In this document: in pieces, positions 1 to 64,000 of the stretch
How positions within the stretch are numbered: the stretch's first letter is position 1
Layout: each line of letters begins with the position of its first letter
Source: an uncultured Candidatus Saccharibacteria bacterium
Lineage (GTDB): Bacteria > Patescibacteriota > Doudnabacteria > UBA920
Length of the DNA: 64,000 nucleotides
Direction of reading: 5' to 3'
Assembly: GCA_964532425.1 (NCBI GenBank)
Contig: CAZHIA010000005.1
Location: forward strand, 66,772 to 130,771
Position numbers and translations under genes: made by a program
The notes under the pieces: model-generated
Told to the model about the DNA's origin: nothing
Databases searched by the model: none
The model's input: the letters and a program-made list of their open reading frames with translations, nothing else

Positions 1-432
1 ATAGTGCTCGGAAGGGATCGGGAGCAAAGATTTAGCTAACAGCTTATAGCTTGCAGCTTGCAGGGTTTTTTCACCGGTCTTGGTCGTAAACAGCGTTCCT
101 GTGGCTTCGATAAAATCGCCTATGTCAAAATTATTGAGCAAAAACTTGAATTGTTCCTCGCCGATATTGTCGGATTTGAATAAAACTTGGATCTTGGCTG
201 TCCCGTCCTCAATATGAGAAAAGATCAGTTTGCCCATGGTGCGCCAGGAACGGATTCTCCCAACAAGCGTAACCGGAGTTTGCGCTTGGCTCAGCGTATC
301 AAACTGCTCCAAGACCTCCTGGTTAGCATGGGTTCGGTCCGTGGTCGAGGGGTACGGATCAACCCCAGCAGCTTTGAGCTGATCAAGGCGCTGCCTGCGG
401 AATTTGATGATGTCTTCTAATCTTTCTGACAT
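1..432 (-). CDS. lysS: lysyl-tRNA synthetase, N-terminal part. Partial: the gene continues beyond the left edge.
   Basis: Minus-strand translation from the ATG at 432 gives MSERLEDIIKFRRQRLDQLKAAGVDPYPSTTDRTHANQEVLEQF...VTLVGRIRSWRTMGKLIFSHIEDGTAKIQV. This is the class II LysRS N-terminal anticodon-binding (OB) domain. The frame stays open to position 1. Confidence 0.7.
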   Translation of the reverse strand, partial: MSERLEDIIKFRRQRLDQLKAAGVDPYPSTTDRTHANQEVLEQFDTLSQAQTPVTLVGRIRSWRTMGKLIFSHIEDGTAKIQVLFKSDNIGEEQFKFLLNNFDIGDFIEATGTLFTTKTGEKTLQAASYKLLAKSLLPIPSEHY

Positions 433-439
433 AGTAGTT

Positions 440-492
440 ACTGTAGCGTGCCCATTTATGGGCTTCTTATGGCCGATAAATCGGCACGCTAC
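440..492. promoter_or_regulatory. Imperfect hairpin (gtagcgtgcc...ggcacgctac) in the lysS 5' region.
   Basis: A 10-bp inverted repeat flanks a roughly 30-nt loop immediately upstream of the lysS start. Function unknown. Confidence 0.3.
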
Positions 493-564
493 ACTATAGC
501 TTATGAATAATCTTGTTCAAATTATACCAAAAAGTGCGAAAAACAACAAAAAAGTACCAGTTGT

Positions 565-598
565 TGACAAATTTGATAAAATATGACATTATACCAAG
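565..598 (+). promoter_or_regulatory. Candidate sigma70-type promoter for the ORF starting at 629.
   Basis: TTGACA at 565-570 followed by an A/T-rich -10 region. A strong SD (aggaggg) sits 9 nt before the ATG at 629. Confidence 0.35.
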
Positions 599-628
599 TT
601 CGTAACAAAGTTCAGGAGGGATTAAACG

Positions 629-967
629 ATGTTGTTTCCAGCTAATTTTCGCCTTAAGGACGACTCCAGGAAGCTGGTCGAGGGACTGACTGGGCCAATC
701 TGTTATTATGAGGGCTTCCATATAGATGCCCTGGTCTCCATGTACATTGTGGCCAAGATCAGCTGGCTGCAAAAGGCCGGCGTATGGGACGCCTTCTTGA
801 GGGGCGAAAGCGTCGACATCGAGGAGTTTTGTCCCAAAGACTTCTTGGGTTCGTTGGACCTGGTGGGGATGGGTACGCATGGCGTGCTGTTTGCCGCCAT
901 CGATCGATTGGCCAACGAACGGCTGAAGGGCATTGTCCCAAAGCCTGCAACTCCGGCGGAAACCTAG
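629..967 (+). CDS. hypothetical protein (112 aa)
   Basis: ORF with a strong SD (aggaggg). No recognisable motifs. Confidence 0.5.
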   Translation: MLFPANFRLKDDSRKLVEGLTGPICYYEGFHIDALVSMYIVAKISWLQKAGVWDAFLRGESVDIEEFCPKDFLGSLDLVGMGTHGVLFAAIDRLANERLKGIVPKPATPAET

Positions 968-1066
968 ACAATCAAATCACGAACGCGAGCCTGTGGGCTC
1001 GCGTTCTTCTTATTGACTGGGGTAATCAAAAAACATATAATGAGCCCACTCAAAGGAGGTGCTACC

Positions 1067-1267
1067 ATGAATATTGGCGAACCGACATTGCCTGATGTTT
1101 GGAGACTTTTTAAAATTACGTGGCCGATACTGCTCGGCACCTTGCTCTGCATACTGATGCTTTGCAGCCCGAACATACCAGTTAGCGATGCATGGATCAG
1201 TCTCTGTGCCCAGCTCGCCTTGTACGCCTGGGGCATTCGGCGGATGTTCAAGCTCACTCACCGCTGA
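1067..1267 (+). CDS. small hydrophobic hypothetical protein (66 aa)
   Basis: ATG at 1067 is preceded by the SD aaaggagg. The product is hydrophobic (WPILLGTLLCILMLC). The track ORF starts earlier, at 1013, without an SD. Confidence 0.4.
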   Translation: MNIGEPTLPDVWRLFKITWPILLGTLLCILMLCSPNIPVSDAWISLCAQLALYAWGIRRMFKLTHR

Positions 1268-1293
1268 TAACTCGCCGATTATCCCTATCGCAT

Positions 1294-1321
1294 AAAAGCG
1301 GACCTTGTTAGGTCCGCTTTT
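1294..1321. terminator. Bidirectional rho-independent terminator between the 1067 ORF (+) and greA (-).
   Basis: Stem aaaagcggacc, loop ttgtta, stem ggtccgctttt, with A-run and T-run flanks. Confidence 0.6.
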
Positions 1322-1346
1322 CTATCAGTGATACAGTATCAATACC

Positions 1347-1808
1347 TTATTCAATCGAAACTATCTCGTACTCCATTTCCCCTGCCGGTGTGGCTACGGA
1401 GAATTTCTCATTGACTTTGCGGCCGAGCAGGGCTTTACCGACCAGTGACTCGTTTGAAATTTTGCCTTCCTTGGGGTTGGCTTCATTGCTGCCAACGATG
1501 GTGTAGGTCTTTTCTTGGCCTGCAACGCGGACATGGGCGGTCGAACCGATCATAATGGTGTTGCGATGCGCAGTAGTCTGGATAATCTCCGCGTTCTTGA
1601 TGATGTCTTCGATTTCCTGGATGCGGCCTTCAATGAAGCTTTGCTCCTCGCGGGCCTGGGCGTAATCAGCATTCTCGGAAAGGTCGCCATGGGCAGCCGC
1701 TTCGCGAATGCGCTCGATCACTTCCGGGCGCTTTTTTGCGATGAGTTCCTTTAATTCTTCATTAAGCTTGGTTAAGCCTTCAGCTGTTAGTAAATACTTT
1801 TTAGACAT
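1347..1808 (-). CDS. greA: transcription elongation factor GreA
   Basis: MSKKYLLTAEGLTKLNEELKELIAKKRPEV...GDLSENADYAQAREEQSFIEGRI...STAHVRVAGQEK is a typical GreA coiled-coil plus FKBP-like domain. Start chosen at the internal ATG at 1808 (154 aa) rather than the track start at 1868. Confidence 0.85.
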   Translation of the reverse strand: MSKKYLLTAEGLTKLNEELKELIAKKRPEVIERIREAAAHGDLSENADYAQAREEQSFIEGRIQEIEDIIKNAEIIQTTAHRNTIMIGSTAHVRVAGQEKTYTIVGSNEANPKEGKISNESLVGKALLGRKVNEKFSVATPAGEMEYEIVSIE

Positions 1809-1943
1809 GTGAGTATGGAAGCTATATTGCTGCGAATTGTATGACGCGGAATATGCTTGAATGTTCAATATTAATTAATATATCCGCCCCGTAGGCGGAA
1901 TAATGTTCCTGACTGCGTATATTGTAAAGAAATGTCGTAATCT

Positions 1944-1971
1944 TGTCAATTTATTGGCAGTGTGGTATGAT
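1944..1971 (+). promoter_or_regulatory. Candidate promoter: TTGTCA-16-TATGAT with an extended-10 TG.
   Basis: ttgtca at 1944-1949 and tatgat at 1966-1971 with a TG two nt upstream. SD aaggagga at 1988-1995 precedes the ATG at 2003. Confidence 0.45.
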
Positions 1972-2002
1972 GTTTCGTTTTATTCAGATAAGGAGGATAG
2001 AT

Positions 2003-2362
2003 ATGGAATCATCAGATTCTCTCGGTAGACTGGACATCCCATATAACTGCAAATTGGAATCCAGCATGTATTGCCTCATTCAGGATGTTGCGAGCAAATG
2101 GGGCATCAGCTTTGATTCGGCAGTTCAGGGCATTCTCCACTTGGGAGCCAGAATTTACGAAGGCGCAGCACCTGGGCAATCGGTGTTTGTAGCAAATTCC
2201 GACGGAAGCGGTCCATTGCTTGAGGCAGGTAACTTTCCAGCAACTAAAGGACGGGCTACGGTTTACCGGGTCGATACTGAATGGAAAAAGCGTCGACGCA
2301 TTCAGAAAGGTGGACTCAATGGAGGAACGAGTATCGGAGAATCTCAAGGCGTGGCAGAATAA
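2003..2362 (+). CDS. hypothetical protein. Its 3' end overlaps a second frame, so a frameshift is possible.
   Basis: The SD-supported ATG at 2003 gives MESSDSLGRLDIPYNCKLESSMYCLIQDVASKWGISF.... The tail (RRRIQKGGLNGGTSIGESQGVAE) is low-complexity. Confidence 0.4.
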   Translation: MESSDSLGRLDIPYNCKLESSMYCLIQDVASKWGISFDSAVQGILHLGARIYEGAAPGQSVFVANSDGSGPLLEAGNFPATKGRATVYRVDTEWKKRRRIQKGGLNGGTSIGESQGVAE

Positions 2363-2543
2363 ACGGGTCCGGATACTGTTCAAAGAAGAACATCCGAGAT
2401 ACCATACGCGTTTGTTCGAAGGAACCTTGAACTACTTTGACGAAAAACCTCTTGAACCCGGCCAATACTGGGGCATCCTCGATTTCGGCATGAGCATTAC
2501 ATTCGAAGCTGAAAATGTGGCTGAGGCCTGGCTCGTACCGTAA
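2220..2543 (+). CDS. hypothetical protein. It may be the C-terminal continuation of the 2003 ORF after a frameshift near the A5 run at 2285-2289.
   Basis: Frame 0 is open from 2193. The track start at 2220 is a TTG, and the first ATG is at 2319. Translation ...KAWQNKRVRILFKEEHPRYHTRLFEGTLNYFDEKPLEPGQYWGILDFGMSITFEAENVAEAWLVP looks like a folded domain. Confidence 0.35.
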   Translation: MRQVTFQQLKDGLRFTGSILNGKSVDAFRKVDSMEERVSENLKAWQNKRVRILFKEEHPRYHTRLFEGTLNYFDEKPLEPGQYWGILDFGMSITFEAENVAEAWLVP

Positions 2544-2545
2544 CA

Positions 2546-2578
2546 AAACGGCTACCAACAATGGTAGCCGTTGTTTTA
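2546..2578. terminator. Bidirectional rho-independent terminator.
   Basis: aaaacggctacc, loop aacaatg, gtagccgttgtttt. Lies between the 2543 ORF end (+) and the gyrB end (-). Confidence 0.6.
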
Positions 2579-2624
2579 TATTTGCAGGTTTTAATCCTTC
2601 AACGGGCTCAGGGTCAAGTCTAAA

Positions 2625-4691
<2,067 letters not shown>

Positions 4692-4862
4692 TTAAAATAA
4701 ATACAAAAATCAATCAAAAAATACTCAATCTTTCCTATTGAATCCCTACAAGAATTATAGCATAAAATTCGCAAAAAATCCATGAAAATTATGAAAATTT
4801 CCATCTTATATAAGAGGAATATTGGCAGTGTGGATTATCAGGTTTCTTAAGTAAACCACGGT

Positions 4863-4901
4863 AAAACAAAAAGGAGTCTTTAGCTTCAATAAAAGACTCC
4901 T
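4863..4901 (-). terminator. rho-independent terminator downstream of pheS
   Basis: Minus-strand hairpin aggagtcttt / aaagactcct followed by a T-run (ttttgtttt). Confidence 0.55.
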
Positions 4902-4929
4902 GAACAGGCCCCTTTTTGTTAAATTTTTA

Positions 4930-6108
4930 CTACCTTAACTCCGCTTGATAGGTTTCCGCAGTCTGTTTGTACAGCTCATTTTGCAATGGCTCAACTTCTT
5001 CTGCCGTGAGAGTTCGTTCCGGGCTGCGGTAAATGACCCGGTAGGTGTAGCTCATACGGTCAGGTCCGAATTTGCCATCGTTTTCGTATTTATCAAGAAG
5101 CTCTACCTGTTCGACCAGGTCACCGCCTATGTGGCGGATGAGGTCAAAATAGTTATTGGGCACGAAGTCCTTTTTTACGATGAACGAAATGTCGCGAATT
5201 ACTGGCGGGAATTTGCTGACCTCGACGAATTTCTTGCCCATGTGCAGCTGTTTGGTCACCCGAGGGTCCTCACTCCAGAGCAGGCGGATATCCGGCAGAC
5301 TCATGCTGACTATGGCCAGGCGCTCCAGGCCAAAACCGAATGCCCACCCCGTGTAATTGGAAGAATCGACGCCAAGTTTTTCCAAGACTGATCCCTTGAC
5401 CACGCCGCAGCCGACGACTTCGACCCAATTGCCTTCTATTTCTACTTCCATTTCCAGGGAAGGGTCTGTATACGGGAACGTGTCGGGATTGAGACGGTAT
5501 TTTACCTCAGGCCCGAAAACAGCTTTGGCAATGGCTCCCAGAGCCTCTTCCAGGTCCTGTTGGCCCATGGTCTTCATGGCTTTCGGCACTAGGTACCAGC
5601 CATCAATTTGATGGAAGACATTCATGTGCTTGCGGTCTATTTCATCCTTGCGATAGACTTTGCCGAAACTGAACGAACCGACGGGTTGATTGTCCGCCAT
5701 GCGCTGTTTGACTGCTTCGTTCTGCAGATAGTAATACCACATAACGGTCGTGTGCGTCCGCAGGATATTGCTGTCGTCGACATAGTAGGTATCGGATTTG
5801 CTGCGTGCCGGATGGTCGGCAGGAAAATCGAACAGGTCAAAGCTGATATCAGCCGGAACAATCTCCGGAGTTTTGATAATATCGAGATCCTTAAAGTAGT
5901 CGCTTGCAAGAATCTTTTCGACGATTTCGGCGATAGGGCTGCCCGGGGTGCGCGAAAGATCGGGCATAGCAAGATACCGCCGGATGCGCTGAGCTTCGAA
6001 ATCCGTGCGCTTTTCGAGTTCTATTCTTAAACGCTGTTCCTCTTCCGTTGAAATGATGATTTCTGTTCTCATAAAGTATTCAAATTTACTTAATACATCC
6101 GGCGTCAT
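4930..6108 (-). CDS. pheS: phenylalanine--tRNA ligase alpha subunit
   Basis: Class II aaRS motifs: FPYTDPSLEMEVEI (motif 2 region) and GWAFGFGLERLAIV (motif 3). 392 aa. The alternative internal start MRTEII is at 6072. Confidence 0.9.
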   Translation of the reverse strand: MTPDVLSKFEYFMRTEIIISTEEEQRLRIELEKRTDFEAQRIRRYLAMPDLSRTPGSPIAEIVEKILASDYFKDLDIIKTPEIVPADISFDLFDFPADHPARSKSDTYYVDDSNILRTHTTVMWYYYLQNEAVKQRMADNQPVGSFSFGKVYRKDEIDRKHMNVFHQIDGWYLVPKAMKTMGQQDLEEALGAIAKAVFGPEVKYRLNPDTFPYTDPSLEMEVEIEGNWVEVVGCGVVKGSVLEKLGVDSSNYTGWAFGFGLERLAIVSMSLPDIRLLWSEDPRVTKQLHMGKKFVEVSKFPPVIRDISFIVKKDFVPNNYFDLIRHIGGDLVEQVELLDKYENDGKFGPDRMSYTYRVIYRSPERTLTAEEVEPLQNELYKQTAETYQAELR

Positions 6109-6212
6109 CCTGAACCCGACTGCAGCGGAGAGTGAAGCATCTCTTAAACTACTGGTTTAAGGGATTCTTCGTCACTCGGATGCACTCGCTCCTCAGAATG
6201 ACGCCGGATATG
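6098..6212. mobile_element. Roughly 110-nt palindromic element with terminal inverted repeats (atccggcgtcatcctga ... tcagaatgacgccggat), copy A.
   Basis: Near-perfect 17-bp TIRs. The right half matches the copy at 11217-11330 (40 of 43 nt). Its left TIR overlaps the annotated pheS start codon (ATGACGCCGGAT). Confidence 0.55.
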
Positions 6213-6243
6213 GTAGTATTTTACTTAACTTCACTTATCGCTG

Positions 6244-6699
6244 TCAATTTTGTTCAATCATCCCCGGCTCAAACTGGTTCCCCGGCTTGGTATCTGGTTT
6301 GAGTATCATTATCCCCTTCCCTGGCTCGCTGGAGAGTCCAAGCTCGAAGGCCGCGCAGATCATACCTTGGCTTTCCACACCGCGGATCTTGGCTTTCTCA
6401 AGGACAAACGGCTCATGGGCCTCGCTATGGATGTTCTGCGGGATCTGGGCACCGGGCAGGGCCAGGGCCACCATGTCTCCGACTTCAAAGTTAAAGGCGC
6501 CACAGACAACCGGGTATATTTCTTTTTCACCATCCGTCAATTGAACGACCTGCAGCCGGTCGGCATTGGGATGCTTTTCTATAGCTAAAACTCGGGCTGT
6601 AATAATGCCAGAGTAGTTATTTGTTGGGTTTTTAGCCGGTGTGTTTTTGAATAGTCTTTGAAAAAATGAAAATAATTCCATAAAATTGATAATTAACAA
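6244..6699 (-). CDS. stand-alone tRNA-binding (Myf / EMAP / PheT N-terminal-like) domain protein
   Basis: GIITARVLAIEKHPNADRLQVVQLTDGEKEIYPVVCGAFNFEVGDMVALALPGAQIP...KIRGVESQGMICAAFELGL matches the N-terminal tRNA-binding domain of PheT and CsaA/Trbp111. The rest of pheT is not at this locus. Confidence 0.75.
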   Translation of the reverse strand: MLIINFMELFSFFQRLFKNTPAKNPTNNYSGIITARVLAIEKHPNADRLQVVQLTDGEKEIYPVVCGAFNFEVGDMVALALPGAQIPQNIHSEAHEPFVLEKAKIRGVESQGMICAAFELGLSSEPGKGIMILKPDTKPGNQFEPGMIEQN

Positions 6700-6833
6700 A
6701 TTTACAAATTAAATACTCTGTATTTGCTCCTCGGCTCGGATGTTGATTGTATTCAACATCTCTCGCCTTACGTCGCAAATAAAACTTACTGCGGCCCAAT
6801 TTGTTAATTTGTAAATTATTAAATTTGTTAATA
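6689..6833. repeat. Nested inverted repeats in the intergenic region.
   Basis: Outer arms ttaacaaatttacaaattaa (6692-6711) and ttaatttgtaaatt (6808-6821). Inner hairpin gatgttga-ttgtat-tcaacatc at about 6737-6760. Confidence 0.4.
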
Positions 6834-8396
6834 GTACCTGCATTCTTCCTGGTTGCACAGGTAGCCGGTGTAGCCGGTCGGGGCAGCGCTCAGCAAGGTC
6901 TTGAGGGTAAACGTATCAAAAGTGGCAGAAACTTTGTACTCATAATCGACACCGGAAAGAGGATCTTTCGGTATGGCAGAAATGTACTGAGGCACTAAGT
7001 CAGTCTTATACTTTTGTTCCGTAGGAAATACATATTCCTGATCGCCGGCAATATTATTGTTGCTGTACAGCAGAAGTGCCGTACGAATGCTCTCCATGTC
7101 AGATTTGCGCTGGTCGTCGTACATAGCAGCCTCAGTCTCTGTCTTATACCGTATGCCGTCCGAAGCTTTGAGCTTGATCAGCTGGTTTTGAGTCTCGCTG
7201 TAGAAAGTGAGGACATAATCCGTACCGTCATCGTTCGGCGTGTAGGTATACACGAATTCATTCTTGTTTATCGGGTCAACGGGATTCATAGCTACCCTCA
7301 GATATGGTTTTATAGACGAGACCATTTCGCTAAAATTCGTCGTCTTTGGGTATGTATCAAGGTCCTTCTTGTAATTCGTAAGGGCAATTGCAATGTTTTT
7401 CATGGTGGTCGTACGCTGTGCGTCACGATCTTGTTTTGCTTCCGGAGAACCGTCTGCAGCAGCTGATGAAGCGGAGTTTGTCGTCTCCGGGGTCGTGGAA
7501 GGAACAGCAGGAACTGTTGTACTGGTGGAAGTCGCTGGAGTGGCAGGGGTGAATTTATAGGTGGTTATTAAGACCTCACCCAGCGCGGTTATGGTCGGCT
7601 GGTGAAGATTAAACTGCTTCATCTTGGCCGTTATGGTATCAATCTCGGCCTGGGTCATGGCATTGCCCGTTTGCAAGCTATAACCGCCCTTGATAAAGTC
7701 GGAATCGGAATATTTTGGGTCTCCGGCAGAGTGACTATTGAGCGGATCGCTCATAAAGACATGAAATTCGTCGCCATCAGCAAGGCCATCCTGGTCTGAG
7801 TCCGGATTATTTGGATCGGTCTTCATTTTAAATTCTTCCTGATTGCTCAACCCGTCACGGTCCGCATCGGCATCCGGCCCGCACTGGTTCGGGCTTTGGC
7901 AGTTGTCTGTGTTGAAATATTTCACCAGCCAGTCTTTCCATTCCTGGGTATTTTCCACGGAAGAAGGTTCAGTTGAGCTGGCCTGGCCCTGGTCGTTCCC
8001 TGGTTGCTCCTTATTTGGTTTGGGTGCATTCTCATTCAAAACAATATCGCTTTTTGAAAGCGATACTACAAATTTTTCATAGATAAAATAGCCGGCAGCA
8101 CCTGCAACCGCCAAAATGACAATTATGATAATCCCCCATTTCATGTATTTATTCATTGGTCCGCGTGGTGCCTGCGCCGCCGGCGGTTCTTGCTCGATTT
8201 TTACCACCGGACTGACAACATCCCCGGTCTTTTTTTGGCGAGGCATGACATTATAAAACAAATACTCCGGTTCGGCGGATGCTTGAATTTTCTGTTCCTG
8301 ATCAGGCTGTGTCGGCTGTTGATCCGGTTTATCTGCGGGTTTGACGGGTTGAAGGTTAGGATTCTGGGTATCCATATGAATAAGCGAACTCGGCAC
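6828..8396 (-). CDS. membrane-anchored extracellular protein with thrombospondin type-3-like Ca-binding repeats and two GspG-like pseudopilin globular domains
   Basis: One N-terminal TM (WGIIIIVILAVAGAAGYFIY). DxDxDG repeats (DADADRDGLSNQEEF, DPNNPDSDQDGLADGDEF). Two copies of the RxxD[IM]xxIxxALxxY...Y[PF] motif (RDAQRTTTMKNIAIALTNYKKDLDTYP, RKSDMESIRTALLLYSNNN) typical of GspG/pseudopilin cores. T/P/S-rich linker. Confidence 0.65.
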   Translation of the reverse strand: MPSSLIHMDTQNPNLQPVKPADKPDQQPTQPDQEQKIQASAEPEYLFYNVMPRQKKTGDVVSPVVKIEQEPPAAQAPRGPMNKYMKWGIIIIVILAVAGAAGYFIYEKFVVSLSKSDIVLNENAPKPNKEQPGNDQGQASSTEPSSVENTQEWKDWLVKYFNTDNCQSPNQCGPDADADRDGLSNQEEFKMKTDPNNPDSDQDGLADGDEFHVFMSDPLNSHSAGDPKYSDSDFIKGGYSLQTGNAMTQAEIDTITAKMKQFNLHQPTITALGEVLITTYKFTPATPATSTSTTVPAVPSTTPETTNSASSAAADGSPEAKQDRDAQRTTTMKNIAIALTNYKKDLDTYPKTTNFSEMVSSIKPYLRVAMNPVDPINKNEFVYTYTPNDDGTDYVLTFYSETQNQLIKLKASDGIRYKTETEAAMYDDQRKSDMESIRTALLLYSNNNIAGDQEYVFPTEQKYKTDLVPQYISAIPKDPLSGVDYEYKVSATFDTFTLKTLLSAAPTGYTGYLCNQEECRYY

Positions 8397-8417
8397 GCTT
8401 TTAAACTTTTTGTTTCT

Positions 8418-8813
8418 TTAAATTTTGAGATTAAAGAAGGCTTCGAGGCAGACGAGGAACATTATCAGTGTGGCTTCCACCCACCAGTACAAAAGACCTT
8501 GGGAAGATAAGATGATCGATGCTGTCAGCAATACAGCCAGGAGCAGGGCTTGGCGGAAACTGATACCGAAATTCAGGAGGAAGGCCGTGCGCGCTAAAGC
8601 TTGTCTGAATCCCAGTCCTACCAGCGTGGCCAGGCTGGTTACGAAGATGAAGACACTTGCATATAGAAATACGAAAGTAAGCGTGCTTGCTGTTTGCGGC
8701 TCTGTGTACGTCATAATTGCCCCTGTCGAGAAAGCCGCCAGGAACATACTCAGGAACAGATAGAACGTACTTTGTTTTGAAGATCTCAACATTTTGATTA
8801 TACCATAGATCAC
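8418..8813 (-). CDS. hypothetical multi-pass membrane protein
   Basis: Four hydrophobic segments. SD ggagtg upstream of the ATG at 8813. The overlapping ORF 8431-8823 in another frame is not protein-like. Confidence 0.5.
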   Translation of the reverse strand: MIYGIIKMLRSSKQSTFYLFLSMFLAAFSTGAIMTYTEPQTASTLTFVFLYASVFIFVTSLATLVGLGFRQALARTAFLLNFGISFRQALLLAVLLTASIILSSQGLLYWWVEATLIMFLVCLEAFFNLKI

Positions 8814-8859
8814 TGATTAACACTAATCACTCCCCTTACTGTCAGTGTGTATCAGTGCA

Positions 8860-11800
8860 TCATTCCAGATACTCAAATTCGCACCGGTGGTCCCTGGCTT
8901 TCTTATGCTCTTCCTTGAACAGGTCGTACTTTGTCGTATATGCGATCCGTTCAACAAGCTCCAAGAGCCGCTGTTTGAGATCGGTAATCTCTTTTTCCGG
9001 CGCGATCTCCTCTTCAATGAACGTATTATCTTGCAAGTACCAGTACTTCAAGCCGACGACGGTTTCTTTCAAGTATTCCTCGGCCGCCCATTGGTAAATA
9101 TAGAGCTGGTCTAAGTCCTTGCTCTTTTTCGGCGTCTGTCCGGTCTTGTAATCCAGGAGAATAATACCGTTTTGCACGCTGTCGGCACGGTCGATTTTAC
9201 CGGTAAATAGATACTCTCCCAGCTTCAGCTGGAAGAACTTCTCGATATATTTTGGCACGAATTTCGCCTGCAGGCTGGTCTCATAGAATGTGCCGAGCAT
9301 TTTCCTACCAAGCACGCGATATTCCTCTTTTTGTTCTTTTGTATCGTACCAGTCATCCACCCAATGCTTTTCATATAGTTCTTCCAGGAATTTCGCCGGG
9401 GGCAGCACCACCTCCGGTTTGCCGCCGAACAAGTCCTGCTGCGGCAGGTCGAGATTGGTTTTGTATAGTTTTAAATACTCTTCGAAAACTTTATGGATGG
9501 TCTGGCCGAAGCTTAAATGGCAGCTGCCGGCTACCGGTAGTTTGAGGTAATGATGATATTTGTATTTGAGCGGACAAGTTTCAAAATCGTTCAGCTGGGA
9601 ATAAGAATACTTGAGCGACGGCACATATATCTGCTTCCCCGGTTGCGCTGCGGGGCGGAACATGACTTTGCCGGTAGCCTGATTTACCCGGTCGCTGGGC
9701 ACCAAGCCGGTCTCGACCAAAAAGCTTGACGGCTTCTTGGCCCGGCTGCCGCCATAGTCCTTGGCCCAGGTCAAATAGAGATAGGTCTTGGCCCGCGTCA
9801 TGGCAACATAAAACAGCCGGCGTTCTTCCTGCAAATGGAAATCCCCTTCCGGAAGGATATCTTTGATCAGGGCTTCCGGAATCTCGATCGGATCGCTTTT
9901 TTCCCGCGTCGGAAACCGCTGGTCTACCATGCTGATGACAAAGACATAGTTGAATTCCAGGCCTTTGGAGCTGTGAACAGTCATGACTTTAACGCTTTCA
10001 GGACCAGCATTCGGATCGAATTTTATTTCACCTTCATTGCCGGCTTCCAGCTCCAAGTCCAGGGTGGCCAAAAAATTATGCATGCTTCGGTCAGTTTCTT
10101 CCTGCCCGAATTCTTCGATCTTTTTGTAGAATTGGTCTACCAGCTCGCGGTTTTCGGCGTTTTCCAGCGTGTCTTCGGAAATAACCTCTTCGATACCAAT
10201 ATCCTTCACAATACTCACGAACAGCTCAGCTGCATGTATGCGCCGGGCAGCATCGCTATGGGCATGGAGGCAATTAATAAGCCGTTCGATGCTTTTTCGC
10301 GACTCATCGCTGGTTTCCGGGAAGCTTTTCGCGTCTTTTAACGCTTCATAGAGCGTTAAGGCCTTTTTATGCCCGTGGGCTAGAATATGAGCGCGCTCGT
10401 CATGGGGAATGAAAAACTTCGGCAGCGTTAGAACGCGGTAAAGGCTGTGCGAATCATGAAAATTATCGAGCAAGCGGAGATAGGACAGTATATCAACAAT
10501 GATCTGTTTTTTGTATAAACCGCGATTAGCCACGAACGTGTACGGTATATTGCGGCTGCCCAGGACGGGCAGCAGCTCGTCAGCTGATGCGTTTCGCCTG
10601 AGCAGAATAGCAAAATCATTCCAGCTGCAGGAGGGTTCTGAATTCTTCAACTCCATAATCTTATTGGCTACGCAATTCAGTTCCGAACTTAAATCTTGCG
10701 CCTCCAGGACCTCGATAACTCCTTCCTGGGGGATGTTTGCGTGGAGTTTTTTTGACAAGTCTAACTTGGTCTCCAGCCGGTCCGGATTGTTTTTTTGGAT
10801 GAAATCATACGCCAGATCAAGGATATTTTGGCTGCTGCGATAATTTTCGACCAGCGTGATCTCAGACAGTTCCGGGAAATCCTCTTTCAGCTTCAAGATA
10901 TTGGAAACGCTCGCGCCGCGGAATTTGTAAATGGACTGGTCATCGTCGCCAACTACGGTCAAGTTTTGGCGCACCCCAGCCAGCAACTTCACCAATTCGT
11001 ACTGGGCATAGTTCGTATCTTGAAATTCATCGACAAGGATATATTTGAACTTATCCTGATAATATTTGAGAATCTTCGGCCGCTTTTTGAATAATGCCAG
11101 CGTGTAGTTGATAAGGTCGGCAAAATCCAAATAATTGTGGTCGATGAGTAATTTTTGGTAGGTGTGGTACGCACCAGCCAGCTCTTCAATGCGGGCGATC
11201 TCCACAGGATCAACGTCAACCGGCGTCATCCTGACGTTGAGTGCATCCGAAACGGAAGGATCTTTTTTGCTGACCCGAGATTCTTCGCCACTCGGATGCA
11301 CTCGCGACTCAGAATGACGCCTTTTGGAAGGAGGATTGATTTTTGTCTGAGCAGGCTGATCTGTTTGCAATCTAAGACCTTCGGCAAAACTCAAATAGTC
11401 TTCTGGCCCTATAAGTTCGTCCTTGCAGCGGCTGAAGTGAGAGAGCATCGCGTCGATGAACTTGGCAGGATTGCCCAGCGGCCGGTAATAGCTCAATTTA
11501 AATTTAGACAGGTTTTTGTAAACCAGGATCCATTGTCTGGTTGAGTCGAGGAGCGTGAAATCGTTGGGAATGCCGATGTCGAGGGCATGCATTTTTAAAA
11601 TACGCTCGCAAAAACCGTGGAAGGTCGCGATCCATGTGTCGTACGCCCCGATGGGCAACAGCAAGTCCACGCGCTCCTGCATCTCACCGGCCGCTTTTTC
11701 GGTAAACGTTAGGGCGGCTATTTCATCCGGCCGGGCAGCGCCGGTTTCCAGCAAATAGGCTATGCGCCGCGTAATAACGGTTGTTTTTCCGGTGCCTGCT

Positions 11801-11940
11801 CCTGCAACGATAAGTAACGGACCTTCGGCATGTTTAACCGCCGTAAGTTGCTGCTGGTTCAATCCTTCAAATAACCGGTTGTCCGTTGGCAGAGCCTGCT
11901 GTTCGGCAATATTGGGAGTTTTTGTTGCTTGTTTGACCAT
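8860..11940 (-). CDS. UvrD/PcrA-family SF1 helicase with a C-terminal PD-(D/E)xK (AddB/Cas4-like) nuclease domain
   Basis: Motif I LIVAGAGTGKTTVITRR and motif II ILVDEFQDTNYAQYEL. The C-terminal domain has YSYSQLNDFETCPLKYKYHHYLK ... GKIDRADSVQNGIILLDYKTGQ. 1026 aa, including an in-frame roughly 37-aa insertion encoded by repeat copy B. Confidence 0.85.
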   Translation of the reverse strand: MVKQATKTPNIAEQQALPTDNRLFEGLNQQQLTAVKHAEGPLLIVAGAGTGKTTVITRRIAYLLETGAARPDEIAALTFTEKAAGEMQERVDLLLPIGAYDTWIATFHGFCERILKMHALDIGIPNDFTLLDSTRQWILVYKNLSKFKLSYYRPLGNPAKFIDAMLSHFSRCKDELIGPEDYLSFAEGLRLQTDQPAQTKINPPSKRRHSESRVHPSGEESRVSKKDPSVSDALNVRMTPVDVDPVEIARIEELAGAYHTYQKLLIDHNYLDFADLINYTLALFKKRPKILKYYQDKFKYILVDEFQDTNYAQYELVKLLAGVRQNLTVVGDDDQSIYKFRGASVSNILKLKEDFPELSEITLVENYRSSQNILDLAYDFIQKNNPDRLETKLDLSKKLHANIPQEGVIEVLEAQDLSSELNCVANKIMELKNSEPSCSWNDFAILLRRNASADELLPVLGSRNIPYTFVANRGLYKKQIIVDILSYLRLLDNFHDSHSLYRVLTLPKFFIPHDERAHILAHGHKKALTLYEALKDAKSFPETSDESRKSIERLINCLHAHSDAARRIHAAELFVSIVKDIGIEEVISEDTLENAENRELVDQFYKKIEEFGQEETDRSMHNFLATLDLELEAGNEGEIKFDPNAGPESVKVMTVHSSKGLEFNYVFVISMVDQRFPTREKSDPIEIPEALIKDILPEGDFHLQEERRLFYVAMTRAKTYLYLTWAKDYGGSRAKKPSSFLVETGLVPSDRVNQATGKVMFRPAAQPGKQIYVPSLKYSYSQLNDFETCPLKYKYHHYLKLPVAGSCHLSFGQTIHKVFEEYLKLYKTNLDLPQQDLFGGKPEVVLPPAKFLEELYEKHWVDDWYDTKEQKEEYRVLGRKMLGTFYETSLQAKFVPKYIEKFFQLKLGEYLFTGKIDRADSVQNGIILLDYKTGQTPKKSKDLDQLYIYQWAAEEYLKETVVGLKYWYLQDNTFIEEEIAPEKEITDLKQRLLELVERIAYTTKYDLFKEEHKKARDHRCEFEYLE
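11217..11330. mobile_element. Roughly 110-nt TIR palindromic element, copy B, inserted in frame inside the helicase CDS.
   Basis: TIRs ggcgtcatcctga / tcagaatgacgcc, with an internal inverted repeat gagtgcatccga / tcggatgcactc. On the coding strand it encodes KRRHSESRVHPSGEESRVSKKDPSVSDALNVRMTP with no stop. Confidence 0.55.
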
Positions 11941-11975
11941 GAATGCGCAATTGATTTATTTCGATTTGCAGAATT

Positions 11976-12437
11976 TCAGTGCTTCCCGTTACTGATAAAA
12001 CTCGTCCACTGCTTCCAGAGGTCCTCGCCTTCATCTTTAAAGGAGGACCAGAAAGCCGAAGGGTTGACTATCTTGACCCCTTGAAATTCTTCCAGTTTTA
12101 GCAGGGCATTATCGCTGCTCACCAGAAAGTCCGCCCGTGCTTCCACCGCGCTTTCGAGGATCTTATTGTCTTCGGGATCCTCGACAATGCGAATCTGGCG
12201 GCGATTGACCACCCAGTGGATCTTGGCAAACAGATCATCCAGCTGGTGGCGGTAATCATCATTGTCGATGAGCTGGGAAGCTATAAGTTTATTCTCCTGC
12301 AGGGTCTGGCGATTCGCGTAGGCCTCTATCTCTCCTGCCAGCACCGCATCGATGATCTTCTTTTCGTATGAGTAGTCGTCTTTAAAGCCGTTAATGAGAA
12401 CGTTGGTATCCAGGACTATCTTGGTAACATTTGACAT
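11976..12437 (-). CDS. PIN-domain protein (VapC-like putative ribonuclease)
   Basis: IVLDTNVLINGF ... DPEDNKILESAVEARADFLVSSD gives the PIN acidic residue pattern. The start codon lies inside a heptamer repeat block (MSNV = atg tca aat gtt). Confidence 0.8.
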   Translation of the reverse strand: MSNVTKIVLDTNVLINGFKDDYSYEKKIIDAVLAGEIEAYANRQTLQENKLIASQLIDNDDYRHQLDDLFAKIHWVVNRRQIRIVEDPEDNKILESAVEARADFLVSSDNALLKLEEFQGVKIVNPSAFWSSFKDEGEDLWKQWTSFISNGKH

Positions 12438-12457
12438 GTGACATTTGACCTTTGACC
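12426..12457. repeat. Heptamer repeat block (tttgaca, tgtgaca, tttgacc, tttgacc), left flank of the 4HB gene.
   Basis: 7-nt periodic TTTGAC units between the 4HB stop and the PIN start. Confidence 0.6.
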
Positions 12458-12465
12458 GCTTCCGA

Positions 12466-12852
12466 TTACTTCGTAGGGTTTTTTAATAGTACATCTCTAA
12501 ACGCAGTGAGTTGATCAGCAAGGTTTGCTCCTCTACTTAAAAATTCCTTGTGTTCTTCTTCATTAATATAATGATTATCTAAAGCGATATCTAAACAAGC
12601 AATAACTTCATTCAAAGAGGTATGCGATCTATTAAGAAATAGGGCGAAATCCTTATCGGTCCCTCTGTCGGATCCTTCTGCTATGTTAAGCAAAATCGAA
12701 TCCGCTGCGCGATACAGTTGGTTTGTTAAACTAAACAGTTCATATTGAGGAAAGTGGATCCTTGCTAGCTGTTTGACATCTATGACATATTTTCGGGCAT
12801 CCTGATAAACCGGAAAATTTCTAAATCGGAATTTTTTATCAGTGTTTCCCAT
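12466..12852 (-). CDS. four-helix-bundle protein (TIGR02436 / formerly 23S rRNA intervening-sequence protein family)
   Basis: FPVYQDARKYVIDV ... LTNQLYRAADSILLNIAEGS ... SLNEVIACLDIAL are family hallmarks. Confidence 0.8.
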   Translation of the reverse strand: MGNTDKKFRFRNFPVYQDARKYVIDVKQLARIHFPQYELFSLTNQLYRAADSILLNIAEGSDRGTDKDFALFLNRSHTSLNEVIACLDIALDNHYINEEEHKEFLSRGANLADQLTAFRDVLLKNPTK

Positions 12853-12885
12853 GTCAAATGTTAAAGGTTAATGGTCAAATGTTAT
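12853..12885. repeat. Heptamer repeat block in the opposite orientation (gtcaaat, gttaaag, gttaatg, gtcaaat), right flank of the 4HB gene.
   Basis: It abuts the 4HB ATG (aacatttgacATG on the coding strand). There is no SD. Confidence 0.6.
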
Positions 12886-13400
12886 CTTCTATTATTCTTT
12901 ATCGGCATTAAAAATTTTCGGGGATTATCGTCCAGGTCAATGAAGAAGTCCGTGAGTTCCTTGATTTTGCCGCTGCAGGACTTACCGAAAGCCACGGTTT
13001 CCGTAAGCTGGCCGGTCATCTGGAGGTATTCGAGCAGCGGGATAAAGTCCCCGTCGCCACTGCAGAGCACCACGACATCTAATTTGTTCATAAGCTTGAT
13101 GATGTCCATGGCAATGCCGACATCCCAGTCCCCTTTTTGGTGCCCGCCGGCGAAGGTTTGCAACTCCTTCATCTTTACTTCAAAACCAGCTTTCTCCAAG
13201 GCTTCAAAGAATGTATGTTCTTCGGGCATGTCGGCTTTGACCACATACGCGATGGCGCGGATCAGTCTGCGCCCGCCCACGGCCGAATCCAAAATCTCGT
13301 TAAATTTGACTCGTGCGTTATAAATATTACGCGCGCTGTAATAGAGGTTCTGAACATCCACGAATACGCCAACGCGCTGGTCGGGGTTTCTCATAGACAT
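12882..13400 (-). CDS. NYN-domain protein (LabA/YacP-like putative RNase)
   Basis: RVGVFVDVQNLYY ... DVGIAMDIIKL ... VVVLCSGDGDFIPLLEYL matches PF01936. Confidence 0.8.
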   Translation of the reverse strand: MSMRNPDQRVGVFVDVQNLYYSARNIYNARVKFNEILDSAVGGRRLIRAIAYVVKADMPEEHTFFEALEKAGFEVKMKELQTFAGGHQKGDWDVGIAMDIIKLMNKLDVVVLCSGDGDFIPLLEYLQMTGQLTETVAFGKSCSGKIKELTDFFIDLDDNPRKFLMPIKNNRR

Positions 13401-13428
13401 GAATTTATAAAATAATGATTATGTTTAA

Positions 13429-13929
13429 TTATTGACACAGGAATGGCTTAATGTAAGTCGAAATATCGTCACCACTTCCTACTTCGTCAATGCCATTCGG
13501 ACCGGCACTAAAAACCTGGTCGTTTCTGCAATCCGAAACTCCTGATTCGCGCTCATTCTCATCAATAAGGTACGGGGTTCCCCAGGGATCTTTGGGTGAT
13601 TGGGAGAATCCCAGCCTTTGCCAGGATGTTGCCAAGGCAGCCAAGCCAGCGGCATTGGCATTGACGAGCCCTGTGCCCCGGAAGACACAGTCAGAGCAAC
13701 CGCTTCCAGTAATTTGCAGCACGGTATTGTTATTGGTGGTTCTGGATAACTCGATCTGGGTAGCTATTTGGTGGAAATCAGCGTCAACTCTCGCGTACTT
13801 CGCCTTCTGCCGGGTATTATTCATAGCTACCAGCACAATGCTGGACAGTAACCCAATGACAGAAATAACGACCAACAACTCTATTAAGGTGAATCCGCGG
13901 CTATTTAGTTGAAACCGTACAATATCCAT
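13429..13929 (-). CDS. type IV pilin / pseudopilin (prepilin-type N-terminal cleavage/methylation domain)
   Basis: N-terminus MDIVRFQLNSRGFTLIELLVVISVIGLL is a class III signal peptide with G^FTLIE. Cys pair near the C-terminus. Confidence 0.8.
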   Translation of the reverse strand: MDIVRFQLNSRGFTLIELLVVISVIGLLSSIVLVAMNNTRQKAKYARVDADFHQIATQIELSRTTNNNTVLQITGSGCSDCVFRGTGLVNANAAGLAALATSWQRLGFSQSPKDPWGTPYLIDENERESGVSDCRNDQVFSAGPNGIDEVGSGDDISTYIKPFLCQ

Positions 13930-13946
13930 CTTCCATGCTTAGTAAG

Positions 13947-14972
13947 TTACTCCAAAAGTTGTTGCGGCTCCTTCACATGCGCATCCTCAGCCTCTAGCTC
14001 CAGATTCGCGGCATTTTGGATGCTGCCCCGCAATCGAGTGAAATCATTGGTAACAGTGCCCATGGTGTTGCCGGCGTTTTTGATATGCGTACCGAGCACA
14101 TCAAGATTTTTAGCAAATTTGTCGCTTTCGGTCTTAATGCCGGAGATCATCTTTAATATTTCCTGGGCTTTCTTGTTGATCTCCTGGCCGCGCAGGGACA
14201 ACATGATGTTCCGGAGGTAAATGTACATAGTATTCGGACTGACCGGAATGACCGCCTTACCGCGGCAGTAGTCGATAATATCCTCGGCTTCGATAACTTC
14301 CTGGTAAATGCCTTCGCTCGGAACGTACATTAAAGCAAAATCAAACGTTCCTTCCTGCGGGAGGATATATTTCTTATGAATCTCGTCCACGCGTTTTTTG
14401 ACGTCTTTTAAGAATGCCTTCTTCAGCGCGTCCGAAGCTTCATCAGTCTGGGCTTCCTTATAGAGACGGAAATTTTCCAGGGAAAACTTGCTATCGATGG
14501 ACAAGATGGTATTCCCGACGAATATGCAGGCATCCACGGTCTCCCCATTCTTGAAGCGGTACTGAATGCGGTAGCTGTTCTTGGGCAGGATCTGGGAAAG
14601 CATGTTTTCCAGCATCTCTTCCCCGAAATTGCCGCGCATTTTTGGACTAGCCAGCGTCTCACTGAGTCTTCGAATATCGGGGCCAATTTGGGACACGCCG
14701 CCCAGCTCTTTTGACAAGGCGCCAATGACCCGGGCTGCGTTATCCAGGCGCTCGTTGATGGTTTTTTGCGTTTCTTGGATACGTTCATCCATATTCTCAC
14801 GGGTTTTTTCCGTCGACTGCTTGATCTCCTTCATCCATTCCATCATAACCTTGAGAGTGGTATCGTCTTGTGGAGCCTGCTGCGTTTTGCGCATTTGCGT
14901 GATCATGTAGACAGTCACACCCAGTCCCACAGCCAGGATCGCCAGCCCGATGATCAAAATTGTGTTTTCCAT
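13947..14972 (-). CDS. rmuC: DNA recombination protein RmuC
   Basis: N-terminal TM, coiled-coil, KMRGNFGEEMLENMLSQILP and C-terminal nuclease-like core, typical of RmuC. Confidence 0.8.
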   Translation of the reverse strand: MENTILIIGLAILAVGLGVTVYMITQMRKTQQAPQDDTTLKVMMEWMKEIKQSTEKTRENMDERIQETQKTINERLDNAARVIGALSKELGGVSQIGPDIRRLSETLASPKMRGNFGEEMLENMLSQILPKNSYRIQYRFKNGETVDACIFVGNTILSIDSKFSLENFRLYKEAQTDEASDALKKAFLKDVKKRVDEIHKKYILPQEGTFDFALMYVPSEGIYQEVIEAEDIIDYCRGKAVIPVSPNTMYIYLRNIMLSLRGQEINKKAQEILKMISGIKTESDKFAKNLDVLGTHIKNAGNTMGTVTNDFTRLRGSIQNAANLELEAEDAHVKEPQQLLE

Positions 14973-15106
14973 ACAGTTTTGTTACTTGTTTCGTCCGTAT
15001 CGTATGTTCAAAGTATACCAAAAATGGCCTGTATTGCCAAAAAACGGCAGGCTGAGGACTGCCGGGCATCGAATCAGGCCCCTGATGGTCAAAACAGGAT
15101 CCTGAC

Positions 15107-15135
15107 TTGACAAATTAGCACTCTCGGGTATAGAC
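15107..15135 (+). promoter_or_regulatory. sigma70-like promoter (TTGACA-16-TATAGA) for hsp20
   Basis: ttgaca at 15107-15112. It overlaps the CIRCE element. Confidence 0.5.
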
Positions 15136-15141
15136 TGCTAA
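15115..15141 (+). promoter_or_regulatory. CIRCE operator (HrcA binding site)
   Basis: TTAGCACTC-N9-GACTGCTAA versus consensus TTAGCACTC-N9-GAGTGCTAA (1 mismatch). It sits between the promoter and the sHSP gene. Confidence 0.6.
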
Positions 15142-15239
15142 TACGTGAGGCAATAACGATAATTATAACGATAACTTAAAGACTTATAATCGTAATTGTT
15201 ATATTTATAGTTATGGTTATAAGTCAAGGAGAATAAAGC

Positions 15240-15650
15240 ATGCCATTTGATTTGATTCCCCGTTCTTTTTTCGGCCAATCCCGTCTGGGTAATTTTTTTG
15301 AGGACGAGGATTGGACCTCTTTTCTGCCCTCTTCCGGACTGACTGTTTCGGAAGATGATTTACATGTTTATGTAGAAGCCGCTGTCCCCGGTCTTGATCC
15401 GGACAAGGTGGAAGTCACATTCGATAAAGGTATTCTCTGGATCCGGGGCAGCCAGGAAGCCGAAGACACGCATGAGCCCAAAAAATATTACCGCAAAGCT
15501 TCGTCTTCCTTCTCCTACCGCGTAGCCATTCCCGGCGAAGTTGATGAATCCCAAGACCCGGAAGCGACGTGCAAGAACGGCATCATGAAAGTCTCGTTTG
15601 CAAAAAAGCCGGAAGTCCAGCCGAAGAAGATTAATGTAAGAAAAGAGTAA
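15240..15650 (+). CDS. Hsp20/alpha-crystallin family small heat-shock protein
   Basis: Alpha-crystallin domain: DLHVYVEAAVPGLDPDKVEVTFDKGILWIRG ... YRKASSSFSYRVAIPGEVD ... ATCKNGIMKVSFAKK. Confidence 0.85.
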   Translation: MPFDLIPRSFFGQSRLGNFFEDEDWTSFLPSSGLTVSEDDLHVYVEAAVPGLDPDKVEVTFDKGILWIRGSQEAEDTHEPKKYYRKASSSFSYRVAIPGEVDESQDPEATCKNGIMKVSFAKKPEVQPKKINVRKE

Positions 15651-15700
15651 AGACGCTGATAGAACACGGAACGCACGGCACCGCGGAAAAACGCGGAAAC

Positions 15701-15731
15701 AAAATTCCCTGGAAAATTTCCAGGGAATTTT
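15701..15731 (+). terminator. rho-independent terminator of hsp20
   Basis: Perfect hairpin aaaattccctgg-aaaattt-ccagggaatttt. Confidence 0.7.
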
Positions 15732-15809
15732 GATATAACAAAAAAATAAAAATCTGTTTTGTTGATGACGGAATCTTAAGAGTGAACCAGATATGCACAG
15801 CCTAAGCTC

Positions 15810-15838
15810 TTGTAGACAAAAAATTATTTTACTACAAT
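15810..15838 (+). promoter_or_regulatory. Candidate promoter TTGTAG-17-TACAAT for the PBP gene
   Basis: ttgtag at 15810-15815 and tacaat at 15833-15838. Confidence 0.4.
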
Positions 15839-15967
15839 GGGCTCAGAAGAGTAGCAAAGAATTTTTGTAACAGTAATTTAATTTCTTTCTTTGCGTCTCT
15901 GTAGGAAGAACGTTGTCTGATTACGATGTAACATCTTTTGAGTTAAAATAAAATCAAATCCGCTCCT

Positions 15968-18064
15968 ATGAATTTCTCGGCGCCAAAATCCCTTTCGCGT
16001 GCCAGCCAGCCTCTGCGCTGGTTTAGCATGTGGAAGGGATTTTTTGTTGCCCTGATACTCATTGGCACAATGTGTGGCTGGCTGGCTATCCGTTTCTACC
16101 GGAGCCTCCCGTCGGTTTCCGAGATTGGCAGCAAGAGAGCCGTTTCGTCTAAAATCCTGGACCGTAACGGAAACCTGCTCTACGAGATACACGGAGAGGC
16201 CAAGCGAACCCCTGTTGCATTAGCGGATATCTCCCCTCATCTTAGAGAGGCTACCATCACTGTTGAGGACAGAAAATTCTATTCACACCCTGGAATTGAG
16301 CTTCCCGCACTCATTCGAGCCTTTTGGAAGAACACGCAGGCTCACACAACCGTCCAAGGCGGAAGTACTATCACCCAGCAATTGGTCAAAAATACGCTAC
16401 TTTCCAATGAAAAAACCTATCAAAGGAAGCTCAAGGAGGCAGCTTTGGCTTTGAAGGTTGAACGCGAATATTCCAAGGATCAAATTTTGGAGATGTATTT
16501 AAATCAGATCCCCTATGGCCGCAATGCGTACGGCGCGGAAGCTGCCAGCCAAACGTATTTTGGCAAAGCCGCCAAAGATCTCGATCTGGCAGAAAGCGCC
16601 TATCTGGCCGCCCTGCCAAAAGCCCCCTCACTGTTTAGCCCGTTCGGGCCGAACCGCGATTACCTTGACCAGCGTAAAAACTATATTCTCGGCGAGATGA
16701 AAAAACTCGGGTATGTGACCGACAGCGAACTCAATGCGGCACGACAGGAGGCAGTGACATTCCGGCCAGCCAAAACTAAAATAGCAGCCCCCCACTTTGT
16801 GGAATATGTGCTTCAGGATCTGGAACAGCAGTATGGACGCGAATTTTTAGAAGAAGCCGGATGGAATGTTTACACAACCCTCGACTTGCCACTCCAGCAA
16901 CAGGCAGAACAGATCGTAAAGGAAGGAGCTGACAAAAACCGTGTGCGGGGAGCCTACAATGCCGCACTGGTCGCCATCGAACCAGCCACGGGAGAGATTA
17001 TAACCATGGTTGGCAGCCGCGATTACTTCGGCGATCCCGAACCACCCGGGTGCCGGCCAGGCGTCAATTGCCTGTTCGACCCGCAAACCAATATCGCTCT
17101 GGCAGAACGCCAACCGGGATCCAGCTTTAAGCCGTATACATACCTCACTGCTTTTTCTCCCGAGCACAAATTTACCCCGTCCAGCATGATTCTAGACAGC
17201 ACGACGAACTTTGCCGCGCCTGGTACTCGCGCCTATATTCCCCACGATTACGACGGCAAAGAACGAGGCTGGCTAACAATGAGAAAGGCTCTTTCTGGAA
17301 GTTTGAATATCCCGGCAGTGAGGACTTTGTCCATGGTTGGGGTTCAGAATGTAGTCGATACTGCCCATCATTTAGGAATCAATAGTCCCCTTTCAGGCTG
17401 CGGTCTATCGTTAACACTCGGTGCTTGCGAAGTCCGCTTGCTGGATCACGTGTACGCATATGCGGTAGTTGCCAATGGGGGTAAAAAAGCGCAGCTTCGG
17501 TCGGTACTCAAGATCAGTTCGGTAGACGGAAAATCTATCACAACCATTCCGGATCCGCCTCAGCAAGCAGTGAATGAAGAAGCCGTATACCTGGTTACGA
17601 ACGTCCTTTCGGATCCGACTGCACGCAATTTCATCTTTGGGTCGCATTCCCCGCTCACGCTACCCGACCGACCGGTAGCGGCCAAGACCGGTACAACTCA
17701 AAATTTCAAGGACGGCTGGACTATGGGGTATACGCCACAGCTGGCGGTCGGAGTCTGGGCCGGTAATAATGATGGCACACCGCTCAAATGGAAATCGGAT
17801 GGCGTGTTCGTCGCAGCGCCTATATGGCAGAAATTTATGATCGCCGCGCACCAGAATGTGCCGGTTGCCCAGTTTACCCGACCTTCCGGTATTGTCGAGC
17901 GGCCAGTTGACCCAAACACCGGACGGGTGGTATCAGACGATACTCCGGGATCTACCCGGGAAGTTTTTGCCAGCTATTCCGCTCCTGCTGAACATCTTTC
18001 TGCCAATCCCCAGCCCTGGAAGGTCACCATCCAAAATTTCCCCGATTCTCCTGCTCGGAATTAA
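15968..18064 (+). CDS. class A penicillin-binding protein (bifunctional glycosyltransferase/transpeptidase, PBP1A-type)
   Basis: GT51 motifs (EDRKFYSHPGIELPALIRAFWKN, GGSTITQQLVKN). Transpeptidase SxxK (GSSFKPY), SxN (SLN) and KTG (KTGTT). Confidence 0.9.
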   Translation: MNFSAPKSLSRASQPLRWFSMWKGFFVALILIGTMCGWLAIRFYRSLPSVSEIGSKRAVSSKILDRNGNLLYEIHGEAKRTPVALADISPHLREATITVEDRKFYSHPGIELPALIRAFWKNTQAHTTVQGGSTITQQLVKNTLLSNEKTYQRKLKEAALALKVEREYSKDQILEMYLNQIPYGRNAYGAEAASQTYFGKAAKDLDLAESAYLAALPKAPSLFSPFGPNRDYLDQRKNYILGEMKKLGYVTDSELNAARQEAVTFRPAKTKIAAPHFVEYVLQDLEQQYGREFLEEAGWNVYTTLDLPLQQQAEQIVKEGADKNRVRGAYNAALVAIEPATGEIITMVGSRDYFGDPEPPGCRPGVNCLFDPQTNIALAERQPGSSFKPYTYLTAFSPEHKFTPSSMILDSTTNFAAPGTRAYIPHDYDGKERGWLTMRKALSGSLNIPAVRTLSMVGVQNVVDTAHHLGINSPLSGCGLSLTLGACEVRLLDHVYAYAVVANGGKKAQLRSVLKISSVDGKSITTIPDPPQQAVNEEAVYLVTNVLSDPTARNFIFGSHSPLTLPDRPVAAKTGTTQNFKDGWTMGYTPQLAVGVWAGNNDGTPLKWKSDGVFVAAPIWQKFMIAAHQNVPVAQFTRPSGIVERPVDPNTGRVVSDDTPGSTREVFASYSAPAEHLSANPQPWKVTIQNFPDSPARN

Positions 18065-18092
18065 AACCCCTTGATGTTACATCAAGGGGTTT
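18064..18092. terminator. rho-independent terminator after the PBP gene
   Basis: aaaaccccttgatg-ttac-atcaaggggttt. Confidence 0.6.
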
Positions 18093-18108
18093 ATACTACT
18101 ACTCATTG

Positions 18109-18336
18109 TTACGTAATTTGAAGTTGCTGTTTAACTTTTTCCAGGTCGTTTTCTATTCTTCTTACCCATTCAATCGTAAATATCCGTTCCTGGTCAAGCC
18201 GCTTTAAGATAGCCATCGTTTCATCCTGATGTTTCAGATACTCCTCGCGAGTAATGAATCGTCCCATTTTTTCATCCAGACGGCCCATCTGTTCCTTAAT
18301 CTCGATAATGTGTTGAATTATTTTATCTTCGTTCAT
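18109..18336 (-). CDS. small coiled-coil hypothetical protein
   Basis: ATG at 18336 gives MNEDKIIQHIIEIKEQMGRLDEK.... The track start at 18387 is a TTG. No SD found. Confidence 0.35.
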   Translation of the reverse strand: MNEDKIIQHIIEIKEQMGRLDEKMGRFITREEYLKHQDETMAILKRLDQERIFTIEWVRRIENDLEKVKQQLQIT

Positions 18337-18451
18337 ATGCGTATATTTAGCTACCTCAATACTAGACGAAATAGGCAGGTGAGTCAAACAAAGGAATAAT
18401 ATTTATCTCGATAATTCCCATTAAAGAGATCCCCACCCCGCCTCACTATTG

Positions 18452-18478
18452 AAAAAAGCACCACCTAAAGGTGCTGCA
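18452..18478 (-). terminator. rho-independent terminator downstream of the tRNA cluster
   Basis: Minus-strand hairpin agcacc-tttagg-ggtgct followed by tttttt. Confidence 0.55.
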
Positions 18479-18486
18479 TTTTTCAA

Positions 18487-18563
18487 TGGCGGGGACGGCG
18501 GGGCTCGAACCCGTAACCTCTCGCGTGACAGGCGAGTGCTCTAACCAATTGAGCTACGCCCCC
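18487..18563 (-). tRNA. tRNA-Asp (GTC)
   Basis: GGGGGCGTAGCTCAATTGGTTAGAGCACTCGCCTGTCACGCGAGAGGTTACGGGTTCGAGCCCCGCCGTCCCCGCCA. Anticodon loop CTGTCAC, discriminator G73, encoded CCA. Confidence 0.9.
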
Positions 18564-18717
18564 GTATATTACGCTACTTTGGCCCTGAACCATTCCCCGC
18601 CTTCGGCAGATCAGGTACAAGGCATGAACCAGTCGCACAGCGTGCCGCCCACAAGAAACACTCACGAGCTTATGGCTGTGCCATGAACCGGAGCGAATCC
18701 GATGAGCGACTGGTTCA

Positions 18718-18794
18718 TGGTGCCGGAGAGAGGAATTGCACCTCTGACCTTGGGCTTATGAGTCCCACGCTCTAACTAACTGAGCTACTCCGGC
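18718..18794 (-). tRNA. tRNA-Met (CAT), elongator type. tRNA-Ile2 (lysidine) cannot be excluded.
   Basis: GCCGGAGTAGCTCAGTTAGTTAGAGCGTGGGACTCATAAGCCCAAGG...CTCCGGCACCA. Fully paired G1:C72. Anticodon loop CTCATAA. Confidence 0.85.
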
Positions 18795-18971
18795 CTGATT
18801 TTGCCAGTGTAGCCATTCATTTCTACGGCTGTTCAGCACAACGGTACAGCAGCCCGAATTTGCAGACTACATAAGCATTTTTTGATTTAAAAACCTGCTG
18901 GACAGCAGGAAAAGGCTGTCACGATAGGTATTTAATCAAGGCAGACTTCGATTTAAAATCAAAGGCTATCT

Positions 18972-19048
18972 TGGTTGCGGGACCCGGACTCGAACCGGGA
19001 ACCTCCAGGTTATGAGCCTGGCGAGCTGCCAAATTGCTCTATCCCGCG
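18972..19048 (-). tRNA. initiator tRNA-fMet (CAT)
   Basis: CGCGGGATAGAGCAATTTGGCAGCTCGCCAGGCTCATAACCTGGAGGTTCCCGGTTCGAGTCCGGGTCCCGCAACCA. C1xA72 mismatch. 5' and 3' ends are near-identical to E. coli tRNA-fMet. Confidence 0.9.
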
Positions 19049-19064
19049 ATAGTAGAACTCACTC

Positions 19065-19093
19065 ATTATAAAGCATATATATAAATAAAGCAA
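19065..19093 (-). promoter_or_regulatory. Candidate promoter (TTGCTT-17-TATAAT) for the tRNA cluster
   Basis: Minus-strand TATAAT is the reverse complement of attata at 19065-19070. TTGCTT is the reverse complement of 19088-19093. Confidence 0.4.
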
Positions 19094-19173
19094 GTGTTTG
19101 TTTTGATACTTAATATATAGACAAATCTACCAAACAGTGTTATTGTATGAGGTCAAATTTAAGGAGGACAGCG

Positions 19174-20268
19174 ATGAAAAAAGTACTTGTAACCGGCGGG
19201 CCGGTGCATGCGTATTTGGATGCGGTAAAGATTATTACCAATCGCTTCAAAGGCGGTCTTATCTGCGAGCTGGCGGAAAGTTTGTCCCAGATAGGGGCTG
19301 AAGTTACCTATCTCTGTGCGCCCAAAGTCGGGGCGCAGCTGCCACGAACCGATACGGGAATTAAAGTCATTACCCATAACGGGTTTTCTGACTACCACCA
19401 AAAAGTGCTCGAGCTGGCGCCCGGCATGAACAGTGTCATCTTGGGGGCTGCGGTGGCGAATCTGATTCCGGCAAACCCGTTGAAGGGCAAATTCCCAAGC
19501 CACAACTATAAACCCGGTGATCTCATTCCGATCGACTTCACGATCGCACCCCGGGTGATCGACGACATTAAGAAAGCCGCTCCGAACACCCATCTGTTCG
19601 GGTTCAAGCTTCTGTCAGGCGTCAGCCACGAAGAACTGATTCACGCCGCCTACGATATCGTGATCGACGCACACGCCACAGCGGTATTTGCCAACGATGC
19701 GATGCACTTGCAGCAGAAATATGCGGTAACCAAAGAACGCGGCGTGCATCCGCTCCAGCAACACGAACTCGCTTCATGGATATGGGAAGCGATCAATGAC
19801 ACGTACTACGCGACGGTCCTTGCGGGTGAAACCTCGGTTACCTATGGGGACGCAGGCCGCGTAAAAGCACTGATCAACCAGTACTCCGGGCGATTTACAG
19901 CCGTAGAAAACGGCCTCATCTTCGGCACGGTTGCAATGAGGAAAGGTTTCGGGTTTCTGACTACCGGGAGAGGAAAACGGGAGCTTGCTTCCGTTGTGTA
20001 TGTGGAGCAGGTAGACCACGCTACAAAGCAGGTACGCGTAGCCGGGACCGAGAAAGCATCACTCAACGCGCCTCTTCTCGCTACATTGTTCGAAAATCCG
20101 GCGGTGGACCGGATCGTCCATTATCATGAACAGGAACCTGACCTTCCCACGTACCCCTATGCCCCTCCGGGCACGGTTCGCGATAGCCGGCGGCCGAACA
20201 TCACCTCGTTCAATATTGCTGAGCATGGTTGCATGCTGCTGTTCGACAGGCAAGGGAGAAAACTGTAA
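19174..20268 (+). CDS. CoaB-like (phosphopantothenate--cysteine ligase / DFP-fold) protein fused to a roughly 150-aa C-terminal domain of unknown function
   Basis: SD aaggagga precedes the ATG at 19174. The N-terminal roughly 210 aa align with CoaB: VLVTGGPVHAYLDAVKIITNRFKGG..., GAAVANLIP, LFGFKLLSG, VFANDA. The C-terminal part (GFLTTGRGKRELASVVYVEQ...) is unrecognised. Confidence 0.65.
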   Translation: MKKVLVTGGPVHAYLDAVKIITNRFKGGLICELAESLSQIGAEVTYLCAPKVGAQLPRTDTGIKVITHNGFSDYHQKVLELAPGMNSVILGAAVANLIPANPLKGKFPSHNYKPGDLIPIDFTIAPRVIDDIKKAAPNTHLFGFKLLSGVSHEELIHAAYDIVIDAHATAVFANDAMHLQQKYAVTKERGVHPLQQHELASWIWEAINDTYYATVLAGETSVTYGDAGRVKALINQYSGRFTAVENGLIFGTVAMRKGFGFLTTGRGKRELASVVYVEQVDHATKQVRVAGTEKASLNAPLLATLFENPAVDRIVHYHEQEPDLPTYPYAPPGTVRDSRRPNITSFNIAEHGCMLLFDRQGRKL

Positions 20269-20924
20269 TGGCGCACTATCCTGATCACGAAACATACCGC
20301 GCCCTCTATCTTCGCTACATAAACGGACGCGATGTCGGCGAACTCCTATCGCTGTTACAGCCTCTGGAAGACACCCGCGTGCTCGATTTGTGCGGGGGCG
20401 GAGGCGGCTTGACCCTCGAAGCGATCAATTTAGGGGCTGGCACAGTCATACTTGCTGACGAAGAACCAAAAATGGTGCCGCATGGGTTTCTGGAACATCC
20501 CAAAGTGCATGTATACTTTGGTCCTGTTCGTATGACACTGGCGGACCTTATGGAAAAAGGCATTCAATTCGATCGTATTGCTTGCCGGCAGGCGGTCAAC
20601 TACTGGCTTAATGAATCCACGGCTGAAATGGTAGCCGAAGTCATGACACCAGGCGGTATTTTTGCCTTCAACACGTTCAATGTAAAGCCCTCTGAAATAC
20701 CCCGCGTATTGCAGTATGAATTGGAAAACCACACCTTCGTGGAAGTCAGCTGGCTCGTGGAAGATACGGTCCACCACCTGCAGGTGCGCGATGGATTAGA
20801 AGCCCATTCGACTTCGTTCCGATGGCTGTCACCGGAACGTTTCAGGGAGTTGCTCGATCCCTACTTTGCCGTTACCGAACACCGGCACGGAAAGACAAGT
20901 CTGTATCGCTGCATCAAGAAATAA
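20268..20924 (+). CDS. class I SAM-dependent methyltransferase
   Basis: Motif I VLDLCGGGGGLT. The start ATG overlaps the upstream stop (TAATG), indicating translational coupling. MTPGGIFAFN is motif IV-like. Confidence 0.8.
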   Translation: MAHYPDHETYRALYLRYINGRDVGELLSLLQPLEDTRVLDLCGGGGGLTLEAINLGAGTVILADEEPKMVPHGFLEHPKVHVYFGPVRMTLADLMEKGIQFDRIACRQAVNYWLNESTAEMVAEVMTPGGIFAFNTFNVKPSEIPRVLQYELENHTFVEVSWLVEDTVHHLQVRDGLEAHSTSFRWLSPERFRELLDPYFAVTEHRHGKTSLYRCIKK

Positions 20925-20930
20925 GATGCC

Positions 20931-20963
20931 CAGCGCGACTCAAAAAGTTGCGCTGTTTTATTT
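20931..20963 (+). terminator. rho-independent terminator (plus strand)
   Basis: cagcgc-gactcaaaaagtt-gcgctg followed by ttttatttt. Confidence 0.6.
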
Positions 20964-20964
20964 T

Positions 20965-20995
20965 AAAAAAGTAACCGGAAATTTGTTCCGGTTAC
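20965..20995 (-). terminator. rho-independent terminator (minus strand) for the exonuclease gene
   Basis: gtaaccggaa-atttgt-tccggttac with an A-run on the plus strand, which is a T-run on the minus strand. Confidence 0.55.
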
Positions 20996-21004
20996 AATGT
21001 TCTG

Positions 21005-21643
21005 TCACCCGATGCGGCGAAAGATAAGCTCCCTGCCGATCTTGGCGAGAAAAGCTGCATCGTAGTCAGCGCCGTGCGCGATGCGGCGGTCATCGAGGAT
21101 ACCAAGCCGTTTAAGACTGCTGTCCATACACTTGTCGTATCCACGGTACAGCGAATCCAGATCAATACCACCCCATCCGTATGGCAGCGGCGACCCGGCC
21201 AAGCAATTGCAATAATAACTGATCTGGCCGGCATCAAAGAAGACCGTGTCCGTCACGCCGATAACTTCCTCATACCCCATACACTGCGTGCCGACCCACT
21301 CGATGAATTGCTCCATACCAGCTTTAGGATCTTCCCCTACATCATTCAGAAGCTCCAGAATCCTGTACGGTTCGAACTCGGGACTGGTTGGATCATACCG
21401 CGAATCCCCAGTGAGGCCGTTTTTCGCGATGCAGTGCAGTCCCAGACAGCCAATGCGCATGGCCGACTCCGTGAACTCCCGGGAAATCGGCTTGAACTCA
21501 GCGTAAAATAACCGACCTCGTCGCACCAGTTCGTCAAATGGAAATTCGTGCGGCAGAATGACACAGGCTCCAAGCGAAAGCATGCTATGGACTCCGAGCA
21601 GCGGCCCGGCCGTTTCCACATCGTTAGCTATATACAGTTTCAT
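21005..21643 (-). CDS. DEDDh-family 3'-5' exonuclease (DnaQ/RNase T-like)
   Basis: SD aggagg precedes the ATG at 21643. Exo I is MKLYIANDVETAG. Exo III is HGADYDAAFLAKI. Confidence 0.7.
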   Translation of the reverse strand: MKLYIANDVETAGPLLGVHSMLSLGACVILPHEFPFDELVRRGRLFYAEFKPISREFTESAMRIGCLGLHCIAKNGLTGDSRYDPTSPEFEPYRILELLNDVGEDPKAGMEQFIEWVGTQCMGYEEVIGVTDTVFFDAGQISYYCNCLAGSPLPYGWGGIDLDSLYRGYDKCMDSSLKRLGILDDRRIAHGADYDAAFLAKIGRELIFRRIG

Positions 21644-21724
21644 TGTTCCTCCTAAGATCAAATTAGTATAAAAAAGCGGGGTTGCCTTGTCAAACACACC
21701 TCCCCCTATGATATACTGACCCAT

Positions 21725-22756
21725 ATGAAGATCTCACGGTTGCTTAAATCAAAAAAATATATTTATCCTTTAGGAACACTGCTGCTTATCGGGTCTTTTT
21801 TGGCCGGTCTTGCCGTACAATCAAGGCGTGATAGCCTGCGATTCAAGAACGAGATAAGGACCATTAAGCCAATTAGGGAAAATAATCTCAGCTACCAATT
21901 TATTTACCCCCTTCTGGCCTATGACTTAGGCAAGATTGGCGAATATTTTCGCAATGATGCTTTGGAACTGCAACTTCGCGCATATATTAATCAACAACTG
22001 ACATCCAAAAATGCGGACCAGGTTTCGATATATGCCAAGGATTTTATTGATAATACACAGGCTGGTGTTAACGAAAACACCCGCTTTGAACCAGGGAGTT
22101 TGCTTAAGGTGGCCATTTTGATTGCATATTATAAGCAAGCGGAAACCGAGCCTGCCATACTCGACAAGAATTTTACTTACACAAAGGAGAACGAGCGAGA
22201 AATTAATAGTGTGGGACAGCCTCTTCCTTCGTCACTCAACATTGGCAGTACCTACAGTGTTCCTGAATTGCTGAAAAAAATGATTACTGAATCCGATAAT
22301 GGAGCGGAAAGTATCCTTATAAACAATGTCAGCAGGGCCGTTTTGGATCAAACATTCATTGACCTAAAAATCCCCAACCCAGATACAGCTTCAGAGCCGT
22401 ATGCCATTTCCCCCCGGGAATATGCAGCATTGTTAAGAATCTTATATAATTCAACTTACCTTACTGAAGCTAGTTCAGAAAGCGCTCTGTCAATTATGAC
22501 CCAGTCAACATACACCGCCGGAATAAGGGCATCCGTGCCTCAAAATATACCTGTTGCCCAAAAGTATGGAGAGCGGTTGTCAAAAAATAGCGATGGTAGC
22601 CAAGCAGTTGAACTTCATGATTGCGGAATCGTTTACCATCCGCATCACCCCTATGTTATTTGTATAATGACTCGCGGACGAGACCCGGAAAAATTGGCTC
22701 ATGTCATTGCAGGCGCTTCGAAAATCGTCTACACTGCGTTTGATACGCGTCCTTAA
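21725..22756 (+). CDS. class A beta-lactamase-related serine hydrolase with an N-terminal membrane anchor
   Basis: SxxK (GSLLKV) and SDN (ITESDNGA) motifs. N-terminal TM LGTLLLIGSFLAGLAV. Confidence 0.7.
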   Translation: MKISRLLKSKKYIYPLGTLLLIGSFLAGLAVQSRRDSLRFKNEIRTIKPIRENNLSYQFIYPLLAYDLGKIGEYFRNDALELQLRAYINQQLTSKNADQVSIYAKDFIDNTQAGVNENTRFEPGSLLKVAILIAYYKQAETEPAILDKNFTYTKENEREINSVGQPLPSSLNIGSTYSVPELLKKMITESDNGAESILINNVSRAVLDQTFIDLKIPNPDTASEPYAISPREYAALLRILYNSTYLTEASSESALSIMTQSTYTAGIRASVPQNIPVAQKYGERLSKNSDGSQAVELHDCGIVYHPHHPYVICIMTRGRDPEKLAHVIAGASKIVYTAFDTRP

Positions 22757-22760
22757 GGTT

Positions 22761-22824
22761 AAACAAAAACAAAACCATCCTTCATTTTGAGGATGGTTTC
22801 GTCATGTTTCGCTTGAGGCGAAAC
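22761..22824. terminator. Two adjacent hairpins (aaaccatcct...aggatggttt and gtttcgc-ttgag-gcgaaac) terminating convergent transcripts.
   Basis: The first hairpin has A-run and T-run flanks, so it is bidirectional. The second abuts the stop of the mini-ORF. Confidence 0.5.
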
Positions 22825-22895
22825 TAGATGCGCTTTTTGGAAGACTTCTTCTTAGGAGCAGCCTTCTTTTTTGCGACCTTCTTTTTGGTAGCCAT
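22824..22895 (-). CDS. 23-aa lysine-rich mini-protein MATKKKVAKKKAAPKKKSSKKRI. Candidate only, found by eye.
   Basis: ATG is preceded by the SD gggaga at 5-nt spacing. A hairpin terminator lies immediately after the TAG. It is too short for the ORF track. Confidence 0.35.
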   Translation of the reverse strand: MATKKKVAKKKAAPKKKSSKKRI

Positions 22896-23059
22896 ACTAG
22901 TCTCCCTGAAGCACTGCTAATTTTGGCAGCGCTTCTTAATTTTCTACTTTTGGGCTTTATGCCCAACTAAGTAGCAATAAAAATTCTTTCTGTGTTTTCC
23001 CCCGAGAGTTTGAGTTTCCGAAAATCTATTTTTAAATTTCTGTCATCATTTTAAGATTT

Positions 23060-23767
23060 CTAAAAAAATTTGTCAAGCGTTTCCGGGTTGTTGATAACTT
23101 GTTCGATGCAATTCAAAATTTTTTTATCAGAAATTTTTTTTAATTCCGATTCGATTCTGCCTCGAGATATTTTTTTTATCAAATGAAAATTATTTTTGAG
23201 TGCTCTCGAAGTTTCATGTTCGAAGTCAAAACCGAGCGTCATTGAGAAGCGCAAAGCCCGGATAATACGCAATGGATCTTCGTACAATCTCGTTTCCGGC
23301 TGTCCGATAAAACGCAAAAGTTTTTGTGCAAGATCATTCAACCCATTATGAAAGTCTTCAATCTGCCCGCTATTTGCCTGTAAATATAGGGCATTTACGG
23401 TAAAATCTCGCCTATCGCTGTCGTGCTGTATATCTTGAATGAACGTTACCTTGGGATACCGATTTCCATTGTAGGTTTCATTTCTGAATGTAGTGATTTC
23501 CGCTTGCAGACTCCCCTGCTGTGCAATAACAACGCCAAAATTTTTATGCTTGCTGTCAGCGAAAATACCTGCGGTTCGCAATGCTGAAGCAACCTGTTCA
23601 GGACGTGCGGCCGTTGCCAAGTCAATATCGGATACGGTATGCATGAGCAAAAGGTCGCGAACCAAGCCACCGACAAAATACGCAGAGGAAAAGTTTTCCA
23701 CAAGCAAATTGTAAACCGTTTGCCCGAAGCGTTCCAAGTCTGTCTGAGGTTGAAATTCAATTTTCAT
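23060..23767 (-). CDS. cca: tRNA nucleotidyltransferase (CCA-adding enzyme family), head domain only
   Basis: GGLVRDLLL ... DIDLAT is the class II nucleotidyltransferase signature. 235 aa from the ATG at 23767. The track start at 23782 is a GTG. Confidence 0.75.
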   Translation of the reverse strand: MKIEFQPQTDLERFGQTVYNLLVENFSSAYFVGGLVRDLLLMHTVSDIDLATAARPEQVASALRTAGIFADSKHKNFGVVIAQQGSLQAEITTFRNETYNGNRYPKVTFIQDIQHDSDRRDFTVNALYLQANSGQIEDFHNGLNDLAQKLLRFIGQPETRLYEDPLRIIRALRFSMTLGFDFEHETSRALKNNFHLIKKISRGRIESELKKISDKKILNCIEQVINNPETLDKFF

Positions 23768-23798
23768 GTTTCTATTATACACTTATCACGAATGGACA

Positions 23799-23851
23799 CA
23801 AATAGAAAACGAATGGACACAAATTTGTGTCCATTCGTTTGTCAGTATTCG
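23799..23851. promoter_or_regulatory. Direct repeat plus a perfect 30-nt palindrome (acgaatggacacaaatttgtgtccattcgt) between atpC and cca.
   Basis: It probably serves as the atpC terminator and/or an operator for cca. A TGTATAAT extended -10 lies 6 nt upstream of the cca ATG, which would make the mRNA leaderless. Confidence 0.45.
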
Positions 23852-23853
23852 TG

Positions 23854-24306
23854 TTATTCGGAGAGTACGCCTTCGCCCGTAATTGGCGTTCTGCGGTGAG
23901 CATGTTTGCGAGCTACATTGAGACGCATCAGGCTGTGTTCCAGACTGGCAGCAACCTTGGCGTACTCTTCAGCAGTTAAGGTTTCCTCTGCCATTGCCTT
24001 GCGTGCCCGCTCACGAGCAGCTTCGGCAGCATTGAGGTCTATCTCGAAATGATGTTCAGCCGCGTCTGCGAGAACAACAACTTCGCCGCCTTCGCGAATC
24101 TCGACAAAACCGCCGGCCACATAAATATAATAATCATCTTGCTCCGACTTGGCGTGAAGCTCTCCAGGGATGAGGTTCGCCACGAGCGGGATGTGACCGG
24201 GAAGAACGGTAATCTGACCCAGAGATGTCGGGCAGCTTAAACTGCTCAGCTCCTGGGAAAGTACCGTCCGCTCGGGAGTTACTAATTGGAAATGGAATGT
24301 TTTCAT
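23854..24306 (-). CDS. atpC: ATP synthase F1 epsilon subunit
   Basis: MKTFHFQLVTPERTVLSQELSSLSCPTSLGQITVLPGHIPLVANLIPGEL. Start chosen at the ATG at 24306. The track start at 24345 is a TTG lying inside a heptamer repeat block. Confidence 0.8.
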   Translation of the reverse strand: MKTFHFQLVTPERTVLSQELSSLSCPTSLGQITVLPGHIPLVANLIPGELHAKSEQDDYYIYVAGGFVEIREGGEVVVLADAAEHHFEIDLNAAEAARERARKAMAEETLTAEEYAKVAASLEHSLMRLNVARKHAHRRTPITGEGVLSE

Positions 24307-24312
24307 ATTCTG

Positions 24313-24400
24313 GACATTTAACATTTGACCATTGACCTTTGACAAATCATTGTCATTTTTGATTCTAAAATGGTCACATGTTACCTGTTAAAGGTCAAAT
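24313..24400. repeat. Heptamer (TTTGAC / TTTAAC / ATTGAC) repeat blocks in inverted arrangement in the atpD-atpC spacer.
   Basis: Left half in one orientation and right half in the other, giving a composite imperfect palindrome. Confidence 0.6.
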
Positions 24401-24401
24401 G

Positions 24402-25799
<1,398 letters not shown>

Positions 25800-25935
25800 T
25801 TATAAAATTATCCTATTAATCAAGTTAATTAATGTGATACTGATATACGGATGCATGCTGATGATACTGATGAATACGGATAAAGAAATCAGTATTATCC
25901 GTATCATCCGTACTCATTCGTAAATCAGTATCTTA

Positions 25936-26862
25936 TTATTCCAATGCTATTTTACCTGCCGTGATCTCGGCTAGTTCCGTCGTGATCTTGTTCTGGCGCA
26001 GCTGGTTGTAGGTCAAGGTGTAGTCTGCTATCAAATCCCCTGCCGCTTCAGTGGCGTTCTTCATCATGACCATGCGAGCAGAATGTTCGGAAGCATCGCT
26101 TTCCAATATGGCTTGGTAGATCTGGCTCTCGATGATCCGCGGCAACAGGTGATCCAGCACTTCAGCCGGAGTCGGCTCAAACAAATAGTCGGATTCCGCT
26201 ATCGTCTCGGCATGCTCCTGGTGCCAAAGGTCTTCATCTTCCTGCACGTCCTCATATTCCATATCCAGATGCATCGGAGAGGTGCGGACACCTTCCTGGA
26301 TGAACGGCAACAGTTGCCTCACGGTCGGTTTTTGGACAAGGGTAGAAACGAAATGGTTGTAAACCAAAACGATCTTGGCATATTCTCCGGATGCATACGC
26401 ATCGGTAATGTACTTCGCAAGCGGATAAATATCTTGCGTGGTCACGCTTCGGTCCTGCTTTTCGAAGTCAGCGACAATCTGTGCTTTGTTGATCCGGGCC
26501 TGGTCTTTGGCTTTCTTGCCATATACCACAACCTCACTGATCAGCTCATGACTACCTAACTCTTTGAGTTTGGCCGCCAAATTGACATTCAGGCTTCCGA
26601 CAAACCCGCCGTTCGTACCCATAAGGACAACACCTATTTTCTTGGAACGCGGGAATGTTTTGAGCAGCGGGTTGTTGCTGGCGATCTTCTCGGACAGGTT
26701 GAGAATCAGCTCCCAAGCGAGCGTCGAGTAGGTGCGGCTGGCTAATACGGCAGTCTGTGACTTCCGCATCTTAGCAGCCGAAACCATCTGCATCGCGCGC
26801 GTAATCTTGCGGGTGCTTTGGACGCTCTTTATTCTTCGTTTAATATCGCGTAATCCGGCCAT
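25936..26862 (-). CDS. atpG: ATP synthase F1 gamma subunit
   Basis: N-terminus MAGLRDIKRRIKSVQSTRKITRAMQMVSAAKMRKSQ. Confidence 0.9.
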   Translation of the reverse strand: MAGLRDIKRRIKSVQSTRKITRAMQMVSAAKMRKSQTAVLASRTYSTLAWELILNLSEKIASNNPLLKTFPRSKKIGVVLMGTNGGFVGSLNVNLAAKLKELGSHELISEVVVYGKKAKDQARINKAQIVADFEKQDRSVTTQDIYPLAKYITDAYASGEYAKIVLVYNHFVSTLVQKPTVRQLLPFIQEGVRTSPMHLDMEYEDVQEDEDLWHQEHAETIAESDYLFEPTPAEVLDHLLPRIIESQIYQAILESDASEHSARMVMMKNATEAAGDLIADYTLTYNQLRQNKITTELAEITAGKIALE

Positions 26863-26932
26863 AAATTAATTGGGCAAAATTAAGTAAAATTGACAAAATT
26901 GACTAAAATTTTGAACCAGCTAGTTTCGTCAA

Positions 26933-28435
26933 TTATTTTACTGTCTGTAAGAACTGATCGATCGCGGTCTTGAGCTTCGCTTCCGTACTTTCGGATAATT
27001 CCTTCGTTTCGCGAATTTCCTTTAAGACATCCTTGGCGTTAGTCTCCATAAAGGAATGGAATTTCGCTTCGGCTTCAGCGATCTTATCAACCGGGATGAC
27101 ATTAAAATGCCCATTACCCACGGCGTACAGGATGGTGACTTCTTTTTCGAGAGAGTACGGAGTATACTGGGGCTGTTTCAAGACTTCGGTCATGCGGCGT
27201 CCGAGATCCAGCTGGCGCTGTGTCTCAGGGTCCAGGTCAGAACCAAACTGGGCAAAGGCTTCGAGCTCGCGGAATTGGGCCAGGGACAGTTTGAGCTTAC
27301 CAGCCACCTTTTTCATAGCCTTAGTCTGTGCGGAAGATCCGACACGGGAGACGGAAATACCGATGTTCAAAGCCGGGCGCACCCCTTTGTAGAACAGATC
27401 GGATTCCAGGAAGATCTGTCCGTCGGTAATGGAAATCACATTGGTTGGGATGTATGCAGAAACATCACCGGCCTGGGTTTCGATAATCGGAAGTGCAGTC
27501 AGGGAACCTCCGCCGAAATCAGGATTCAACTTGGCGGCGCGCTCAAGCAAGCGCGAGTGGAGATAAAACACGTCACCAGGGTAGGCTTCGCGTCCCGGCG
27601 GGCGGCGGAGCAACAAAGAAATTTCACGGTAAGCAACGGCCTGCTTGGAAAGGTCATCGTAAACGATCAAGGCGTCCTTGCCCTGGTCCATGAAATATTC
27701 CCCGATTGCGCAACCAGCATACGGAGCAATGTAGGAAAGAGCGGCCGGTTCGGAAGCGGAAGCGGATACAACAACGGTGTATTCCATGGCGCCGTGCTTT
27801 TCCAATTCGGTCACGATCTTTGCAATCTTGCTTTCCTTTTGACCAATGGCTACATAAATACAGATCATGTTCTGGCCTTTTTGGTTGATGATCGTATCGA
27901 TAGCTACGGCAGTCTTGCCGGTTTGGCGGTCACCGATAATGAGTTCGCGCTGGCCGCGGCCAATGGGAATCAAAGCGTCAATCGCTTTAATACCGGTCTG
28001 CACCGGCTGGCGCACGCCAAGACGCGTAATAACGCCAGGAGCGATTTTTTCTACGGGATAAAACAGGCTGGAGGCAATCGCGCCCTTGCCGTCTTTGGGT
28101 TCACCAAGTGCGGACACGGTTCGACCAATAAGGGCATCTCCGACCGGAACGGACAGAATCTTGCCGGTACTGCGAACCGTATCACCAACTTTAATCTCGT
28201 GGAAATCACCGAGCACGACCGCACCCACCATATCCTCTTCCAGGTTCAAAGCCACTCCGACGATATTATGGCCGAAATCGAGCATTTCCATAGATGCGAC
28301 TTCGGTCAAGCCCGATACCCGAGCCACACCGTCGCCGACTTCGACCACGGTTCCAACCTTCTCGACTTTGACGTCCGGGCTGAACCCGGCGATCTTATCT
28401 TTAAGCTGTTTGACTAATGTGTCTTGTGTTGCCAT
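26933..28435 (-). CDS. atpA: ATP synthase F1 alpha subunit
   Basis: [18 protein letters not shown]. 500 aa. Confidence 0.95.
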
Positions 28436-28551
28436 ATATTTCTTTCCGATCCGGATTTACAGATGATATCCGGATCAACGGATGACTACGGATCCAGATA
28501 TCCGCAGATATCTGTAGATCTGGATGTATCCGTATATCAGGATCGGGTTAA

Positions 28552-28944
28552 TTATTCCTTTAACGATTGATTAAGATTATGCAACTGAGTCTTCACACTG
28601 GCATCAATGAGCGTATCATCAACTTTCACCACCACGCCACCCACTATACCTTCATCGATCTTAGTCTTGAATTCCGCTTTCCCCTGTACCACCTTGTTCA
28701 ATTCGTGGATAATGTTCGGATTAATCTCGCGCGCGAAGGTTACCTCCGCCTCCTTGATTCCTTGCCGCTTCAGCTGCAAAGACCGGTACGCAGCTTCAAT
28801 CTTGTCATGCAAACCGAGGTCACCGTTGGCTGCCAGGATGCGGACAAAGTTATCGAGAACCTTGCCATGGTCTTTCGGTGCCGTTTCGGAGATGGCATCC
28901 AGCAGGGCTTCGGCGTATTGGGTGGGAGTGAATTTGTTAGACAC
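28552..28944 (-). CDS. atpH: ATP synthase delta subunit (OSCP), short form (130 aa)
   Basis: Operon position plus an OSCP-like helical N-terminal domain. Confidence 0.7.
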   Translation of the reverse strand: MSNKFTPTQYAEALLDAISETAPKDHGKVLDNFVRILAANGDLGLHDKIEAAYRSLQLKRQGIKEAEVTFAREINPNIIHELNKVVQGKAEFKTKIDEGIVGGVVVKVDDTLIDASVKTQLHNLNQSLKE

Positions 28945-29031
28945 AATCGTATTTCCATTGTATTTCTATTTATTTCCATTGTATTTCGAAATATGGCTGA
29001 AATACATTGAAATAAAATTGAAATACTGTTG

Positions 29032-29592
29032 TTAAATGCTCTTAAGAGACTCTTTGATCAGTGCCTCGTCCTTCTTGGCGTCCAGTTTCTGCCTCAGAAT
29101 TTTTTCCGCGGCCTGCGTCACCATGTCGGCAATTTCGGCTTTTGCGCTGGACAAGGCTTTGTCCTTTTCCTGTTTGATCTGCGTCGAAGCTTGCTCAACC
29201 ACCTTCTGTTGTTCTTCCTTGGTCTGGGCAATGGCCCGGTCTTTGGCGGCTCCCGCCTCTGATTGGGCTTTCGTGACGATCTCAGACGCCTGCAGACGCG
29301 CCTTACTCATTTCTTCTTCACGCCACTTGGAGAATTCCTGCTTTTCTTTCTCCACGCGTTCCGCGTCTTGCAGGGATTTTTCTATCCGCTGGGTGCGGGA
29401 TTGAAGGCCCTTCACCAGGCCGGGAAGGATGAGTTTCCAAAAAAGCAGCAATAAAACCGCAAAGTTGACCAACTGAGCAATGAACAACTTGCCGTTCAAG
29501 CCGAGCGTGGCAATGCCGCCCGAAGAAGCACTTTCTGCTGCCACCGCTTCGGATGCTGCATGGGCAACTGGAATAAGAAATTGTATATCCAT
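29032..29592 (-). CDS. atpF: ATP synthase Fo subunit b
   Basis: N-terminal TM followed by a long charged coiled-coil. Confidence 0.85.
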   Translation of the reverse strand: MDIQFLIPVAHAASEAVAAESASSGGIATLGLNGKLFIAQLVNFAVLLLLFWKLILPGLVKGLQSRTQRIEKSLQDAERVEKEKQEFSKWREEEMSKARLQASEIVTKAQSEAGAAKDRAIAQTKEEQQKVVEQASTQIKQEKDKALSSAKAEIADMVTQAAEKILRQKLDAKKDEALIKESLKSI

Positions 29593-29747
29593 AAGTGTGT
29601 TTGAAATACAATGGAAATATATTGAAATAAATGGAAATACAATTGTATATCTACCGTATTTCTACTTTATTTCTATTGTATTTCTGTCGTTAATCTTAAG
29701 TTGTAAATCCCGATAATCGTCACAATGACCATTATCGGTTCTAAAAC

Positions 29748-29993
<246 letters not shown>

Positions 29994-30046
29994 CTATTTG
30001 TGAGGGAGTTTAAAGTCCCGTTGAGCGAAAAAATAATTATTATGAT

Positions 30047-30117
30047 GTCAACATTTGACACCTGACTTTTGACATTTGACCGAAAGGCCACATGTCAATG
30101 GTCAAAGGTTAAATGTT
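30047..30117. repeat. Heptamer TTTGAC-family composite palindrome in the atpB-atpE spacer.
   Basis: catttgac, ttttgac, atttgac on the left. gtcaatg, gtcaaag, ttaaatg on the right. Confidence 0.6.
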
Positions 30118-30126
30118 TGCAATTTG

Positions 30127-31032
30127 TCACACCGTGGGTGTTTCGTCAGTATCCGCGCGTAAGCCGGCAGTTTCCGCTTCCAGCCCGTGTTCGGTGGAAG
30201 CTTCGTGCCCGGCATCATGACCGTGCACTGGTTCGGTAGCCACACTCAAGTACACCAGGGTCAACATGGAAAAAACGGTGGCTTGAATGAAACCCACAAG
30301 CAACTCAAGAAGCATGAACGGGATGGGAATAAAGAAGGCTCCGTATCCGGCAATCAGGGAACCAAGCACGGTGAGCAGTACTTCCCCGGCAAATATATTC
30401 CCGAATAACCGCAAACTGAGGGAAACCATTTTGGCAATTTCAGAAAAAACTTCAATCAACCCGACAAAAAACTCAATAAAGGCTATCATCATATTCATCG
30501 GCTTCAGGCTGGCCACTGCATGCCAGAGATCGCCAACCTTAATGAACTTGTTGGCGTACTTAAAGAACCCGATAGTAACTATTCCTAAAATATGAGAGGC
30601 AATGACCGCAAATACCGCTATAGCTAGGGTCAGATTCAGGTCAGTGTTGGCAGGCCTCAGGAGCGGGATCAATTCGGCGTGTTCGCGAAGGCCGATAGAG
30701 CCCGTACCAGGCAGCAACCCCATCCAGTTGGAAATAAGAATGAAAAAGAAGATACTGCCCACAATAGGCAAGAACTTCAAGCTCTTTTTACGATCGCGGG
30801 TCACGCCGTCAATGTACCCGAGCACAAATTCCAAAAGTGATTCGGCAAAATTGACGATGCCGCGCGGAGCATTGTGTTCCGGCTTCTGTTTATTCAAGGC
30901 GGCTCGCAGAACCAAAGCAAAAACCGCGAAGATCACCAATCCTATCCAGGCATTGATCATGGAGTTGGTGACCGGAAGCGGTCCGAGCGTGAAAATATGT
31001 TCTGCAGCGAGTGGTGGTAAAGCGAGGAGCAT
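30127..31032 (-). CDS. atpB: ATP synthase Fo subunit a
   Basis: LSLRLFGNIFAGE (conserved Arg). Acidic/His-rich C-terminal extension. Confidence 0.9.
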   Translation of the reverse strand: MLLALPPLAAEHIFTLGPLPVTNSMINAWIGLVIFAVFALVLRAALNKQKPEHNAPRGIVNFAESLLEFVLGYIDGVTRDRKKSLKFLPIVGSIFFFILISNWMGLLPGTGSIGLREHAELIPLLRPANTDLNLTLAIAVFAVIASHILGIVTIGFFKYANKFIKVGDLWHAVASLKPMNMMIAFIEFFVGLIEVFSEIAKMVSLSLRLFGNIFAGEVLLTVLGSLIAGYGAFFIPIPFMLLELLVGFIQATVFSMLTLVYLSVATEPVHGHDAGHEASTEHGLEAETAGLRADTDETPTV

Positions 31033-31063
31033 GTGAAGTGTTTGTCTATAAAAGCATTAATTT

Positions 31064-31354
31064 TTATGGCTGCTGAGAGGGCTTTTGACTGCGATCCTGC
31101 CTGTTTTTGACCAGCGCCTGGATCTCCAGGATTTTGCGATACACCCCCAGCGAACTGACGAACAATGCGACTAAAATTCCGATCAAAACAAAAAAGTGGT
31201 GGTTGTATTTCTGATCGAGCCACTTTCCTACGTAAATAAAGGCGACAAGCGGAAGCGCGATAATAACAGCAAATGAGATGCCTGCATCCACCAAGGCATA
31301 CTTCATCAGATGTTCCGCCGAATTTTTTACTTCGGGCTTTTCGTCTTTTTGCAT
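31064..31354 (-). CDS. AtpZ/AtpI-family small membrane protein (ATP synthase operon gene 1)
   Basis: 96 aa with two TM helices. First gene of the atp operon. Confidence 0.6.
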   Translation of the reverse strand: MQKDEKPEVKNSAEHLMKYALVDAGISFAVIIALPLVAFIYVGKWLDQKYNHHFFVLIGILVALFVSSLGVYRKILEIQALVKNRQDRSQKPSQQP

Positions 31355-31369
31355 TTTAACGCGTTAAAT

Positions 31370-31398
31370 TTATAAAATTTTAGAGCTTTTGTCAAGAC
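31370..31398 (-). promoter_or_regulatory. Candidate atp operon promoter (TTGACA-15/17-TATAAAT)
   Basis: Minus-strand TTGACA is the reverse complement of tgtcaa at 31393-31398. An A/T-rich -10 lies downstream. Confidence 0.4.
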
Positions 31399-31448
31399 TC
31401 GTCGAATTGACTCCCCTTGACAAATTGCCGTATCTGCATTCGCTTCGG

Positions 31449-32012
31449 CTACACTGAGCCAAAAATTGCGGCTTTTAACTGACGTTTGCGTTCTGGGTGT
31501 ATCCTGGCCATCAAAACCTCCGCTAAAAATGGCCCGAAATAGCAGTGTGGACTGTCTGAGACCTTTAAAAAATCTTCATACTCAAGATATAAGACGGAAA
31601 TCTTCTCCCCCGCATCCAACTGCTGGGCAGAGACTTGCGTACAGTCGCTGGCCACAAAAAAATAGACCTTTTGAATAACCTTGCCGCTCGGGGAATACGT
31701 TTTCCAGAGTTTAATGCGCTTCGGCTTCAGCCCAGTTTCTTCCCGTAGCTCACGCAGGGCGGCTTTTTTTGGTGTTTCCCCTGCTTTATCCATCCGACCG
31801 CTCGGCAGATCGTAATACCACTCTTTGCGATCAGGCTGCTGCTGTTTCAGTAAAACGATTCTGTCACCGACCGTCGCAACAATAACCACGGTATCCTGCC
31901 GCTTGAGTTTTTCGAAGGTTTTAAAACTGCCGTCGTACATTTTTTGCTGCCAGTGGTAGACATCAAAAATAATACCTTTAAAGACCTTCTGTGCCGATTT
32001 TGGTATAGACAT
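31449..32012 (-). CDS. NUDIX hydrolase
   Basis: Nudix box GRMDKAGETPKKAALRELREETGL. Start at the ATG at 32012 (MSIPKS). Confidence 0.8.
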   Translation of the reverse strand: MSIPKSAQKVFKGIIFDVYHWQQKMYDGSFKTFEKLKRQDTVVIVATVGDRIVLLKQQQPDRKEWYYDLPSGRMDKAGETPKKAALRELREETGLKPKRIKLWKTYSPSGKVIQKVYFFVASDCTQVSAQQLDAGEKISVLYLEYEDFLKVSDSPHCYFGPFLAEVLMARIHPERKRQLKAAIFGSV

Positions 32013-32140
32013 AAAAAAATTCCCCTCTGGGCTGAAGTTTAGCAAAACTCCTACCTTAGTATACACATAATTCTGATGTTTGTATATTATCCTGTATACC
32101 AAATGAGCCGCCCATTACGGGCGGCATCTAAGTTTGAATA

Positions 32141-32216
32141 TGGAGCCGGCTGTCGGACTTGAACCGACCACCTGCGGTTTACGATACCGCTGCTCTACCA
32201 GATGAGCTAAGCCGGC
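32141..32216 (-). tRNA. tRNA-Thr (CGT)
   Basis: GCCGGCTTAGCTCATCTGGTAGAGCAGCGGTATCGTAAACCGCAGGTGGTCGGTTCAAGTCCGACAGCCGGCTCCA. Anticodon loop ATCGTAA. Confidence 0.85.
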
Positions 32217-32247
32217 ACAAACACCTTTAGGGCACTGATGTATTTTA

Positions 32248-33369
32248 TCAAATAAAATACTTTTTGATAAGGGGGTTGAGCCGGGTCACTATTTCGTAAT
32301 GGCTCGTGCCTGCAATATCAGCCAATTCAGAGGCGGTCACCGATTCTTTTCCCTGGGAACCGATCAATACCGTTTCGTCTCCTACTTTTACTTTCGGGAT
32401 GCCTGTCACGTCTACGACTGTCATATCCATAGCCACGCGCCCCAGTACTCTTGCCCGCTGGCCCCGAATGAGCACATGGGCCTTGCTCGAAAACGCACGC
32501 CAATAGCCGTGCCAATACCCAATAGGCAGAATTGCAATGGTAGTATCCCGCTGCAAGGTTTCCGTATAATCGTACCCAATGCGCTGTCCTTTTTTGACTT
32601 GCTTAATCTCTGACACTATGGTTTTCCAGGACAGAATCGGTTTGAGCGGATGCAAAACCTGCCAGGCAGCCTGCGTTTCTTCAGCCGGCCAAAGACCGTA
32701 CAGCGCAATACCGGCTCTGACCAAATCATAATGAGCACCGGGAAAATTGAATGTCCCCCCGCTGGCTCCGGCGTGAACGAGAGGACTAAATCCCGCCTGC
32801 CTGATTACAGCTATCGCCTGCTGTAACTGCTGTATCTGATCGAGCGTGTCAGCAGTATCCCGGGGGTCTTTTGCTACCGCAAAATGCGTAAAAATGCCCT
32901 CTACGCGGGTTTTTTTTGATTTTTTGAGCAATGATACGACTTTGACTAACTGGTCCGGATAAAAGCCTTGCCTATGCATGCCGCTATCGATCTTTACGTG
33001 GATTTTGAGCGCTTTTGTAATCCTCTCCAATGCTTTTAAATTTTCAAAACCGGATATGGTCAAACTGATATCAAACCGGGAAGCGAGCGAAAAATTTTCC
33101 GGTAGCGTATACCCCATGACCAAGATCGGTTTTTTGACACCATTGCTCCGGAGTGCGAGCGCCTCAGTGATCGAATCCACCCCAAGCCAATCAATGCCAA
33201 GGATGGACAATGCCTTGCCCATGCCAACCAGCTCATGTCCATATGCATTGGATTTGATAACCCCCAGCATTTTCGTGCCAGGGGCTAACAGGCTGCGAAT
33301 AGTTTTGTAATTGAAGGAAAGATTGGATTTAGAAATCTCGATCCAAGTTCTGAAGTGCTTGGTTTTCAT
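32248..33369 (-). CDS. alr: alanine racemase
   Basis: PLP-lysine region VIKSNAYGHELVGMG. 373 aa fold-type III. Confidence 0.85.
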   Translation of the reverse strand: MKTKHFRTWIEISKSNLSFNYKTIRSLLAPGTKMLGVIKSNAYGHELVGMGKALSILGIDWLGVDSITEALALRSNGVKKPILVMGYTLPENFSLASRFDISLTISGFENLKALERITKALKIHVKIDSGMHRQGFYPDQLVKVVSLLKKSKKTRVEGIFTHFAVAKDPRDTADTLDQIQQLQQAIAVIRQAGFSPLVHAGASGGTFNFPGAHYDLVRAGIALYGLWPAEETQAAWQVLHPLKPILSWKTIVSEIKQVKKGQRIGYDYTETLQRDTTIAILPIGYWHGYWRAFSSKAHVLIRGQRARVLGRVAMDMTVVDVTGIPKVKVGDETVLIGSQGKESVTASELADIAGTSHYEIVTRLNPLIKKYFI

Positions 33370-33385
33370 GGAGCGTGCATTTGTC

Positions 33386-33416
33386 TGTAGGGGCGGGTTT
33401 GGAACCCACCCCTACG
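33386..33416. promoter_or_regulatory. GC-rich hairpin (gtaggggcgggtt ... aacccacccctac) 17 nt upstream of the alr start.
   Basis: 13-bp stem between the envelope-protein gene end and the alr start. Confidence 0.4.
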
Positions 33417-33435
33417 TGTTTGTGAAAATATCTCT

Positions 33436-35520
33436 TTACTTAATCCCCTGCGGCGACAGCGTATGCAGTCCGGCCTGGTACCCACCAACCTCGCTACCCA
33501 GACAGAATGTCATGGCGTATTCCGACGTTTGCGAACGGGTGTATGTATACGTATTGTTATCGGCCGTACAACCTCCATCCGGCGGAGTGGGCGCTGTAGG
33601 AACCAAGCCTATATATGTCGGGGAAAGCTGCTGCAGATTTTCCGGGTATTGGCTCTTGTCGTTAAAGTACAGTTCAAGCGCGCTCGCCATTTGGCGCACA
33701 TCGGCCAACCGTTTGTAATCTCTGCTCTGCGACCTGCTTTCATTCATTTTTTTGAGTATATCGAGATACTCGGTCGGCGGTTTAAGCTCAACCTTGGTGC
33801 CGTAATTACTATAATCGGTATCAGCACGGAATTCCGCACTGAATTCCAATTTATCGATAAAATTCTGGATCTGCTGCCTCATCTCAGCATCAGCGTCCTG
33901 CTCCACGCCTCCTTGCCGCTCGCACTGTTCCGGCCTCCCCGGACACGGGACGGAAGACTGAATGCCGGCAGGCGTCAATTTTGCGATCCCTGCCCCATAC
34001 CCTCCAGTCGACGAACCGAGACAGAATGTCAGTTCATACGAGGAATAAACAGTTTTACCGTCAGTCGTCGTGGTTTTCTGACCATTTGGCACATACCAGT
34101 AGGAATTATAGTAATCCGTACACTTACCACTCGGCGCGGGAGACGTCGGAACTTTTCCAATATACATCGGCTCCAAGCCCACTGGCTTCCCCGAGCTGTC
34201 TACATCAGGATACCCGGAATGATCGTTAAAATACAGCTCAAGCGCGCTGGCCATTTGACGCACATCGGCCAACCGGGTCGCGTCAGCGGAGGATCCGAAG
34301 TTATCCAGTGAGTCGGCGTTCTTAACAAGCGAAACAACGGAAGGCGCATTTGTGACGAGATGCACTCGATACAATCGGAAGTCTTTTACGCCAACCCACG
34401 TATCGAACTCTTTCACTTCCACCTTATTGATCAGGCTGGCAAGGACGGCTTTCAGGGTGTTCATGTCCTGTTCGGTCACAGAGGAGTCCTTAGACCTGAC
34501 CTTCTCCGCAATCTTGTCGATATACTGGTCGGTTAATTTGGTCAAAGCCTGCTTATCGATCGTATTTTTAAAGTGCAGCGTGCTGGTCTGGTTTATTTTT
34601 TCTCTGCCGACATACTTGTCGACTTTTACAATGGTCGTGTCGTCCCACATTTTCTGCAGTTCCTGCTTAAAGGTGGGGTCAAACATTTCTTGCCAGGCCG
34701 CGGCATCGGATTTGGACTGCTCGTCCGCATTCTTGATGTCCTGCAGATTTATCTTGATCCAATCGTACTTTTTTCCGTCGCTGTCGCTTGAACTCGTCAA
34801 AGCCTGGAGCAACGGATTACTGCCGACATTGATGTATAGATTTTGATTGATCAGCTTAAACGACATGCCGGTTTTGAAACTGGTCATGCCACTGCCTTCA
34901 CCGCTGCTGAACTCATACTGAATATCAACGGATGATTCCGGATTGTTTTGGTCCGCAATGTTGGCATAGGCATCGCCGGTTACCCCGACTTTGATATTCT
35001 TGAAATTAAAGCCGAGTTCGTTCTTTTTATCATCCGGAAGCTGATTCGGATCGGTGTAGGAAACATTGAACTTGGTCTGGGTAATAGACTCTTTCGTCCC
35101 ATGGGCGAATTTGTCCCAAACTTTGGTCGGATTGTTGTAGGCGAATGTGTAATAGGCAAAAGCACCGCCACCGAGTATAACCAAAACAAGCACGGCTACA
35201 ATCGCCATAAGCAGCGTACTCCGCTTGCGCGGGACCTCTTCCTGGACCGGCTGCGCTGGCGTAGCTGCCGCTGCCGGTTGGACTTGCTGCACTGGGCTTA
35301 CAGCCTGAGCAGCGGCTGCGGGAGCAGGCTGGCTTGCTATCGGCTTTTGCTGGACACCACCTATTTTTGGCCACTTGCTCTCCACAAGCGAATCCTGCAG
35401 GAAACTCTCTTCCACGACCTTCGGATCCCAGCCTGCGGCGATCAGGTTCTTTTTAATTTCCGCATCCTGGAGGCCGTGCTCCTTGGCGGCCTTAATGTAA
35501 TTGATTATCTCAATTTCCAT
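33436..35520 (-). CDS. large membrane-anchored extracellular protein with two C-terminal GspG-like pseudopilin domains
   Basis: TM at about residues 100-125. ATRLADVRQMASALELYFNDHSGYP and KRLADVRQMASALELYFNDKSQYP repeats. Confidence 0.65.
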   Translation of the reverse strand: MEIEIINYIKAAKEHGLQDAEIKKNLIAAGWDPKVVEESFLQDSLVESKWPKIGGVQQKPIASQPAPAAAAQAVSPVQQVQPAAAATPAQPVQEEVPRKRSTLLMAIVAVLVLVILGGGAFAYYTFAYNNPTKVWDKFAHGTKESITQTKFNVSYTDPNQLPDDKKNELGFNFKNIKVGVTGDAYANIADQNNPESSVDIQYEFSSGEGSGMTSFKTGMSFKLINQNLYINVGSNPLLQALTSSSDSDGKKYDWIKINLQDIKNADEQSKSDAAAWQEMFDPTFKQELQKMWDDTTIVKVDKYVGREKINQTSTLHFKNTIDKQALTKLTDQYIDKIAEKVRSKDSSVTEQDMNTLKAVLASLINKVEVKEFDTWVGVKDFRLYRVHLVTNAPSVVSLVKNADSLDNFGSSADATRLADVRQMASALELYFNDHSGYPDVDSSGKPVGLEPMYIGKVPTSPAPSGKCTDYYNSYWYVPNGQKTTTTDGKTVYSSYELTFCLGSSTGGYGAGIAKLTPAGIQSSVPCPGRPEQCERQGGVEQDADAEMRQQIQNFIDKLEFSAEFRADTDYSNYGTKVELKPPTEYLDILKKMNESRSQSRDYKRLADVRQMASALELYFNDKSQYPENLQQLSPTYIGLVPTAPTPPDGGCTADNNTYTYTRSQTSEYAMTFCLGSEVGGYQAGLHTLSPQGIK

Positions 35521-35544
35521 ATACGTGCATAATTATTTTGTTTT

Positions 35545-36435
35545 TTAAATTTTTACGAAAATATGGGTTTTGTAATTTTGCCTCTGCTGTTCGAACCATT
35601 TGGAAAAATCGGAGGTTTTCACGAAGATTTGCTTTATGTGCAGGCGCGTGCCTCCGTCCATTCCCCCATTGTCATGGCCGGCTACTTTGACCAGATGCAG
35701 GCCGTACCGGCTGGAGATTAATTTCACTTCACCGTCGCTTGTTCCGTCAAGTTGTTCCTTGAATTCAGGGAGAAGTTCCTGGATATCCAAAAAACCTAAA
35801 TCCCCTTCCAGCTGCTTACTGGCGGTGTCTTCGCTCTGCTGGTTCGCTAGGGTTTCGAATGAAGTTCCTGCCTGGAGACTTTGCTGCAGGGATGCAACTT
35901 TTTTATATGCCTGATCATTGAGCATCTGCTGCCGATTGAACCATAAGTTTAAGTCCAGCCAGAGCTGCTGCGGTCTCATGATGTTATTCTTGAACTCGGC
36001 CTTCGTAAGACCGTTCTGATCCAGGAAAGACTGAAATCCGTTCGGCTCCCGGGCATTCATCTGCCTTTCGGCTTCCGCAGCTCCGGTTTCTATTTCACGG
36101 TTGGAGACCGATACTCCGTGCCTGGCCGCAACCAGTGAAACTTCCTGCTCGCGGACCAGTTGACGGAATATCTGTTCTTTGGCATTCGCCATATTAAAAT
36201 CGGCACGGCCGGAATACACACGTTCAGCTACGGTTAACCGCTGGTAAAAATCGCGTGTCTTAATGAACTTACCCCCAACTTCCGCGAGCGGATACGGGAT
36301 AGCGTGCAAGATCGATTCTTTTAGCTGGCCTGCTGGCGCATATCGAAGCCAGGCTACCCCCAGCAGCATGAGTACAAGCACAGTAAAAAGGCTGGCGAAA
36401 AAAATTTTTAATACTGCGCGGCGTTTCTTATGCAT
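35545..36435 (-). CDS. peptidyl-prolyl cis-trans isomerase (parvulin/PpiC-type, SurA/PrsA-like)
   Basis: N-terminal TM, SurA-N-like helical region, parvulin domain GDLGFLDIQELLPEFKEQL...LISSRYGLHLVKV. Confidence 0.75.
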   Translation of the reverse strand: MHKKRRAVLKIFFASLFTVLVLMLLGVAWLRYAPAGQLKESILHAIPYPLAEVGGKFIKTRDFYQRLTVAERVYSGRADFNMANAKEQIFRQLVREQEVSLVAARHGVSVSNREIETGAAEAERQMNAREPNGFQSFLDQNGLTKAEFKNNIMRPQQLWLDLNLWFNRQQMLNDQAYKKVASLQQSLQAGTSFETLANQQSEDTASKQLEGDLGFLDIQELLPEFKEQLDGTSDGEVKLISSRYGLHLVKVAGHDNGGMDGGTRLHIKQIFVKTSDFSKWFEQQRQNYKTHIFVKI

Positions 36436-36436
36436 G

Positions 36437-36811
36437 TTAATGTGAATTTAGAAAATAGTCCCACCATTTCCGGGCATTGTTCGGTTTGCCTGAGGTAGTT
36501 TGGGCCTGGACTGCCGGCTGGGAGACGCCACTGTCCGAAAAGCTGTATACCAACTCGCCATCCTTTTTTAAGTTTAATTGCTGACGTGCCACGCGTTCAC
36601 GAAAACTGTCGGAATTGAAGTATGAGATGGATTCGCTCAATTCCCGGTTCTTCTGTTCAAGCGCGGCGGCTTGTTGTGCTAGGGTATTTTTTTCCGCTTC
36701 GATTGCTTTTTGCTGGCGGTATTGCCTGAATTTAAGATTTCCAAAAAATACCAGAAGCCCCACCATGAGAATGACCGCTATTTTGGATGAAGCAAACCCC
36801 GCTATTTTCAT
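36437..36811 (-). CDS. ftsB: septum formation initiator (FtsB/DivIC-like)
   Basis: Single TM then coiled-coil QQKAIEAEKNTLAQQAAALEQKNRELSESISYF. Confidence 0.6.
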   Translation of the reverse strand: MKIAGFASSKIAVILMVGLLVFFGNLKFRQYRQQKAIEAEKNTLAQQAAALEQKNRELSESISYFNSDSFRERVARQQLNLKKDGELVYSFSDSGVSQPAVQAQTTSGKPNNARKWWDYFLNSH

Positions 36812-36821
36812 AATCTTTGAT

Positions 36822-37505
36822 TTACACTATTTTGCGTTTCTGCTGAAATTTGCCTGCCTGTTTTTCCGGTGGCCAAAGGTTGTCTGCCATTTTTTTGAGC
36901 GTATGCACATCGCGCGGACTGGCCTGCTTTTTTTCGGCATCCAGACGACCACCTGGGGCGTGCCGCCTGGGAACTTCCGTTTGTGTTGTGGGCTTTTGTT
37001 CCGATGAAGACTCGGGCGTTTCGCCGATTTGATGGCGGCCGACAAGTTGCTGTAGGAATCCGTTCAATTCTTCGGGATTACGGACGTCCTCCAAACTTAT
37101 GAATTGATGCACGCCTCTCACATACACATCCACACATCCATAATGCAGCAGGGATGATAACAAACCGCGTGTCCTATACTGTAAATGGCTGATATTCTCC
37201 AAAGGAATATCGCTTACTGTTTTTTGGAATATCGTTCGGTAATTTACCTTTATGATCCTGCGATCGGTAATCACAAGGGCGTTCAATAGCCATAAGACAT
37301 ATCGATTAATCCCATAGAGCAGCACTGCGACAGTCCAGGCTAAAAGCGCGAGCCGCCATTCATACAGCATGTCATTCGTCAGCAGCAGCCATACTGGCAC
37401 ATACAACGCTACACAAATGGCCAGGACTGGTTTTAATAGCATCCATTCGGTCGTACGCTGAAGCCGCAGGGGCTTTTCGTCCTGGTGGAGTGTAAACGTG
37501 AACAT
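36822..37505 (-). CDS. membrane protein with a bacterial PH (bPH_2/YdbT-like) domain
   Basis: Two TM helices then ITDRRIIKVNYRTIFQKTVSDIPLENISHLQY. Confidence 0.5.
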   Translation of the reverse strand: MFTFTLHQDEKPLRLQRTTEWMLLKPVLAICVALYVPVWLLLTNDMLYEWRLALLAWTVAVLLYGINRYVLWLLNALVITDRRIIKVNYRTIFQKTVSDIPLENISHLQYRTRGLLSSLLHYGCVDVYVRGVHQFISLEDVRNPEELNGFLQQLVGRHQIGETPESSSEQKPTTQTEVPRRHAPGGRLDAEKKQASPRDVHTLKKMADNLWPPEKQAGKFQQKRKIV

Positions 37506-37515
37506 GGCCCGATAG

Positions 37516-37620
37516 CTACCTTAAGAATGAGCCGCCGAATAAGGCGATTACCATAGACAAGACCACGACAACCATAACAACGACCATGATCTTTTCTAAA
37601 CGTTTGCGATTTCTAAACAT
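37516..37620 (-). CDS. possible 34-aa single-TM peptide (MFRNRKRLEKIMVVVMVVVVLSMVIALFGGSFLR)
   Basis: Found by eye, 12 nt upstream of the PH-domain gene. No SD. Confidence 0.2.
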   Translation of the reverse strand: MFRNRKRLEKIMVVVMVVVVLSMVIALFGGSFLR

Positions 37621-37680
37621 ATATATATATTGTACCATAAATAGAGCCCCGGCGTGAAAAACGCCAGGGCTGGGATGATT

Positions 37681-38280
37681 TCATGCGATCGTACGGGCCT
37701 TTGACTGCCGTTTATAGGCCCGGCTGAGCTGGTCCAATTCCGGCAGGATGCGCGGATCTTTAATCTGCTGGCGGGCAGCAAGTAGTATGTTTTCAAAGGA
37801 ACCGTCGAGTTCTCCTCGCTGGTAGTGGGTATATGCTTGGTAGCACAAATCAAGCTCGTGGAGCTGGCGCAACAGCAGCACCGCTTCATCCTTTCCTTTG
37901 GCATACTGACGCCATAACCGCCGGATAAACTTGCCGTCCTCGCCGGAGCGGTCCCGAATCATTTGAATAGAAAGCTTCTTGCGATGCTCGTATTCAGAAC
38001 GGAACAAGTTATTGGTAAGCGGCTGGCCTGAAACGGCCTTATGGTCGTCATGGACCAGGGCTAGCTGAATGAGCCTCAACTGGACCGATTCTTTGAGTTT
38101 GTGACGCTGGCCAAATAACATGGCCAGGTGCGACAGACTGAAACTGTGTTCAGCCACGCTCTGCATCGTCAGTTGCTTGGCATTACTTTCGCTATTAACC
38201 GGGATCCGACAGTGCCTCACCCGTTTCAGCGAATCAATAAAATGCATTGCTCCAACTGTGGGTGGAGTATTTGATCGCAC
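37681..38280 (-). CDS. HD-domain phosphohydrolase (YfbR-like)
   Basis: HSFSLSHLAMLF ... LALVHDDHKAVSG. Confidence 0.6.
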   Translation of the reverse strand: MRSNTPPTVGAMHFIDSLKRVRHCRIPVNSESNAKQLTMQSVAEHSFSLSHLAMLFGQRHKLKESVQLRLIQLALVHDDHKAVSGQPLTNNLFRSEYEHRKKLSIQMIRDRSGEDGKFIRRLWRQYAKGKDEAVLLLRQLHELDLCYQAYTHYQRGELDGSFENILLAARQQIKDPRILPELDQLSRAYKRQSKARTIA

Positions 38281-38371
38281 TCTTCCTCCTCAACTGTTCG
38301 TGCGGTACCTTTTAGTACGCCATAACACTATTGTAACTGCTTTAGCAGCACTCGGCAAACGCGCCTGATCA

Positions 38372-38896
38372 TCAGATCTTCCGTGAATCAATTGCCCAAT
38401 GCAGGAGCGCTTGCCGCTGTTTTCTGTGACATGTGAGATCTCTGGGATGGCAATGCTTCTTGAGCTGCACAATATGCCGGTTGATGTTTTTCCAGCGTTT
38501 GATCTGGCGCATATCGTCTTCTGTGCGCCTTCCCCGATAGTATCGGCAGTACCACTGGAACCAGCCGCGCGGATCCTGGGGATGAATCCAGCCTTTCTTC
38601 TGCCAGACCGAGAGCGGCTGCGAGGCGTTGAGCCGGAAGAAATTCTTTTGAGGATCATGATTAGCTTCCACTGTGACATCCTTATAGGTCAGCTTAGCTT
38701 TCTTGAACCACGTCTTTGGAAATTCGCTTTGACAATCAGCCAAATATAAACCCCCGAACACACCCAGCTCCAACATCTGCCTAGGCGTCAGTTCAGGCTT
38801 GAAATCGGGATAAAAATGTTTCCCTTCCGGTTCGGTCAAATAATAATGATAATCCGTCTGCAATTCGTCATGGACAGTGATTCTTTTTGGGTTCAT
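38372..38896 (-). CDS. hypothetical protein (174 aa, Trp/Arg-rich)
   Basis: No family recognised. Confidence 0.5.
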   Translation of the reverse strand: MNPKRITVHDELQTDYHYYLTEPEGKHFYPDFKPELTPRQMLELGVFGGLYLADCQSEFPKTWFKKAKLTYKDVTVEANHDPQKNFFRLNASQPLSVWQKKGWIHPQDPRGWFQWYCRYYRGRRTEDDMRQIKRWKNINRHIVQLKKHCHPRDLTCHRKQRQALLHWAIDSRKI

Positions 38897-38993
38897 TGTA
38901 AGAAAAATTAAGACACCTCCGTATTACGAATTGGGTACACTGAAACGTAATTCGCAATACGTAATGCGTAATTGTTCCTAATTGTCTAAGATT

Positions 38994-40382
38994 TTATGCC
39001 GCAATCTTCCTGGTCGGCCAGTGAGTCGGGCTTTCCTGAAACAACCATTCCGGACCGCTTGCTTTGATAAGGTCGAGAATCTTGTTACAGAAATAGTCTT
39101 CACGAAACCTCGGTGTAAGCAATTGTTCTACGGCAACGACCGCTTCATGATGCGTCAGCTGTACTCCGGTTTCCCGATGCCTTCTCCTCACCGCTGCTTC
39201 GTATTTATCCATGACCATCAAAAGCCTGGCCATGAACACCTGGCGGCACTCCGGCGTATCTGTAACACCCTCCTCTTTCACCGGCTTGAACCACCAGTCT
39301 TTGCGGTACGGACTGCTGTCGCGGTCGGCATGGTGTGCAGCCACGATCTCGATGGTCTGCTCATTAAAGACTTCCTGATGCTCTTTCAAGACTTCCACTG
39401 ACCATGCGCCGTGCTGGTCATATAATTTCCTTATAGGCTGGGCAAGATCCACGCCAGTCTGTTCGAGCGCTTTGAGCATCTTGATCTTGCCATCGCGGTT
39501 ATCCCATTCCATATAGGTTTCTATAACGGTCCGCACGGATGTATGTTCGGCATCCCGCACCCCCTCAACTGCGTAAAGTTTTGTCACGGCTTCCTGGGAC
39601 TGCAGCGATATATTCGACGGTCCGGTTTTGCCGATATCATGAACCAGGCTGGCCAGTCGCAAATTATGCATTTCCTGCACATCCAGATTCAATGCAGAAG
39701 AAGTGCGCCCCATAATAGCCTGCCAGAGGTGAACGACGCGCTCGCATCCCGCCATGATTTTTTTACAATCTTGGTTGAAATTGGTGAATTCTTCCAGTTG
39801 CTCCAACCGCTGCAATGGTCCGGCAGGGAATATTTCGGCGTCGAACCCCACTGCATGCAATTGTTCTTGCAGATTCAACTCCGCGATTGCCTTAAAATAC
39901 TTTTGGTGGACAATGGCACGAAAATCTTCATAGGTAGTTCCCGGACGCACTCGGGAAGCCGTAAGCAGCTGGATAATCATTGACCGAGCTTCGTTTATAC
40001 CATTTGGATCATGGGCAAATTTGGCAATTTCCGCTTTTTGGTCGAGCAGAAGAGCCGGAATCTCAGACATACGCTGATTGCCGAACATACTGCCATGTTG
40101 AACCGCCTTGTCGAGTAAGGTACAGGAGTTTTCCAATTCGCGCTTGAGCTGGTCCGCCGTGAGGTGAAATTCCTTGCAAAGTCCTGTCACATAGTTTCGG
40201 TCTTCAGACCCGGCTTCCCATGCGGCCCGAACCAATTCGTCTTCCTGCTCATGGGCGGCTTCCTCAGGAGACTGTCCCTGATCAACGGAAATTTCTGGAT
40301 GGCTCGTTTTCCACTCATTCCAACGATCCGCCATGCGACTTTCGAAGTCTTGCCGCCATTTGTCTTGTTCTGACGCACTCAT
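38994..40382 (-). CDS. HD-domain protein (462 aa)
   Basis: LASLVHDIGKTG and IVAAHHADRD. The N-terminal roughly 230 aa are unrecognised. Confidence 0.65.
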   Translation of the reverse strand: MSASEQDKWRQDFESRMADRWNEWKTSHPEISVDQGQSPEEAAHEQEDELVRAAWEAGSEDRNYVTGLCKEFHLTADQLKRELENSCTLLDKAVQHGSMFGNQRMSEIPALLLDQKAEIAKFAHDPNGINEARSMIIQLLTASRVRPGTTYEDFRAIVHQKYFKAIAELNLQEQLHAVGFDAEIFPAGPLQRLEQLEEFTNFNQDCKKIMAGCERVVHLWQAIMGRTSSALNLDVQEMHNLRLASLVHDIGKTGPSNISLQSQEAVTKLYAVEGVRDAEHTSVRTVIETYMEWDNRDGKIKMLKALEQTGVDLAQPIRKLYDQHGAWSVEVLKEHQEVFNEQTIEIVAAHHADRDSSPYRKDWWFKPVKEEGVTDTPECRQVFMARLLMVMDKYEAAVRRRHRETGVQLTHHEAVVAVEQLLTPRFREDYFCNKILDLIKASGPEWLFQESPTHWPTRKIAA

Positions 40383-40446
40383 TTTTTGTATCGTTAATGG
40401 ACCAATTTGGCTTTATTATAACAAAAAAAGGCTGATGATAAAAGTA

Positions 40447-40479
40447 AAGCAGCGTTCCACAGTTTAAGGAACGCTGCTT
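40447..40479 (-). terminator. rho-independent terminator
   Basis: aagcagcgttcc-loop-ggaacgctgctt, then a T-rich run on the minus strand. Confidence 0.55.
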
Positions 40480-40498
40480 CTAAGGCAAGGACTGCCGA

Positions 40499-40717
40499 TT
40501 AGTTTATGGTGCCGGGCTTGTCGAATTGAATCGGCTGGGAAAAAACCGCATCCCAGTTGTCCCGGTATGCATTGGTAGAACCCACGAACGCGCGGCCACC
40601 CGCACGAGTGCCGTGTACGGGACAATTTTGCGGAGAATAGCGGCTAAACGCGAGGGCCGCCCCCTCTTCCGTAATGATCCCATCGACAACTATGTGGTCC
40701 TTCTCATTACTGTCCAT
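40499..40717 (-). CDS. hypothetical protein (72 aa)
   Basis: Strong SD aggagg. Confidence 0.5.
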   Translation of the reverse strand: MDSNEKDHIVVDGIITEEGAALAFSRYSPQNCPVHGTRAGGRAFVGSTNAYRDNWDAVFSQPIQFDKPGTIN

Positions 40718-40831
40718 GCTTCCTCCTTTGAACGGACTTTCTATTATAAATAAGAGGGATTACCATGTCAACCACACTACAAACATACCTTCGATGCGCA
40801 ATGACATTGAAGGTATTGCATACCTAGCATG

Positions 40832-41425
40832 TTAACCCGGATCTATCGAAGAAATATCTGAATCGTTTTGGGACAATCTGGCTCTTTTCTGATAGGCTCT
40901 GAGGGAATAGATGCAGCCGCAATAATTTTGGATGTAAAGCTTCCTGTCCTGGGCCATGGACCTGCCTTTGTCCCATCTCCCCTGCTTTTTCCAATCTTCC
41001 TCATAAAATTGCACACCGTAAATTTGCCCGAGCATCCGACCGAGCGGATTGATGATCTTGGCTTCTTTGAACCTCCCCATGGACAATGTAGTGCTAAACA
41101 GCTCATACCCTTCCTGCTTTGCAAATTCCGCCGTCTTGTTCAGCCGCATTAAAATGCATTGGCTGCACCGTGGCCCGCCTTCTTTTTCCCGTTCCAGGCC
41201 CTTAATCGCTTGAGCCCACTTAGCCGGCTCATAGTCGCCGTCGATCATGGGAACCTGCCATTCATTGCAGACTTTAATCACTTGCTGCTTGCGTTTTTCG
41301 TATTCTGCTATGGGGTATATATTCGGATTATAAAAATAGGCCGTGAGATCGAACTTCGTCTTTAGTTCGTCAATGACCGCAATACTGCACGGGCCGCAAC
41401 AGATATGGAGGAGAAATTTCTTCAT
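40832..41425 (-). CDS. queH: epoxyqueuosine reductase QueH (DUF208)
   Basis: LLHICCGPCS ... YFYNPNIYP ... CSQC signature. Confidence 0.85.
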   Translation of the reverse strand: MKKFLLHICCGPCSIAVIDELKTKFDLTAYFYNPNIYPIAEYEKRKQQVIKVCNEWQVPMIDGDYEPAKWAQAIKGLEREKEGGPRCSQCILMRLNKTAEFAKQEGYELFSTTLSMGRFKEAKIINPLGRMLGQIYGVQFYEEDWKKQGRWDKGRSMAQDRKLYIQNYCGCIYSLRAYQKRARLSQNDSDISSIDPG

Positions 41426-41491
41426 ATTGACTCGGAACGGTTATGATAGTATTGTATAGAATCCCAAGAATTTGGACAAAAGGAGGAACCA

Positions 41492-41890
41492 ATGCCCACT
41501 AAGCAATGGGTAATCGCAAGGGCTTTACTCTATGCGGCCCTGGCAGCCGTTATTACAGCTGTACTTTCGGTACAGGATTCGCCCGGACAGAATGCCGGAC
41601 GTTTCACCTGCGATCAAATGAGGCCATTTCTTTCAGGCCTCGCAACCATGGCCGCATTCAGTGCCTGGAACTGGGTTTCAGGCGATGCGGTACAAACCTG
41701 GGCCTACACCAAGTACTGGGCCTTCTCATTTCTGTTTGTACAGCTCGCAGGACTCTGGTTGTTGGTCTGTCTCGGCAGCCTGTCCAACCAGCAAGGAAAG
41801 AGCGTTCTTATCGGGATCCTCGTGGGTACGATTATCGGCTCACTCCGAGTTCTGAACGCGCTTATAAAGAATGAGCGAATCGATTTCTGA
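41492..41890 (+). CDS. hypothetical membrane protein
   Basis: SD aaggagga. Four hydrophobic helices. Confidence 0.55.
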   Translation: MPTKQWVIARALLYAALAAVITAVLSVQDSPGQNAGRFTCDQMRPFLSGLATMAAFSAWNWVSGDAVQTWAYTKYWAFSFLFVQLAGLWLLVCLGSLSNQQGKSVLIGILVGTIIGSLRVLNALIKNERIDF

Positions 41891-42008
41891 ATCGACCGCA
41901 AGGGTCATCTTTGTTTACAAAGGTGGCCTTTTAAATTGGTAGGTCTTGACGTACCTGCAATATCTTATTACAAATACTATGCGAGGCACAAAGAGAAAGG
42001 ACGGGTCC

Positions 42009-42314
42009 ATGAAGTTAGGGGCATTCTTAACCCAGAATCGCGATACAGTTCAAAGTCTGAAAGGCAAGCGAATTAAGATCACGGGAAATTTCGGAGGGAA
42101 AGGCTTTTCAGAGTCTTCCACCATCGAAAGCATCCAGTCCAGGCGCGACGAGATTCGTATAACATTCCAGCCCGGGGTGAAGATCACCATTGCGGGGGAA
42201 TCTGCCCAAGTCGTAGGCGCCTACTGGCTCAAAGCGTTCGATGAGACGAATTTCCTGGTCGACCGAGAAGGATCGCCGGCCATCATCCCCCATGCGATCG
42301 TAGAAGTCCTCTAA
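42009..42314 (+). CDS. hypothetical protein
   Basis: ATG at 42009 with SD aaagga. The track start at 41946 lacks an SD. Confidence 0.45.
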   Translation: MKLGAFLTQNRDTVQSLKGKRIKITGNFGGKGFSESSTIESIQSRRDEIRITFQPGVKITIAGESAQVVGAYWLKAFDETNFLVDREGSPAIIPHAIVEVL

Positions 42315-42323
42315 ACGACAAAA

Positions 42324-42353
42324 TAAAGCGGTACCATGTACGGTACCGCTTTT
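42324..42353. terminator. Bidirectional rho-independent terminator
   Basis: aaagcggtacc-atgta-cggtaccgctttt. Confidence 0.65.
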
Positions 42354-42380
42354 AATTCAATTGAGGGAAAGGCTGTAATG

Positions 42381-44219
42381 TTATTTCTTTAAAACAGCCA
42401 AGAACGCTTCCTGCGGAATATCAACTTTACCGATTTTCTTCATTTTTTTCTTGCCGCGCTTCTGCTTGTTGAGAAGCTTCATCTTGCGGGTCACGTCGCC
42501 GCCGTAGAGGTAGCCGGTCACGTCCTTGCGCAGGGCAGAAATAGTCTCGCGCGCAATAACCTTGCCGCCGATAGCTGCCTGGATTGCGATCTCAAATTGG
42601 TGGCGCGGAATGAGCTGCTTGAGCTTTTCCACCAGTTCTTTACCATCAGTTTGGGCAACTGAGCGGTGCATGATGGCAGCGAGAGCCGGAACCGGCTCTC
42701 CTGCTACAAGGATGTCGACTTTGACCAAATCCCCTACCCGCTCTTCAATAAAATCATAATTCAGAGATGCATATCCGGAAGAAACCGACTTCAGTTTGTC
42801 GTAAAAATCCAGAATAATATTGGCCAGCGGCATCTCGAACATCATATCTACGCGCGTGTTGCCAATGTATTTGATATCTTTGGAAATAGCCCGGCGCTGG
42901 TTGGAAATTTCCATGATGGGACCGATATAATCCGTCGGCGTCAGGATATTGACTGACATCCACGGTTCATAGATCTCCTTGATGGTTGCGGGATCGGGAA
43001 ACTCCGCAGGGTTATGAATATAGAATTCCTCGCCGTTGGTTTTGACCACGCGGTAGGCTACGGAAGGTGCGGTCAGCACTAAATCCAGGTTATACTCGCG
43101 CATCAGGCGTTCCTGCACAATATCCATGTGCAAGAGGCCCAAAAACCCGGTCCGGAAACCGAAGCCAATGGACGGAATGTTGATCGGCTCGAATTCCAAA
43201 GCCGCATCGGATAGCTTGAGCTTTTCCATGGCATCGCGCAGCAGCGGGTAATCGTCTCCCGAGACTGGGAAAATGGTCGCATAGACCATGGGCTTAATTT
43301 GCTTGTACCCGGGCAGCTGGGTGACCTGCGATTTACCGGCGGAAAGCGTAACCGTATCTCCGACACGCGCCTTACTGACATCCCGCAAGCCGGTCACAAT
43401 GTACCCGACCTCACCCGTTTTAATCTCGTCCGACTTTTCCATTTTAGGATGGAAATAACCAACCTCAAGACTTTCCGCTTCGGTTTGAGAACCGATCATA
43501 AAGATCTTTTCGCGGTTTTTGAGGCTGCCATCCATGGCGCGGACAAACACAATAACTCCGCGATGAATGTCGTACATGGAATCGAAGATGAGGCCGCGGA
43601 ACGGTCTTTGCGGATCGCCTTTCGGCTGGGGTACGCGCTCGATAACTGCCTTTAAAATTTCCTCCACCCCTTCCCCGGTCTTGCCGGATGCATACAAAAT
43701 TTCGTCATCAGTAAACCCGAACGCGCTCTTTAACTCCTCAGCTGTCTTTTTGCGATCGGAGTTTGGCAGGTCAATCTTGTTTACGACCGGAATCAGTACA
43801 AGGTCATGTTCGAGCGCCAGGTAGACGTTAGCCAGGGTCTGGGCTTCTATGCCTTGGGTAGAGTCCACAACCAAAATCGCCCCCTCGCAGCACGCCAGCG
43901 AACGGGAAACTTCATAGGTAAAGTCCACATGACCCGGGGTATCAATTAAGTTCAAAGTGAAAAGTTCAAAGTTAGAAGTTTCTTCTCCGTCAATTTTTAA
44001 CTTTTCACTTTGAACTTTGAATGTATATTCCATCCTCACCGGCTGCAGTTTGATGGTAATGCCGCGTTCGCGTTCCAGATCCATTTGGTCCAGCAGCTGG
44101 TCTTTCATCTCCCGCTTGCTCACCGTATGTGTCACTTCCAAAAGCCGGTCAGCCAGTGTGGACTTGCCGTGATCGATATGCGCGATGATGCAGAAATTTC
44201 GTATGTGTGACTGGTCCAT
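42381..44219 (-). CDS. lepA: elongation factor 4 (LepA)
   Basis: NFCIIAHIDHGKSTLADRLL, DTPGHVDF and the LepA C-terminal domain. Contains an in-frame roughly 20-aa insertion encoded by a palindromic repeat. Confidence 0.95.
   Translation of the reverse strand: MDQSHIRNFCIIAHIDHGKSTLADRLLEVTHTVSKREMKDQLLDQMDLERERGITIKLQPVRMEYTFKVQSEKLKIDGEETSNFELFTLNLIDTPGHVDFTYEVSRSLACCEGAILVVDSTQGIEAQTLANVYLALEHDLVLIPVVNKIDLPNSDRKKTAEELKSAFGFTDDEILYASGKTGEGVEEILKAVIERVPQPKGDPQRPFRGLIFDSMYDIHRGVIVFVRAMDGSLKNREKIFMIGSQTEAESLEVGYFHPKMEKSDEIKTGEVGYIVTGLRDVSKARVGDTVTLSAGKSQVTQLPGYKQIKPMVYATIFPVSGDDYPLLRDAMEKLKLSDAALEFEPINIPSIGFGFRTGFLGLLHMDIVQERLMREYNLDLVLTAPSVAYRVVKTNGEEFYIHNPAEFPDPATIKEIYEPWMSVNILTPTDYIGPIMEISNQRRAISKDIKYIGNTRVDMMFEMPLANIILDFYDKLKSVSSGYASLNYDFIEERVGDLVKVDILVAGEPVPALAAIMHRSVAQTDGKELVEKLKQLIPRHQFEIAIQAAIGGKVIARETISALRKDVTGYLYGGDVTRKMKLLNKQKRGKKKMKKIGKVDIPQEAFLAVLKK
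43971..44041. repeat. 71-nt imperfect palindrome (ttcaaagtgaaaagttcaaagtt ... aacttttcactttgaactttgaa) inside lepA.
   Basis: Arms are reverse-complementary. In frame, it encodes FKVQSEKLKIDGEETSNFELFTL just before the G3 motif DTPGH. Confidence 0.55.
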
Positions 44220-44319
44220 AGATGCAGATATACAGATTAATGCAGATTTACAAATAACTACAGATAATCAGCCTCTATCTGTAGTTATCTGTAAATTTGT
44301 TATTATTTGTAGATTGGCA

Positions 44320-45918
44320 TTATTGGTTTTTATTATACAGAATCCGCTTGAAAAAATCCAGGGTCTTTTGGGCTTGTTCGAGCCTGGTTACCATCGTCAG
44401 GATTACAAAGACAGCTAAACCGGCACCAATCGACAATCCTGATTGAACGAAGATCCCGAACGTTGTCCGGGTGTTGACCAGCGGAGCGAACAGGCGGATA
44501 CAACCGTAGCTGACCAGCCCCATTCCCAGGCTTGCTATAGAAATTTTGTAGACGAAAATGGAGAGCTTGCGGTCGAACTCCTGGATGACATCGCGACTCC
44601 CAAGCTTACTGTGCAGGATAAGGAACAACAGAAGCGCATCCAGGGTCGTCGAAAGGGCAAAAGCCGACGCTATGCCGGTGAGCCCATAAGCCCTGCCCCA
44701 GAAGTACGCCAGTACTGCGTTAAGAATGATCGAGGACAGATTGGTGCAAACCGGTATGATCGTGTTATGGCGGGCATAAAAAGACTTGGCAAACAATGGA
44801 GACAAGCTCTGGCCAATCAACGAGAACGTAAAGATGCCCAGAGTGTTCAGTGTCGCCACGGTCTCAGGCCATCCGAATTTTCCATGGCCAAGCACCAGAC
44901 GAACGATATATGCACGGAATACCATCATCAGCACAGAGATCGGGACAATGAAGAACAGAATTTGCATCGCAGTACTGGCCAATGTATCGGCAAATTTTTC
45001 GAGCCGACCTTCCGCGTAATATTCCGACAACACCGGAAATGAAGCGGTGGCTACAGAAATGGCGAATATACCGAGCGGTACCGCTTGGAGATTGTTGGCA
45101 AAATTGAAGACACTCACCGACCCGGCAACCAGTATCGAGCCGACCGAAGTTCCAATGAGCAGGCTTATTTGAGAATTATCCATGCCCAAAATGCGCGGCA
45201 AAAAAAGCCGGCCAACTTGCCGCAACACCGGCTCCTTCCAGTCCACGCTTGCACTCCACCGATAGCCGAAACGTACTGCTTCCGGGATTTGCACCAGCAG
45301 ATGGCTAACAGCTCCAATTATTACCCCAAAACCGAGCCCCATGAGCCCTAACTTTGGATACAGGAAGAACAGCCCGAATATAATCCCGAGATTGTACATG
45401 ATCGGAGCCAGGCTCACGACCAGGAACTTTTTTTGGGAATTTAAAATGCTGGTAAAGACGTTGGAAATGGTAAAGATGATTGGCGACAGCAGGAACAACC
45501 TCGTTAGCCTGACCGTGTCCTCGAATTTCCCGTCCGTAAACCCCGGTACAAGCCCGTGGGCAATCTGCCGCGAGCCGGCGTACAGAATGGCACATATCAG
45601 AATAATGCTCAACGCCGAAATATTCAGCACTGAATTGGCGATCCGGTATGCCCGGTCTTTATCTTTCATCAACCACTCGGTGAATACCGGAATGAACGCC
45701 ACGGAGAGCGTGCCCAAAACAAGCAGGTTAAACGTAAAGTCAGGAATGCGGAATGCCGCGTAGTACGTGTCGAGCGTGTCTCCCGGGCCGATCTTGCCGG
45801 CCAGCAGCGAATCGCGCAGCAAAGCCACGAGTTTTGCCACAAGCGTAAACACCCCGACAATAATCGCGGCTTTAGTGATAGAAAAATTGGTTTCCAGGCT
45901 TTGAAGTTTTCGTATCAT
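44320..45918 (-). CDS. murJ: lipid II flippase MurJ
   Basis: 532 aa, 14-TM MviN/MurJ pattern. Confidence 0.85.
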   Translation of the reverse strand: MIRKLQSLETNFSITKAAIIVGVFTLVAKLVALLRDSLLAGKIGPGDTLDTYYAAFRIPDFTFNLLVLGTLSVAFIPVFTEWLMKDKDRAYRIANSVLNISALSIILICAILYAGSRQIAHGLVPGFTDGKFEDTVRLTRLFLLSPIIFTISNVFTSILNSQKKFLVVSLAPIMYNLGIIFGLFFLYPKLGLMGLGFGVIIGAVSHLLVQIPEAVRFGYRWSASVDWKEPVLRQVGRLFLPRILGMDNSQISLLIGTSVGSILVAGSVSVFNFANNLQAVPLGIFAISVATASFPVLSEYYAEGRLEKFADTLASTAMQILFFIVPISVLMMVFRAYIVRLVLGHGKFGWPETVATLNTLGIFTFSLIGQSLSPLFAKSFYARHNTIIPVCTNLSSIILNAVLAYFWGRAYGLTGIASAFALSTTLDALLLFLILHSKLGSRDVIQEFDRKLSIFVYKISIASLGMGLVSYGCIRLFAPLVNTRTTFGIFVQSGLSIGAGLAVFVILTMVTRLEQAQKTLDFFKRILYNKNQ

Positions 45919-48062
45919 TGGCGGGAGGTCAGGACAAAACCGTAAAAATGATTACCGGCGATTTCCCCTGTAACACTGATCGAATCCGAACTAACTTGCG
46001 CATCAGCTGCATTAGTCCATTCTAGCCGTTTTCCGGGGAAATGGAAAGCGTAAGAAAATGGATAATTGACCGCGCCGATCTGTTTTTCGACAAGCAAACT
46101 CGCATGGTCCACACTACCGAGCGTGTATGGCAACAGGTACGTTAACTGGATAGTCCGGCTTTGTCCGCCTTCAAGGGTCAGCCAGTTTCCGAAAAATGTT
46201 TTGCCGGATTCCTTACCAATCAAGGTGCCGGTAGTTACGTCGCGTACGGCATTCTTTTCCCAGGCTTGGACGTCTGGATCCGTCATGTAGTCGCCGGGCG
46301 GCTGCACCAGGTCCTTCCGGTCAAAACCGCTATTGTCCACCAACACAGAACCAGCAGGCACATAAATCCGAACAAAACTGGTGTTTTCCGTGTCTTTCAT
46401 TTGGGGTAGCCGGTTCGTGCGCGTAATCGTCACATGGTTCTGAATCTGCCCGTTCGGCAAGAGCGTGGAGTCCAGTGACACCTGCTGACTGATGAACAGG
46501 TCTGTTTTCGTCCCACCCAAATTACTTGAAACGATCGACAAAAAATCCCGATCAGTATCTTTCATGCTTCCAGACCAATTAAACGCTTCAAGTAAGCTTT
46601 CCGCTTGCGGGTCACGGGAATACACGACCGCCTGTTTTTCGTTTAGACTCAGTTGGAGGTTTTCAACGAACAGTGCGAATTGGTCAGGGGGCAAGGCCGT
46701 AATTTTTTGAATGAGTACGGGGAAGAAATCGGCAAGCAGTTGCTTGGGAGTGTTCAGGGGCTGAGTGCTGCTCATCGTAGTCAGCGCTTGCACCTGTTCG
46801 ACAAAATTGTCTGAATCCAGCGTTACATTGTAGCTGGGCATCTCGATGGGGCCGGTCACTTTGAGGGTATTAACTACCACGGTCGGTGTCATGGCAATAA
46901 CCACATCAGGCGTCTCCCCTCCTTCTTTTTCGTAAAATGAAGAAATCTTGCGGGCCGTTTTCGGAAAATCGGCAAACCAGTTGCTGTCGCGCAAGTACCA
47001 GCGGTCATTGACATTGAGCACCGGTTCCGGCGGGGCAATTTTTTCTTCAAGCTGGCCGTCCAGGTCATAAATGCTGCTGATGTGCATGCGTTCGATCTGT
47101 CCATTCTGCAAATTGACAGCACCGAACGTACCGATAAAACCCCCGCCCGCGCGAAGTTCATTATTATTCTCAAAAACGAACAGGATGTTTTTGTTCCCGC
47201 GGATCAACCCGGTCCCCAAAGTAAAAAGCTGGGAAAAATTATCGGCCGTTTTAGAAAGCACAGCTAACTTGCCTTTGAGATCTGAAAATTCTGTCCGCCG
47301 CTGTTCTGGCAGAACTGATTCCTGGATCGAGGAAACTTTCTCATTTGCCGCATCGATATTTTTTACTACAAGTGACAGGGTTACTGTCAAAGAGTCTAAT
47401 ATCTGCCCACTATCCCCCGAAAAAGCCAGGCCTTGCGGGGTGAATTTTACCTGTTCAGCGGTGTGGTAAAATTCAATAATCTCCGTACCGGCCAAAGCCA
47501 TATGTTGCCCTGCTTCAATAAGATTCTCCCCTCCCTTTTTTTGAGGAAGGACACTGAATAAAGCATTAGCCAGGCTGCCTGCTGAATCCAGTTCTTGTTT
47601 ACTTTCTTTAAAATTTTTCAAAGCCGCAGTGAACTCGTTTCTCGCTCCGGTTATATCTTTATCAGACATTGACTGCTTCGCTTCGAACAAGTGCTCACTG
47701 CCCCGGGTGGCGAACTGCATGACGCGATCTTTTAACTGCAATCCTGCGGCAGCAAGATATGCAGACTGCAGAGCCAAAACCGATAAAGCCACAAGCAGCA
47801 AGAAACAACCCAAAGCAAATTTAAAATTCGCGCTGGCAGCCAGACGGCGGCGAATGCGAAGATGCAGCTTAGTTTCTACCCATTGGGCATACGCCGATCT
47901 CAAAAGCATGCCTGCCGCAAGAATGATGGCGTTCCCAATGTAGTAATTGAGCATGAATAAAGCTTTGAAAGGAGCAAAAAACGCCCGAGCGATCCACGCG
48001 CGTCGTTTGTATCCTTTCGGCTTTGGAACCGGGAGATTGTATGAAGAATGAATATGGGGCAT
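45915..48062 (-). CDS. DUF4012 domain-containing envelope protein
   Basis: N-terminal TM. FENNNELRAGGGFIGTFG is the DUF4012 hallmark. Overlaps the murJ start by 4 nt. Confidence 0.75.
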   Translation of the reverse strand: MPHIHSSYNLPVPKPKGYKRRAWIARAFFAPFKALFMLNYYIGNAIILAAGMLLRSAYAQWVETKLHLRIRRRLAASANFKFALGCFLLLVALSVLALQSAYLAAAGLQLKDRVMQFATRGSEHLFEAKQSMSDKDITGARNEFTAALKNFKESKQELDSAGSLANALFSVLPQKKGGENLIEAGQHMALAGTEIIEFYHTAEQVKFTPQGLAFSGDSGQILDSLTVTLSLVVKNIDAANEKVSSIQESVLPEQRRTEFSDLKGKLAVLSKTADNFSQLFTLGTGLIRGNKNILFVFENNNELRAGGGFIGTFGAVNLQNGQIERMHISSIYDLDGQLEEKIAPPEPVLNVNDRWYLRDSNWFADFPKTARKISSFYEKEGGETPDVVIAMTPTVVVNTLKVTGPIEMPSYNVTLDSDNFVEQVQALTTMSSTQPLNTPKQLLADFFPVLIQKITALPPDQFALFVENLQLSLNEKQAVVYSRDPQAESLLEAFNWSGSMKDTDRDFLSIVSSNLGGTKTDLFISQQVSLDSTLLPNGQIQNHVTITRTNRLPQMKDTENTSFVRIYVPAGSVLVDNSGFDRKDLVQPPGDYMTDPDVQAWEKNAVRDVTTGTLIGKESGKTFFGNWLTLEGGQSRTIQLTYLLPYTLGSVDHASLLVEKQIGAVNYPFSYAFHFPGKRLEWTNAADAQVSSDSISVTGEIAGNHFYGFVLTSRQ

Positions 48063-48068
48063 AGGGAC

Positions 48069-48150
48069 ACATTTAACCTTTAACCATTAACATGTAACAA
48101 ATCCGCATTGTCCGAGTGTCTAGGTCAAATGTCAAATGTCACATGTCAAA
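48069..48150. repeat. Heptamer TTTAAC/TTTGAC-family composite palindrome between the DUF4012 gene and ftsW.
   Basis: catttaac, ctttaac, cattaac on the left. gtcaaat, gtcaaat, gtcacat, gtcaaat on the right. Confidence 0.6.
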
Positions 48151-48155
48151 TGTTT

Positions 48156-49295
48156 CTATAAGTTTGACTGCCGTGAAATATTCAGCAGAATACCTACGCC
48201 GGCCATGGATGCAATGAGGGCTGTGCTCCCGTAGCTGAAAAATGGCAGCGGAATACCGGTGAGCGGCAGCAGATTTACCATAGCGCCTATGTTGATGACA
48301 GCCTGGAATCCGATGTACGCGACAATACCAACTGCAATCATTTTGCCGAAACCATCCGGCGCGTTTTTGGCAATTTTGATTCCCCGCAGGACAAACGCGA
48401 CAAATAATAGGATCAGTATGGTCACTCGGAAGAAACCCAATTCCTCGGCCATAATGGCAAAAATAGAATCCGTGGTCGTTTCGGGGAGATAGTTATATTT
48501 TTGGCGAGAGAGGCCGTAGCCATACCCCCATAAACCGCCGGAACCGATAGCTAAAAGCGCCTGGTTTATCTGGTAGCTGATCCCTTTGGGATCGATAGCC
48601 GGGTTTAAAAATGTCGTAATCCGGCGCGCTCGGTAGGGCTCAAATTTAATAAATGCCGCGAGCGCCAGCACCCCGGTGACAATAGTCCAAAAAAAATACC
48701 GCAAATTAATGCCACCGACGAACAACATGACCATGGAAGTAACGATAAGCACGATCATGGTACCCAAGTCCGGCTGCCATAAAATGAAAGCCGCAAAGAG
48801 CCCAATAATCAACAGCGATGGCAGAACGCCGAAATAAAAGTCATTCATGGCATGTTTTTTCCGGTCCGCCCAGGCTGCCAGGTATAAGATAATGACAAGT
48901 TTTGCGAATTCGCCCGGCTGCACCGAAATAAAACCCAGGTCGAGCCAGCGGACAGCACCCCCGGCCGAATATCCCATGCCTGGCATTTTGACGAGCACCA
49001 GACTGACCAGGGAAACAATAATCAGTCCCGGAAGCAGCTTGAGCCAAATGTGATAATCCAAACGGCTGCAAATATACAAAGCCACAGCTCCAACGAGTCC
49101 ACCATAGACTGCCTGATGGATGATATAATACGTAATCGTGCCGTGATCCTTATATGACTGGACCGTAGATGCGGAGAAGAGCACCATAAACCCGTACACC
49201 AGCAGCGCCAGGGTAATAAGCAGCACCGGTAAATCAATTTTTCCGTTTTTTGCTTTTTTCATTTCAGGAAGATTATGTAACCTCGAATATACCAA
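48156..49295 (-). CDS. ftsW: SEDS-family peptidoglycan glycosyltransferase FtsW/RodA
   Basis: 10-TM SEDS topology. Alternative start MKKAKNGKIDLP at 49262. Confidence 0.85.
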   Translation of the reverse strand: MVYSRLHNLPEMKKAKNGKIDLPVLLITLALLVYGFMVLFSASTVQSYKDHGTITYYIIHQAVYGGLVGAVALYICSRLDYHIWLKLLPGLIIVSLVSLVLVKMPGMGYSAGGAVRWLDLGFISVQPGEFAKLVIILYLAAWADRKKHAMNDFYFGVLPSLLIIGLFAAFILWQPDLGTMIVLIVTSMVMLFVGGINLRYFFWTIVTGVLALAAFIKFEPYRARRITTFLNPAIDPKGISYQINQALLAIGSGGLWGYGYGLSRQKYNYLPETTTDSIFAIMAEELGFFRVTILILLFVAFVLRGIKIAKNAPDGFGKMIAVGIVAYIGFQAVINIGAMVNLLPLTGIPLPFFSYGSTALIASMAGVGILLNISRQSNL

Positions 49296-49317
49296 ATCCC
49301 TAAATGGGGAAAACTAG

Positions 49318-50727
49318 TCAGGAACGCGATAAATTCTTTACTAGTTCTTTAAAGCGTTCTCCCCTGTCTTTGTAATTTTTAAACATGCCGAAACTTGCGC
49401 ATGCGGGCGACAGCAGTACAACATCACCTGCTGTAGCAACAGAACGGGCTTGCCCGAGAATTTCTTCCATGGATGCAGCACCGGTCAGTACTTGCCCGTT
49501 AAATCCTCTTCCTTGTCCAAGCACTTCCCTGATCCGTTCAGCTTCCTGCCCTATGAGAATAACAGCTTTGATATTATGCGCCGAACGAATGACCTGTCCG
49601 AGCTCGGTAAAGTCGCTATGTTTGGTTGACCCCCCTAAAATAATAATCTCTGGTTCAGTAAAAGCTTTTATAGCGGCAATGGCTGTCTCAGGAACTGTAG
49701 AAAAAGAATCATTGTAGTATGCAACGCCTTCGTGGGCGCCAACCGGCTCAAGCCGATGTTCCAGCCCGGCAAAACTCTTAAGGACATCAGCCACCGCTTC
49801 CGGTTCGATGTCTAAGGCACCCGCTGCCGCGACCGCTGCGCAGACGTTCTCAAGATTATGACGCCCCTTCAGCTTAAGTTCATTGCATGGAAAGGAAAAA
49901 ATCCGTGGGAAGATTCCGACTGCGACCATTTGGTCCTGTTCGATAAAGCATCCCTCCCGCAGCTGTTCATGCGTGCTCACAGAAAGTTTCTTGTGAGCCT
50001 GCCCCATTTCACCAATGAGCCTGGTGGCGGGGTAGTCGATATTATAAATGGAAACATCTTCTCGCTTTTGATAGACCGTAAGCGAGCTTTTGGCAGCATG
50101 GTATTCGCGAATATGCCTATGTTGATCAAGATGCTCCTGGGTGACCATGAGACAAACCGCGATGTGAGGGCTTTTGTGCAGATCCTGAAGCTGGAAACTA
50201 GAAAGCTCGAATACCACTATATCGCGCTCCGTCATGTCATCCAAAAATTCGAACGGCTGGATCTTGCCGATGTTGCCGGTCAGGAACATTTGACCTTTGA
50301 CATTTGACCATTGACCATTCAACTTCAACATTTCATAAATAAGAGTGCTGGTGGTTCCCTTGCCTTTCGTGCCGGTCACTCCGACAATCTTACCCGGGCA
50401 GTGGTCAAAGAACCATTTGGTCTGGCTCGTGATTTTCAACCCCTTGTGTTCGGCCGCTAACAGATCAGGGTGCAGCCGCCATAGTCCCGGACTACGGAAG
50501 GCCGCGTGAAAGCCGGTAAGTTCTTTCAGACAGTCCGGACCGAAGATAAAATTGAGGTTGAGCGCTTTTATTTTTTCTTGTTCTTCCGGCGCCCATTGTT
50601 CCCACGGGCGCTGGTCAAAAAGCACGGGGGTAATGCCGTGCTTGAGCAAATATTCGGTAACAGCCTGCCCTTCGCGTCCAAAACCCAATACCGCGGTGAG
50701 TTTTTGATCCAAATCTTTGAGTTCCAT
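49318..50727 (-). CDS. murD: UDP-N-acetylmuramoyl-L-alanine--D-glutamate ligase
   Basis: Start at the ATG at 50727 (MELKDLDQKLTAVLGFGREGQAV). GVTGTKGKGTT is the Mur ligase P-loop. The track ORF extends further upstream through an overlap. Confidence 0.85.
   Translation of the reverse strand: MELKDLDQKLTAVLGFGREGQAVTEYLLKHGITPVLFDQRPWEQWAPEEQEKIKALNLNFIFGPDCLKELTGFHAAFRSPGLWRLHPDLLAAEHKGLKITSQTKWFFDHCPGKIVGVTGTKGKGTTSTLIYEMLKLNGQWSNVKGQMFLTGNIGKIQPFEFLDDMTERDIVVFELSSFQLQDLHKSPHIAVCLMVTQEHLDQHRHIREYHAAKSSLTVYQKREDVSIYNIDYPATRLIGEMGQAHKKLSVSTHEQLREGCFIEQDQMVAVGIFPRIFSFPCNELKLKGRHNLENVCAAVAAAGALDIEPEAVADVLKSFAGLEHRLEPVGAHEGVAYYNDSFSTVPETAIAAIKAFTEPEIIILGGSTKHSDFTELGQVIRSAHNIKAVILIGQEAERIREVLGQGRGFNGQVLTGAASMEEILGQARSVATAGDVVLLSPACASFGMFKNYKDRGERFKELVKNLSRS
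50286..50325. repeat. Heptamer TTTGAC block inside murD.
   Basis: On the coding strand tggtcaa atgtcaa aggtcaa is 21 nt. It adds WSNVKGQ between the conserved EMLK..G and GNIG. Confidence 0.6.
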
Positions 50728-50806
50728 TGTAATTAATTTTACCACTTTTTCAAGGATTCTCAAAATTAAAAGGGAGCCGCTTAAGCGACCCCTTGCCAGC
50801 CGGCTG

Positions 50807-51613
50807 CTAGGCCGGCGTAATTTCGTACCGCGGTCCATGGCTGCCAATGCACCGCTCGCCGCCAAGACCTTCAAAAAGCAAGGCCCAGCCTCCGCACTGC
50901 GGATCAAAGGCGAATGTCTCCCGGGCACCGGTCGGTTTTCCTGCTTCGTCTGTTCTTTCGATCGTAAGCTCGGACCGCAAATCGGATACAACCTGGACCG
51001 TATCGATGACAAGACCGCCTTCCTTGATCTGAACTTTTGCCCCTGGTTCAAACAACACCCGGCCTGACCGATCACGTTTAGCCACGTATCCTGCGGTTGC
51101 GGTGCCAGTTTCGTTGCTGGCACAATCGAACTCGCACTTGCCAAACGGAATAGTAGGCGGGATGTTCAATTTGCACACAGCAGTCGCGAGCGCACTTAAG
51201 GCAATAAAACCGATCTTCGGCTGTTTTGACGCTTGGTCAGCAAGAGCCATAGGCAACCGGAAGACTTCTTTCAGATCAGCGGTGTTCTCCAAGGCTGACC
51301 CAAGCCCACAACTTTCTTCCAGCCAGTCCCCCTCGGGGCCATCGATCACCACCGGATACACGTATGTGAGTACGTCTTCATGGTCTATATGACCTTTGTG
51401 AAAAACGTGCCAGGGCGTGAAGTATGAAAAGTCCGTCCCGCGGCAGATTTGGGACAGAATGACATCCCAATCCCACTGCTTCGGATCCGTGTCCAAGCCT
51501 TCCGGCCAAAAGACACTTTCTCCGTCTTGATGATTGTCCAGCACGACGACTCTCGAGAGTTCCGCCCCTTGTTCAGTTACTTTGCGTACGACTCCAACTG
51601 GTACGATGAACAT
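50807..51613 (-). CDS. hypothetical protein (268 aa, acidic)
   Basis: Strong SD gaggagga. No family recognised. Confidence 0.55.
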   Translation of the reverse strand: MFIVPVGVVRKVTEQGAELSRVVVLDNHQDGESVFWPEGLDTDPKQWDWDVILSQICRGTDFSYFTPWHVFHKGHIDHEDVLTYVYPVVIDGPEGDWLEESCGLGSALENTADLKEVFRLPMALADQASKQPKIGFIALSALATAVCKLNIPPTIPFGKCEFDCASNETGTATAGYVAKRDRSGRVLFEPGAKVQIKEGGLVIDTVQVVSDLRSELTIERTDEAGKPTGARETFAFDPQCGGWALLFEGLGGERCIGSHGPRYEITPA

Positions 51614-51737
51614 GATTCCTCCTCATGAACGAATCTGAGCAGTATATAACTAAAAAAGCTTATTGGCAATACCGCCAAAAGCCTAAAAGGAATCAGCACC
51701 AAAACCCTCAGAACGATGGCTTCTAAGGTTGCATGAA

Positions 51738-53303
51738 TTACGATCTCCGCAGCGCGTAGCCGGGCAAATTCCCGGTTAGCTTACCATCCGCTACGACTGG
51801 CCTGCCGTTTACGAATACGTAGGCAATGCCCCGGGCATATTGGTAGGGATTTTGATAGGTTGCCGCGTCACTCATCGTTCTTGTATCAAACAATACAAGG
51901 TCAGCGAAATTACCTACCTTAATAGTCCCGCGGCGCTTGAGTCCGAGTTTTGCCGCCGGACCTCCGGTAAGTTTAAATACTGCGTCTTCGAGCGGCAATG
52001 AATTCGTAGCAATGGTATCCTTGAGAAATTTTGGAGCTGTGCCGAAACAGCGAGGGTGAACCAGGCGATCCTGGGTATTGATACTAAACCCCCCACCGTC
52101 GGTCGTAATAAACGACAGCGGGTGACAAGATAGGTCTTTAACCTGCTCCTCGCTGAGGTTACGTTCAAAAACCATCACTTCGCTGCCGCCGTTTTGAATA
52201 ATATTCAAAGCAGCCTCTTCGCTTGAAGTTTCCATATTCGCGGCAATCTGCCCAATGGTCTTCCCTGAAAAGTTCAGCTTATTGGCAGTTGAGGCCACGA
52301 TAAGGTCAGCAAATTTGACTCCGCTGTTGCTTAAAAATGACAAGATCTTCCTGCGCTGGATCGGATCGTTGAAATGTTTAAACATTAACGATCTGCCTCC
52401 CTCATAAGCCCATTTGGGCAAGTACGAGTACAAGACCTGCCAGATCGTATCATACGGGTACAGGTCAAAATGCACATTTAGTCCGCGGTGAAAGGCGGTG
52501 TCTATGTGCTGCATCAATCCTTCGTATTTGTTCCAGTTCTGCTTGCCGCGTATCTTGAAATGCGAGATCTTCAAATTAATCTCCGATGCGCGGGCAATAT
52601 CTAACGCCTCGTCTACAGCCTCCAAAACCTCCGCACCTTCGCTGCGCAAATGAACGGAAAGCAGGGCGCCTTTTTTGGCGACGATCTTTGCCAGTTCATA
52701 AAGTTCAAATTCGGAAATTATAATCTCATGAGCATATGAGAGTCCGGTAGAAAGGCCAAATGCCCCGGCTTCCAAACTATCTTCAAGTGCGCGCTTGATG
52801 CTCGCCAGTTCGGATTTTTCCAAGCCCCTGATCTGGTCGCCGACGAGGCCGCGACGCAGTGTTGAATACCCGACCAGCGTGGCTATATTACAGGCAAAGC
52901 GCCGCCGGGACAGTTCTTCAATAAATTCGGAAAACGACTGCCAGTTAACATTCAGTCCTTCGAGCGGGTGCCATTTCTGGATAGAAGCCAGAGCCTCATG
53001 CGAAAGCAGCGGTGCCAAGCTCGCGCCGCAATTCCCGACCAAGATTGTGGTAAAACCCTGCGTAGTCAAACTGTCGAGCCCTGGGTTGTCGAAGATCTGC
53101 CAGTACCCATCGCTGTGATTCTGGACATCAATAAAGCCGGGGGCCAGCACCAGATCGGACCCGTCGATGACGGATTGTGCAGAGGTTTGGATATTGTCGG
53201 CAATCGCGACAATCTCATCTCCCTGGACAGCAACATCCTTATGCGATCCCTTCTTGCCGGTTCCATCAATAAGAAGAGCGTTTTTTATGAGTAAACTGTA
53301 CAT
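51738..53303 (-). CDS. amidohydrolase-family D-aminoacylase (N-acyl-D-amino-acid deacylase-like)
   Basis: N-terminus LLIKNALLIDGTG ... metal-binding HxD ... large-insert domain typical of D-aminoacylases. Confidence 0.7.
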   Translation of the reverse strand: MYSLLIKNALLIDGTGKKGSHKDVAVQGDEIVAIADNIQTSAQSVIDGSDLVLAPGFIDVQNHSDGYWQIFDNPGLDSLTTQGFTTILVGNCGASLAPLLSHEALASIQKWHPLEGLNVNWQSFSEFIEELSRRRFACNIATLVGYSTLRRGLVGDQIRGLEKSELASIKRALEDSLEAGAFGLSTGLSYAHEIIISEFELYELAKIVAKKGALLSVHLRSEGAEVLEAVDEALDIARASEINLKISHFKIRGKQNWNKYEGLMQHIDTAFHRGLNVHFDLYPYDTIWQVLYSYLPKWAYEGGRSLMFKHFNDPIQRRKILSFLSNSGVKFADLIVASTANKLNFSGKTIGQIAANMETSSEEAALNIIQNGGSEVMVFERNLSEEQVKDLSCHPLSFITTDGGGFSINTQDRLVHPRCFGTAPKFLKDTIATNSLPLEDAVFKLTGGPAAKLGLKRRGTIKVGNFADLVLFDTRTMSDAATYQNPYQYARGIAYVFVNGRPVVADGKLTGNLPGYALRRS

Positions 53304-53448
53304 GGTCTCGAGGTGTTTGTTTTTTAGTAGTAATCTCTAATATACGAATCAAGCATAAATATCCGAATACCGCACACCGTACTTTGTTACTTGGAACGGC
53401 CAATAGCCATTCGCATATTTTGCGCTGTATTCGTTATATTCGAGATTA

Positions 53449-54489
53449 CTATCCGACAAAGAATATGATTATTCCAATGATACTCGTCACCGCAGCAATA
53501 ATCCAAAACCGCATGGTCACTTTCGTTTCCGGCCATCCTTTGGCCTGCAGGTGCAAGTGAACGGGTGATGACAGAAACAGCTTGCGCTTGAAAACTTTCT
53601 TCCAGAACATCTGGACCAGGAACGAGGCTGCTTCCAGGATGAATACGAATCCGGTACAAATCAATACGCCGATCGAGTTGGTTAAAAACGCGACAATCGC
53701 GAGCAGTACCCCAAGGCCCATGGACCCCGTATCCCCCATGAAGAACCGCGCGGGATATACATTGAACCATAAAAAGGCCAACAAGGAACCACAAATCACT
53801 CCAATGAAGCTTGCCAGGTTGTCGCGCCCCTGGAGGTATGCAATCAACCCATATGAAAAGAATGAGATCAGCAGCGTACCGCCGGCGAGTCCGTCTAGGC
53901 CGTCGGTTTCATTAACTGCAAAACTGGTACCTATGACCACCAGCAGGAAAAACGGAATGAACCAGATACCGAGATTTATACTGCCCATGAACGGGATATG
54001 GACGGAAGTAAATCCGAGTTTGAAGTAAAACCACCAGGCCCCGATCAGCGCAACCGCTGCGTACAGGAAAAATTTAACTCTGAAGCGCAAACCTCTGCCT
54101 TTATGGCCGAGGCGGTTGATGTCCAGCCAGTCATCAAGGAGACCGACGAGCGAAGCTCCAAACAGCGCACCCAGCGGCAACAACGTTTCCTTGCGAGTGA
54201 GAAAATTAAGCCAATGGAACGCGGATACATGGAATAGCCGGTCCATAGCCCAAAACAGGGAAATTAGCACGCACAACGTACCCCAGACCAGCACACCACC
54301 CATAGTAGGCGTGCCTTCCTTGCTTGCATGGAGCTTGGTAAAAATCGGGGTCGTTCCGTCGTTACGAATCTGCTTGCCGAGCCGGTATTTGTAAAGGAAA
54401 TTCGTCAGCAGCGGTGTACTGAACAGCGCCACAAGGAACGACAGCGATGTCAGGGTGAATATTTTAGTCAGCGGCGAGTAATAATCCAT
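53449..54489 (-). CDS. mraY: phospho-N-acetylmuramoyl-pentapeptide transferase
   Basis: DDWLDINRLGHKGRGL ... GDTGSMGLG. Confidence 0.9.
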   Translation of the reverse strand: MDYYSPLTKIFTLTSLSFLVALFSTPLLTNFLYKYRLGKQIRNDGTTPIFTKLHASKEGTPTMGGVLVWGTLCVLISLFWAMDRLFHVSAFHWLNFLTRKETLLPLGALFGASLVGLLDDWLDINRLGHKGRGLRFRVKFFLYAAVALIGAWWFYFKLGFTSVHIPFMGSINLGIWFIPFFLLVVIGTSFAVNETDGLDGLAGGTLLISFFSYGLIAYLQGRDNLASFIGVICGSLLAFLWFNVYPARFFMGDTGSMGLGVLLAIVAFLTNSIGVLICTGFVFILEAASFLVQMFWKKVFKRKLFLSSPVHLHLQAKGWPETKVTMRFWIIAAVTSIIGIIIFFVG

Positions 54490-54631
54490 AATAGCAATAG
54501 TATTTTAGCATGAAACTACTGTCCAAGGAAAAGATTGCTTTATTCCCGGGCAGCAGCAATGGATTTGCATCACGAGTACGCAGCTGCAGCTAACCCCCAT
54601 GCTTGCACCTGCCAGTTTTAGTGACTGTTTC

Positions 54632-55585
54632 CTACTTCCACTCAATATGGCCAAAAATCTCGTCTTTCAGGTCCAAGATATCCCGTTCACGATCCGAACT
54701 CCCGACCACTATTAAAATTACCGTATGGCCGCCTTGTGTAGATTTCACAGCCATTGAGCCACCCGAACCCTCAGTAAAGCCTGTTTTAATTGCTGTTATA
54801 TCGGCATGATGACGGATTAGCTTATTGGTCGCCTGGGTGGCATAGCTGATACCCGTAGCACCCTGAAGCTCGTACCGGGACAGCTTCCCCACCTCCCGGA
54901 ATGGCAGCAGCTTCTGGGTTGTTTGGATCAACTTAGCCAAGTCATTCGCACTCGAATAATTGTATTGGCTATCAAATCCCGTTGGGTTGGAAAAGCGGGT
55001 ATTTGCCATGCCTAACCGGCTTGCTTCATCATTCATGAGTGAAACAAAAGTTGTCGAGGCTTTGCTTTCGATGAATTTTGCCAGGGCCTGAGCCGCGTCA
55101 TTGCATGACCCGACCAACATAGCTTTCATGACATCCTCAGTGCGCACCTGATCGCCTGTCCTAAGACCAAGAATCGGGCTGGTACCAGTCAATCCTCCTA
55201 ATACCGTAACTTCGTCAGACATACTGAGCTCACGATATGCAACCAGGCCCGTCATCAGCTTGGTTAGGCTCGCAATGGGAAGCCGCTGGTCGGCATTACG
55301 ACTGGCCAGCACAGCTCCGGTTGCCTCATCGTATACTACGTAGCTTTTAGCCGAAATACGGGAGTCGTCGAACCCAGCCCCAAGAACGGGCTTAGAAACA
55401 GGCGGAAGCGCTGCCCCGCGGATCTGTACCGTGCTCGCGCCAAGGACTTGAGGTGCTTCCGCAGATGCCGGGCTCGGTCCTATGGCATCGGTATCCGGCT
55501 GCCGCAACATCATGTACCCTAAGCTCCATGCGCCAGCAATGAAGACCGCAATTGCTACACCGAATAATATTTTTATTTTTACCAT
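54632..55585 (-). CDS. D-alanyl-D-alanine carboxypeptidase (S11, PBP5/6-like)
   Basis: Signal peptide. SxxK (ASLTKLMT), SxN (GSCNDAA) and KTG (KTGFT). Confidence 0.85.
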   Translation of the reverse strand: MVKIKILFGVAIAVFIAGAWSLGYMMLRQPDTDAIGPSPASAEAPQVLGASTVQIRGAALPPVSKPVLGAGFDDSRISAKSYVVYDEATGAVLASRNADQRLPIASLTKLMTGLVAYRELSMSDEVTVLGGLTGTSPILGLRTGDQVRTEDVMKAMLVGSCNDAAQALAKFIESKASTTFVSLMNDEASRLGMANTRFSNPTGFDSQYNYSSANDLAKLIQTTQKLLPFREVGKLSRYELQGATGISYATQATNKLIRHHADITAIKTGFTEGSGGSMAVKSTQGGHTVILIVVGSSDRERDILDLKDEIFGHIEWK

Positions 55586-55647
55586 TCCTTGTTTATTTCT
55601 AGATAAAGCCTCGAATAGCTACTAGTATTATACGATGGCTGGAGTAA

Positions 55648-55676
55648 TTGACAAAGGCAATGTATGTGGATAAAAT
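55648..55676 (+). promoter_or_regulatory. Near-consensus promoter TTGACA-17-TAAAAT about 180 nt upstream of trxA.
   Basis: ttgacaaaggcaatgtatgtggataaaat. Confidence 0.5.
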
Positions 55677-55855
55677 ACACCCATGCACCAAAATCCTTAG
55701 ATGCCGCATTGTAGACCGCACCGCAGCGATCTTACAGAGCGGTTTGTTTATTGTTTAAGGGCTTTGATGCCAGGCACATTAGCTAACCAATTTCCCTCAC
55801 CGTTTTAGCTTTCAAATAAAGCCAAAAGTGAGTGGACTAAAATCAAGGACACATT

Positions 55856-56179
55856 ATGAATCCGGTTACTATTAACGAGCAAAACTTCGAACAAGAAGTT
55901 ATCAAATCCGACACCCCGGTATTAGTAGACTTTTGGGCAGTATGGTGCGGGCCGTGCAAAGTTATCGCCCCGGTGGTCGAAGAGCTCTCACAGGAATACC
56001 ACGGCAAGCTCAAAGTCGCCAAGGTCAATGTAGATGAGAATAACATGCTCGCCGGTAAATATGGCATCATGAGCATTCCAACCCTTAAAATCTTCAAAAA
56101 CGGACAAATTGTCGGTGAAATTATAGGAGCAGCGCCAAAAACCGCGATTGAAGCCGAGATCAAGAAACACGTAGCGTAA
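55856..56179 (+). CDS. trxA: thioredoxin
   Basis: WCGPCK active site. 107 aa. Confidence 0.95.
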   Translation: MNPVTINEQNFEQEVIKSDTPVLVDFWAVWCGPCKVIAPVVEELSQEYHGKLKVAKVNVDENNMLAGKYGIMSIPTLKIFKNGQIVGEIIGAAPKTAIEAEIKKHVA

Positions 56180-56187
56180 GACTTACA

Positions 56188-56214
56188 AAGACCCTCTTCG
56201 AGGGTCTTTTTTTG
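56188..56214 (+). terminator. rho-independent terminator of trxA
   Basis: aaagaccctc-ttcg-agggtcttttttt. Confidence 0.7.
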
Positions 56215-56363
56215 ATACCGTGAGATAATTATTCATTTTTTTGAAAAGCCTCATTATTATCGTGGTTCTCATACGTCATACAGAATATATAAGATAGAAA
56301 AATGTAAAAGGCGTCCAGTCTAATCTTTTTATTTTATATTTTTCTATTTTTAACACTTACTCT

Positions 56364-56672
56364 ATGGCCATAAATGATTTTGAGAACTTTTTAAACACAG
56401 TCAGGTATATGGATTATGAAGATGCCATAACTACCGCCGATGCCATGGCAACGAAACTTGAGAAGTCCCCGGGCAGGATGGATCGCAAGGAATCCCAGAT
56501 CCAGCATAATAAGGTCAGAGGGTTTCTCTATTGGATCAAAACGGGCAAAAAACCTACCGGGCTGACCACCCAGGAATTTCTTGAATTGCGCCCGGTGTGC
56601 GAAAATCTCATATCAAAAAAACAGCTGCACCCCACAGCGAGGGATATCTTTAAAAAATTTGGTAAATCATAG
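56364..56672 (+). CDS. hypothetical protein (102 aa)
   Basis: ORF followed by a terminator. No SD. Confidence 0.4.
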   Translation: MAINDFENFLNTVRYMDYEDAITTADAMATKLEKSPGRMDRKESQIQHNKVRGFLYWIKTGKKPTGLTTQEFLELRPVCENLISKKQLHPTARDIFKKFGKS

Positions 56673-56689
56673 TCTCACTGCGACCTTAT

Positions 56690-56720
56690 AAAACGCCGCC
56701 CACGGTACGGGCGGCGTTTG
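56690..56720. terminator. Bidirectional rho-independent terminator
   Basis: aaaacgccgccc-acggtac-gggcggcgttt. Confidence 0.65.
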
Positions 56721-56763
56721 TATATCTACGGAGGCGCTTGCTGCGCATTGAGTATCCACTTTA

Positions 56764-58845
56764 CTAGAATTTCTGCGACTGTCCTGGCTTCAACACGGTC
56801 CGCTGTATTGGCTTTTCCGAAGAGGGTTGCGGTGCGGGAACCGTGTCTTCCTGCCTGTCGTGAGGAGCTTCCGGGAGCGGCCGCAATACCGGCTGTTGAG
56901 ACTTGGCCGGTTCGCTCATAAGACTGTTGACCACTTGCGTCAGACGCTCGTGCTCTTGCTTCTTCTTTTCTTGATGCAGGTTTGCGACAGTACTCCAAAT
57001 AGGATTCGTATTCTTCTTCGGTTCGCTGCGGTGACGGTGTTCATTCAGCTGCCGTTCCCGGCGAGTACCCTGGCCATCACGGCCGTCTCGCGGGCCGCCA
57101 TGACGGTCATCGCGTCCAAATTTCCGCACATGTCCATGGTCATTTTTATGCAATGACTGGTGCGCTGGCTGCTGCCGTTCAGGCCTTGGTACCTGGAGTG
57201 CCACCGGTTGTTCCTGCCGGACCGCAGGTTTTGGGACGATCACCGGCTTTTCAGGAATAATCGGCTGCGGAGCCTGCTGGATTACCGGCTGCGGAAGCGG
57301 CACCTGTTCCACTTCCTGGGTCAAAACAAGCAGAGGTTCGGGCTTTTTTTCTTCTGGCCGGACCTCGTCTTGCCGGGCCTCCCTGAATGATGCTACGGTT
57401 GGATGCTTCTCTTGTACCGGTTCTTCCTGGTGCTGTTCTCGCTCTTCCGAGGCTTGAGCCTCTTCCGCCTGAATAGTCAGCATTCTACCGCTCGGCAATG
57501 ATTCTACCGGAGCGCCTGCCATCTCAGCTGCGGCTTCCTGGTGGAACTCCGATCCCATCCAGCGCGTGATCTTGTCTTCCACCTCCGCTACAGGATTAGC
57601 ATACCGTTCTCGCGAGACTTTGATGACTTTGTCCGTATTACCACTGAACCAATCGGGGCTGGGAGGAATCGTGGTTGCGGAAAACGGCTCACTCGCCACG
57701 CCATTGATCATGAGTTTCAATACCACATTGAATTTCGGCAGGTTCACCAAATCATTGGGAGTAAAGGTTGGTTCGAACTCCGTCTCAAGAAACTCGGCAT
57801 CCGCCGCCCCGATGCGGAATACCACCATGGTGCCGACGTTGCCGAAAATAGCATCGCGGACTTTGGTGTTCTTATCCTGCTCGAGCTGGGCGATATATTG
57901 GTGTCCCACAATGAGATTCAAACGGTATTTTCTCGCTTCAGACAAGATGGTGGCAAAGCTCTCGGTGGCAAAATTCTGGAACTCGTCTACATACAGATAG
58001 AAATCCTTGCGCTCATGTTCCGGAATATCGGTTCTCGACATGGCTGCCAGCTGCAGCTTGGTCACCACCATGGCTCCAAGCAGCGCCGAATTGTCCTCAC
58101 CGACCTTGCCTTTGGACAGGTCCATGATCAGAATTTTGCGATTATCCATAATGTCGCGCATGTCGATAGTGCTCTTCGGCTGGCCGACGATATTGCGAAT
58201 AATGGCGCTCGACAAAAACTGCCCGACCTTATTCTGAATCGGCGCCACAGCCTCGGTGCGGTACTTTTCTGCGTAATTGGCGAATTCGTCCACCCAAAAC
58301 GCGCGGACCATAGGATCTTTAATATTGTCCACGATCTTCTTGCGGTATTTCTTATCCGCGTACATGCGGGTGATTCCGAGCAGCGTATTCCCCGGGCTGT
58401 CGAGCAAGGCCAAAATGGTGTTGTTCAGAATGTATTCCATTCTTGCCGACCACAAATTCGCCCAAATTTTGGTGAATACGCCCATGAGACCCGAAGCAAC
58501 CAAATGTTTGTATTTCGTATCCACCGCTTCGAGAATATTAAATGCCAAGGGATGATCCATGTCAGCCGGATTGAAGTAGACCACATCATTGATGCGACTA
58601 TTCGGGACGCAGTCCAAAATGCGTTGGACAGAATCCCCGTGCGGGTCAAGAAACGCCACACCATGACCGTTCCGTATATCCTGAATAACCATGGTTTCCA
58701 TTGCGGTCGTCTTACCCATACCGGTTTTACCGATAAGATACATATGCCGCCGTCGGTCGTCTGTCTTTATACCAAAAGGCACTTCCTTATTCCGGAAGTT
58801 GGTGCGGGCAAAAATCGTGATTAGATTCTTATCGTCAGTGGCCAT
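56764..58845 (-). CDS. VirD4/TraD/TrwB-type coupling-protein-like ATPase with a roughly 270-aa disordered P/Q/E/R-rich C-terminal tail
   Basis: Walker A LIGKTGMGKTT followed by VAFLDPHGD (TrwB/TraD signature). Walker B FYLYVDEFQNF. Start at the ATG at 58845 (MATDDKN). The track start at 58923 lies inside a heptamer repeat block. Confidence 0.7.
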   Translation of the reverse strand: MATDDKNLITIFARTNFRNKEVPFGIKTDDRRRHMYLIGKTGMGKTTAMETMVIQDIRNGHGVAFLDPHGDSVQRILDCVPNSRINDVVYFNPADMDHPLAFNILEAVDTKYKHLVASGLMGVFTKIWANLWSARMEYILNNTILALLDSPGNTLLGITRMYADKKYRKKIVDNIKDPMVRAFWVDEFANYAEKYRTEAVAPIQNKVGQFLSSAIIRNIVGQPKSTIDMRDIMDNRKILIMDLSKGKVGEDNSALLGAMVVTKLQLAAMSRTDIPEHERKDFYLYVDEFQNFATESFATILSEARKYRLNLIVGHQYIAQLEQDKNTKVRDAIFGNVGTMVVFRIGAADAEFLETEFEPTFTPNDLVNLPKFNVVLKLMINGVASEPFSATTIPPSPDWFSGNTDKVIKVSRERYANPVAEVEDKITRWMGSEFHQEAAAEMAGAPVESLPSGRMLTIQAEEAQASEEREQHQEEPVQEKHPTVASFREARQDEVRPEEKKPEPLLVLTQEVEQVPLPQPVIQQAPQPIIPEKPVIVPKPAVRQEQPVALQVPRPERQQPAHQSLHKNDHGHVRKFGRDDRHGGPRDGRDGQGTRRERQLNEHRHRSEPKKNTNPIWSTVANLHQEKKKQEHERLTQVVNSLMSEPAKSQQPVLRPLPEAPHDRQEDTVPAPQPSSEKPIQRTVLKPGQSQKF

Positions 58846-58892
58846 GGATATAGTATACGATATGTAATTGCAGTTAGATAGTACAAACTCAC

Positions 58893-58955
58893 AACATTTG
58901 ACATTTGACTTTCTGCGACCCAAGTCAAAGGTTAATGGTCAAACGTCAAATGTTG
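58893..58955. repeat. Heptamer TTTGAC-family composite palindrome between the TM protein and the ATPase gene.
   Basis: acatttgacatttgact ... gtcaaaggttaatggtcaaacgtcaaatgtt. Confidence 0.6.
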
Positions 58956-58959
58956 CCTT

Positions 58960-60288
58960 CTAAAAGTCTTCCGATACCGGCAAATTAATCGGCGCTGAGG
59001 CTTTCTTGCTCTCAGTCCGTTCGATAGGCACCGCAGCTGCGGTCGTCGAAATCGGGAAATGGTACAATGTAGCCAATTCCTCAACATTCATGACGAACAT
59101 GGGATTGCCAATATGCACATCACGGTTCTTATAGCCTTTAAACATCATAACCTTGCGGCGTTTTTCTTCCCATTCGATATACGGTTTTTCCAGCGTCGGG
59201 GAAATATGATATTCAAGGCTGGTCCAGGTCAGCTTAGTATCCGGCTTGAACGTGTTGGTATTGGCAGAGCCCAAAGGCCGGTACGAGCCGATGACCACGG
59301 ACTTCTTAGACCCGTCATATTTGTCCTTAGGCGCAATATATAAGTGGCGGATCTTAGTCCTGTATCCCGGTTTGCCAATTTTTCGCTGAATGAGATTGAC
59401 GCGCTCCTTCTCCATGTCAGTCATGCTTTGCCAGTTGTTCTTGGGGCCTTTTTCATCATGGCCATGACCATGACCGCCTCCTAAAAGGGCATCCTTAAAG
59501 CTAAAGTTCGCAAATGCGTTAAGCGGTGCAAGGAAAAAGTCACTCCAAGAAGCCTCATGCGCCACCGCTTCGCCAATCAACTCCTTCACCTTTGACTCCC
59601 CTTTCGGCTGCCATTCATTATCGCCAAGCGGTTGTATGATGATTTGCACCCCGTAAAATTCATGCGGACCGATCTTGGACAGTGCCTCAAAATGCGAGGC
59701 AAGAGGATCGATAACCTTTTCTTCCGCTACCGGATGCTCAAAATCTTTATATGTTTTGATAGGTATTACGTCGTCGGCCAATAGCTTATATTCGCAGCCC
59801 CAAATGTCAAAACTGCTGGTTTCTGGATCATAATTGATATTCTCCATGTAATCTTCAACCTGGGTAATTTCCGCCGTCGGATATTGCGCATAAAATGCTG
59901 CCTCGACCAGGTCCCTGGTCTTTTTTGGGCACATGATTAAAAACGAGATCTTGCCGCCCATGCTGATGATCTCCAGGCTGTACCAAAGTTGGTCCTTGCC
60001 TTCCACATATTTTTGAGCGAATGTTATCCCGGTATGGAGCGCGTGCATCTGGGCGAAAATCGATTCTACCGCGAGTGTACTGACCAAATTTTCTTTCGGA
60101 ACTTTGATGTTCAAGAAAATCCATTCCTGGCTATGAATGAACTGGTGCTGAATCTCTCCCATATACAGCCAGAACAGGATCCGAACAGTTACGAGAACGA
60201 CCAAAACCCAGCCTCCATACAAGAAAAAAGAGGCTGTCGTTCTCAGCAGATCCCCAACATTTGGGAAAATTCCCTGGAAAATATCCAT
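58960..60288 (-). CDS. hypothetical membrane protein (442 aa, N-terminal TM)
   Basis: TM FFLYGGWVLVVLVTVRILFWLYM. Its end is 114 nt upstream of the coupling-ATPase-like gene, co-oriented. Confidence 0.55.
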   Translation of the reverse strand: MDIFQGIFPNVGDLLRTTASFFLYGGWVLVVLVTVRILFWLYMGEIQHQFIHSQEWIFLNIKVPKENLVSTLAVESIFAQMHALHTGITFAQKYVEGKDQLWYSLEIISMGGKISFLIMCPKKTRDLVEAAFYAQYPTAEITQVEDYMENINYDPETSSFDIWGCEYKLLADDVIPIKTYKDFEHPVAEEKVIDPLASHFEALSKIGPHEFYGVQIIIQPLGDNEWQPKGESKVKELIGEAVAHEASWSDFFLAPLNAFANFSFKDALLGGGHGHGHDEKGPKNNWQSMTDMEKERVNLIQRKIGKPGYRTKIRHLYIAPKDKYDGSKKSVVIGSYRPLGSANTNTFKPDTKLTWTSLEYHISPTLEKPYIEWEEKRRKVMMFKGYKNRDVHIGNPMFVMNVEELATLYHFPISTTAAAVPIERTESKKASAPINLPVSEDF

Positions 60289-60400
60289 TTATTGATTTTC
60301 GGTGTTTTAATTTCAGTTACAATCACAGATTCACAGATGGCACAGATAACGCCGATAATCGGTTATCATCTGCGCCATCAGCGTTCATTCCATCTGCGAT

Positions 60401-61483
60401 CTATGCCAGGGCGTACAAGTTCCGGCCGACTTTTTTGAAAAGCTTCTTATTGGAAAGGCCAACCAGAATGGTATTCTTTTTGACCATGCGGCGCTTCATG
60501 ACTTCTTCGATGATCTTTTCGCGAGGCATCGGCTCCTTAGCCGCTTTCAGCACATCGACAATAACGTCAGCCACAACGCCAGGTTTGAAACCCCATTCAG
60601 AAAGCGCATAAATGCCGCGGCCAATAAGAATAAAGCGGTTGTCCTTAATAAGCTCGTTATGAACGGTTTCCTTGTAAGCCGTGCGGTTGTCAAATTTCGC
60701 CTTGTTGATCATGTCGGTAATGGCGGAATAGTGTTCCGGCTTGCCATGATATTTCATGACCAAGTAGGCCTTATCACCGACGTCTTTAGGGCTAATCTCT
60801 TTCCATTCCCCAAGCCCCCAATGATCGAAGACGTTCTTTTCAATCTGTTCAGCCAAGTCGAGGTAATTCAAAATGACGCGGTCCGACAAATCTTGCTGGT
60901 TTTGCTTGTAGAAATCAGTCTCTTTAAATTTCTTTAAAAAGTCCTCGGAGTGCACTGGCTTGGCCGACTCTTTCAAAATGGTGTGGCTCGTAGCGGTAAA
61001 ATCACCAAGCAATTGCTTGTTGAACAGGACCGTGATCCAGGTCTTCTTGTAATTGGCATGCAAATAATCTTCCAGTTCTTCCATGAGATGGAGCAGGAAA
61101 ATGATGGCATTACGGTCTTCTTCGCTCTTAATGCCCATGTAGCGAAGCAAGGTCTCTTCCGCCATGATCTTGCCATGTTCGGTAATCGTGTCGAGAAGCA
61201 AATTCTTGGTTTCCAGATACGTCTGCTTGTCGAGATTGGATTTGCGCAGATGCTTGATGAGATCCTTCTCAATCTGCCGCACGCGTTCGCGCGTCAAATT
61301 CTGACTCTCGCCAATGGCAGCCAAAGTTTTAATCTCATTGCCGCCCAATCCGTACCGATGGGTCAGAATCTGGCGGTCCCGCTCTTTCAGGGACTTCAAA
61401 ATATCGTTCACAATCTCAGCTGGCTTGAATTGCTGAAGTGAATCGTGCTGTTTTGTATGGATGATTGTGTCCAAAATTCCCAT
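60401..61483 (-). CDS. sigma-70 region-4 domain-containing DNA-binding protein
   Basis: LKSLKERDRQILTHRYGL ... TLAAIGESQNLTRERVRQIEKDLIKHLR is a region 4 helix-turn-helix. There are no regions 2 or 3. Confidence 0.6.
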   Translation of the reverse strand: MGILDTIIHTKQHDSLQQFKPAEIVNDILKSLKERDRQILTHRYGLGGNEIKTLAAIGESQNLTRERVRQIEKDLIKHLRKSNLDKQTYLETKNLLLDTITEHGKIMAEETLLRYMGIKSEEDRNAIIFLLHLMEELEDYLHANYKKTWITVLFNKQLLGDFTATSHTILKESAKPVHSEDFLKKFKETDFYKQNQQDLSDRVILNYLDLAEQIEKNVFDHWGLGEWKEISPKDVGDKAYLVMKYHGKPEHYSAITDMINKAKFDNRTAYKETVHNELIKDNRFILIGRGIYALSEWGFKPGVVADVIVDVLKAAKEPMPREKIIEEVMKRRMVKKNTILVGLSNKKLFKKVGRNLYALA

Positions 61484-61552
61484 ATCAGTCGAATTAGGTT
61501 ATTTGCTCATTTTCCCCTTTATTTACAGGGTGTTTATTGAGTTCGCCTATAG

Positions 61553-61581
61553 TATAGCATATATAACTTTTTCTGTCAACT
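61553..61581 (-). promoter_or_regulatory. Candidate promoter TTGACA-17-TATACT for the region-4 protein gene.
   Basis: Minus strand: ttgacagaaaaagttatatatgctatact. Confidence 0.45.
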
Positions 61582-61631
61582 GACTATAGGTAAACCGTAG
61601 AATTTTTACCGACAAACGGCTCAAACAGAAT

Positions 61632-61670
61632 AAAAAACATCCCGTCCCGACCAGCAGTCAGAACGGGATG
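61632..61670 (-). terminator. rho-independent terminator after secF
   Basis: catcccgt-loop-acgggatg then tttttt on the minus strand. Confidence 0.6.
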
Positions 61671-61677
61671 CAAGAGG

Positions 61678-62571
61678 TTATGCGTTGCGCATTTTCCATT
61701 TTTGCCATAAGACCAAAACAGGGCTGGCGATAAATATGGAGGAATACGTTCCCACAATGATACCAACGAACAAAGCGAGTACGAAATAACGGATAGTCTC
61801 GCCGCCAAACAAGAGCAAAGCCAGCAAGACAAACAACACGGTCAAGCTCGTATTCAACGATCTGACGATCGTTTGCGCAATACTGTGGTTTACCACAAAG
61901 TCGATGCTCTGTCCGGCGTAGACCTTGAGGTTCTCGCGGATCCGGTCAAAGACCACGATCGTGTCATGTACCGAAAATCCCAAAACCGTCAGCATGGCGG
62001 TTACGAACAAGCTGTCGACTTCCACGCCCTTGAAATGTCCGAGCACGGAGAAGAAGCCGAGAACAAACAAAAGGTCGTGTAGCAAAGCAATAACTGCTGA
62101 CCAGCCGAAGCGCCAGGAAGTAACCGGCTTGGACACGCGTCGAAACGCATACCCAATATAGAATACGATACCGAGGGAGACCAAAACGAGCTGGTAAATC
62201 GCATGCTTTTTCAATTCTTGGCCGATAACCGGTCCTATCGTATCGAGCTGGATCTCTTTAAAACTGCCTACGCCAGTCTCGAGTGCTTTTAAAACCTCGT
62301 CATGCTTAGCCTTGTCCAGACTTTCGGTCTTAATGATGAGCTGGTTATTTTCCGCGGTTTGCAGCTGATAATTACCGAGCTTTTGGGTATTGAGCGCTTC
62401 ACGAACCTTCCCCATATCAAACGGCTGGTTAAACTGGAGAATATCCTGGGTACCGCCTTTGAAATCAATCCCCAAGCGCAGACCGTACATGGAAAGGGAT
62501 ACAATGCCGAACAGCAGGATTATGCCGGAAACCGTAAACCAAAATTTTGCGTATTTTAATGTGTTGAACAT
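61678..62571 (-). CDS. secF: protein translocase subunit SecF
   Basis: MFNTLKYAKFWFTVSGIILLFGIVSLSMYGLRLGIDFKGGT and the 6-TM SecF fold. Confidence 0.9.
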   Translation of the reverse strand: MFNTLKYAKFWFTVSGIILLFGIVSLSMYGLRLGIDFKGGTQDILQFNQPFDMGKVREALNTQKLGNYQLQTAENNQLIIKTESLDKAKHDEVLKALETGVGSFKEIQLDTIGPVIGQELKKHAIYQLVLVSLGIVFYIGYAFRRVSKPVTSWRFGWSAVIALLHDLLFVLGFFSVLGHFKGVEVDSLFVTAMLTVLGFSVHDTIVVFDRIRENLKVYAGQSIDFVVNHSIAQTIVRSLNTSLTVLFVLLALLLFGGETIRYFVLALFVGIIVGTYSSIFIASPVLVLWQKWKMRNA

Positions 62572-62621
62572 ATATATTTCTAAATCGCTGATTAATCGCT
62601 GATAAGCACGCTGACCAGCGC

Positions 62622-64000
62622 CTATTCAGCGGTGGTATTAAGTTCGGCATTCTTTCGGCGGCTTACCCCGAAGAGCCACGGATGAGTCATGATGTTATTA
62701 CCGAGGAACAAGCGGAGCAGCGTGCGGGTCACGGTAATGGCCGTAAACATGGAAATGAGAATACCGATTCCCAGCGTCAGGGCGAATCCTTTAATGGATG
62801 GCGTACCGAAGGCGTACAAGATCACCGTGGTGATCAAGCTTGAGACGTTAGAATCGCGAATGGACAGCCAAGCGCGGGCGAAACCGTCATCAACAGCTTT
62901 ATGAATATCCTTCCCAGCGCGAATTTCTTCTTTCAGGCGCTCGAATATCAGGATGTTCGCGTCCACGGCCATACCAATGGACAGGATAAATCCGGTAATA
63001 CCAGCCAGTGTCAACGTTACCGGCGATAGGCCTTTCAGGAAAATAAGCAGAACATAACTTAAAAGTGCCAGCAGACCAAACCAAGAATTGACCGTAAGGC
63101 CGAGGAAAAAGAACAGCCCAACGAGGACGATCGCGGTAAATGAAATCCCGATCTTAAACACTGCAAAAGATACCAGAGCGTACATGAGCAACGCTCCAAA
63201 AGCCAGCAAGCCCGGGAAGCGGTAGTATGCGATCATGAACAAGGCAATCAGCAGTATGCCGATAAATCCCGCAATCACGGATTTTTGAATGGATTCCTGG
63301 CCCAGGGATGCGCCGACCGTTTGCTGGGTAACAAGATGGATCGGTACTGGCAAGGCTCCCGAATTCAGGCGGGTGGCCAGGGCTTTTGCCTCATCGGTCG
63401 TAAAATTGCCGGTAATGATAGCCGTGCCATCAGTAATGGCATTCTGAACGACCGGGGCGCTGATGATCTGGCCATCGAGCACGATCGCTACCGGCTTGCC
63501 CACATTGGCAGTGGTGATATCGGAGAATAATTTGGTTCCTTCGCCATTAAACTGAAGCCTGACCACAACCTGATTGGAGATTCCCCTGCCCTGCTGAAAA
63601 TCGACAGTCGCTTTTTGCAGCTGCTTGCCGGAGAGGCCGGTTGGCGACCAGGCGTCGAGCGGATTAATCTGGTTCGGCGTGGAAGTCGAGCCCAATAGCG
63701 CTGCGGCATTCGGGTTTTCTACGCGAAATTCCAGATACGGTGTCTGCCCGATCTGGTCAATTGCCTGATTGATATCTTTAATGCCGGGAAGCTCGACTAT
63801 AATACGGTCGGTGCCGGAGACCTGAACCACTGGCTCGGAAACTCCGAAGCTGTTCACGCGGCGCTCGATTGTGTCACGGATGGCATTTAAGGCATCCTGG
63901 CGGTCGCCCTGCTTAATGTCTTTGAAATCAGCCTGGTAGACCAAGTGCGAGCCTCCTTGCAGGTCTAACCCCAAACGGGTCTTGAATTGCTGAGAATACG
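62622..64000 (-). CDS. secD: protein translocase subunit SecD. Partial: the N-terminus lies beyond the right edge.
   Basis: LGLDLQGGSHLVYQAD periplasmic domain start plus the C-terminal RND-like TM bundle. The frame is open to position 64000. The track M at 63974 is a TTG. Confidence 0.85.
   Translation of the reverse strand, partial: YSQQFKTRLGLDLQGGSHLVYQADFKDIKQGDRQDALNAIRDTIERRVNSFGVSEPVVQVSGTDRIIVELPGIKDINQAIDQIGQTPYLEFRVENPNAAALLGSTSTPNQINPLDAWSPTGLSGKQLQKATVDFQQGRGISNQVVVRLQFNGEGTKLFSDITTANVGKPVAIVLDGQIISAPVVQNAITDGTAIITGNFTTDEAKALATRLNSGALPVPIHLVTQQTVGASLGQESIQKSVIAGFIGILLIALFMIAYYRFPGLLAFGALLMYALVSFAVFKIGISFTAIVLVGLFFFLGLTVNSWFGLLALLSYVLLIFLKGLSPVTLTLAGITGFILSIGMAVDANILIFERLKEEIRAGKDIHKAVDDGFARAWLSIRDSNVSSLITTVILYAFGTPSIKGFALTLGIGILISMFTAITVTRTLLRLFLGNNIMTHPWLFGVSRRKNAELNTTAE

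Follow-up and report, generated by a model that had tools for sequence, protein, structure and literature searches.

Two overlapping genes, 1.75 kb in all, encode three domains that co-occur wherever the contig permits a check: a CoaB-like domain (CoaB') which, judged from its sequence, is a diverged member of the phosphopantothenate-cysteine ligase (PPCS) fold and not a canonical PPCS, CoaB or CoaBC; a second domain (X) predicted to have a class II aldolase/adducin fold in divergent form and bearing a three-histidine (His3) signature of a metal site; and a class I SAM methyltransferase (MTase). More than 150 loci conserve the pair, whose carriers are CPR bacteria, DPANN archaea, huge phages and about 30 species of low-GC gut Firmicutes. 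We found no literature on this CoaB'-X-MTase family.

Organisation and distribution of the operon

The stretch of DNA analysed (the window) is 64 kb long and comes from a CPR bacterium. ORF A (19174..20268, forward strand, stop codon included) encodes a fusion protein of 364 aa, in which residues 1-190 (19174..19743) form the CoaB' domain and residues 191-364 (19744..20265) form X. ORF B (20268..20924, same strand) encodes the MTase, of 218 aa. The open frame of ORF A spans 19147..20268 but the true start codon is that at 19174 (MKKVLVTGG), as initially annotated: a Shine-Dalgarno sequence read in the DNA, AAGGAGG (19160..19166), lies about 8 nt upstream, and homologs share the MKK(I/V)L start. 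The junction between the two genes reads CTG TAA TGG, where TAA occupies 20266-20268 and ATG 20268-20270. This 1-nt overlap (TAATG) bears out the translational coupling to a class I SAM MTase proposed in the initial annotation. A promoter-like site (TAGACA-17-TATTGT with a TG extension, 19118..19146) lies upstream of ORF A, although the consensus scan returned three sites against 1.8 expected and the site is therefore weak evidence. A terminator-like hairpin with a 10-bp stem and a T-run (20931..20955) is found directly 3' of ORF B. With promoter-like site, overlap and terminator, ORF A and ORF B constitute a self-contained bicistronic operon. Three tRNA genes abut it and a CCA-adding enzyme is encoded 2 kb away. 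A tblastn analysis of the window found no homolog of CoaC, CoaD or CoaE, in agreement with the earlier remark that coaC is absent nearby.

The ORF A family includes 704 homologs. An MTase gene is adjacent in 46 of 49 species genomes, in all 25 viral contigs and in 66 of 80 metagenome loci. All 14 metagenome loci without the MTase stop at a contig edge or gap, as do two of the genome loci that lack it; the remaining one is a decayed remnant. Clearly, the association of ORF A with ORF B is far beyond chance, and the question of whether the ligase-MTase pair is conserved in relatives can be answered: it is kept wherever this can be checked. The domains are also joined in different ways. CoaB'-X is the common fusion form, X is fused to the MTase in two loci (L024 and L030), where a separate canonical CoaB lies alongside, and all three domains form a single protein in another (L078). 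No other fusion partner was found among homologs of unusual length. Since the three domains travel together across lineages and occur in three different fusion combinations, we consider that they act as one unit.

Features of the three domains

The Pfam DFP/CoaB domain (PF04127) matches residues 2-183 of ORF A (E 8e-20; 71.8 bits, cut-off 22), and the four motifs on which the CoaB-like assignment was originally based are all present (VLVTGGPVHAYLDAVKIITNRFKGG at residues 4-28, GAAVANLIP at 91-99, LFGFKLLSG at 141-149 and VFANDA at 171-176). The AlphaFold2 (AF2) model of ORF A has a mean pLDDT of 91 and a pTM of 0.86. A Foldseek search with the CoaB' part retrieved 2gk4 and the M. smegmatis and E. 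coli CoaB structures at E 1e-13 to 1e-15; the best 50 matches were CoaB/PPCS throughout, with a TM to target of 0.75-0.8 against such structures. In contrast, ORF A fails the three equivalog cut-offs by a wide margin: 75.1 bits against 265 for NF005231, 63.9 against 217.2 for TIGR02114 and 57.6 against 219.7 for TIGR00521.

Mutagenesis by Kupke is reportedly a second source of the residue roles in CoaB. The roles used here were assigned after PMC12985681. The catalytic Asn, strictly conserved in PPCS (Ec N210, Hs N59; PMC12985681), corresponds to N23, which is invariant in 46 of 46 family sequences. By motif alignment, the P-Pan-binding Ala-Ala (Ec A275/A276, Hs A179/A180) appears to be kept as A92/A93 and the P-Pan-binding Arg (Ec R206, Hs R55) is replaced by Lys (K19). 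The flap Lys (Ec K289, in K-x-K-K) corresponds to K106, within G-K-F-P-S-H; streptococcal-type CoaB carries K-I-S-S at this position. The nucleotide-binding side is different. ORF A does not match PPCS motif I (G-G-T-x-E-x-[IL]-D-x-V-R-x-I-x-N-x-S-S-G) but reads G-G-P-V-H-A-Y-L-D-A-V-K-I-I-T-N-R-F-K-G-G, so that SSGK becomes FKGG; across the family the triplet x-S-S of PPCS is x-F-[KR], and F-[KR]-G stands in place of the SSG nucleotide motif. Moreover, the strictly conserved Asp through which PPCS holds a divalent metal at the triphosphate of the NTP (Ec D279, Msm D281, Hs D183; PMC7794376, PMC12985681) is replaced by N96 in ORF A, and by Asn in all 163 full-length homologs. Because this metal ligand is invariantly Asn, ligase activity of CoaB' is uncertain. 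With its Mg-triphosphate site remodelled in this way (Asp to Asn, SSG to F-K-G), CoaB' would be expected to use nucleotides differently from true CoaB. The designation 'CMP-activating ligase' given in the initial annotation is thus not secure (PMC7794376, PMC12985681).

The C-terminal domain had been described as belonging to no recognisable family. This holds for Pfam, where residues 190-364 give no match even at E<=10. The X family profile likewise gave no match against the PDB, PHROGs and PADLOC searches did not identify the domain, and hhalign against FucA was weak (E 0.05). A single homolog (P0107) carries a precomputed PF00596 match. The description does not hold at the level of structure: the AF2 model of X (pLDDT 91) matches FucA (1e49) in Foldseek at E 3.5e-7 with probability 1.0, and the best 40 PDB matches belong to the class II aldolase family throughout. 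The fold was identified through structure prediction and Foldseek only, sequence methods having failed. In the hhalign alignment, H316-x-H318 is in register with H92 and H94 of FucA, while H351-G is matched to FucA H155-G by spacing only; the HxH...HG pattern is kept in 256 of 267 homologs. A K294-A-S-L-N298-A-P-L-L motif is invariant in X, as are R266, K268 and R340. The general base of FucA, Glu73, is absent, its place being taken by Asn298 (gapless alignment from HxH) or Ala303 (hhalign). A divergent CoaC (PF02441, HFCD flavoprotein) had been considered as the identity of this domain and is rejected in view of the class II aldolase fold; in the split operons described below, true CoaC (PF02441, E 3e-35) is encoded by a separate gene.

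ORF B appears from its sequence to be a dedicated, small-molecule-type class I SAM MTase. It carries motif I (VLDLCGGGG) and an acidic residue after beta-2 (in ILADEE), and matches Pfam Methyltransf_25 at E 1.9e-5 (25.7 bits, slightly short of the cut-off of 27). Its homologs carry precomputed MTase family matches, and its family profile matches small-molecule MTases in the PDB (among them ToxA, UbiG and PMT; E 2e-10). The BioC model gives E 2e-3, far under its cut-off.

Gene neighbourhoods and possible functions

In about 30 low-GC gut Firmicutes species the system is split, with an operon in the order coaC-coaB-X-MTase-aminotransferase and overlapping stops and starts. The aminotransferase gene is MocR/PdxR-like, with a PLP aminotransferase fold. 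Here coaB is separate and canonical (SSGK, Asp, K-I-S-S) and passes the TIGR02114 cut-off (for example, 218.1 bits against 217.2 in L016), and coaC passes that of TIGR00521. The gene order is rearranged in one locus (L051), where clustering is kept. Genetic code 4 was considered as a cause of the split ORFs and rejected, the genes being truly separate. The Firmicutes operon may amount to a single evolutionary observation. No riboswitch or T-box leader naming a metabolite was found in the window or in 15 split loci.

A true CoaD homolog lies directly downstream of the system in a CPR locus (L008) and on a 536-kb viral contig (L074); of 45 viral contigs that carry CoaD, one has the pair, a weak linkage for phages. 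CoaC was not detected in the vicinity of any fused locus; coaC, coaD and coaE are absent from all 80 metagenome loci; and no partner gene recurs in CPR loci. The genes that recur beside the pair in phages belong to NAD salvage and RNA repair and not to CoA metabolism. NAPRTase, NAD synthase (NadE) and an isochorismatase/nicotinamidase-like gene occur 1-7 kb from the pair in 11 or more of the 25 viral loci, representing two GC-distinct phage lineages. NAPRTase is found in 18 and NadE in 15 of the 80 metagenome loci, and NAD genes are also present in L004. No NadD was seen in the phage NAD islands, and the CPR, DPANN and Firmicutes loci have no NAD genes in the vicinity of the pair. The RNA-related neighbours include RtcB, RNA ligase, Tpt1/KptA, RlaP and a macro domain, and the islands with NAD genes also hold RtcB, Tpt1, macro domain, Ham1 and Maf.

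The explanation that we tentatively favour, as possible rather than probable, is a small-molecule ligation or tailoring step of the CoA branch. A link with CoA is proposed because of the homology of CoaB', the Firmicutes coaC-coaB operon and the CoaD genes beside the system in the CPR locus and the viral contig. The substrate would be a small phospho-carboxylate of this branch, 4'-phosphopantothenate or a close analogue. CoaB' would bind the carboxylate and probably activate it or couple it with a partner amine or thiol, for example cysteine; in X, the putative His3 metal site, ringed by invariant Arg and Lys residues, would hold and transform the partner or the product end; and the MTase would methylate the product, so that a modified precursor of CoA or an intermediate for salvage might result. 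Counting against this are the doubtful ligase activity, the absence of CoA genes from the window and of coaC, coaD and coaE from the metagenome loci, the lack of recurrent partners in CPR loci, the rarity of the pair among CoaD-carrying viral contigs, the NAD and RNA character of the recurrent phage neighbours and the Firmicutes operon's possible status as a single observation. Moreover, we know of no CoA-pathway step that requires a methyl transfer. It had been suggested that the system is distinct from CoA biosynthesis. It is indeed not ordinary CoA biosynthesis, but this wording is too strong given that X and the MTase stand beside canonical coaC-coaB in Firmicutes. It is unlikely that the trio represents a previously unrecognised cofactor pathway common to host-dependent microbes and huge phages. 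Such a pathway could be a flavin-independent or SAM-driven (methyl-ester-activated, NTP-independent) conversion of 4'-phosphopantothenate to a pantetheine-type product, or could provide a methylated analogue of a CoA or NAD precursor.

Retention of the catalytic Asn and, apparently, of the P-Pan-site residues, the lack of CoaC near fused loci, the two downstream CoaD genes and an architecture that parallels CoaBC would also suit a flavin-independent analogue of CoaBC, in which CoaB' would function as a PPCS and produce phosphopantothenoylcysteine, X would stand in for CoaC in coaC-less organisms to give 4'-phosphopantetheine for CoaD and CoaE, and the MTase would be accessory. The class II aldolase superfamily does have decarboxylases among its members (OtnC). 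We nevertheless regard this as quite improbable. The metal-ligand Asp is replaced throughout the homologs, the NCBIfam CoaB scores (58-75 bits) are far from their cut-offs (217-265), the obligate MTase is left without a role, and non-oxidative decarboxylation of an N-acyl-cysteine by a Lewis-acid metal would seem to lack chemical precedent. Since the Firmicutes operon holds both true CoaC and X, X is no simple substitute for CoaC. The loss of the conserved Asp and a remodelled motif I, with ligand-site residues apparently kept, would fit a CoaB' that is a non-catalytic pseudoenzyme, offering a molecule that contains pantothenate or a nucleotide to an active site made up jointly by X and the MTase (for example, for metal-activated thiol or carboxyl methylation, possibly in metabolite repair or damage control). 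There are precedents in the PANK4 pseudo-kinase with its DUF89 damage-control phosphatase and in Zn-activated thiol methyltransferases, and the X-MTase fusions that stand without CoaB' beside a canonical CoaB point in the same direction. However, the equivalents of the catalytic Asn and Lys (N23 and K106) are invariant, which would be unexpected in a dead enzyme, and Mg2+ ligation is still possible with Asn. This reading, too, is unlikely despite the loss of a strictly conserved Asp (PMC12985681, PMC7794376).

The phage neighbourhoods suggest two further roles. The NAD genes of the viral and metagenome loci, in islands without NadD, would be consistent with an enzyme of the NAD branch that acts on NaMN, NaAD or nicotinate to make or modify a pyridine nucleotide during phage NAD+ salvage or reconstitution; NaMN would resemble P-Pan in carrying its phosphate and its carboxylate at opposite ends. 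This is distinctly doubtful: the residues that CoaB' appears to retain are ones with an assigned role in binding P-Pan, the pair's homologs in Firmicutes lie beside coaC-coaB, NAD genes are missing from the surroundings of the pair in CPR, DPANN and Firmicutes loci, and phage auxiliary-metabolism islands may co-locate genes non-specifically, as the RtcB, Tpt1, macro domain, Ham1 and Maf genes illustrate. The RNA-repair neighbours, together with the tRNA genes and CCA-adding enzyme beside the window operon, could instead indicate RNA (tRNA) repair or modification, in which a group would be added to an RNA end or base and then methylated by analogy with Pnkp/Hen1. The CPR, DPANN and huge-phage carriers are also enriched in accessory genes connected with translation. 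This role is nonetheless very improbable, as no homolog has a fused RNA-binding domain, the MTase profile resembles small-molecule MTases, CPR neighbourhoods are random and the Firmicutes operon, with its coaC-coaB and aminotransferase genes, suggests small-molecule metabolism.

Significance and comparison with known systems

Cofactor biosynthesis is generally considered absent from CPR bacteria and DPANN archaea. The trio is a tightly conserved and readily expressed candidate for a missing or alternative cofactor step, for instance in securing CoA or NAD, in these organisms and in huge phages, encoded by only two genes, and reduced gut Firmicutes share its X and MTase, wired into coaC-coaB. 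If the cofactor-pathway reading were true, CPR, DPANN and huge phages would make or salvage an essential cofactor by non-textbook chemistry. Whatever the function, a PPCS-fold domain in which a supposedly universal metal-ligand Asp is systematically replaced is of enzymological interest.

A SAM MTase is tied to an amide or carboxylate step in the methyl-ester-activated amide formation of CapS/CapW (capuramycin) and in carboxyl methylation by BioC. The homology seen between ORF B and these is limited to the generic class I MTase fold and the resemblance serves as a lead only. X shares its fold, as well as G-x-V-x-x-R and Y-A-x-x-G-T motifs, with the class II aldolase/adducin family (PF00596: FucA, AraD, MtnB/APIP, DrdA, pyruvic oxime dioxygenase). 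It differs in being shorter (about 175 aa compared with 206-215), in a TM of about 0.5, in the additional invariant R266, K268, K294 and R340 and in its linkage, wherever checkable, to a CoaB-type domain and an MTase.

In streptococcal-type coaC-coaB operons of about 30 Firmicutes species, homologs of X and the MTase come directly after canonical coaC and coaB. These operons have an added MocR/PdxR-like gene and a separate canonical CoaB, whereas the window contains the fused, non-canonical form with no nearby coaC. The closest comparison is with CoaB/CoaBC (Dfp, EC 6.3.2.5; closest structures 2gk4 from S. pneumoniae and those of M. smegmatis and E. coli), which has the same DFP Rossmann-like fold and has in common with CoaB' the catalytic Asn and, as far as the motif alignment indicates, the P-Pan-site Arg (as Lys), the Ala-Ala and the K289-equivalent Lys. 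CoaBC and ORF A are also alike in joining a ligase domain to a second, catalytic-looking domain in one chain. However, CoaB and CoaB' are only 22-25% identical, T-x-E...SSG(K) of CoaB motif I is V-H-A...F-K-G-G in ORF A, the partner domain is the HFCD flavoprotein CoaC in one case and a predicted class II aldolase fold in the other, and only the ORF A system has an obligate SAM MTase partner.

Operon structure and surroundings

Two co-directional ORFs are present in this region in the ORF listing of the window. ORF A, in which a CoaB-like domain (CoaB') is fused to a second domain (X), is listed as 19147-20268 and includes an internal start at 19174, which reads MKKVLVTGG. Because AAGGAGG lies approximately 8 nt 5' of this ATG and the N-termini of 45 aligned homologs agree with it, we define ORF A as 19174-20268 (364 aa). 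This is also the start chosen in the initial annotation, and all four (4/4) of the motifs quoted there are found in ORF A. ORF B (20268-20924, 218 aa), the methyltransferase (MTase) gene, is read in the same direction. The previously noted stop/start overlap is confirmed: the last A of the ORF A TAA (20266-20268) is the first base of the ORF B ATG, with a single shared A at 20268 (junction ...CTGTAATGG...). Given this overlap, a promoter-like site upstream of ORF A (19118-19146) and a 10-bp hairpin with a T-run directly 3' of ORF B (20931-20955), the unit can be considered a self-contained bicistronic operon.

The operon is flanked on one side by three minus-strand tRNA genes (Asp, Met, Met) and on the other by a convergent gene (21005-21724, minus strand, 239 aa). 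The latter has no Pfam match; its product hits the PADLOC 'Effector / Exonuclease' model (E 6e-23) and shows a faint similarity to DnaQ, and the gene is followed by a terminator-like hairpin (20995-20971). The 154-nt spacer between tRNA-Met (18718-18794) and tRNA-Asp (18487-18563) (18564-18717, minus strand) folds at -69.8 kcal/mol (z = -4.97 compared with shuffled sequences) and includes a 20-nt inverted repeat (90% complementary). It has no Rfam match and could be a processing element or a novel structured RNA. A 35-nt imperfect inverted repeat (18432-18503; 74% complementary, 2-nt loop) lies between a 92-aa ORF (18109-18387, minus strand) and the tRNA-Asp 3' end, which it overlaps, and may be a bidirectional terminator. 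No riboswitch or T-box pointing to a metabolite was found, either in the window or at 15 loci with the split gene arrangement described below. In line with the initial statement, no CoaC, CoaD or CoaE homologs were found in the 64-kb window.

The three domains

ORF A residues 2-183 match the CoaB domain of Dfp (Pfam PF04127, E 8e-20). A PDB structure search with the AlphaFold2 model of ORF A (46 homologs, pLDDT 91, pTM 0.86) gives top matches exclusively to CoaB, that is, phosphopantothenoylcysteine synthetase (PPCS), with E values of 1e-15 to 1e-10 (2gk4 and the M. smegmatis, E. coli, yeast and human enzymes). The domain had therefore been correctly recognized as CoaB-like. It nevertheless misses the NCBIfam equivalog cut-offs widely (58-75 bits versus 217-265). 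We aligned the fused N-domains with the canonical CoaBs from this study and E. coli CoaB, and set them against published roles. The catalytic Asn (E. coli N210, human N59) is kept as N23. The Ala-Ala of the 4'-phosphopantothenate (P-Pan) site (A92/A93) and the K289-equivalent Lys (K106) also appear to be kept, and the P-Pan-site Arg appears to be changed to Lys (K19). The metal-ligand Asp (E. coli D279, M. smegmatis D281, human D183) is replaced by N96, and this position is Asn in 163/163 full-length homologs. In motif I, x-S-S-G is replaced by x-F-[KR]-G and T-x-E is lost. M. smegmatis D281 coordinates a divalent cation together with triphosphate (PMC7794376), and the PPCS Asn and Asp have been described as strictly conserved throughout the PPCS classes (PMC12985681). 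With its Asp to Asn and motif I changes, CoaB' therefore belongs to a separate paralogous subfamily whose Mg-NTP site has been remodelled. Its inclusion in CoaB as an enzyme is not supported; it is still plausible that it works like CoaB in binding a P-Pan-like phospho-carboxylate.

Genes carrying only a CoaB-like N-domain occur in two 735-kb uncultured phages (LR756501.1 and LR756503.1, 218582-219133) and in Methanothermobacter phage psiM100 (633-1226). Their similarity (25-27% identity, residues 3-180/203) does not continue into X, and phage CoaB-fold genes may be more varied than the ORF A family.

X (residues 190-364) was described initially as having no recognizable family, and this holds for Pfam, PHROG, PADLOC and PDB-profile searches. 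When X is modelled by itself (pLDDT 91), its best 40 PDB matches (40/40) all have the class II aldolase/adducin fold, for example FucA (E 3.5e-7), AraD, DrdA, MtnB/APIP and pyruvic oxime dioxygenase. The hhalign match to FucA is weak yet in register: GTVAMR, VHYHEQ and YAPPGT of X correspond to GNVSVR, VHNHAV (containing H92 and H94) and YATFGT of FucA. The third His (H351-G) is at the place expected for FucA H155-G. The FucA base Glu73 is not retained in X. The FucA sequence used reproduces the published residue numbering. From the structural matches and in-register motifs we infer that X is a divergent class II aldolase-fold domain. The suggestion that it might be a divergent CoaC is ruled out by this predicted fold. 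The invariant R266, K268, K294 and R340 of X point to an anionic ligand. When X was searched against 1.84 billion representative proteins, 262 clusters were found; most of the 150 best hits have the same fused architecture, and the shorter ones resemble fragments.

ORF B is a class I SAM MTase (motif VLDLCGGGGG). Its family profile matches small-molecule MTases in PDB (E 2e-10), and CRQAVNYW, FNTF and HHLQV are among the invariant motifs specific to the family.

Conservation and gene neighbourhoods

The initial annotation had asked whether the pair (the ORF A family gene and its MTase gene) is conserved, and it clearly is. In four of four divergent large contigs an MTase homolog directly follows the fusion gene (40% identity to ORF B in the most divergent) while the remaining flanks are unrelated. 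Among GTDB species genomes, 44/49 loci have a BLAST-detectable adjacent MTase and two (L013, L015) a divergent one of the same family; L052 and L053 are cut off by a gap or a contig edge, and L046 (136-537, a Eubacteriales MAG) is a decayed X copy truncated before the H-G motif, with no MTase downstream. The MTase is present in 25/25 IMG/VR viral loci (23 by BLAST, one divergent form, L070, and one fusion, L078) and in 66/80 metagenome loci, the remaining 14/14 stopping at the contig end. CoaB'-X is the commonest fusion. X-MTase occurs as a single ORF of approximately 440 aa in Clostridia MAGs (L024, 5719-7047; L030, 5657-6976) and CoaB'-X-MTase as one of 540 aa in a viral contig (L078, 7992-9614). 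No further fused domains were found in homologs of odd length. CoaB', X and the MTase thus form one functional unit.

The form is always fused in CPR (including Kaiserbacteria, Harrisonbacteria, Paceibacter and Yanofskybacteria) and DPANN (including Micrarchaeota and Woesearchaeota), with no recurrent neighbour family around these loci. At L001 (10670-12574), a GmrSD type IV, modified-DNA-specific restriction enzyme and a flagellin gene lie less than 5 kb from the pair, an anecdotal case; its protein P0112 is additionally listed for a 1.2-Mb contig.

A split form occurs in about 30-35 MAGs of low-GC (22-34%) gut Bacilli, Clostridia and Erysipelotrichaceae: a divergent LysR gene, then coaC, coaB, X, MTase and an aminotransferase-fold gene, joined by stop/start overlaps (for example, L016, 4433-7927; similar across L016-L050). 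This operon appears undescribed. Its coaB and coaC pass their cut-offs (218.1 versus 217.2, TIGR02114; 228.9 versus 219.7, TIGR00521), and the product of the fifth gene is similar to the PLP domain found in MocR/PdxR regulators. In L049 and L051 coaB, X, MTase and the aminotransferase-fold gene are still clustered, in a different order in L051. In Firmicutes, the N-terminus of X corresponds to the final helix-strand-strand-helix of CoaB', which would fit docking of X onto CoaB.

Among the 25 viral contigs, lengths of 180-550 kb are frequent, and LR745208.1, a curated 485-kb huge-phage genome, encodes the fusion (52.7% identity). In at least two GC-distinct phage lineages, NAPRTase, NAD synthase and isochorismatase-like (nicotinamidase-like) genes lie 1-7 kb from the pair (L055, L064-L068, L071, L072, L077; also L004 and many of L094-L158), and macro-domain, RNA-ligase, RtcB, Tpt1/KptA and RlaP genes are also found near it. 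Among the recurrent neighbours in these islands, we noticed no NadD homolog. The L004 RtcB carries an intein. CoaD, judged genuine (37-40% identity to E. coli CoaD), is directly 3' of the pair in a CPR genome (L008, 6751-7977) and in a 536-kb viral contig (L074, 9329-9892). This linkage is rare (0/80 metagenome loci; the pair is in 1/45 CoaD-bearing viral contigs). The L008 ORF extends approximately 240 aa past CoaD, HD-like by eye, and L074 also has PheRS-alpha-like and HD/RelA-SpoT-like genes.

Possible functions and relation to known systems

These results establish a conserved system in which a PPCS-fold domain and a putative metal domain with the predicted class II aldolase fold are combined with a SAM MTase, and which differs from canonical CoaB and CoaBC. 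Our tentative reading, possible if somewhat short of probable, is a set of enzymes acting on a small molecule of the CoA branch by a three-step mechanism. It is based on CoaB' homology with retained P-Pan-site residues, the presence of canonical coaC and coaB in the Firmicutes operon, and the two independent coaD adjacencies. CoaB' would bind, and possibly activate or couple, a P-Pan-like carboxylate; the putative His3 metal site of X, with Arg/Lys around it, would hold the partner or product end; and the MTase would methylate the product.

A flavin-free CoaBC analogue feeding CoaD is improbable: the Asp to Asn change and the occurrence of CoaC alongside X in Firmicutes speak against it, and it leaves the MTase unexplained. 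An NAD-branch reaction on NaMN-like substrates, for which the phage context is the sole support, is equally improbable. The phage RNA-repair islands and the tRNA genes adjacent to the operon would also fit RNA repair or modification; with an MTase of small-molecule type and no RNA-binding domain, we consider this very improbable. It is quite unlikely that CoaB' is a pseudoenzyme that presents a ligand to a composite site formed by X and the MTase, perhaps in metabolite repair.

We found no paper on the CoaB'-X-MTase family. Its homologs are named 'hypothetical protein', 'DNA/pantothenate metabolism flavoprotein C-terminal domain-containing protein' or, wrongly, 'phosphopantothenate-cysteine ligase'. 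That it represents an unrecognized cofactor pathway is unlikely. Its individual folds are already known. What is new is the architecture, the consistent loss of the metal-ligand Asp of PPCS, and a range that takes in CPR and DPANN as well as huge phages and reduced gut Firmicutes.

Follow-up and report, generated by a model that had tools for sequence, protein, structure and literature searches.

The closest described counterparts of the gene reported here are the chlamydial Hc2/HctB proteins, the H1-like proteins of Burkholderiales and AlgP of Pseudomonas. Its predicted product and longer relatives share with these proteins an extreme Lys/Arg/Ala(/Pro) composition with short tandem repeats, the absence of acidic and hydrophobic residues, and a length that varies by the number of repeats. 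Length plasticity through gain or loss of repeats is typical of disordered polycations such as Hc2 and AlgP and untypical of proteins that must match one defined pocket, and the expression of Hc1 and Hc2 is tightly controlled post-transcriptionally. ScvA of Coxiella burnetii is much smaller, a basic DNA-binding peptide of ~30 aa from the small-cell variants that is thought to condense chromatin. The tiny ribosomal proteins bS22/eL41, bL37 and THX are similar in being 20-35 aa long, more than 50% basic and easily overlooked by gene callers, and autoregulated ribosomal-protein genes classically have a structured leader that abuts the Shine-Dalgarno (SD) sequence. bL37 was annotated as a mere hypothetical protein until a cryo-EM map showed it (PMC10085706). 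Patescibacteria account for a large share of bacterial diversity, and little is understood of DNA organisation and of the making of the reduced ribosomes in cells so small.

The mini-gene described here lies at 22824..22895 on the minus strand of a 64,000-nt stretch of DNA from a genome of the Patescibacteria (CPR), referred to as the window. It consists of an ATG, 23 codons including the start, and a TAG stop, and its product would be MATKKKVAKKKAAPKKKSSKKRI, with 11 Lys, one Arg, no acidic residues and a net charge of about +12. An earlier note, made by reading the sequence alone, had pointed to a 23-codon lysine-rich ORF on the minus strand (11 of 23 Lys) preceded by GGGAGA-5 nt-ATG and followed by one hairpin directly after the stop and a second one with a T-run. 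All of these sequence details are correct, and the two hairpins are found at 22824..22806 and 22803..22768. The ORF cannot be extended in the 5' direction because an in-frame TAG lies 8 codons upstream and no alternative start occurs before the ATG. In a six-frame scan it was the sole ATG-started ORF of the window with at least 20 aa and at least 45% Lys, and none of 200 windows simulated with a first-order Markov model contained a comparable Lys-rich ORF. Two other ORFs overlap this segment: one of 54 aa that starts with TTG (22802..22966, minus strand, another frame) and an antisense one of 30 aa (22828..22920, plus strand), the latter Phe/Leu-rich in composition.

The signals around the mini-gene define a predicted monocistronic unit of ~280 nt with its own promoter, a ~145-nt leader, an SD, the 23-codon ORF and a terminator. 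The promoter (23048..23076, minus strand) is composed of a -35 element TTGACA (23076..23071), a 17-nt spacer and a -10 element TAAAAT (23053..23048), and matches 11 of 12 consensus positions. The -35 element sits within the final codons of cca (…LDKFF*), and transcription is predicted to start at ~23041. TTGACA-17-TA(A/G/C)AAT recurs at the equivalent position in most relatives. The SD block GGGAGACUAG (22897..22906, minus strand) is followed by the ATG after 1 nt in the window and after 4-5 nt in relatives; within it, GGGAGA (22906..22901) precedes CTAGT and then the ATG, which gives the 5-nt gap. Across the loci the order is GGGAGACUAG, 1-5 nt, then AUGGC. The block was invariant in 26 of 26 aligned sequences, and a variant, AGGAGACUAG, was present in L116.

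At the other end of the unit, the post-stop hairpin GUUUCGC-CUCAA-GCGAAAC (22806..22824, minus strand) overlaps the G of the stop codon, and candidate small hairpins of unrelated sequence occupy the matching place in relatives. The intrinsic terminator AAACCAUCC-UCAAAAUGA-AGGAUGGUUU with its U-run (22761..22803, minus strand) forms a 14-bp hairpin; hairpin and T-run cover 22803..22768, and the tail extends to ~22761. It acts in both directions and serves the convergent gene at 21725..22756 (plus strand) as terminator as well. Its stem carries compensatory changes among relatives (CCAUCC/GGAUGG, CCACCC/GGGUGG, CCGUCC/GGACGG and CCGCUC/GAGCGG), and its loop mostly resembles that of the leader hairpin P3 described below (YCAAAAU-A).

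The mini-ORF is contained in a 300-nt gap 3' of cca. This neighbouring gene (23060..23767, minus strand) encodes a half-size class II nucleotidyltransferase of 235 aa that has the head and neck only (PF01743 and PF12627) and, because it is short, stays under the NCBIfam CCA equivalog cut-off. A database entry with 100% identity to it (P0001) is annotated from a downstream ATG and not from the GTG. The minus-strand ATP synthase operon lies upstream of cca (alpha, 26933-28435; gamma; beta, 24402-25796; epsilon, 23854-24345), and the convergent gene beyond the terminator is class-A-beta-lactamase-like. In relatives, a tRNA-Met/Met/Asp cluster is usually found 3' of the mini-gene in either orientation, with varying genes in between. 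The tRNA genes of the window carry encoded CCA ends, so the activity of cca is probably repair only.

As the peptide is too short for a protein search, relatives were sought through the neighbouring cca, and the contigs of cca homologues were scanned for basic mini-ORFs. The short-cca homologues are ~45-65% identical to the cca of the window and, where named, belong to Candidatus Doudnabacteria or the Patescibacteria group. The layout was recovered in this way in L001, L083, L087, L089, L090 and L113-L117, and the peptides found 3' of cca include MAKKKAKKKTTKKKSASKKRR (L001), MAAKKKAKKKVAKKKGGKKKRA (L083), MAKKKKKAAKRKKRR (L087), MATKKKAKKKVAKKKTTKKSSKKRA (L089), MAAKKKKRVVKKKKSGSKKKRA (L090) and MAKKKKVAKKKKVASKKKRR (L113). 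Nucleotide conservation was also seen upstream of the ATG, and we therefore scanned metagenomes with a leader-only pattern, GTAGAAA-N13-20-CAAAAYYAG-N8-14-GGGAGACTAG, which requires neither an ATG nor an ORF. This yielded 22 metagenome loci, two of them repeats of loci known from other routes, and all directly follow a short cca with an equivalent embedded promoter. In each of the 21 pattern loci with enough sequence, an ATG stands 4-5 nt after GGGAGACTAG and opens a K-rich ORF, 14-31 codons long, that fits MA[AT]?K3-5..K3-4..KKR[RAIVS].

From all routes, 31 distinct loci of Doudnabacteria-related Patescibacteria share the leader directly 3' of a short cca, at a cca identity of only ~45-55% across the loci. 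A Lys/Arg-rich ORF of 14-68 codons is present in 29 of the 29 loci with enough sequence, and a short cca (207-240 aa) is directly upstream in every mini-gene locus. The synteny is broken in L082, where the cca is 65% identical to that of the window, a convergent gene overlaps the cca end and the mini-gene is absent after it (on a contig of 1.5 kb). The cca genes of other Patescibacteria (Saccharibacteria, Parcubacteria and Falkowbacteria) encode 485-510 aa, and such a leader or ORF is absent nearby. A single-protein cca search of GTDB genomes gave no relatives. The corresponding search with a cca alignment gave 80 loci across all bacteria with patterns that were too generic; L001 alone was relevant, and the other 79 served as negative controls.

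An open frame is weak evidence for coding in such a sequence because purine-rich AAR runs stay open in all three sense frames. We compared ten close ungapped pairs of mini-ORFs, which are related to one another, so that the statistics are indicative, but they all point one way. The ATG frame had 32 synonymous and 13 non-synonymous differences (n = 45), and pN/pS was 0.11 in this frame, compared with 1.98 for frame +1 and 0.88 for frame +2. Third codon positions held 32 of these differences, second positions 9 and first positions 4. Selection covers the non-Lys positions and the C-terminal KKR[RA], and three loci (L094, L100 and L105) encode one identical 20-aa peptide from differing DNA, with leader regions that differ too. 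The earlier note had suggested looking for conserved synteny downstream of cca and for constraint on the amino acids rather than on the nucleotides; the 31 loci, in which the ORF is likewise placed, and the substitution counts above answer both in favour of the gene.

The choice of Lys codons is also biased. AAG makes up 0.60 of the Lys codons in the mini-ORFs vs 0.45 in the long ORFs of the window, and the mean longest A-run is 6.0 compared with 7.35 after shuffling of the Lys codons (p ~0.0005), which fits selection against slippage on poly(A) runs. The register between SD and ATG is kept in all loci, and the second codon is GCU in every short form. With purifying selection confined to one frame and its start context conserved, the mini-ORF is protein-coding, and judging from these patterns it is very probably a real, translated gene. 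The nucleotide conservation that goes beyond coding needs (the GCU second codon and the terminator loop) suggests that the RNA may have a role of its own.

The leader is a structured cis-acting RNA whose pairs are maintained by compensatory changes. Its 5' part is an A-rich segment (22986..23019, minus strand) with a motif of about GGAAAC..AAA..GGGGG..AACAGAAA that appears single-stranded. The motif GAAACGAAAA-n-GGGGG-n-AAAAACAGAAA is present in most relatives, and some lineages have large insertions after it. A search by eye for pairing among the GGGGG motif, the SD and the post-stop pyrimidine tract revealed none that covaries consistently. The first hairpin, P2 (22944..22974, minus strand), has an invariant outer stem, CUAC(U)/(A)GUAG, which RNAalifold also recovered and which encloses a variable inner hairpin, UUGGGC-AUAAA-GCCCAA in the window. 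The sequences of the inner stems are unrelated between lineages and self-complementary every time, and P2 folded in 30 of 30 sequences tested with a mean z of -4.25 vs shuffles. The linker between P2 and P3, AAAAUUAA (22936..22943, minus strand), consists of nearly invariant columns in alignment A2, and GTAGAAAATTAAGAAG occurs a single time within the window.

The second hairpin, P3 (22908..22935, minus strand), ends 1 nt before the SD and has a 10-bp stem, GAAGCGCUGC/GCAGUGCUUC, and a conserved 8-nt loop, CAAAAUUA, which reads CAAAAUYA across relatives. For P3 we used an ungapped alignment of 27 sequences anchored on the loop. Of the stem cells, 91.9% were paired vs 27-44% when the partner was slid. 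Double changes were found in 72 cells vs 23.4±4.1 in shuffles (0 of 500) and covariation at 8 of 10 pairs, counts for which the input sequences are phylogenetically related and hence non-independent. The more distant relatives with a long ORF keep the P3 stem, and their loops differ.

A covariance model of the leader (R1), built from 26 sequences, had one match in the window (83 bits) and matched all five held-out loci, L113-L117, at 48-80 bits (E 4e-15 to 6e-8). Against the 79 other bacterial cca loci, which include Saccharibacteria, Parcubacteria and Falkowbacteria, R1 gave no significant match (best L078, 16.9 bits, E 0.53). A scan of the window and nine related loci with Rfam 15 at gathering thresholds found tRNAs and one group I intron only and left the leader unmatched. 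Permissive scanning of 22700..23120 gave chance-level, sub-threshold matches, the best (E 0.07-0.24) being unrelated miRNA/sRNA models on the terminator. The two-hairpin leader is previously undescribed. A tmRNA, a tRNA-like RNA and a known sRNA were ruled out as identities of the leader, as ARAGORN and Rfam were empty and no T-arm or acceptor-like element is present. A viral origin is unsupported, viral contigs being without a match.

Protein databases and annotations do not contain the gene. Gene callers placed nothing between cca and its downstream neighbour in L081, L083, L087, L089, L090 and L113, of which L081 is a Logan contig that carries the sequence of the window. None of ten peptides of 20-31 aa, the exact window peptide included, was present among ~15 billion predicted proteins. 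The mini-gene is therefore unannotated, as it had seemed to be when the ORF was pointed out as lying under the length limit of ORF callers. Peptides of 23 and 31 aa, the former being that of the window, matched no Pfam or NCBIfam model at E ≤ 10, those of ribosomal proteins included, a comparison in which the composition filters of HMMER may hide weak matches. A profile search of 5.8 billion proteins with the peptide alignment (A3) retrieved two mis-called long forms only, and an exhaustive phmmer search with one long form, P0121, added only P0123 and P0124. For a family of such low complexity, protein-level search is ineffective, and the leader RNA is the usable marker. In the literature on small lysine-rich or H1-like proteins of the CPR we found nothing specific.

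Several loci carry longer ORFs behind the same leader: L114 encodes a long form of 57 aa that begins with MAVKKRKAAKRPAKRKVAKKAAKRRPAKK…, L115 one of 68 aa and L116 one of 50 aa. These more distant relatives are repeat proteins of the AKKAAKRPA type. Their only family matches are to Hc2 and H1-like models, every one below threshold. L115 scored best against Hc2, with 20.6 bits for PF07382 (gathering score 40) and 17.3 bits for NF038052 (cut-off 135); the H1-like model NF038053 (cut-off 80) scored L115 at 18.2 bits and L116 at 9.2 bits, and the short forms were unmatched. The predicted window peptide is thus the minimal form within an Ala/Lys/Arg/Pro-rich polycation family that spans 14-68 aa and is confined to a Doudnabacteria-related clade. 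The resemblance to H1-type tails or tiny ribosomal proteins that the earlier note had seen, with no family assignable by eye, agrees with these results. Its reading of the ORF as a mini-gene with an SD and terminator of its own stands and was incomplete, in that the promoter, the conserved two-hairpin leader and the 14-68 aa range had gone unseen.

The likeness to Hc2 and the H1-like proteins is one of composition, and low-complexity sequence cannot demonstrate homology. The described H1-like families are ~165-240 aa long, compared with 14-68 aa here, and belong to a different phylum, whereas the present family has a two-hairpin leader of its own. ScvA is closer in size, being likewise a very short, strongly basic, stand-alone peptide of very small cells; it is, however, Arg/Gln-rich and not Lys-rich, and its sequence is unrelated. 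No comparable leader is known for ScvA. By composition, the predicted peptide would be a new, extremely short kind of bacterial H1-like or tiny basic protein.

On balance, we lean towards the view that the peptide is an abundant, disordered, nucleic-acid-binding polycation, similar to an H1 tail, with translational control based in the leader. The gene is conserved and has strong expression signals, and its product is for this reason probably abundant. The strong sigma-70-type promoter within the end of cca would drive a monocistronic RNA of ~280 nt. With a charge of about +12 and neither an acidic residue nor a hydrophobic core, the peptide would bind polyanionic nucleic acid electrostatically and, in the manner of H1 tails, Hc2 and AlgP, might neutralise charge and compact the DNA or RNA of very small cells. 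The variable length within the family is easier to reconcile with such a non-specific binder than with a protein made for one defined pocket. P2 and P3 abut the SD on its 5' side; they are for that reason well placed to control 30S loading and could form a translational control element. The simplest model for the leader would be autoregulation, in which surplus free peptide may bind its own leader and block 30S loading.

A structured, covarying leader directly 5' of the SD would also suit a new, lineage-specific tiny ribosomal protein of the bS22/eL41, bL37 or THX kind, which would lie in a groove of the rRNA while the leader mimics the rRNA site for autogenous repression. We regard this, the main rival, as unlikely, although the peptides are 52-65% basic, a range like that of bS22 and eL41 (55-65%; PMC10085706), and the strong and conserved promoter, SD and terminator are those of an abundant product. 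Ribosomes of the CPR are also known to lack uL30 and often bL9 and uL1, and parcubacterial uS19 has an Ala/Lys-rich C-terminal extension of ~25 aa (PMC9297842). However, bS22/eL41, bL37 and THX have defined, conserved sequences of fixed length, bS22 being 85% identical between C. acnes and M. smegmatis (PMC10085706), whereas the present family is of low complexity and ranges from 14 to 68 aa by gain and loss of repeats, which argues against a protein with a fixed site. The ribosomal-protein models left it unmatched at E ≤ 10, and the gene is located outside any ribosomal-protein operon, between cca and the tRNA cluster. Autoregulatory ribosomal-protein leaders and the cis-regulatory 5' UTR motifs of Rfam likewise consist of covarying hairpins 5' of the SD of a gene for a putative basic RNA-binding product, but no Rfam 15 family reaches its gathering score in this leader. 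The position of the gene raises another idea, namely that the peptide is a partner of the half-size CCA-adding enzyme or of tRNA, a detached basic, RNA-binding tail standing in for the tRNA-binding body and tail domains that this cca has lost. In such a split CCA-adding system, which we consider improbable, the peptide would supply tRNA affinity in trans and the leader would couple the peptide level to the RNA load. The short cca is immediately upstream in all mini-gene loci with the promoter inside it, the tRNA-Met/Met/Asp cluster is usually next, and other Patescibacteria combine a cca of 485-510 aa with no leader or ORF nearby. But a short cca and the mini-gene are traits of one clade, and their association may stem only from common descent and a gene order that has stayed frozen; the linkage of the atp operon is just as strong. 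The mini-gene has its own promoter and terminator and is not co-translated with cca, the tRNAs of the window encode their CCA, which leaves cca probably with repair only, and in L082, which has the most closely related cca, no mini-gene lies directly downstream on the 1.5-kb contig.

A short ORF rich in one residue and followed by a hairpin and a terminator has the look of a classical attenuator, and the peptide could on that account be a regulatory leader peptide (an attenuator or a Lys-sensing uORF), or the ORF could be incidental to a functional sRNA. The leader, the GCU second codon and the terminator loop are conserved beyond coding needs, and the CAAAAU-A common to the P3 and terminator loops suggests a shared trans-acting partner. 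We nevertheless give this little credence: there is no conserved same-strand gene downstream to be attenuated, the gene in the window being convergent and the tRNA cluster of relatives lying either way. In addition, the purifying selection is specific to the ATG frame, the long forms extend to 50-68 aa and are Arg/Ala/Pro-rich, and no Rfam family reaches threshold. Finally, the overlapping 54-aa TTG ORF and 30-aa antisense ORF do exist, and the AAR runs that are open in three sense frames leave room for a chance ORF or for one of the other two as the real gene. Neither is at all probable. The TTG ORF starts within P2, lacks an SD and keeps neither its start nor its length among the loci; the substitution evidence backs neither overlapping ORF; pN/pS outside the ATG frame is 1.98 and 0.88; and the SD-to-ATG register is conserved in all loci. 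With ORFs conserved among the relatives, frame-specific pN/pS and no such ORF in 200 simulated windows, the chance and alternative-ORF readings are refuted. The H1-tail-like polycation is the reading that we retain for the peptide.

Being shorter than the limits of gene callers, the gene is invisible to standard methods, and trypsin would cut its product into pieces of at most a few residues, below the size that shotgun proteomics can use. The leader as modelled by R1 can be traced across genomes and gives entry to a small-protein family and a cis-regulatory RNA, both of them new. It also bears on existing annotation, as some long-form database entries are mis-called through the leader: P0121, P0122 and P0124 are each extended at the N terminus by reading through it (…FVSGRLAQM…).

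We compared gene order downstream of the mini-gene at the related loci L001, L083, L087, L089 and L114–L116; the comparison suggests that the atp operon was ancestrally followed by cca, the mini-gene and then tRNA-Met/Met/Asp. In the window, the tRNA cluster (18487–19048, minus strand) is separated from the mini-gene by ~3.7 kb carrying four genes (19147–22756): a beta-lactamase-like gene (21725–22756), an unknown gene of 239 aa (21005–21724), a methyltransferase-like gene (20229–20924) and a 373-aa gene (19147–20268). Judged by this gene order, the four-gene stretch looks like an insertion. At the related locus L090, the tRNA genes that follow the mini-gene are preceded by a group I intron (4099–4291; 70 bits against RF00028). 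ARAGORN detected just two tRNAs there as opposed to the usual three, so the third is possibly split by the intron.

The cca gene itself (window 23060–23767, minus strand) is of the half-size type of this clade, with head and neck only; clade members are 207–240 aa long, compared with 485–510 aa in other Patescibacteria among the fetched loci (L020, L023, L048, L049, L063, L067 and L074). Since the window tRNA genes carry their own CCA ends, repair may be the sole role of the window enzyme. Its closest relative, which is 65% identical and lies at L082, is shorter at the C-terminus, and the end of the gene is overlapped by a convergent gene. In this region (L082 1290–1511), on a short contig, we detected no promoter, leader or mini-gene; the mini-gene may have relocated beyond the contig.

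Upstream of hairpin P2, the leader accommodates lineage-specific insertions of 80–150 nt, some with hairpins of their own, and in one sub-clade the GAAACGAAAA…GGGGG motif is swapped for another conserved block (…CAGCGU…AUCAGCG…). This variation was observed in the leaders of L001, L109 and L111 and of L090, L091, L093, L094, L105 and L113. At the start codon, a weak candidate hairpin of 3–5 bp, UAGC(C)…(G)GCUA, could surround the AUG (window 22891–22900, minus strand, and relatives), and GCU is the second codon in 26/26 short forms. Every position of this hairpin is invariant.

The loop UCAAAAUGA of the terminator hairpin (window 22768–22803, minus strand) is similar to the conserved loop of hairpin P3, CAAAAUUA (22918–22925, minus strand). 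The likeness recurs in most relatives but is absent from L104 and L111, and the two loops may mark a common trans-acting partner. Both are A-rich, and their resemblance may instead be a coincidence.

Public gene calls for three long-form proteins (P0121, P0122 and P0124; L117 2832–3022) run upstream through the leader RNA, and the leader-derived extension reads …VEKLR.E.K.FVSGRLAQM…; these N-termini are spurious. The public contig of L105 (OBLW0100128524.1) starts with Illumina adapter sequence (positions 1–45; …ACACTCTTTCCCTACACGACGCTCTTCCGATCT), an assembly artefact.

Follow-up and report, generated by a model that had tools for sequence, protein, structure and literature searches.

The 64,000-nt stretch of Patescibacteria DNA analysed here (the window) carries on its minus strand a 612-aa lepA coding sequence (42381..44219), which encodes elongation factor 4 (EF4) with the Pfam domains GTP_EFTU, GTP_EFTU_D2, EFG_C and LepA_C, and whose product matches solved EF4 structures with an E-value of 2e-70. 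This gene hosts an in-frame, translated element of ~70 nt with a palindromic, terminal inverted repeat structure. The best inverted repeat has two arms of 26 nt each (43948-43973 and 43992-44017), complementary at 24 of 26 positions and separated by an 18-nt spacer, and includes a perfect 19-bp stem; by our own estimate, the chance of such a stem with a loop of ≤40 nt in 64 kb is ~1e-5 to 3e-4. On the same strand, the 5′ arm (43992..44017; mRNA sense AAGTTCAAAGTGAAAAGTTAAAAATT) is an inverted copy of the 3′ arm and encodes K68-I76 (KVQSEKLKI), the spacer (43974..43991) forms the loop and encodes D77-S82, including a DGEE β-turn whose counterpart in the alignment is the DGEE turn of Thermus EF4, and the 3′ arm (43948..43973; mRNA sense AACTTTGAACTTTTCACTTTGAACTT) encodes N83-L91. 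The outer 11 nt of the 3′ arm (43948-43958) are the native conserved T-L-N-L codons ACTTTGAACTT, and the Phe87 codon TTC lies at 43959..43961. Invariant alignment columns, codon comparison and 7-mer analysis together define a native block, T88-L-N-L-I92, followed by the G3 motif D93-T-P-G-H97 (43929..43958). In the sequence of this block, ACTTTGAACTTAAT, the codons ACTTTGA|ACTTAAT form a 7-nt quasi-repeat, which could act as a seed for slippage.

Both arms are also heptamer simple-sequence repeats, with at least three tandem 7-nt units each. On the 5′ arm side, TRF reports period 7 with 3.4-3.9 copies (43995-44021), and in the 3′ arm it reports period 7 with 3.7 copies (43948-43973) and period 14 with 2.4 copies at 89% matches. 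The mRNA-sense fold reaches -27.6 kcal/mol compared with -11.3 +/- 2.6 kcal/mol in 200 dinucleotide shuffles (z -6.3), none of which folded as well as the native sequence. At 27% GC, the insert is AT-rich relative to the window (~50%), and the same hairpin sequence is found in an independent Logan assembly contig (L001). A preliminary description of this DNA had placed a palindrome at 43971-44041; a strong inverted repeat does exist, but those positions are ~20 nt off, and the two 23-mers quoted as reverse-complementary arms actually lie at 43951-43973 and 43999-44022. In a nested register they are not exact reverse complements; they are heptamer arrays that pair in several registers (I1-I4).

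The peptide read across the element (...EYTFKVQSEKLKIDGEETSNFELFTLNLIDTPGH) agrees with the one quoted in that description. Aligned with HMMER to solved EF4, two segments stand out as insertions, VQSEKLKI (43992-44015) and TSNFEL (43962-43979), so that the insertion amounts to 8 + 6 residues flanking the β2-β3 turn just before DTPGH, with both DNA arms symmetrical about the protein turn. The segment is 14 residues longer than in the LepA of E. coli, Thermus and Aquifex, and 15 residues longer than the 20-aa form of close relatives; the E. coli protein is indeed shorter here, as had been proposed, although by 14 residues and not by ~20. The insertion site is the tip of the solvent-facing β2-β3 hairpin of the G domain, and the two DNA arms, read as extra residues, simply lengthen this protein hairpin. 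In an AF2 model, which is mediocre overall (mean pLDDT 65), the strands are extended to residues 61-68 and 84-92, with low confidence at residues 69-83. In all likelihood the insertion is neutral, or close to it.

The sequence of the element appears to be derived from the gene that carries it. An exact direct copy of the native 11-nt ACTTTGAACTT sits 14 nt upstream of it, and an exact 11-nt inverted copy is located 44 nt off, within the ~100 nt in which a reverse-complement copy was taken as the mark of a template switch. Of 60 insert 7-mers, 21 lie within one mismatch of the gene's native block or its reverse complement, 12 of them as inverted matches, where 5.4 would be expected; none of 300 shuffles reached 21 combined direct and inverted matches. 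The same test gives significant local templating in 12 of 26 insert-bearing loci, and among relatives the sequence of an insert follows the codons that its gene uses in the native block. Thus, the inserts of the window and of the relative L032 have 20-27 matches to natives of the form ACTTTRAACTT and 0-1 to those of the form ATCYTAAATCT, and the inserts of L009, L013, L015 and L037 show the reverse pattern, matching ATCYTAAATCT natives. Native codons expanded as (ATCTTAA)n underlie the 'ILNPKSYILNL' forms, and the 'NSEYILNL' forms come from perfect palindromes with native codons at their centre. At the position of Phe87, 111 of 120 homologues have Tyr, and the use of TTC as opposed to TAT (Tyr) makes the 3′ arm exactly complementary to GTGAAAAG in the other arm, the ancestral state at this position being drawn from just two relatives, L032 and L002.

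The preliminary description had regarded the insert as a third sequence family, a reading that finds no support: the insert is made up of direct and inverted copies of adjacent native codons. It is not foreign to its host gene, since the outer 11 nt of one arm are host codons, and no target-site duplication was seen at its ends when the flanks were read by eye. A further copy was found neither in the 64-kb window (≤3 mismatches) nor in 161 fetched loci, where matches were confined to the source locus and the homologous L032 lepA site. The element is therefore not dispersed or multi-copy, in the manner of a Rickettsia palindromic element (RPE) or MITE, in the part of the genome searched, which comes to ~6-8% assuming a genome of ~1 Mb.

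Comparison with close LepA homologues (76-87% identity) identifies the site as an insertion hot spot. Unrelated inserts of 24-53 aa occupy it in 46 of 120 homologues, while the segment is ≤21 aa in 73 of 120, and the nearest relatives, at 10% divergence, have no insert. The element, which adds 14 aa relative to solved EF4, is absent from these orthologues, and the earlier view of an in-frame, palindromic, lineage-specific insertion immediately upstream of the G3 motif is supported. Conservation of the peptide in relatives lacking the palindrome would have told against that view; instead, most relatives lack the segment altogether, and it is common only to L032, where the hairpin is kept (23/29 pairs), and, weakly, to L002, where pairing is lost (10/29 pairs) and the hairpin has decayed. 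In 253 kb of Doudnabacteria loci, 14 of 19 heptamer arrays fall exactly at the lepA site, where unit number and sequence differ between species. The inserts differ completely among lineages in sequence, length and stability, and the short ones are direct repeats without a stem; this extreme variation is confined to one loop of an otherwise 76-87% identical protein. Analogous inserts number in the dozens, occur in independent MAGs, and recur in a second CPR group (L048, Parcubacteria; L097, unassigned). Fold z-scores below -2 were obtained for 12 of 24 insert-bearing loci and for 1 of 24 insert-free loci, using composition-preserving shuffles; comparison of MFE with other windows of the same gene was rejected because it is confounded by the low GC of the inserts. 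In the register of the window element, no clean compensatory pair separates the window from L032, and covariation is therefore not claimable for this element. Neighbour-joining trees of LepA with the loop masked were star-like, grouping the window with L032 in 0/100 bootstraps and with L002 in 25/100. Genome and metagenome scans returned relatives no closer than 87% identity, and a protein search with the 47-aa segment alone gave one irrelevant fragment, a search that is uninformative because E-values are too weak for such short queries.

Other hairpins occur both at this lepA site and in the window. In other lineages, the site holds class-B inserts (L004, L007, L008, L090), members of a dispersed TGTAG...CTACA hairpin family, whose termini are common to intergenic hairpins in L008, L021 and the window. 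The arms of these inserts covary, with 9 of 22 pairs changed on both sides, and here covariation can be claimed. In three relatives (L024, L036, L089), a complete GxxExxY ORF lies in frame within the lepA hairpin. The presence of dispersed-family hairpins and of an ORF cassette at the lepA site indicates that import of hairpins into it does occur. Within the window there is also a (TTTGACN)n hairpin family, dispersed over no fewer than four intergenic sites and bounded by the conserved termini AACATTTGAC...GTCAAATGTT, and one further copy encloses a four-helix-bundle ('23S IVS protein') gene, forming an IVS-like cassette (12425-12885). The unit of this family is, by our reading, two positions off the lepA unit TTTGAAC, and the L027 lepA insert is composed of its GTCAAAK heptamers. 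The termini of the window cassette are TAACATTTGAC, from which those of the lepA element differ; the 18-nt loop of the latter is without an ORF, so that the element has neither the TIGR02436 or TIGR04256 ORF nor the common termini of an IVS cassette. By tblastn, no further four-helix-bundle or GxxExxY genes were found in the fetched loci. Rfam matched only four tRNAs, and no family for the lepA hairpin.

The best explanation is that the lepA element is a locally generated, translated insertion and not an imported one, with an outcome like that of an RPE, but one that does not belong to a dispersed mobile family. It probably arose by heptamer slippage and intrastrand template switching on the native 7-nt quasi-repeat, and was tolerated at a permissive loop. 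The order of events and the replication mechanism that we infer are as follows. Replication slippage would expand the ACTTTGA|ACTTAAT quasi-repeat into a short heptamer or 14-mer array on the β3 side, and an inverted copy would be written on the β2 side by intrastrand template switching, a fold-back copying of the kind seen in quasipalindrome mutagenesis. Later template switching may then make the arms alike, to the point of replacing the conserved Tyr codon by one for Phe, and only stop-free products in multiples of three would survive, as they could at this site because it is the tip of a solvent-facing β2-β3 hairpin. Each of the two steps alone (+14 nt, ~+31 nt) would shift the frame, and they would thus have to be simultaneous or closely spaced. 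There is documented precedent for template switching producing an entire hairpin at once, homogenising arms and enlarging inverted repeats (PMC10710096, PMC8794818, PMC13100816), and an excess of heptamer repeats in bacteria has been attributed to polymerase slippage (PMC4679880, PMC4692102). Against local origin, the pairing in L032 and the class-B covariation could reflect selection on the hairpin and not a neutral mechanism; the import of hairpins into this site in other lineages, the coverage of only ~6-8% of the genome by the search for copies, and the existence of the similar (TTTGACN)n dispersed family within the window genome also count against it.

That family, with its copy around the four-helix-bundle gene, is part of the case for an in-frame transposition into lepA of a small, mobile palindrome of the RPE, MITE or REP/REPIN type, an explanation we consider rather unlikely. 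Here, the resemblance to host codons would result from target preference or from later homogenisation of arm to host, and the AT-richness of the insert, the GTCAAAK heptamers shared by the L027 insert and the termini shared by class-B inserts and intergenic hairpins would all fit. However, the element is without a second copy in the window or the 161 loci and without a visible target-site duplication, its unit sequence differs from that of the dispersed family, the outer 11 nt of one arm are conserved host codons, and insert 7-mers covary with the host's own codon usage. Selection for the hairpin at the nucleic-acid level appears quite improbable; the stem could, for instance, make ribosomes pause on the mRNA between G2 and G3 or adjust LepA levels as an RNase III site, and compensatory evolution would preserve it. 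Such a function would account for the very stable stem, the largely kept pairing in L032, the class-B pairs with changes on both sides and the enrichment of low z-scores among insert-bearing loci, but not for the 73 of 120 close homologues, the nearest included, that do without an insert, nor for inserts that are wholly dissimilar, stemless when short, and in L002 unpaired. Moreover, no Rfam family was matched, and template switching alone can mimic compensatory change (PMC8794818).

We give a similarly low probability to an adaptive role for the longer protein hairpin, in which this hypervariable LepA surface loop would be under diversifying selection, for instance to escape a LepA-binding factor, and the DNA palindrome would be merely the means of producing variation. 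The extreme variability of a single loop in a conserved protein and its recurrence in a second CPR group are consistent with this, although the inserted peptides are repeat translations of low complexity, the AF2 tip is of low confidence, and the variation correlates with DNA repeat structure and not with any protein property. We also know of no partner for the LepA loop, which counts against an adaptive role. Palindromes can come from library preparation, yet an assembly or amplification artefact (a fold-back chimera) is extremely improbable, given that the element is in frame and stop-free, that its sequence is identical in an NCBI record and a separate Logan assembly, and that a homologous insert in the unrelated MAG L032 is accompanied by dozens of analogous inserts in independent MAGs. 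An intein, intron, DGR or CRISPR was dismissed by reasoning, the element being 70 nt and translated, with nothing in the examined sequence pointing to the genes or repeats that go with them.

Several known systems resemble the lepA element in part. Rickettsia palindromic elements are likewise palindromic DNA lying in frame in housekeeping genes and translated at sites tolerated by the fold (PMC10969869), but they are ~100-150 bp long and form dispersed multi-copy families with a conserved peptide in Rickettsia, whereas the lepA element is ~70 nt, single-copy in the sequence searched and derived from the host's adjacent codons. Template-switch (quasipalindrome) mutations likewise copy nearby sequence in inverted orientation, create or perfect whole stems, make arms more complementary through multi-nucleotide changes, and homogenise and expand them (PMC10710096, PMC8794818, PMC13100816, PMC5453318). 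Most described cases are from eukaryotic non-coding DNA, from miRNA and rRNA stems, and from E. coli reporters, while the lepA element is translated, combined with heptamer slippage and recurrent at a codon-defined hot spot across a bacterial clade. The heptamer repeats of cyanobacteria (STRRs) and Beggiatoa (TAACTGA) share the tandem 7-nt units and are occasionally in frame (PMC4679880, PMC4692102), but are mostly intergenic direct arrays of one favoured unit; in lepA, local codons determine the unit, and its pairing with an inverted array yields an intragenic hairpin. REP and REPIN sequences are short imperfect palindromes that form hairpins (PMC3116915), though REPs are extragenic, multi-copy and mobilised by RAYT transposases, unlike the intragenic lepA element, single-copy in the sequence searched, and no RAYT was found among the five ORFs scanned against Pfam. 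Finally, 23S rRNA intervening sequences (IVS) place a stem of flanking inverted repeats at an existing hairpin tip, sometimes with an ORF in the loop (PMC4990558). Carriers of such ORFs here are the window cassette and the lepA hairpins of three relatives; IVS, which are excised by RNase III, sit in rRNA, whereas the window's lepA element is ORF-free and translated.

A broader and unlikely reading is that the LepA β2-β3 tip in Patescibacteria is a general DNA-hairpin sink, its various occupants representing different stages of a single system. Short-repeat palindromes, the window's element among them, would then be empty landing pads or remnants, and the other occupants would be dispersed TGTAG...CTACA hairpins and loops with a complete selfish ORF. 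If so, IVS-type cassettes would home to DNA hairpin tips whatever these encode (rRNA helices, intergenic stems or coding β-hairpins), and this same mechanism would maintain the complementarity of the arms. Local generation by slippage and template switching, in turn, would make this a clear bacterial case of replication errors writing new translated protein sequence, with a DNA hairpin extending a protein hairpin of a translation GTPase that is conserved universally. It would also mean that RPE-like in-frame palindromes need not be mobile, which bears on the annotation of CPR genomes and on the use of LepA as a phylogenetic marker. The hot spot offers a natural series for testing the birth, homogenisation and loss of inverted repeats, in which sites with no insert, with direct heptamer arrays and with hairpins whose arms covary lead up to those holding an entire ORF in the loop. 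It can serve equally to test whether hairpin tips are targets of IVS-type selfish genes.

The preliminary description had also likened the insert to other in-frame palindromes of the window, but those in gyrB (2917-2946) and murD (50286-50319) are single (TTTGACN)n arrays and not palindromes. Across the window, period 7 is over-represented, with 10 arrays compared with 0-4 for periods 5, 6 and 8-11.

In the window, lepA occupies 42381-44219 on the minus strand as a 612-aa open reading frame with the Pfam domains GTP_EFTU, GTP_EFTU_D2, EFG_C, and LepA_C, and it carries an in-frame hairpin insertion that was probably, on balance of the evidence, locally templated and tolerated. The best inverted repeat is formed by 26-nt arms at 43948-43973 and 43992-44017 (24/26 complementary, 18-nt spacer), and contains a 19-bp perfect stem. 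At one of the two mismatches between the arms, as read from the sequence, the perfect complement of the left-arm TTA would create a TAA stop codon in frame within the right arm. Each arm is a heptamer array (TRF period 7 and 14), so several pairing registers are possible, and therefore the two 23-mers quoted in the preliminary description are not exact nested reverse complements. That description placed a 71-nt palindrome in lepA at 43971-44041; its strings do occur, but at 43951-43973 and 43999-44022, some 20 nt upstream of the span it gave. With the coordinates corrected, the palindrome is a real, in-frame hairpin insertion. In the mRNA sense it folds at -27.6 kcal/mol, against -11.3 ± 2.6 in shuffles (z = -6.3; 0/200 shuffles as stable), and a second, composition-preserving shuffle test gives z = -6.2. 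The segment has a GC content of 27%, compared with approximately 50% for the window, and its identical sequence is found in a separate Logan assembly.

Alignment of the window LepA with solved EF4 (LepA) structures using HMMER (5imq, 4w2e, 2ywe) places VQSEKLKI between YTFK and DGEE, and TSNFEL between DGEE and FTLNLIDTPGH, where the structures read YRAK, DGEE, and YVFHLIDTPGH without interruption; the EF4 of 3cb4 is likewise 14 residues shorter. These 8 + 6 extra residues are symmetrical about the β2-β3 turn and end five residues ahead of the G3 motif, and thus the DNA hairpin loop corresponds to the protein turn and the two arms to the two strand extensions. The palindrome is in register with the codons, with reverse-complement codon pairs V/N, Q/L, S/T, E/F, and K/L read from the codon comparison, so that one strand of the extension is polar and the other hydrophobic. 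An AF2 model built from 56 close homologues (mean pLDDT 65) predicts strands at residues 61-68 and 84-92, with residues 69-83 at low confidence.

The source organism is a Patescibacteria (Doudnabacteria-like) MAG, and among its relatives this lepA site is an insertion hot spot. Across the 120 top-ranking LepA homologues (76-87% identity), the segment from RGITIK to DTPGH is at most 21 aa in 73/120, 24-53 aa in 46/120, where the sequences are mutually unrelated, and 167 aa in 1/120. The E. coli segment has 20 aa. Forms with and without an insert are interspersed in the LepA NJ tree, the nearest relatives of the window LepA (10% divergence) being without one. Folds with z < -2 are found in 12/24 insert-bearing lepA loci (8 with z < -3), versus 1/24 insert-free loci, and 14/19 heptamer arrays in the Doudnabacteria loci (253 kb) sit exactly at the insertion site. 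Beyond the clade, the segment is 16-22 aa in 102 fetched lepA loci, and long inserts of like style occur only in locus L048 (Parcubacteria) and locus L097 (a metagenome contig, LepA 54% identical to that of the window). These two inserts, of 48 and 65 aa at the same site, have one layout in common: a direct heptamer array, e.g. (AAATCCC)5, hairpins nested in the centre, an array in inverted orientation, and a perfect palindrome surrounding the native FVLNL/YILNL codons.

The window insert is closely related to the conserved codons beside it. The conserved T-L-N-L codons themselves supply the outer 11 nt of its 3′ arm (ACTTTGAACTT, 43948-43958); these 11 nt recur as an exact direct copy lying 14 nt upstream, and their exact inverted copy makes up the outer portion of the 5′ arm. 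Native x-L-N-L-I codons constitute an intrinsic 7-nt quasi-repeat, ACTTTGA|ACTTAAT in the window and ATCTTAA|ATCTAAT in most relatives. With up to one mismatch, 21/60 of the insert's 7-mers match its own native block (9 direct, 12 inverted; 5.4 expected), a count reached in 0/300 shuffles, and 12/26 insert-bearing loci show such enrichment. When inserts and native blocks are cross-compared, insert sequence follows the codon choice of its own gene: inserts of the window and locus L032 have 20-27 matches to ACTTTRAACTT natives and 0-1 to ATCYTAAATCT natives, with the opposite preference in L009, L013, L015, and L037. The common 'ILNPKSYILNL' inserts are (ATCTTAA)n expansions of the native codons, and 'NSEYILNL' is a perfect 22-nt palindrome with native codons at its centre. 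In a search that covered part of the genome (the 64-kb window) and 161 loci, the window (up to 3 mismatches) contained no further copy of the arm and the loci contained one only at the homologous L032 site, and reading of the flanks revealed no target-site duplication. The L032 insert (ELKVESGKLKEGEKGSPLNFQLYTLN) keeps 23/29 window pairs; in L002, the left arm is weakly similar and 10/29 pairs are kept. The residue preceding [I/T]LNLI is Tyr in 111/120 homologues and Phe (TTC) in the window, making CTTTTCAC exactly complementary to GTGAAAAG in the other arm. With ancestral states taken from two relatives, this change fits arm-to-arm copying over a conserved codon, and may have arisen in that way.

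The best-supported mechanism is one in which heptamer slippage on the native 7-nt quasi-repeat would combine with intrastrand template switching, the products would then be filtered for reading frame, and surviving inserts would be tolerated at the tip of a surface hairpin. Its weak points are that single slippage or switching steps would each shift the frame, that two relatives supply the ancestral states, and that the search for copies covered a fraction of the genome. Template switching can create perfect hairpins in one event, mimic compensatory change, and homogenise or expand inverted-repeat arms (PMC10710096, PMC8794818, PMC13100816, PMC5453318), and the bacterial excess of heptamer repeats has been put down to polymerase slippage (PMC4679880, PMC4692102). 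The window holds 10 period-7 arrays of at least 3 units, versus 0-4 for periods 5, 6, and 8-11. A second heptamer unit common to different genomes, AATWCGY, forms arrays at non-orthologous positions (window 38946-38972; just downstream of lepA in L022, 4903-4929, and L023, 4935-5004). Rickettsia palindromic elements (RPEs) are translated in-frame palindromes within housekeeping genes (PMC10969869), which the window element resembles in outcome, but it lacks their defining multi-copy dispersal, length of ~100-150 bp, and foreign sequence. It is not extragenic, as REP/REPINs are (PMC3116915), and has neither the ORF nor the rRNA context of IVSs (PMC4990558). Its sequence carries the hallmarks both of template-switch products and of heptamer SSRs. 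The element is probably a product of known mutational processes whose outcome is RPE-like. A full-text search of a literature collection, not LepA-specific, returned nothing relevant on palindromic insertions lying in frame in genes of the Candidate Phyla Radiation.

The lepA site also takes in hairpins of non-local derivation, and when all occupants of the site are considered, two other readings stay alive: that inserts are mobile elements, or that they are hairpins under selection. GC-richer class-B inserts of 'DVGA...PTNY' type occur in L004 (341-401), L007 (3204-3262), L008 (3204-3270), and L090 (3204-3261), and in homologue proteins P0016, P0026, and P0121; a 7-mer comparison found no relation to native codons. 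They share termini TGTAG...CTACA with intergenic hairpins (L008 7751-7780, L021 4895-4923, window 442-493), and look like a dispersed REP-like family. Their arms covary, with both sides changed in 9/22 pairs across four species; the L004 insert has a perfect 25-bp stem. Three Doudnabacteria MAGs carry a GxxExxY ORF in frame in lepA (L024 3241-3600, L089 3262-3621, L036 3238-3594). Its insertion point is precisely this LepA hairpin tip, the protein it encodes is complete (TIGR04256/PF13366, matching profile positions 1-116 of 116), and it is bounded by inverted ACGGAC/GTCCGT arrays (L024 flank duplex z = -5.3). These class-B and ORF-bearing inserts speak for both readings, as does the dispersed (TTTGACN)n family of the window, whose heptamers also build the L027 lepA insert. 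For the window's own element, however, both are less likely because insert and native codons covary. The interest of the element lies mainly in the recurrent hot spot and in the relatives with ORF-bearing inserts.

Four ORF-less, intergenic (TTTGACN)n/(NGTCAAA)n hairpins in the window (24319-24404, ~30047-30120, ~48066-48155, and 58892-58955) differ in their loops and share conserved termini AACATTTGAC...GTCAAATGTT with a cassette at 12425-12885, and so resemble non-autonomous members of a single dispersed family. The cassette's inverted heptamer arrays (TAACATTTGAC... at 12425-12457 and ...GTCAAATGTTA at 12851-12885; duplex z = -6.5) enclose a minus-strand gene for a four-helix-bundle ('23S rRNA IVS protein') of 128 aa (ORF 12466-12852; TIGR02436/PF05635). 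It lies between PIN-domain and NYN-domain genes, and is thus an IVS-like architecture outside rRNA. Single in-frame (TTTGACN)n arrays, neither a palindrome, also occur on the minus strand in gyrB (2917-2946, ORF 2625-4688), encoding 11 residues, and in murD (50286-50319, ORF 49318-51144), encoding NGQWSNVKGQMF, approximately 6 aa more than solved MurD structures. An imperfect 99-nt palindrome at 44222-44320 (45-nt arms, 78% complementary, -41 kcal/mol, CAGAT-type 8-10-nt words) takes up the entire spacer from the murJ stop to the lepA start. Hairpins at 28943-29032 and 29601-29685 (GTATTTC/GAAATAC words, period ~11) lie on either side of the ATP synthase B-subunit gene (29032-29592). Of three minus-strand tRNA genes (18490-18563, 18721-18794, and 18975-19048), the first two are separated by a spacer with a 20-nt inverted repeat (18623-18642/18700-18719).

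Follow-up and report, generated by a model that had tools for sequence, protein, structure and literature searches.

Tandem ATTTRAC heptads in a Candidatus Doudnabacteria contig: probable terminal arms of a small 4HB gene cassette akin to 23S rRNA intervening sequences

ORF-bearing intervening sequences (IVS) are found in a 23S rRNA helix in Coxiella burnetii and Leptospira. The Coxiella IVS is 428–444 nt long, has a 28-bp terminal inverted-repeat stem, and carries its S23p ORF after 3–4 tandem GACAGAT heptads; RNase III cuts it at the first repeat (PMC4990558). The IVS is regarded as selfish and horizontally spread. To our knowledge, no role of the “23S rRNA intervening sequence protein” family has been established except in diversity-generating retroelements. 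Avd of these retroelements is reported to be a member of PF05635 (PMC10053308).

MacGregor described in 2015 direct repeats of the heptamer TAACTGA in Beggiatoaceae, Cyanobacteria and Bacteroidetes, which occur in sets of 2–6 and are mostly intergenic (PMC4679880). These repeats end a few nucleotides from a start codon, Shine-Dalgarno (SD) motifs are rare there, and an uneven occurrence among phyla suggests that the repeats have spread horizontally (PMC4679880). Read forward, they contain stops in three frames and may extend into the tail of the preceding ORF; copies within ORFs are all in the reverse orientation. S23p or 4HB proteins are mentioned 0 times in that paper (PMC4679880). A further heptamer family, STRR, has been described as a cyanobacterial trait and not as the boundaries of gene cassettes. 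Mazel et al. reportedly found in 1990 that STRR are tandem heptanucleotide arrays in spacers, often able to form hairpins between cistrons. STRR are also mentioned in PMC2670836. We know of no agreed origin or function for such heptamer tandem repeats, either for STRR, known since about 1990, or for TAACTGA.

Here, we analyzed a 64-kb stretch of DNA (the window). GyrB homologues assign it to Candidatus Doudnabacteria (Patescibacteria/CPR), and its genes are housekeeping genes. A GyrB identical to that of the window is on record in a 135.5-kb NCBI contig and in run SRR11567520. An earlier note, made from the sequence alone, had listed eight blocks of a TTTGAC heptamer family in the window and offered four possible roles without a choice among them. 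All eight were found where it had placed them, and TTTGACNTTTGAC (≤1 mismatch) occurred 22 times against 0.53 expected, a count reached in 0 of 100 shuffles. Our family-aware scan used the unit N[ACT][TGC]T[GA]AC and counted in-phase runs. It found 12 arms across the 8 blocks and none elsewhere in the window. At least three in-phase heptads were present in 10 of the 12 runs. A second-order Markov model predicts 0.02 such runs, and none of its 100 simulations gave more than 1. The TTTGAC blocks are confirmed as a real, non-random element family.

The anatomy of the arms is uniform. The strict 7-nt spacing noted before was seen again in the arms, and a full arm has four heptads (28 nt) with the consensus ATTTRAC. 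Eleven of the 12 arms have exactly four heptads; the exception is the left arm of the block at 58893, with 2 units. When the arms were aligned from their outer ends, all 12 began with (A)AC followed by ATTT[G/A]AC, i.e., (A)ACATTTGAC. The paired arms are oriented as TTTGAC, loop, GTCAAA in 5/5 pairs. The claim of blocks that are always inverted is inexact, as the blocks in gyrB and murD are single arms. The focal block starts at 48069 as described and ends at 48153 rather than at 48150. The description in the earlier note was mostly right, and its interpretation overlooked the gene to which the repeats belong. The two blocks at 12426–12457 and 12853–12885, which it had taken for separate elements, are actually the two arms of one composite, with the 4HB gene as the sole gene between them:

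12853..12885, minus strand: upstream (5') arm of the 4HB cassette, sense TAAC-ATTTGAC-CATTAAC-CTTTAAC-ATTTGAC
12466..12852, minus strand: 4HB gene, 128 aa (PF05635 23S_rRNA_IVP, E = 1.3e-26; TIGR02436, E = 5e-25)
12426..12457, minus strand: downstream (3') arm of the 4HB cassette, sense GGTCAAAGGTCAAATGTCACATGTCAAATGTT

The cassette layout is arm, 4HB (PF05635/S23p) gene and inverted arm, about 450–460 nt overall. The upstream arm holds the TAA stop of the NYN gene (12882–12884), has stops in 3/3 frames, and abuts the 4HB ATG (12850–12852), so that four heptads run up to this start codon. The downstream arm has ATG in 3/3 frames, and the PIN gene starts at an internal ATG of this arm (12435–12437; MSNVTKIVLDTNV). 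The cassette sits between the NYN and PIN genes and not in a 23S rRNA helix; the Rfam matches in the window are four tRNAs only. The closest solved relative of the 4HB protein is PDB 2GSC, which was deposited as 5 chains. A protein search found no match to the 4HB protein in viral contigs, and PADLOC gave no defence-system match for it.

We consider it probable that a small selfish gene cassette, akin to the ORF-bearing 23S rRNA IVS, has the TTTGAC blocks as its terminal inverted arms. The window would then contain one complete cassette (NYN/PIN), four gene-less hairpins in operon spacers and two solo arms (gyrB, murD). Both the IVS and the CPR cassette enclose an S23p (PF05635) ORF, their sizes are alike (428–444 nt and about 460 nt), and both have a terminal inverted-repeat stem of about 28 bp. 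Heptads lie directly 5' of the ORF start in both cases, 3–4 in Coxiella and four in the CPR cassette. As for the IVS, the panhandle predicted by folding of the CPR cassette would be a good RNase III substrate, and by analogy the cassette may likewise be regarded as selfish and horizontally spread. However, the IVS is located in a 23S rRNA helix, whereas the CPR cassette is located between protein-coding operon genes, and the heptad is GACAGAT in the Coxiella IVS and ATTTRAC in the CPR cassette. Unlike the IVS, the CPR cassette has arms that both consist entirely of heptads, and its host genome also contains scattered copies that lack the gene or consist of a single arm.

The ATTTRAC arms share with the TAACTGA repeats the tandem heptads by start codons, the stops in three frames and the restriction to the reverse orientation within ORFs. 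However, the TAACTGA repeats form direct sets, with one inverted set among 170, whereas the ATTTRAC arms form inverted pairs. The ATTTRAC unit also differs from TAACTGA and from the STRR1–3 units, and the CPR hosts are new. The element is best filed as a variant of the IVS/S23p cassette and heptamer-repeat phenomena, located in CPR mRNA operons rather than in rRNA. The window joins heptamer repeats and the S23p family in a third setting, namely the protein-coding operons of CPR bacteria.

Homologues of the window 4HB protein, 60–77% identical to it, were found across the CPR. Every homologue locus that we read has inverted ATTTRAC arms ending at or near start codons, and the loci fall into six gene neighbourhoods when NYN/PIN is counted:

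RmuC-NYN-4HB-PIN-UvrD/PDDEXK locus, syntenic in three more species groups (L202, L203-206, L207-210): same arms
Bac_transf/glycosyltransferase (GT4) context, Spechtbacteria: same arms
T2SSE/pilin context, Peregrinibacteria: same arms; an arm encodes the prepilin leader MSKVKCANG/F
Levybacteria locus: same arms
RRF/ORF context: same arms
YebC/RuvC context, Parcubacteria: same arms

A cassette with the same arms thus recurs in different CPR phyla, in six gene neighbourhoods that are unrelated to one another. In about 90 kb of the loci with different contexts, arrays of the ATTTRAC family are confined to the 4HB flanks. The right arm of the Spechtbacteria cassette is extended to 7–8 units. At the window locus the cassette is old, because NYN-4HB-PIN is syntenic in several species, and it could have long belonged to the operon instead of having been inserted recently. 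For the same reason, we rejected a recent arrival of the 4HB gene as cargo between NYN and PIN at this locus.

The earlier note had also suggested a DNA-uptake signal, which would be read by the type IV pilus/competence machinery like DUS/USS, and these often occur as inverted pairs. The organism encodes pilins, and one Peregrinibacteria cassette lies within a pilus operon. However, an uptake sequence would be strongly over-represented as dispersed single copies (about 1 per kb), whereas the motif occurs in the window as discrete four-heptad arms: ACATTTGAC was found 0 times outside the blocks against 0.5 expected, and ATTTGAC 9 times against 11.6 expected. There are only 8 sites in 64 kb, and many similar hairpins of this genome consist of other, unrelated units. 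An uptake role is extremely unlikely on these grounds.

The remaining blocks of the window are four gene-less hairpins and two solo arms:

2917..2950, minus strand: solo arm (4 heptads), in frame in gyrB, GTCAAAN in mRNA, encoding 11 aa
24313..24400, no strand assigned: gene-less hairpin (4+4 heptads, 29-nt loop), filling the atpD-atpC spacer
30047..30117, no strand assigned: gene-less hairpin, z = −5.0, between the atpB stop (30127–30129) and atpE (29748–29966)
48069..48153, no strand assigned: focal block, gene-less hairpin, z = −2.5, between the ftsW stop (48156–48158) and the ATG of a DUF4012 gene (48060–48062)
50286..50325, minus strand: solo arm (4–5 heptads), in frame in murD, encoding NGQWSNVKGQM
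58893..58955, no strand assigned: gene-less hairpin (2+4 heptads), z = −5.7, 3' of the stop of ORF 58960–60288

At 24313..24400 the atpD stop (24402–24404) is 1 nt off and the atpC ATG (24304–24306) is about 7 nt off, and at the focal block the ATG of the DUF4012 gene is 6 nt from the arm. For the block at 58893..58955, the start of the TrwB-like gene is most likely the ATG at 58843–58845, about 47 nt past the hairpin. In the focal block one arm is wholly of the TTTAAC type and the other wholly of the GTCAAA type, which results in 4 G.U pairs in sense RNA. The loops of the four intergenic hairpins are 9–29 nt long, and the arm anatomy is the same as that of the cassette arms. Judged solely by this identity of the arms, the four blocks may be gene-less derivatives of the cassette.

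The gyrB and murD arms are both GTCAAAN in mRNA, which is the sole stop-free orientation. The gyrB arm is located in a hypervariable K/E-rich linker ahead of the C-terminal domain, and the net length is unchanged. The murD arm is located in a loop after the P-loop helix, and in solved MurD structures this loop is 6 aa shorter. A Q[IM]SNVKCQ-like peptide is present at this loop in many MurD proteins of Doudnabacteria while others have the short form, so the murD copy is old or recurrent. Both solo arms may descend from the cassette. Ogata et al. reportedly described in 2000 that Rickettsia palindromic elements are selfish DNA tolerated in frame in essential genes, at surface loops. The in-gene ATTTRAC copies are like these elements, but they are single arms, built of heptads and unrelated in sequence.

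RNA folding was then compared for the cassettes and hairpins. The minimum free energy folds of 11/11 cassette transcripts contain a panhandle in which the 5' flank pairs with the 3' flank through 12–38 long-range pairs. The energy of the arm–arm duplex is −25 to −58 kcal/mol, and 20–32 contiguous pairs are formed at three loci (L211, L215, L219); the stem of the window cassette is imperfect, with 22/31 pairs. The gene-less hairpins fold with z-scores of −2.0 to −5.7. The imperfect stem of the window cassette and the z of −2.5 of the focal hairpin count against the cassette reading. The proposal of stem-loop-forming repeats holds as to form, since the hairpins reach z of −2 to −5.7 and all 4HB cassettes have a predicted panhandle; an identity with REP elements is not supported. 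We did not see the sense-strand G.U signature of an RNA-level stem: the antisense duplex is more stable in 9/14 cassettes and richer in G.U in 12/14, and the window hairpins are mixed in this comparison. Because the sense strand has no advantage, selection on a sense RNA stem is not demonstrated and not favoured.

Dispersed imperfect palindromes are also typical of REP/BIME and REPIN elements, which have RAYT transposases and a GTAG/CGTC end tag (PMC3733652, PMC3116915). The blocks could accordingly be REP/BIME- or REPIN-like palindromes moved by a RAYT/IS200-type transposase elsewhere in the genome, or MITEs of a conventional IS. They resemble REP/REPIN in being imperfect intercistronic palindromes that may act as mRNA stem-loops, and palindromic copies are dispersed in intergenic spacers. 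The alignment of the arm ends in the window showed no target-site duplications, as with Y1 transposases, and the slight antisense excess of G.U could hint at a single-stranded DNA intermediate. However, the ATTTRAC arms are internally repetitive, and their ends have no GTAG/CGTC tag (cf. PMC3733652). Among the roughly 58 genes of the window there is no transposase of any family, including Y1/RAYT, no recombinase and no reverse transcriptase (RT), and the carried gene is a 4HB gene, not a transposase. The REP/RAYT role put forward earlier thus finds no counterpart in either the ends or the genes of the window. Moreover, no transposase is visible in the Pfam matches of the called genes beside the cassettes of other phyla, although many such genes have no match on record. 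This origin is very unlikely. The same absence of a transposase, recombinase or RT from the cassette and the window, together with the lack of target-site duplications, also stands as evidence against mobility of the cassette. Of the MITE criteria, terminal inverted repeats are present in the ATTTRAC elements, while a target-site duplication and, in the window, a transposase were not found. Our literature search on palindromic or MITE elements in the CPR found nothing relevant.

Some mobile elements have comparable ends. The subterminal repeats of hAT elements and the ends of Drosophila Foldback consist of multiple copies of a short motif. Short direct-repeat arrays also form the transposase-binding ends of IS607, with four 9-bp direct repeats (PMC6188088), which is a further point in favour of a REP- or MITE-like origin. 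The ATTTRAC arms are like the ends of IS607, hAT and Foldback in having a short motif that is inverted at the two ends, but their period is 7 and not the helically phased 9–11. A diversity-generating retroelement would be expected to have an adjacent RT. No RT is present among the roughly 58 window genes or among the called neighbours directly flanking the cassettes in the window and other phyla, and the sole RVT match (PF13456:RVT_3) is at the edge of locus L211, about 2.3 kb away.

To return to the cassette reading, the heptad itself is strongly constrained. Nine cassettes share 68% amino-acid identity, and at four-fold degenerate sites, which are saturated, the identity is 29%. Nevertheless, all of the 71/71 non-coding units have T, A and C at heptad positions 4, 6 and 7, position 5 is G or A only, and positions 1–3 are 82–85% conserved. 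With such a core retained despite saturation at silent sites, the motif itself is maintained, beyond mere complementarity between the arms. Coding signals may explain this constraint, as may a protein that recognises the sequence, most obviously the linked 4HB protein; the two are non-exclusive.

Heptad positions 4–6 are TRA (TGA/TAA), and positions 7-1-2 are CAT, i.e., ATG on the opposite strand. Because seven is not a multiple of three, these signals occur in all three frames within three heptads. Every entry arm has stops in 3/3 frames, and every exit arm has ATG in 3/3 frames. The cassette may spread horizontally and settle at intercistronic junctions, where it would be tolerated through the stops (TRA) of the entry arm and the ATG of the exit arm, in all three frames each. 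Translation of the upstream gene would then end, and that of the downstream gene could start, in any frame. Pairing of the arms would give a stem of about 28 bp and so place the stop codon close to the following start codon, and RNase III could plausibly cleave this stem, by analogy with the Coxiella IVS. The mechanism may involve an RNase III stem or a heptad-binding protein. A phyla-wide conserved cassette, its gene-less derivatives and a heptad that spells stop and start in every frame would provide a clean test set. Ideas that become testable are the colonisation of mRNAs as well as rRNA by IVS-like cassettes, excision by RNase III, and binding of the 4HB protein to the heptads.

The blocks might instead be ordinary heptamer microsatellites (STRR-like), born by slippage in AT-rich spacers, functionless, and beside 4HB genes by chance. 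We searched genome contigs for TTTGACNTTTGACNTTTGAC and found TTTGACN ×3 arrays at at least 120 loci in many phyla, mostly as perfect (GTCAAAA)n. Slippage does occur, as indicated by the 7–8 units in Spechtbacteria, and Coxiella strains are one heptad apart. However, the arm length is almost fixed at 4, the units are degenerate and not perfect, and the outer end is invariable. The same arms surround the same gene in six unrelated contexts and occur nowhere else in those loci, and the core is invariant although silent sites are saturated. Among the listed TTTGACNTTTGACNTTTGAC matches, paired arrays have the opposite arrangement, with 0 of the type TTTGAC..GTCAAA and about 15 of the type GTCAAA..TTTGAC. 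A 4HB gene is present in 2 of the at least 120 listed loci (L019, L004), and neither adjoins the TTTGACN array. We rejected the TTTGACNTTTGACNTTTGAC loci as copies of the same element, being located in CDS or inverted in the opposite arrangement. A microsatellite origin of the window arms is very unlikely.

The binding-site array that the earlier note had listed as its fourth option is possible. In this reading, the arrays are cis-regulatory sites for a sequence-specific protein, perhaps a pentameric 4HB protein with about one heptad per subunit (TRAP-like), which would control translation or mRNA fate of the gene starting at the array end. The arrays flanking 4HB would be autoregulatory, and the gene-less copies would be the regulon. 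Such a regulator would account for conservation of the motif far past that of silent sites and well past the needs of pairing, for the near-constant four heptads per arm, and for arrays that end at, or ≤7 nt from, start codons. It would also agree with a heptad that differs among 4HB subfamilies and is shared within them, with a Pseudanabaena 4HB gene that has direct (non-pairing) arrays, and with the five chains of the closest solved relative. MacGregor likewise suggested a post-transcriptional regulator for TAACTGA heptads just 5' of starts (PMC4679880). However, stop and start codons plus complementarity could account for the conservation as well, and the targets (atpC, atpE, the DUF4012 gene and the TrwB-like gene) have no obvious common theme. 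Moreover, 4HB genes are located inside unrelated operons and within rRNA, which fits a selfish element better, and both orientations occur upstream of starts, so that a single-stranded RNA motif would differ between sites. A regulatory role is conceivable but doubtful, and we prefer the selfish cassette.

4HB genes in further genomes were also inspected. On cyanobacterial plasmids, 4HB genes are located inside operons (cas6/cas4, cmr2/cmr3), and 5/6 distinct ones are flanked by arrays with units of 7–8 nt. These STRR-like arrays directly flank the 4HB genes in the plasmid records, and their units (AGTCAGG, GGTGACA, AAAGCTA, GGAGATA) differ from ATTTRAC. As a background, pNPUN02 has about four sites with heptad arrays per 59 genes. 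Flanking arrays are absent at two cyanobacterial 4HB genes (L231, L004), and at another 4HB gene (L235) the arrays are direct, not inverted; these exceptions count against the cassette reading. The 4HB gene of a Chitinophagales MAG is flanked by CCTTAAA heptads. Overall, the heptad unit differs between 4HB subfamilies and is common within each.

These observations offer a tentative lead that can be tested, namely that heptad arrays and 4HB proteins may form one cross-phyla system. We hold it possible, at low confidence, that the 4HB proteins (PF05635/TIGR02436) and the heptad arrays are one widespread system with a cognate heptad per subfamily. A pentamer would read about 4–5 heptads of RNA or DNA, and the STRR and heptamer repeats of cyanobacteria, Beggiatoaceae and Bacteroidota would be its sites and their orphaned remains. 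The proposed cognate heptads are ATTTRAC for CPR, the four plasmid units named above for cyanobacteria, CCTTAAA for the Chitinophagales MAG, and GACAGAT for the Coxiella IVS.

A hairpin is present in every spacer of the atp operon in the window, and its arms consist of short tandem repeats with differing units of 6–11 nt. In more distant relatives, neighbouring atp genes touch or overlap, whereas spacers of 70–550 nt are present in the window and its closest relatives. These spacers have related hairpin families at the same or different junctions, and some have small ORFs. This comparison indicates that the atp spacers are secondary and probably arose by insertion into formerly tight junctions. 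At one locus (L129), the atpA/atpG spacer holds a divergent 4HB gene flanked by inverted heptads (GAATTAT/ATAATTC). TTTGAC dimers in atpG of two other loci (L126, L153) were dismissed as chance, being within the conserved coding sequence LTLTFNQL. An ungapped hairpin finder and TRF pairing were each too insensitive for a census of hairpins with repetitive arms.

The earlier note had linked the blocks to start codons that lack an SD. A real SD-like motif is present in about 3/36 confident window genes, and about 33/36 are SD-less. Because SD-like motifs are rare throughout, this association is a property of the genome and not of the repeats, and the link is an artefact. Nor is it a rule for the genes beside the blocks, for atpE, downstream of the block at 30047–30117, has GAGGAG. 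We also considered the promoter reading, with TTGACA as a −35 box, and dropped it because arrays that end on start codons leave no space for a −10 box and a leader. The view that some predicted N-terminal extensions are translations of the repeat was borne out, because ATG occurs in each of the three frames of the GTCAAAT orientation. Gene callers run ORFs into the arms, which gives false N-termini of the PIN, atpC and TrwB-like genes, and in gyrB and murD the arrays may be misread as errors of assembly.

Short-repeat hairpins of 70-100 nt are present in almost all atp operon spacers of the window and in several other spacers. Their arms are degenerate short tandem repeats, and each hairpin has its own repeat unit.

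Repeat-armed hairpins and the units of their arms
25835-25922, 26876-26910, 28449-28543, 28949-29025 and 29601-29685: hairpins in atp operon spacers
6691-6832, 15153-15221, 43948-44021 and 44222-44320: hairpins in non-atp spacers
6-nt unit: ATAACG
7-nt unit: AAGTTCA
9-nt unit: GATACTGAT/ATACGGAT
10-11-nt unit: GAAATAC-type
further unit: ATCCGGAT/CTACAGAT

The 9-mer family was found again in two different atp spacers of a relative (L123), with a column identity of 74%. The hairpins with units other than the ATTTRAC heptad are likewise dispersed element families.

The atp loci of close relatives also hold ORFs of about 85-130 aa between their genes.

Small ORFs between atp genes of relatives
L126: 4798-5084 and 8057-8335
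L130: 4460-4734 and 6733-7000
L134: 5183-5475
L129: 2041-2448

The gene pairs split by these ORFs in close relatives are overlapping genes in more distant ones. On the 3' side of one L126 insert, CTTAAAT heptads directly adjoin the start of atpA.

Other palindromic elements are read in frame within genes of relatives, namely atpG and murD. A translated palindrome, 'IPSASEGSL...DSS..LGMT', was found in AtpG loops at five atp loci (L126, L133, L134, L138, and L139). The MurD loop that bears heptads in the window reads 'SLRG...PRND' in three homologues from relatives (P0283, P0290, and P0297), and this loop is a hot spot for repeat insertion. The conserved start of MurD (MELKDL) is at about 50727. 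The longest murD ORF (49318-51144) begins at a TTG 139 codons 5' of it and overlaps the ORF at 50807-51613; the extension added in this way seems spurious. For the TrwB-like ORF, the TTG start (58923) also falls within a repeat arm, and the ATG at 58843-58845 is the more likely start.

We compared the paired arms of 14 cassettes (window and L202-L234), in which a four-helix-bundle gene (4HB) lies between inverted heptad arms. More G.U pairs were found on the antisense than on the sense strand in 12 of them, a count that is not a clean statistic because the cassettes are partly related. In the entry arm, upstream of the gene, G is frequently replaced by A, which converts TGA to TAA.

The order RmuC, NYN, 4HB, PIN, and UvrD/PD-(D/E)XK helicase-nuclease is kept across Doudnabacteria relatives (window 11976-14972; L202-L210), and in some of them PDDEXK_3 and toxin-antitoxin-like NTP_transf_2/HepT genes are additionally inserted. 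This block is possibly a neighbourhood of genes for nucleic-acid repair or for defence. A 4HB gene was also observed within the CRISPR-Cas operon of three cyanobacterial plasmids, from Anabaena sp. 90 (pANA02, L230), Pseudanabaena (pPg_01, L235), and Picosynechococcus (L232); its neighbours are cas6 and cas4 in two of the plasmids, and cas10/cmr2 and cmr3 in the other.

An imperfect palindrome at 18432-18503 (35-nt arms, 74% complementary) adjoins tRNA-Asp (18487-18563) and overlaps its end. Strong folding was predicted in the tRNA spacers 18564-18717 (z = -5.2) and 18795-18971 (z = -3.1).
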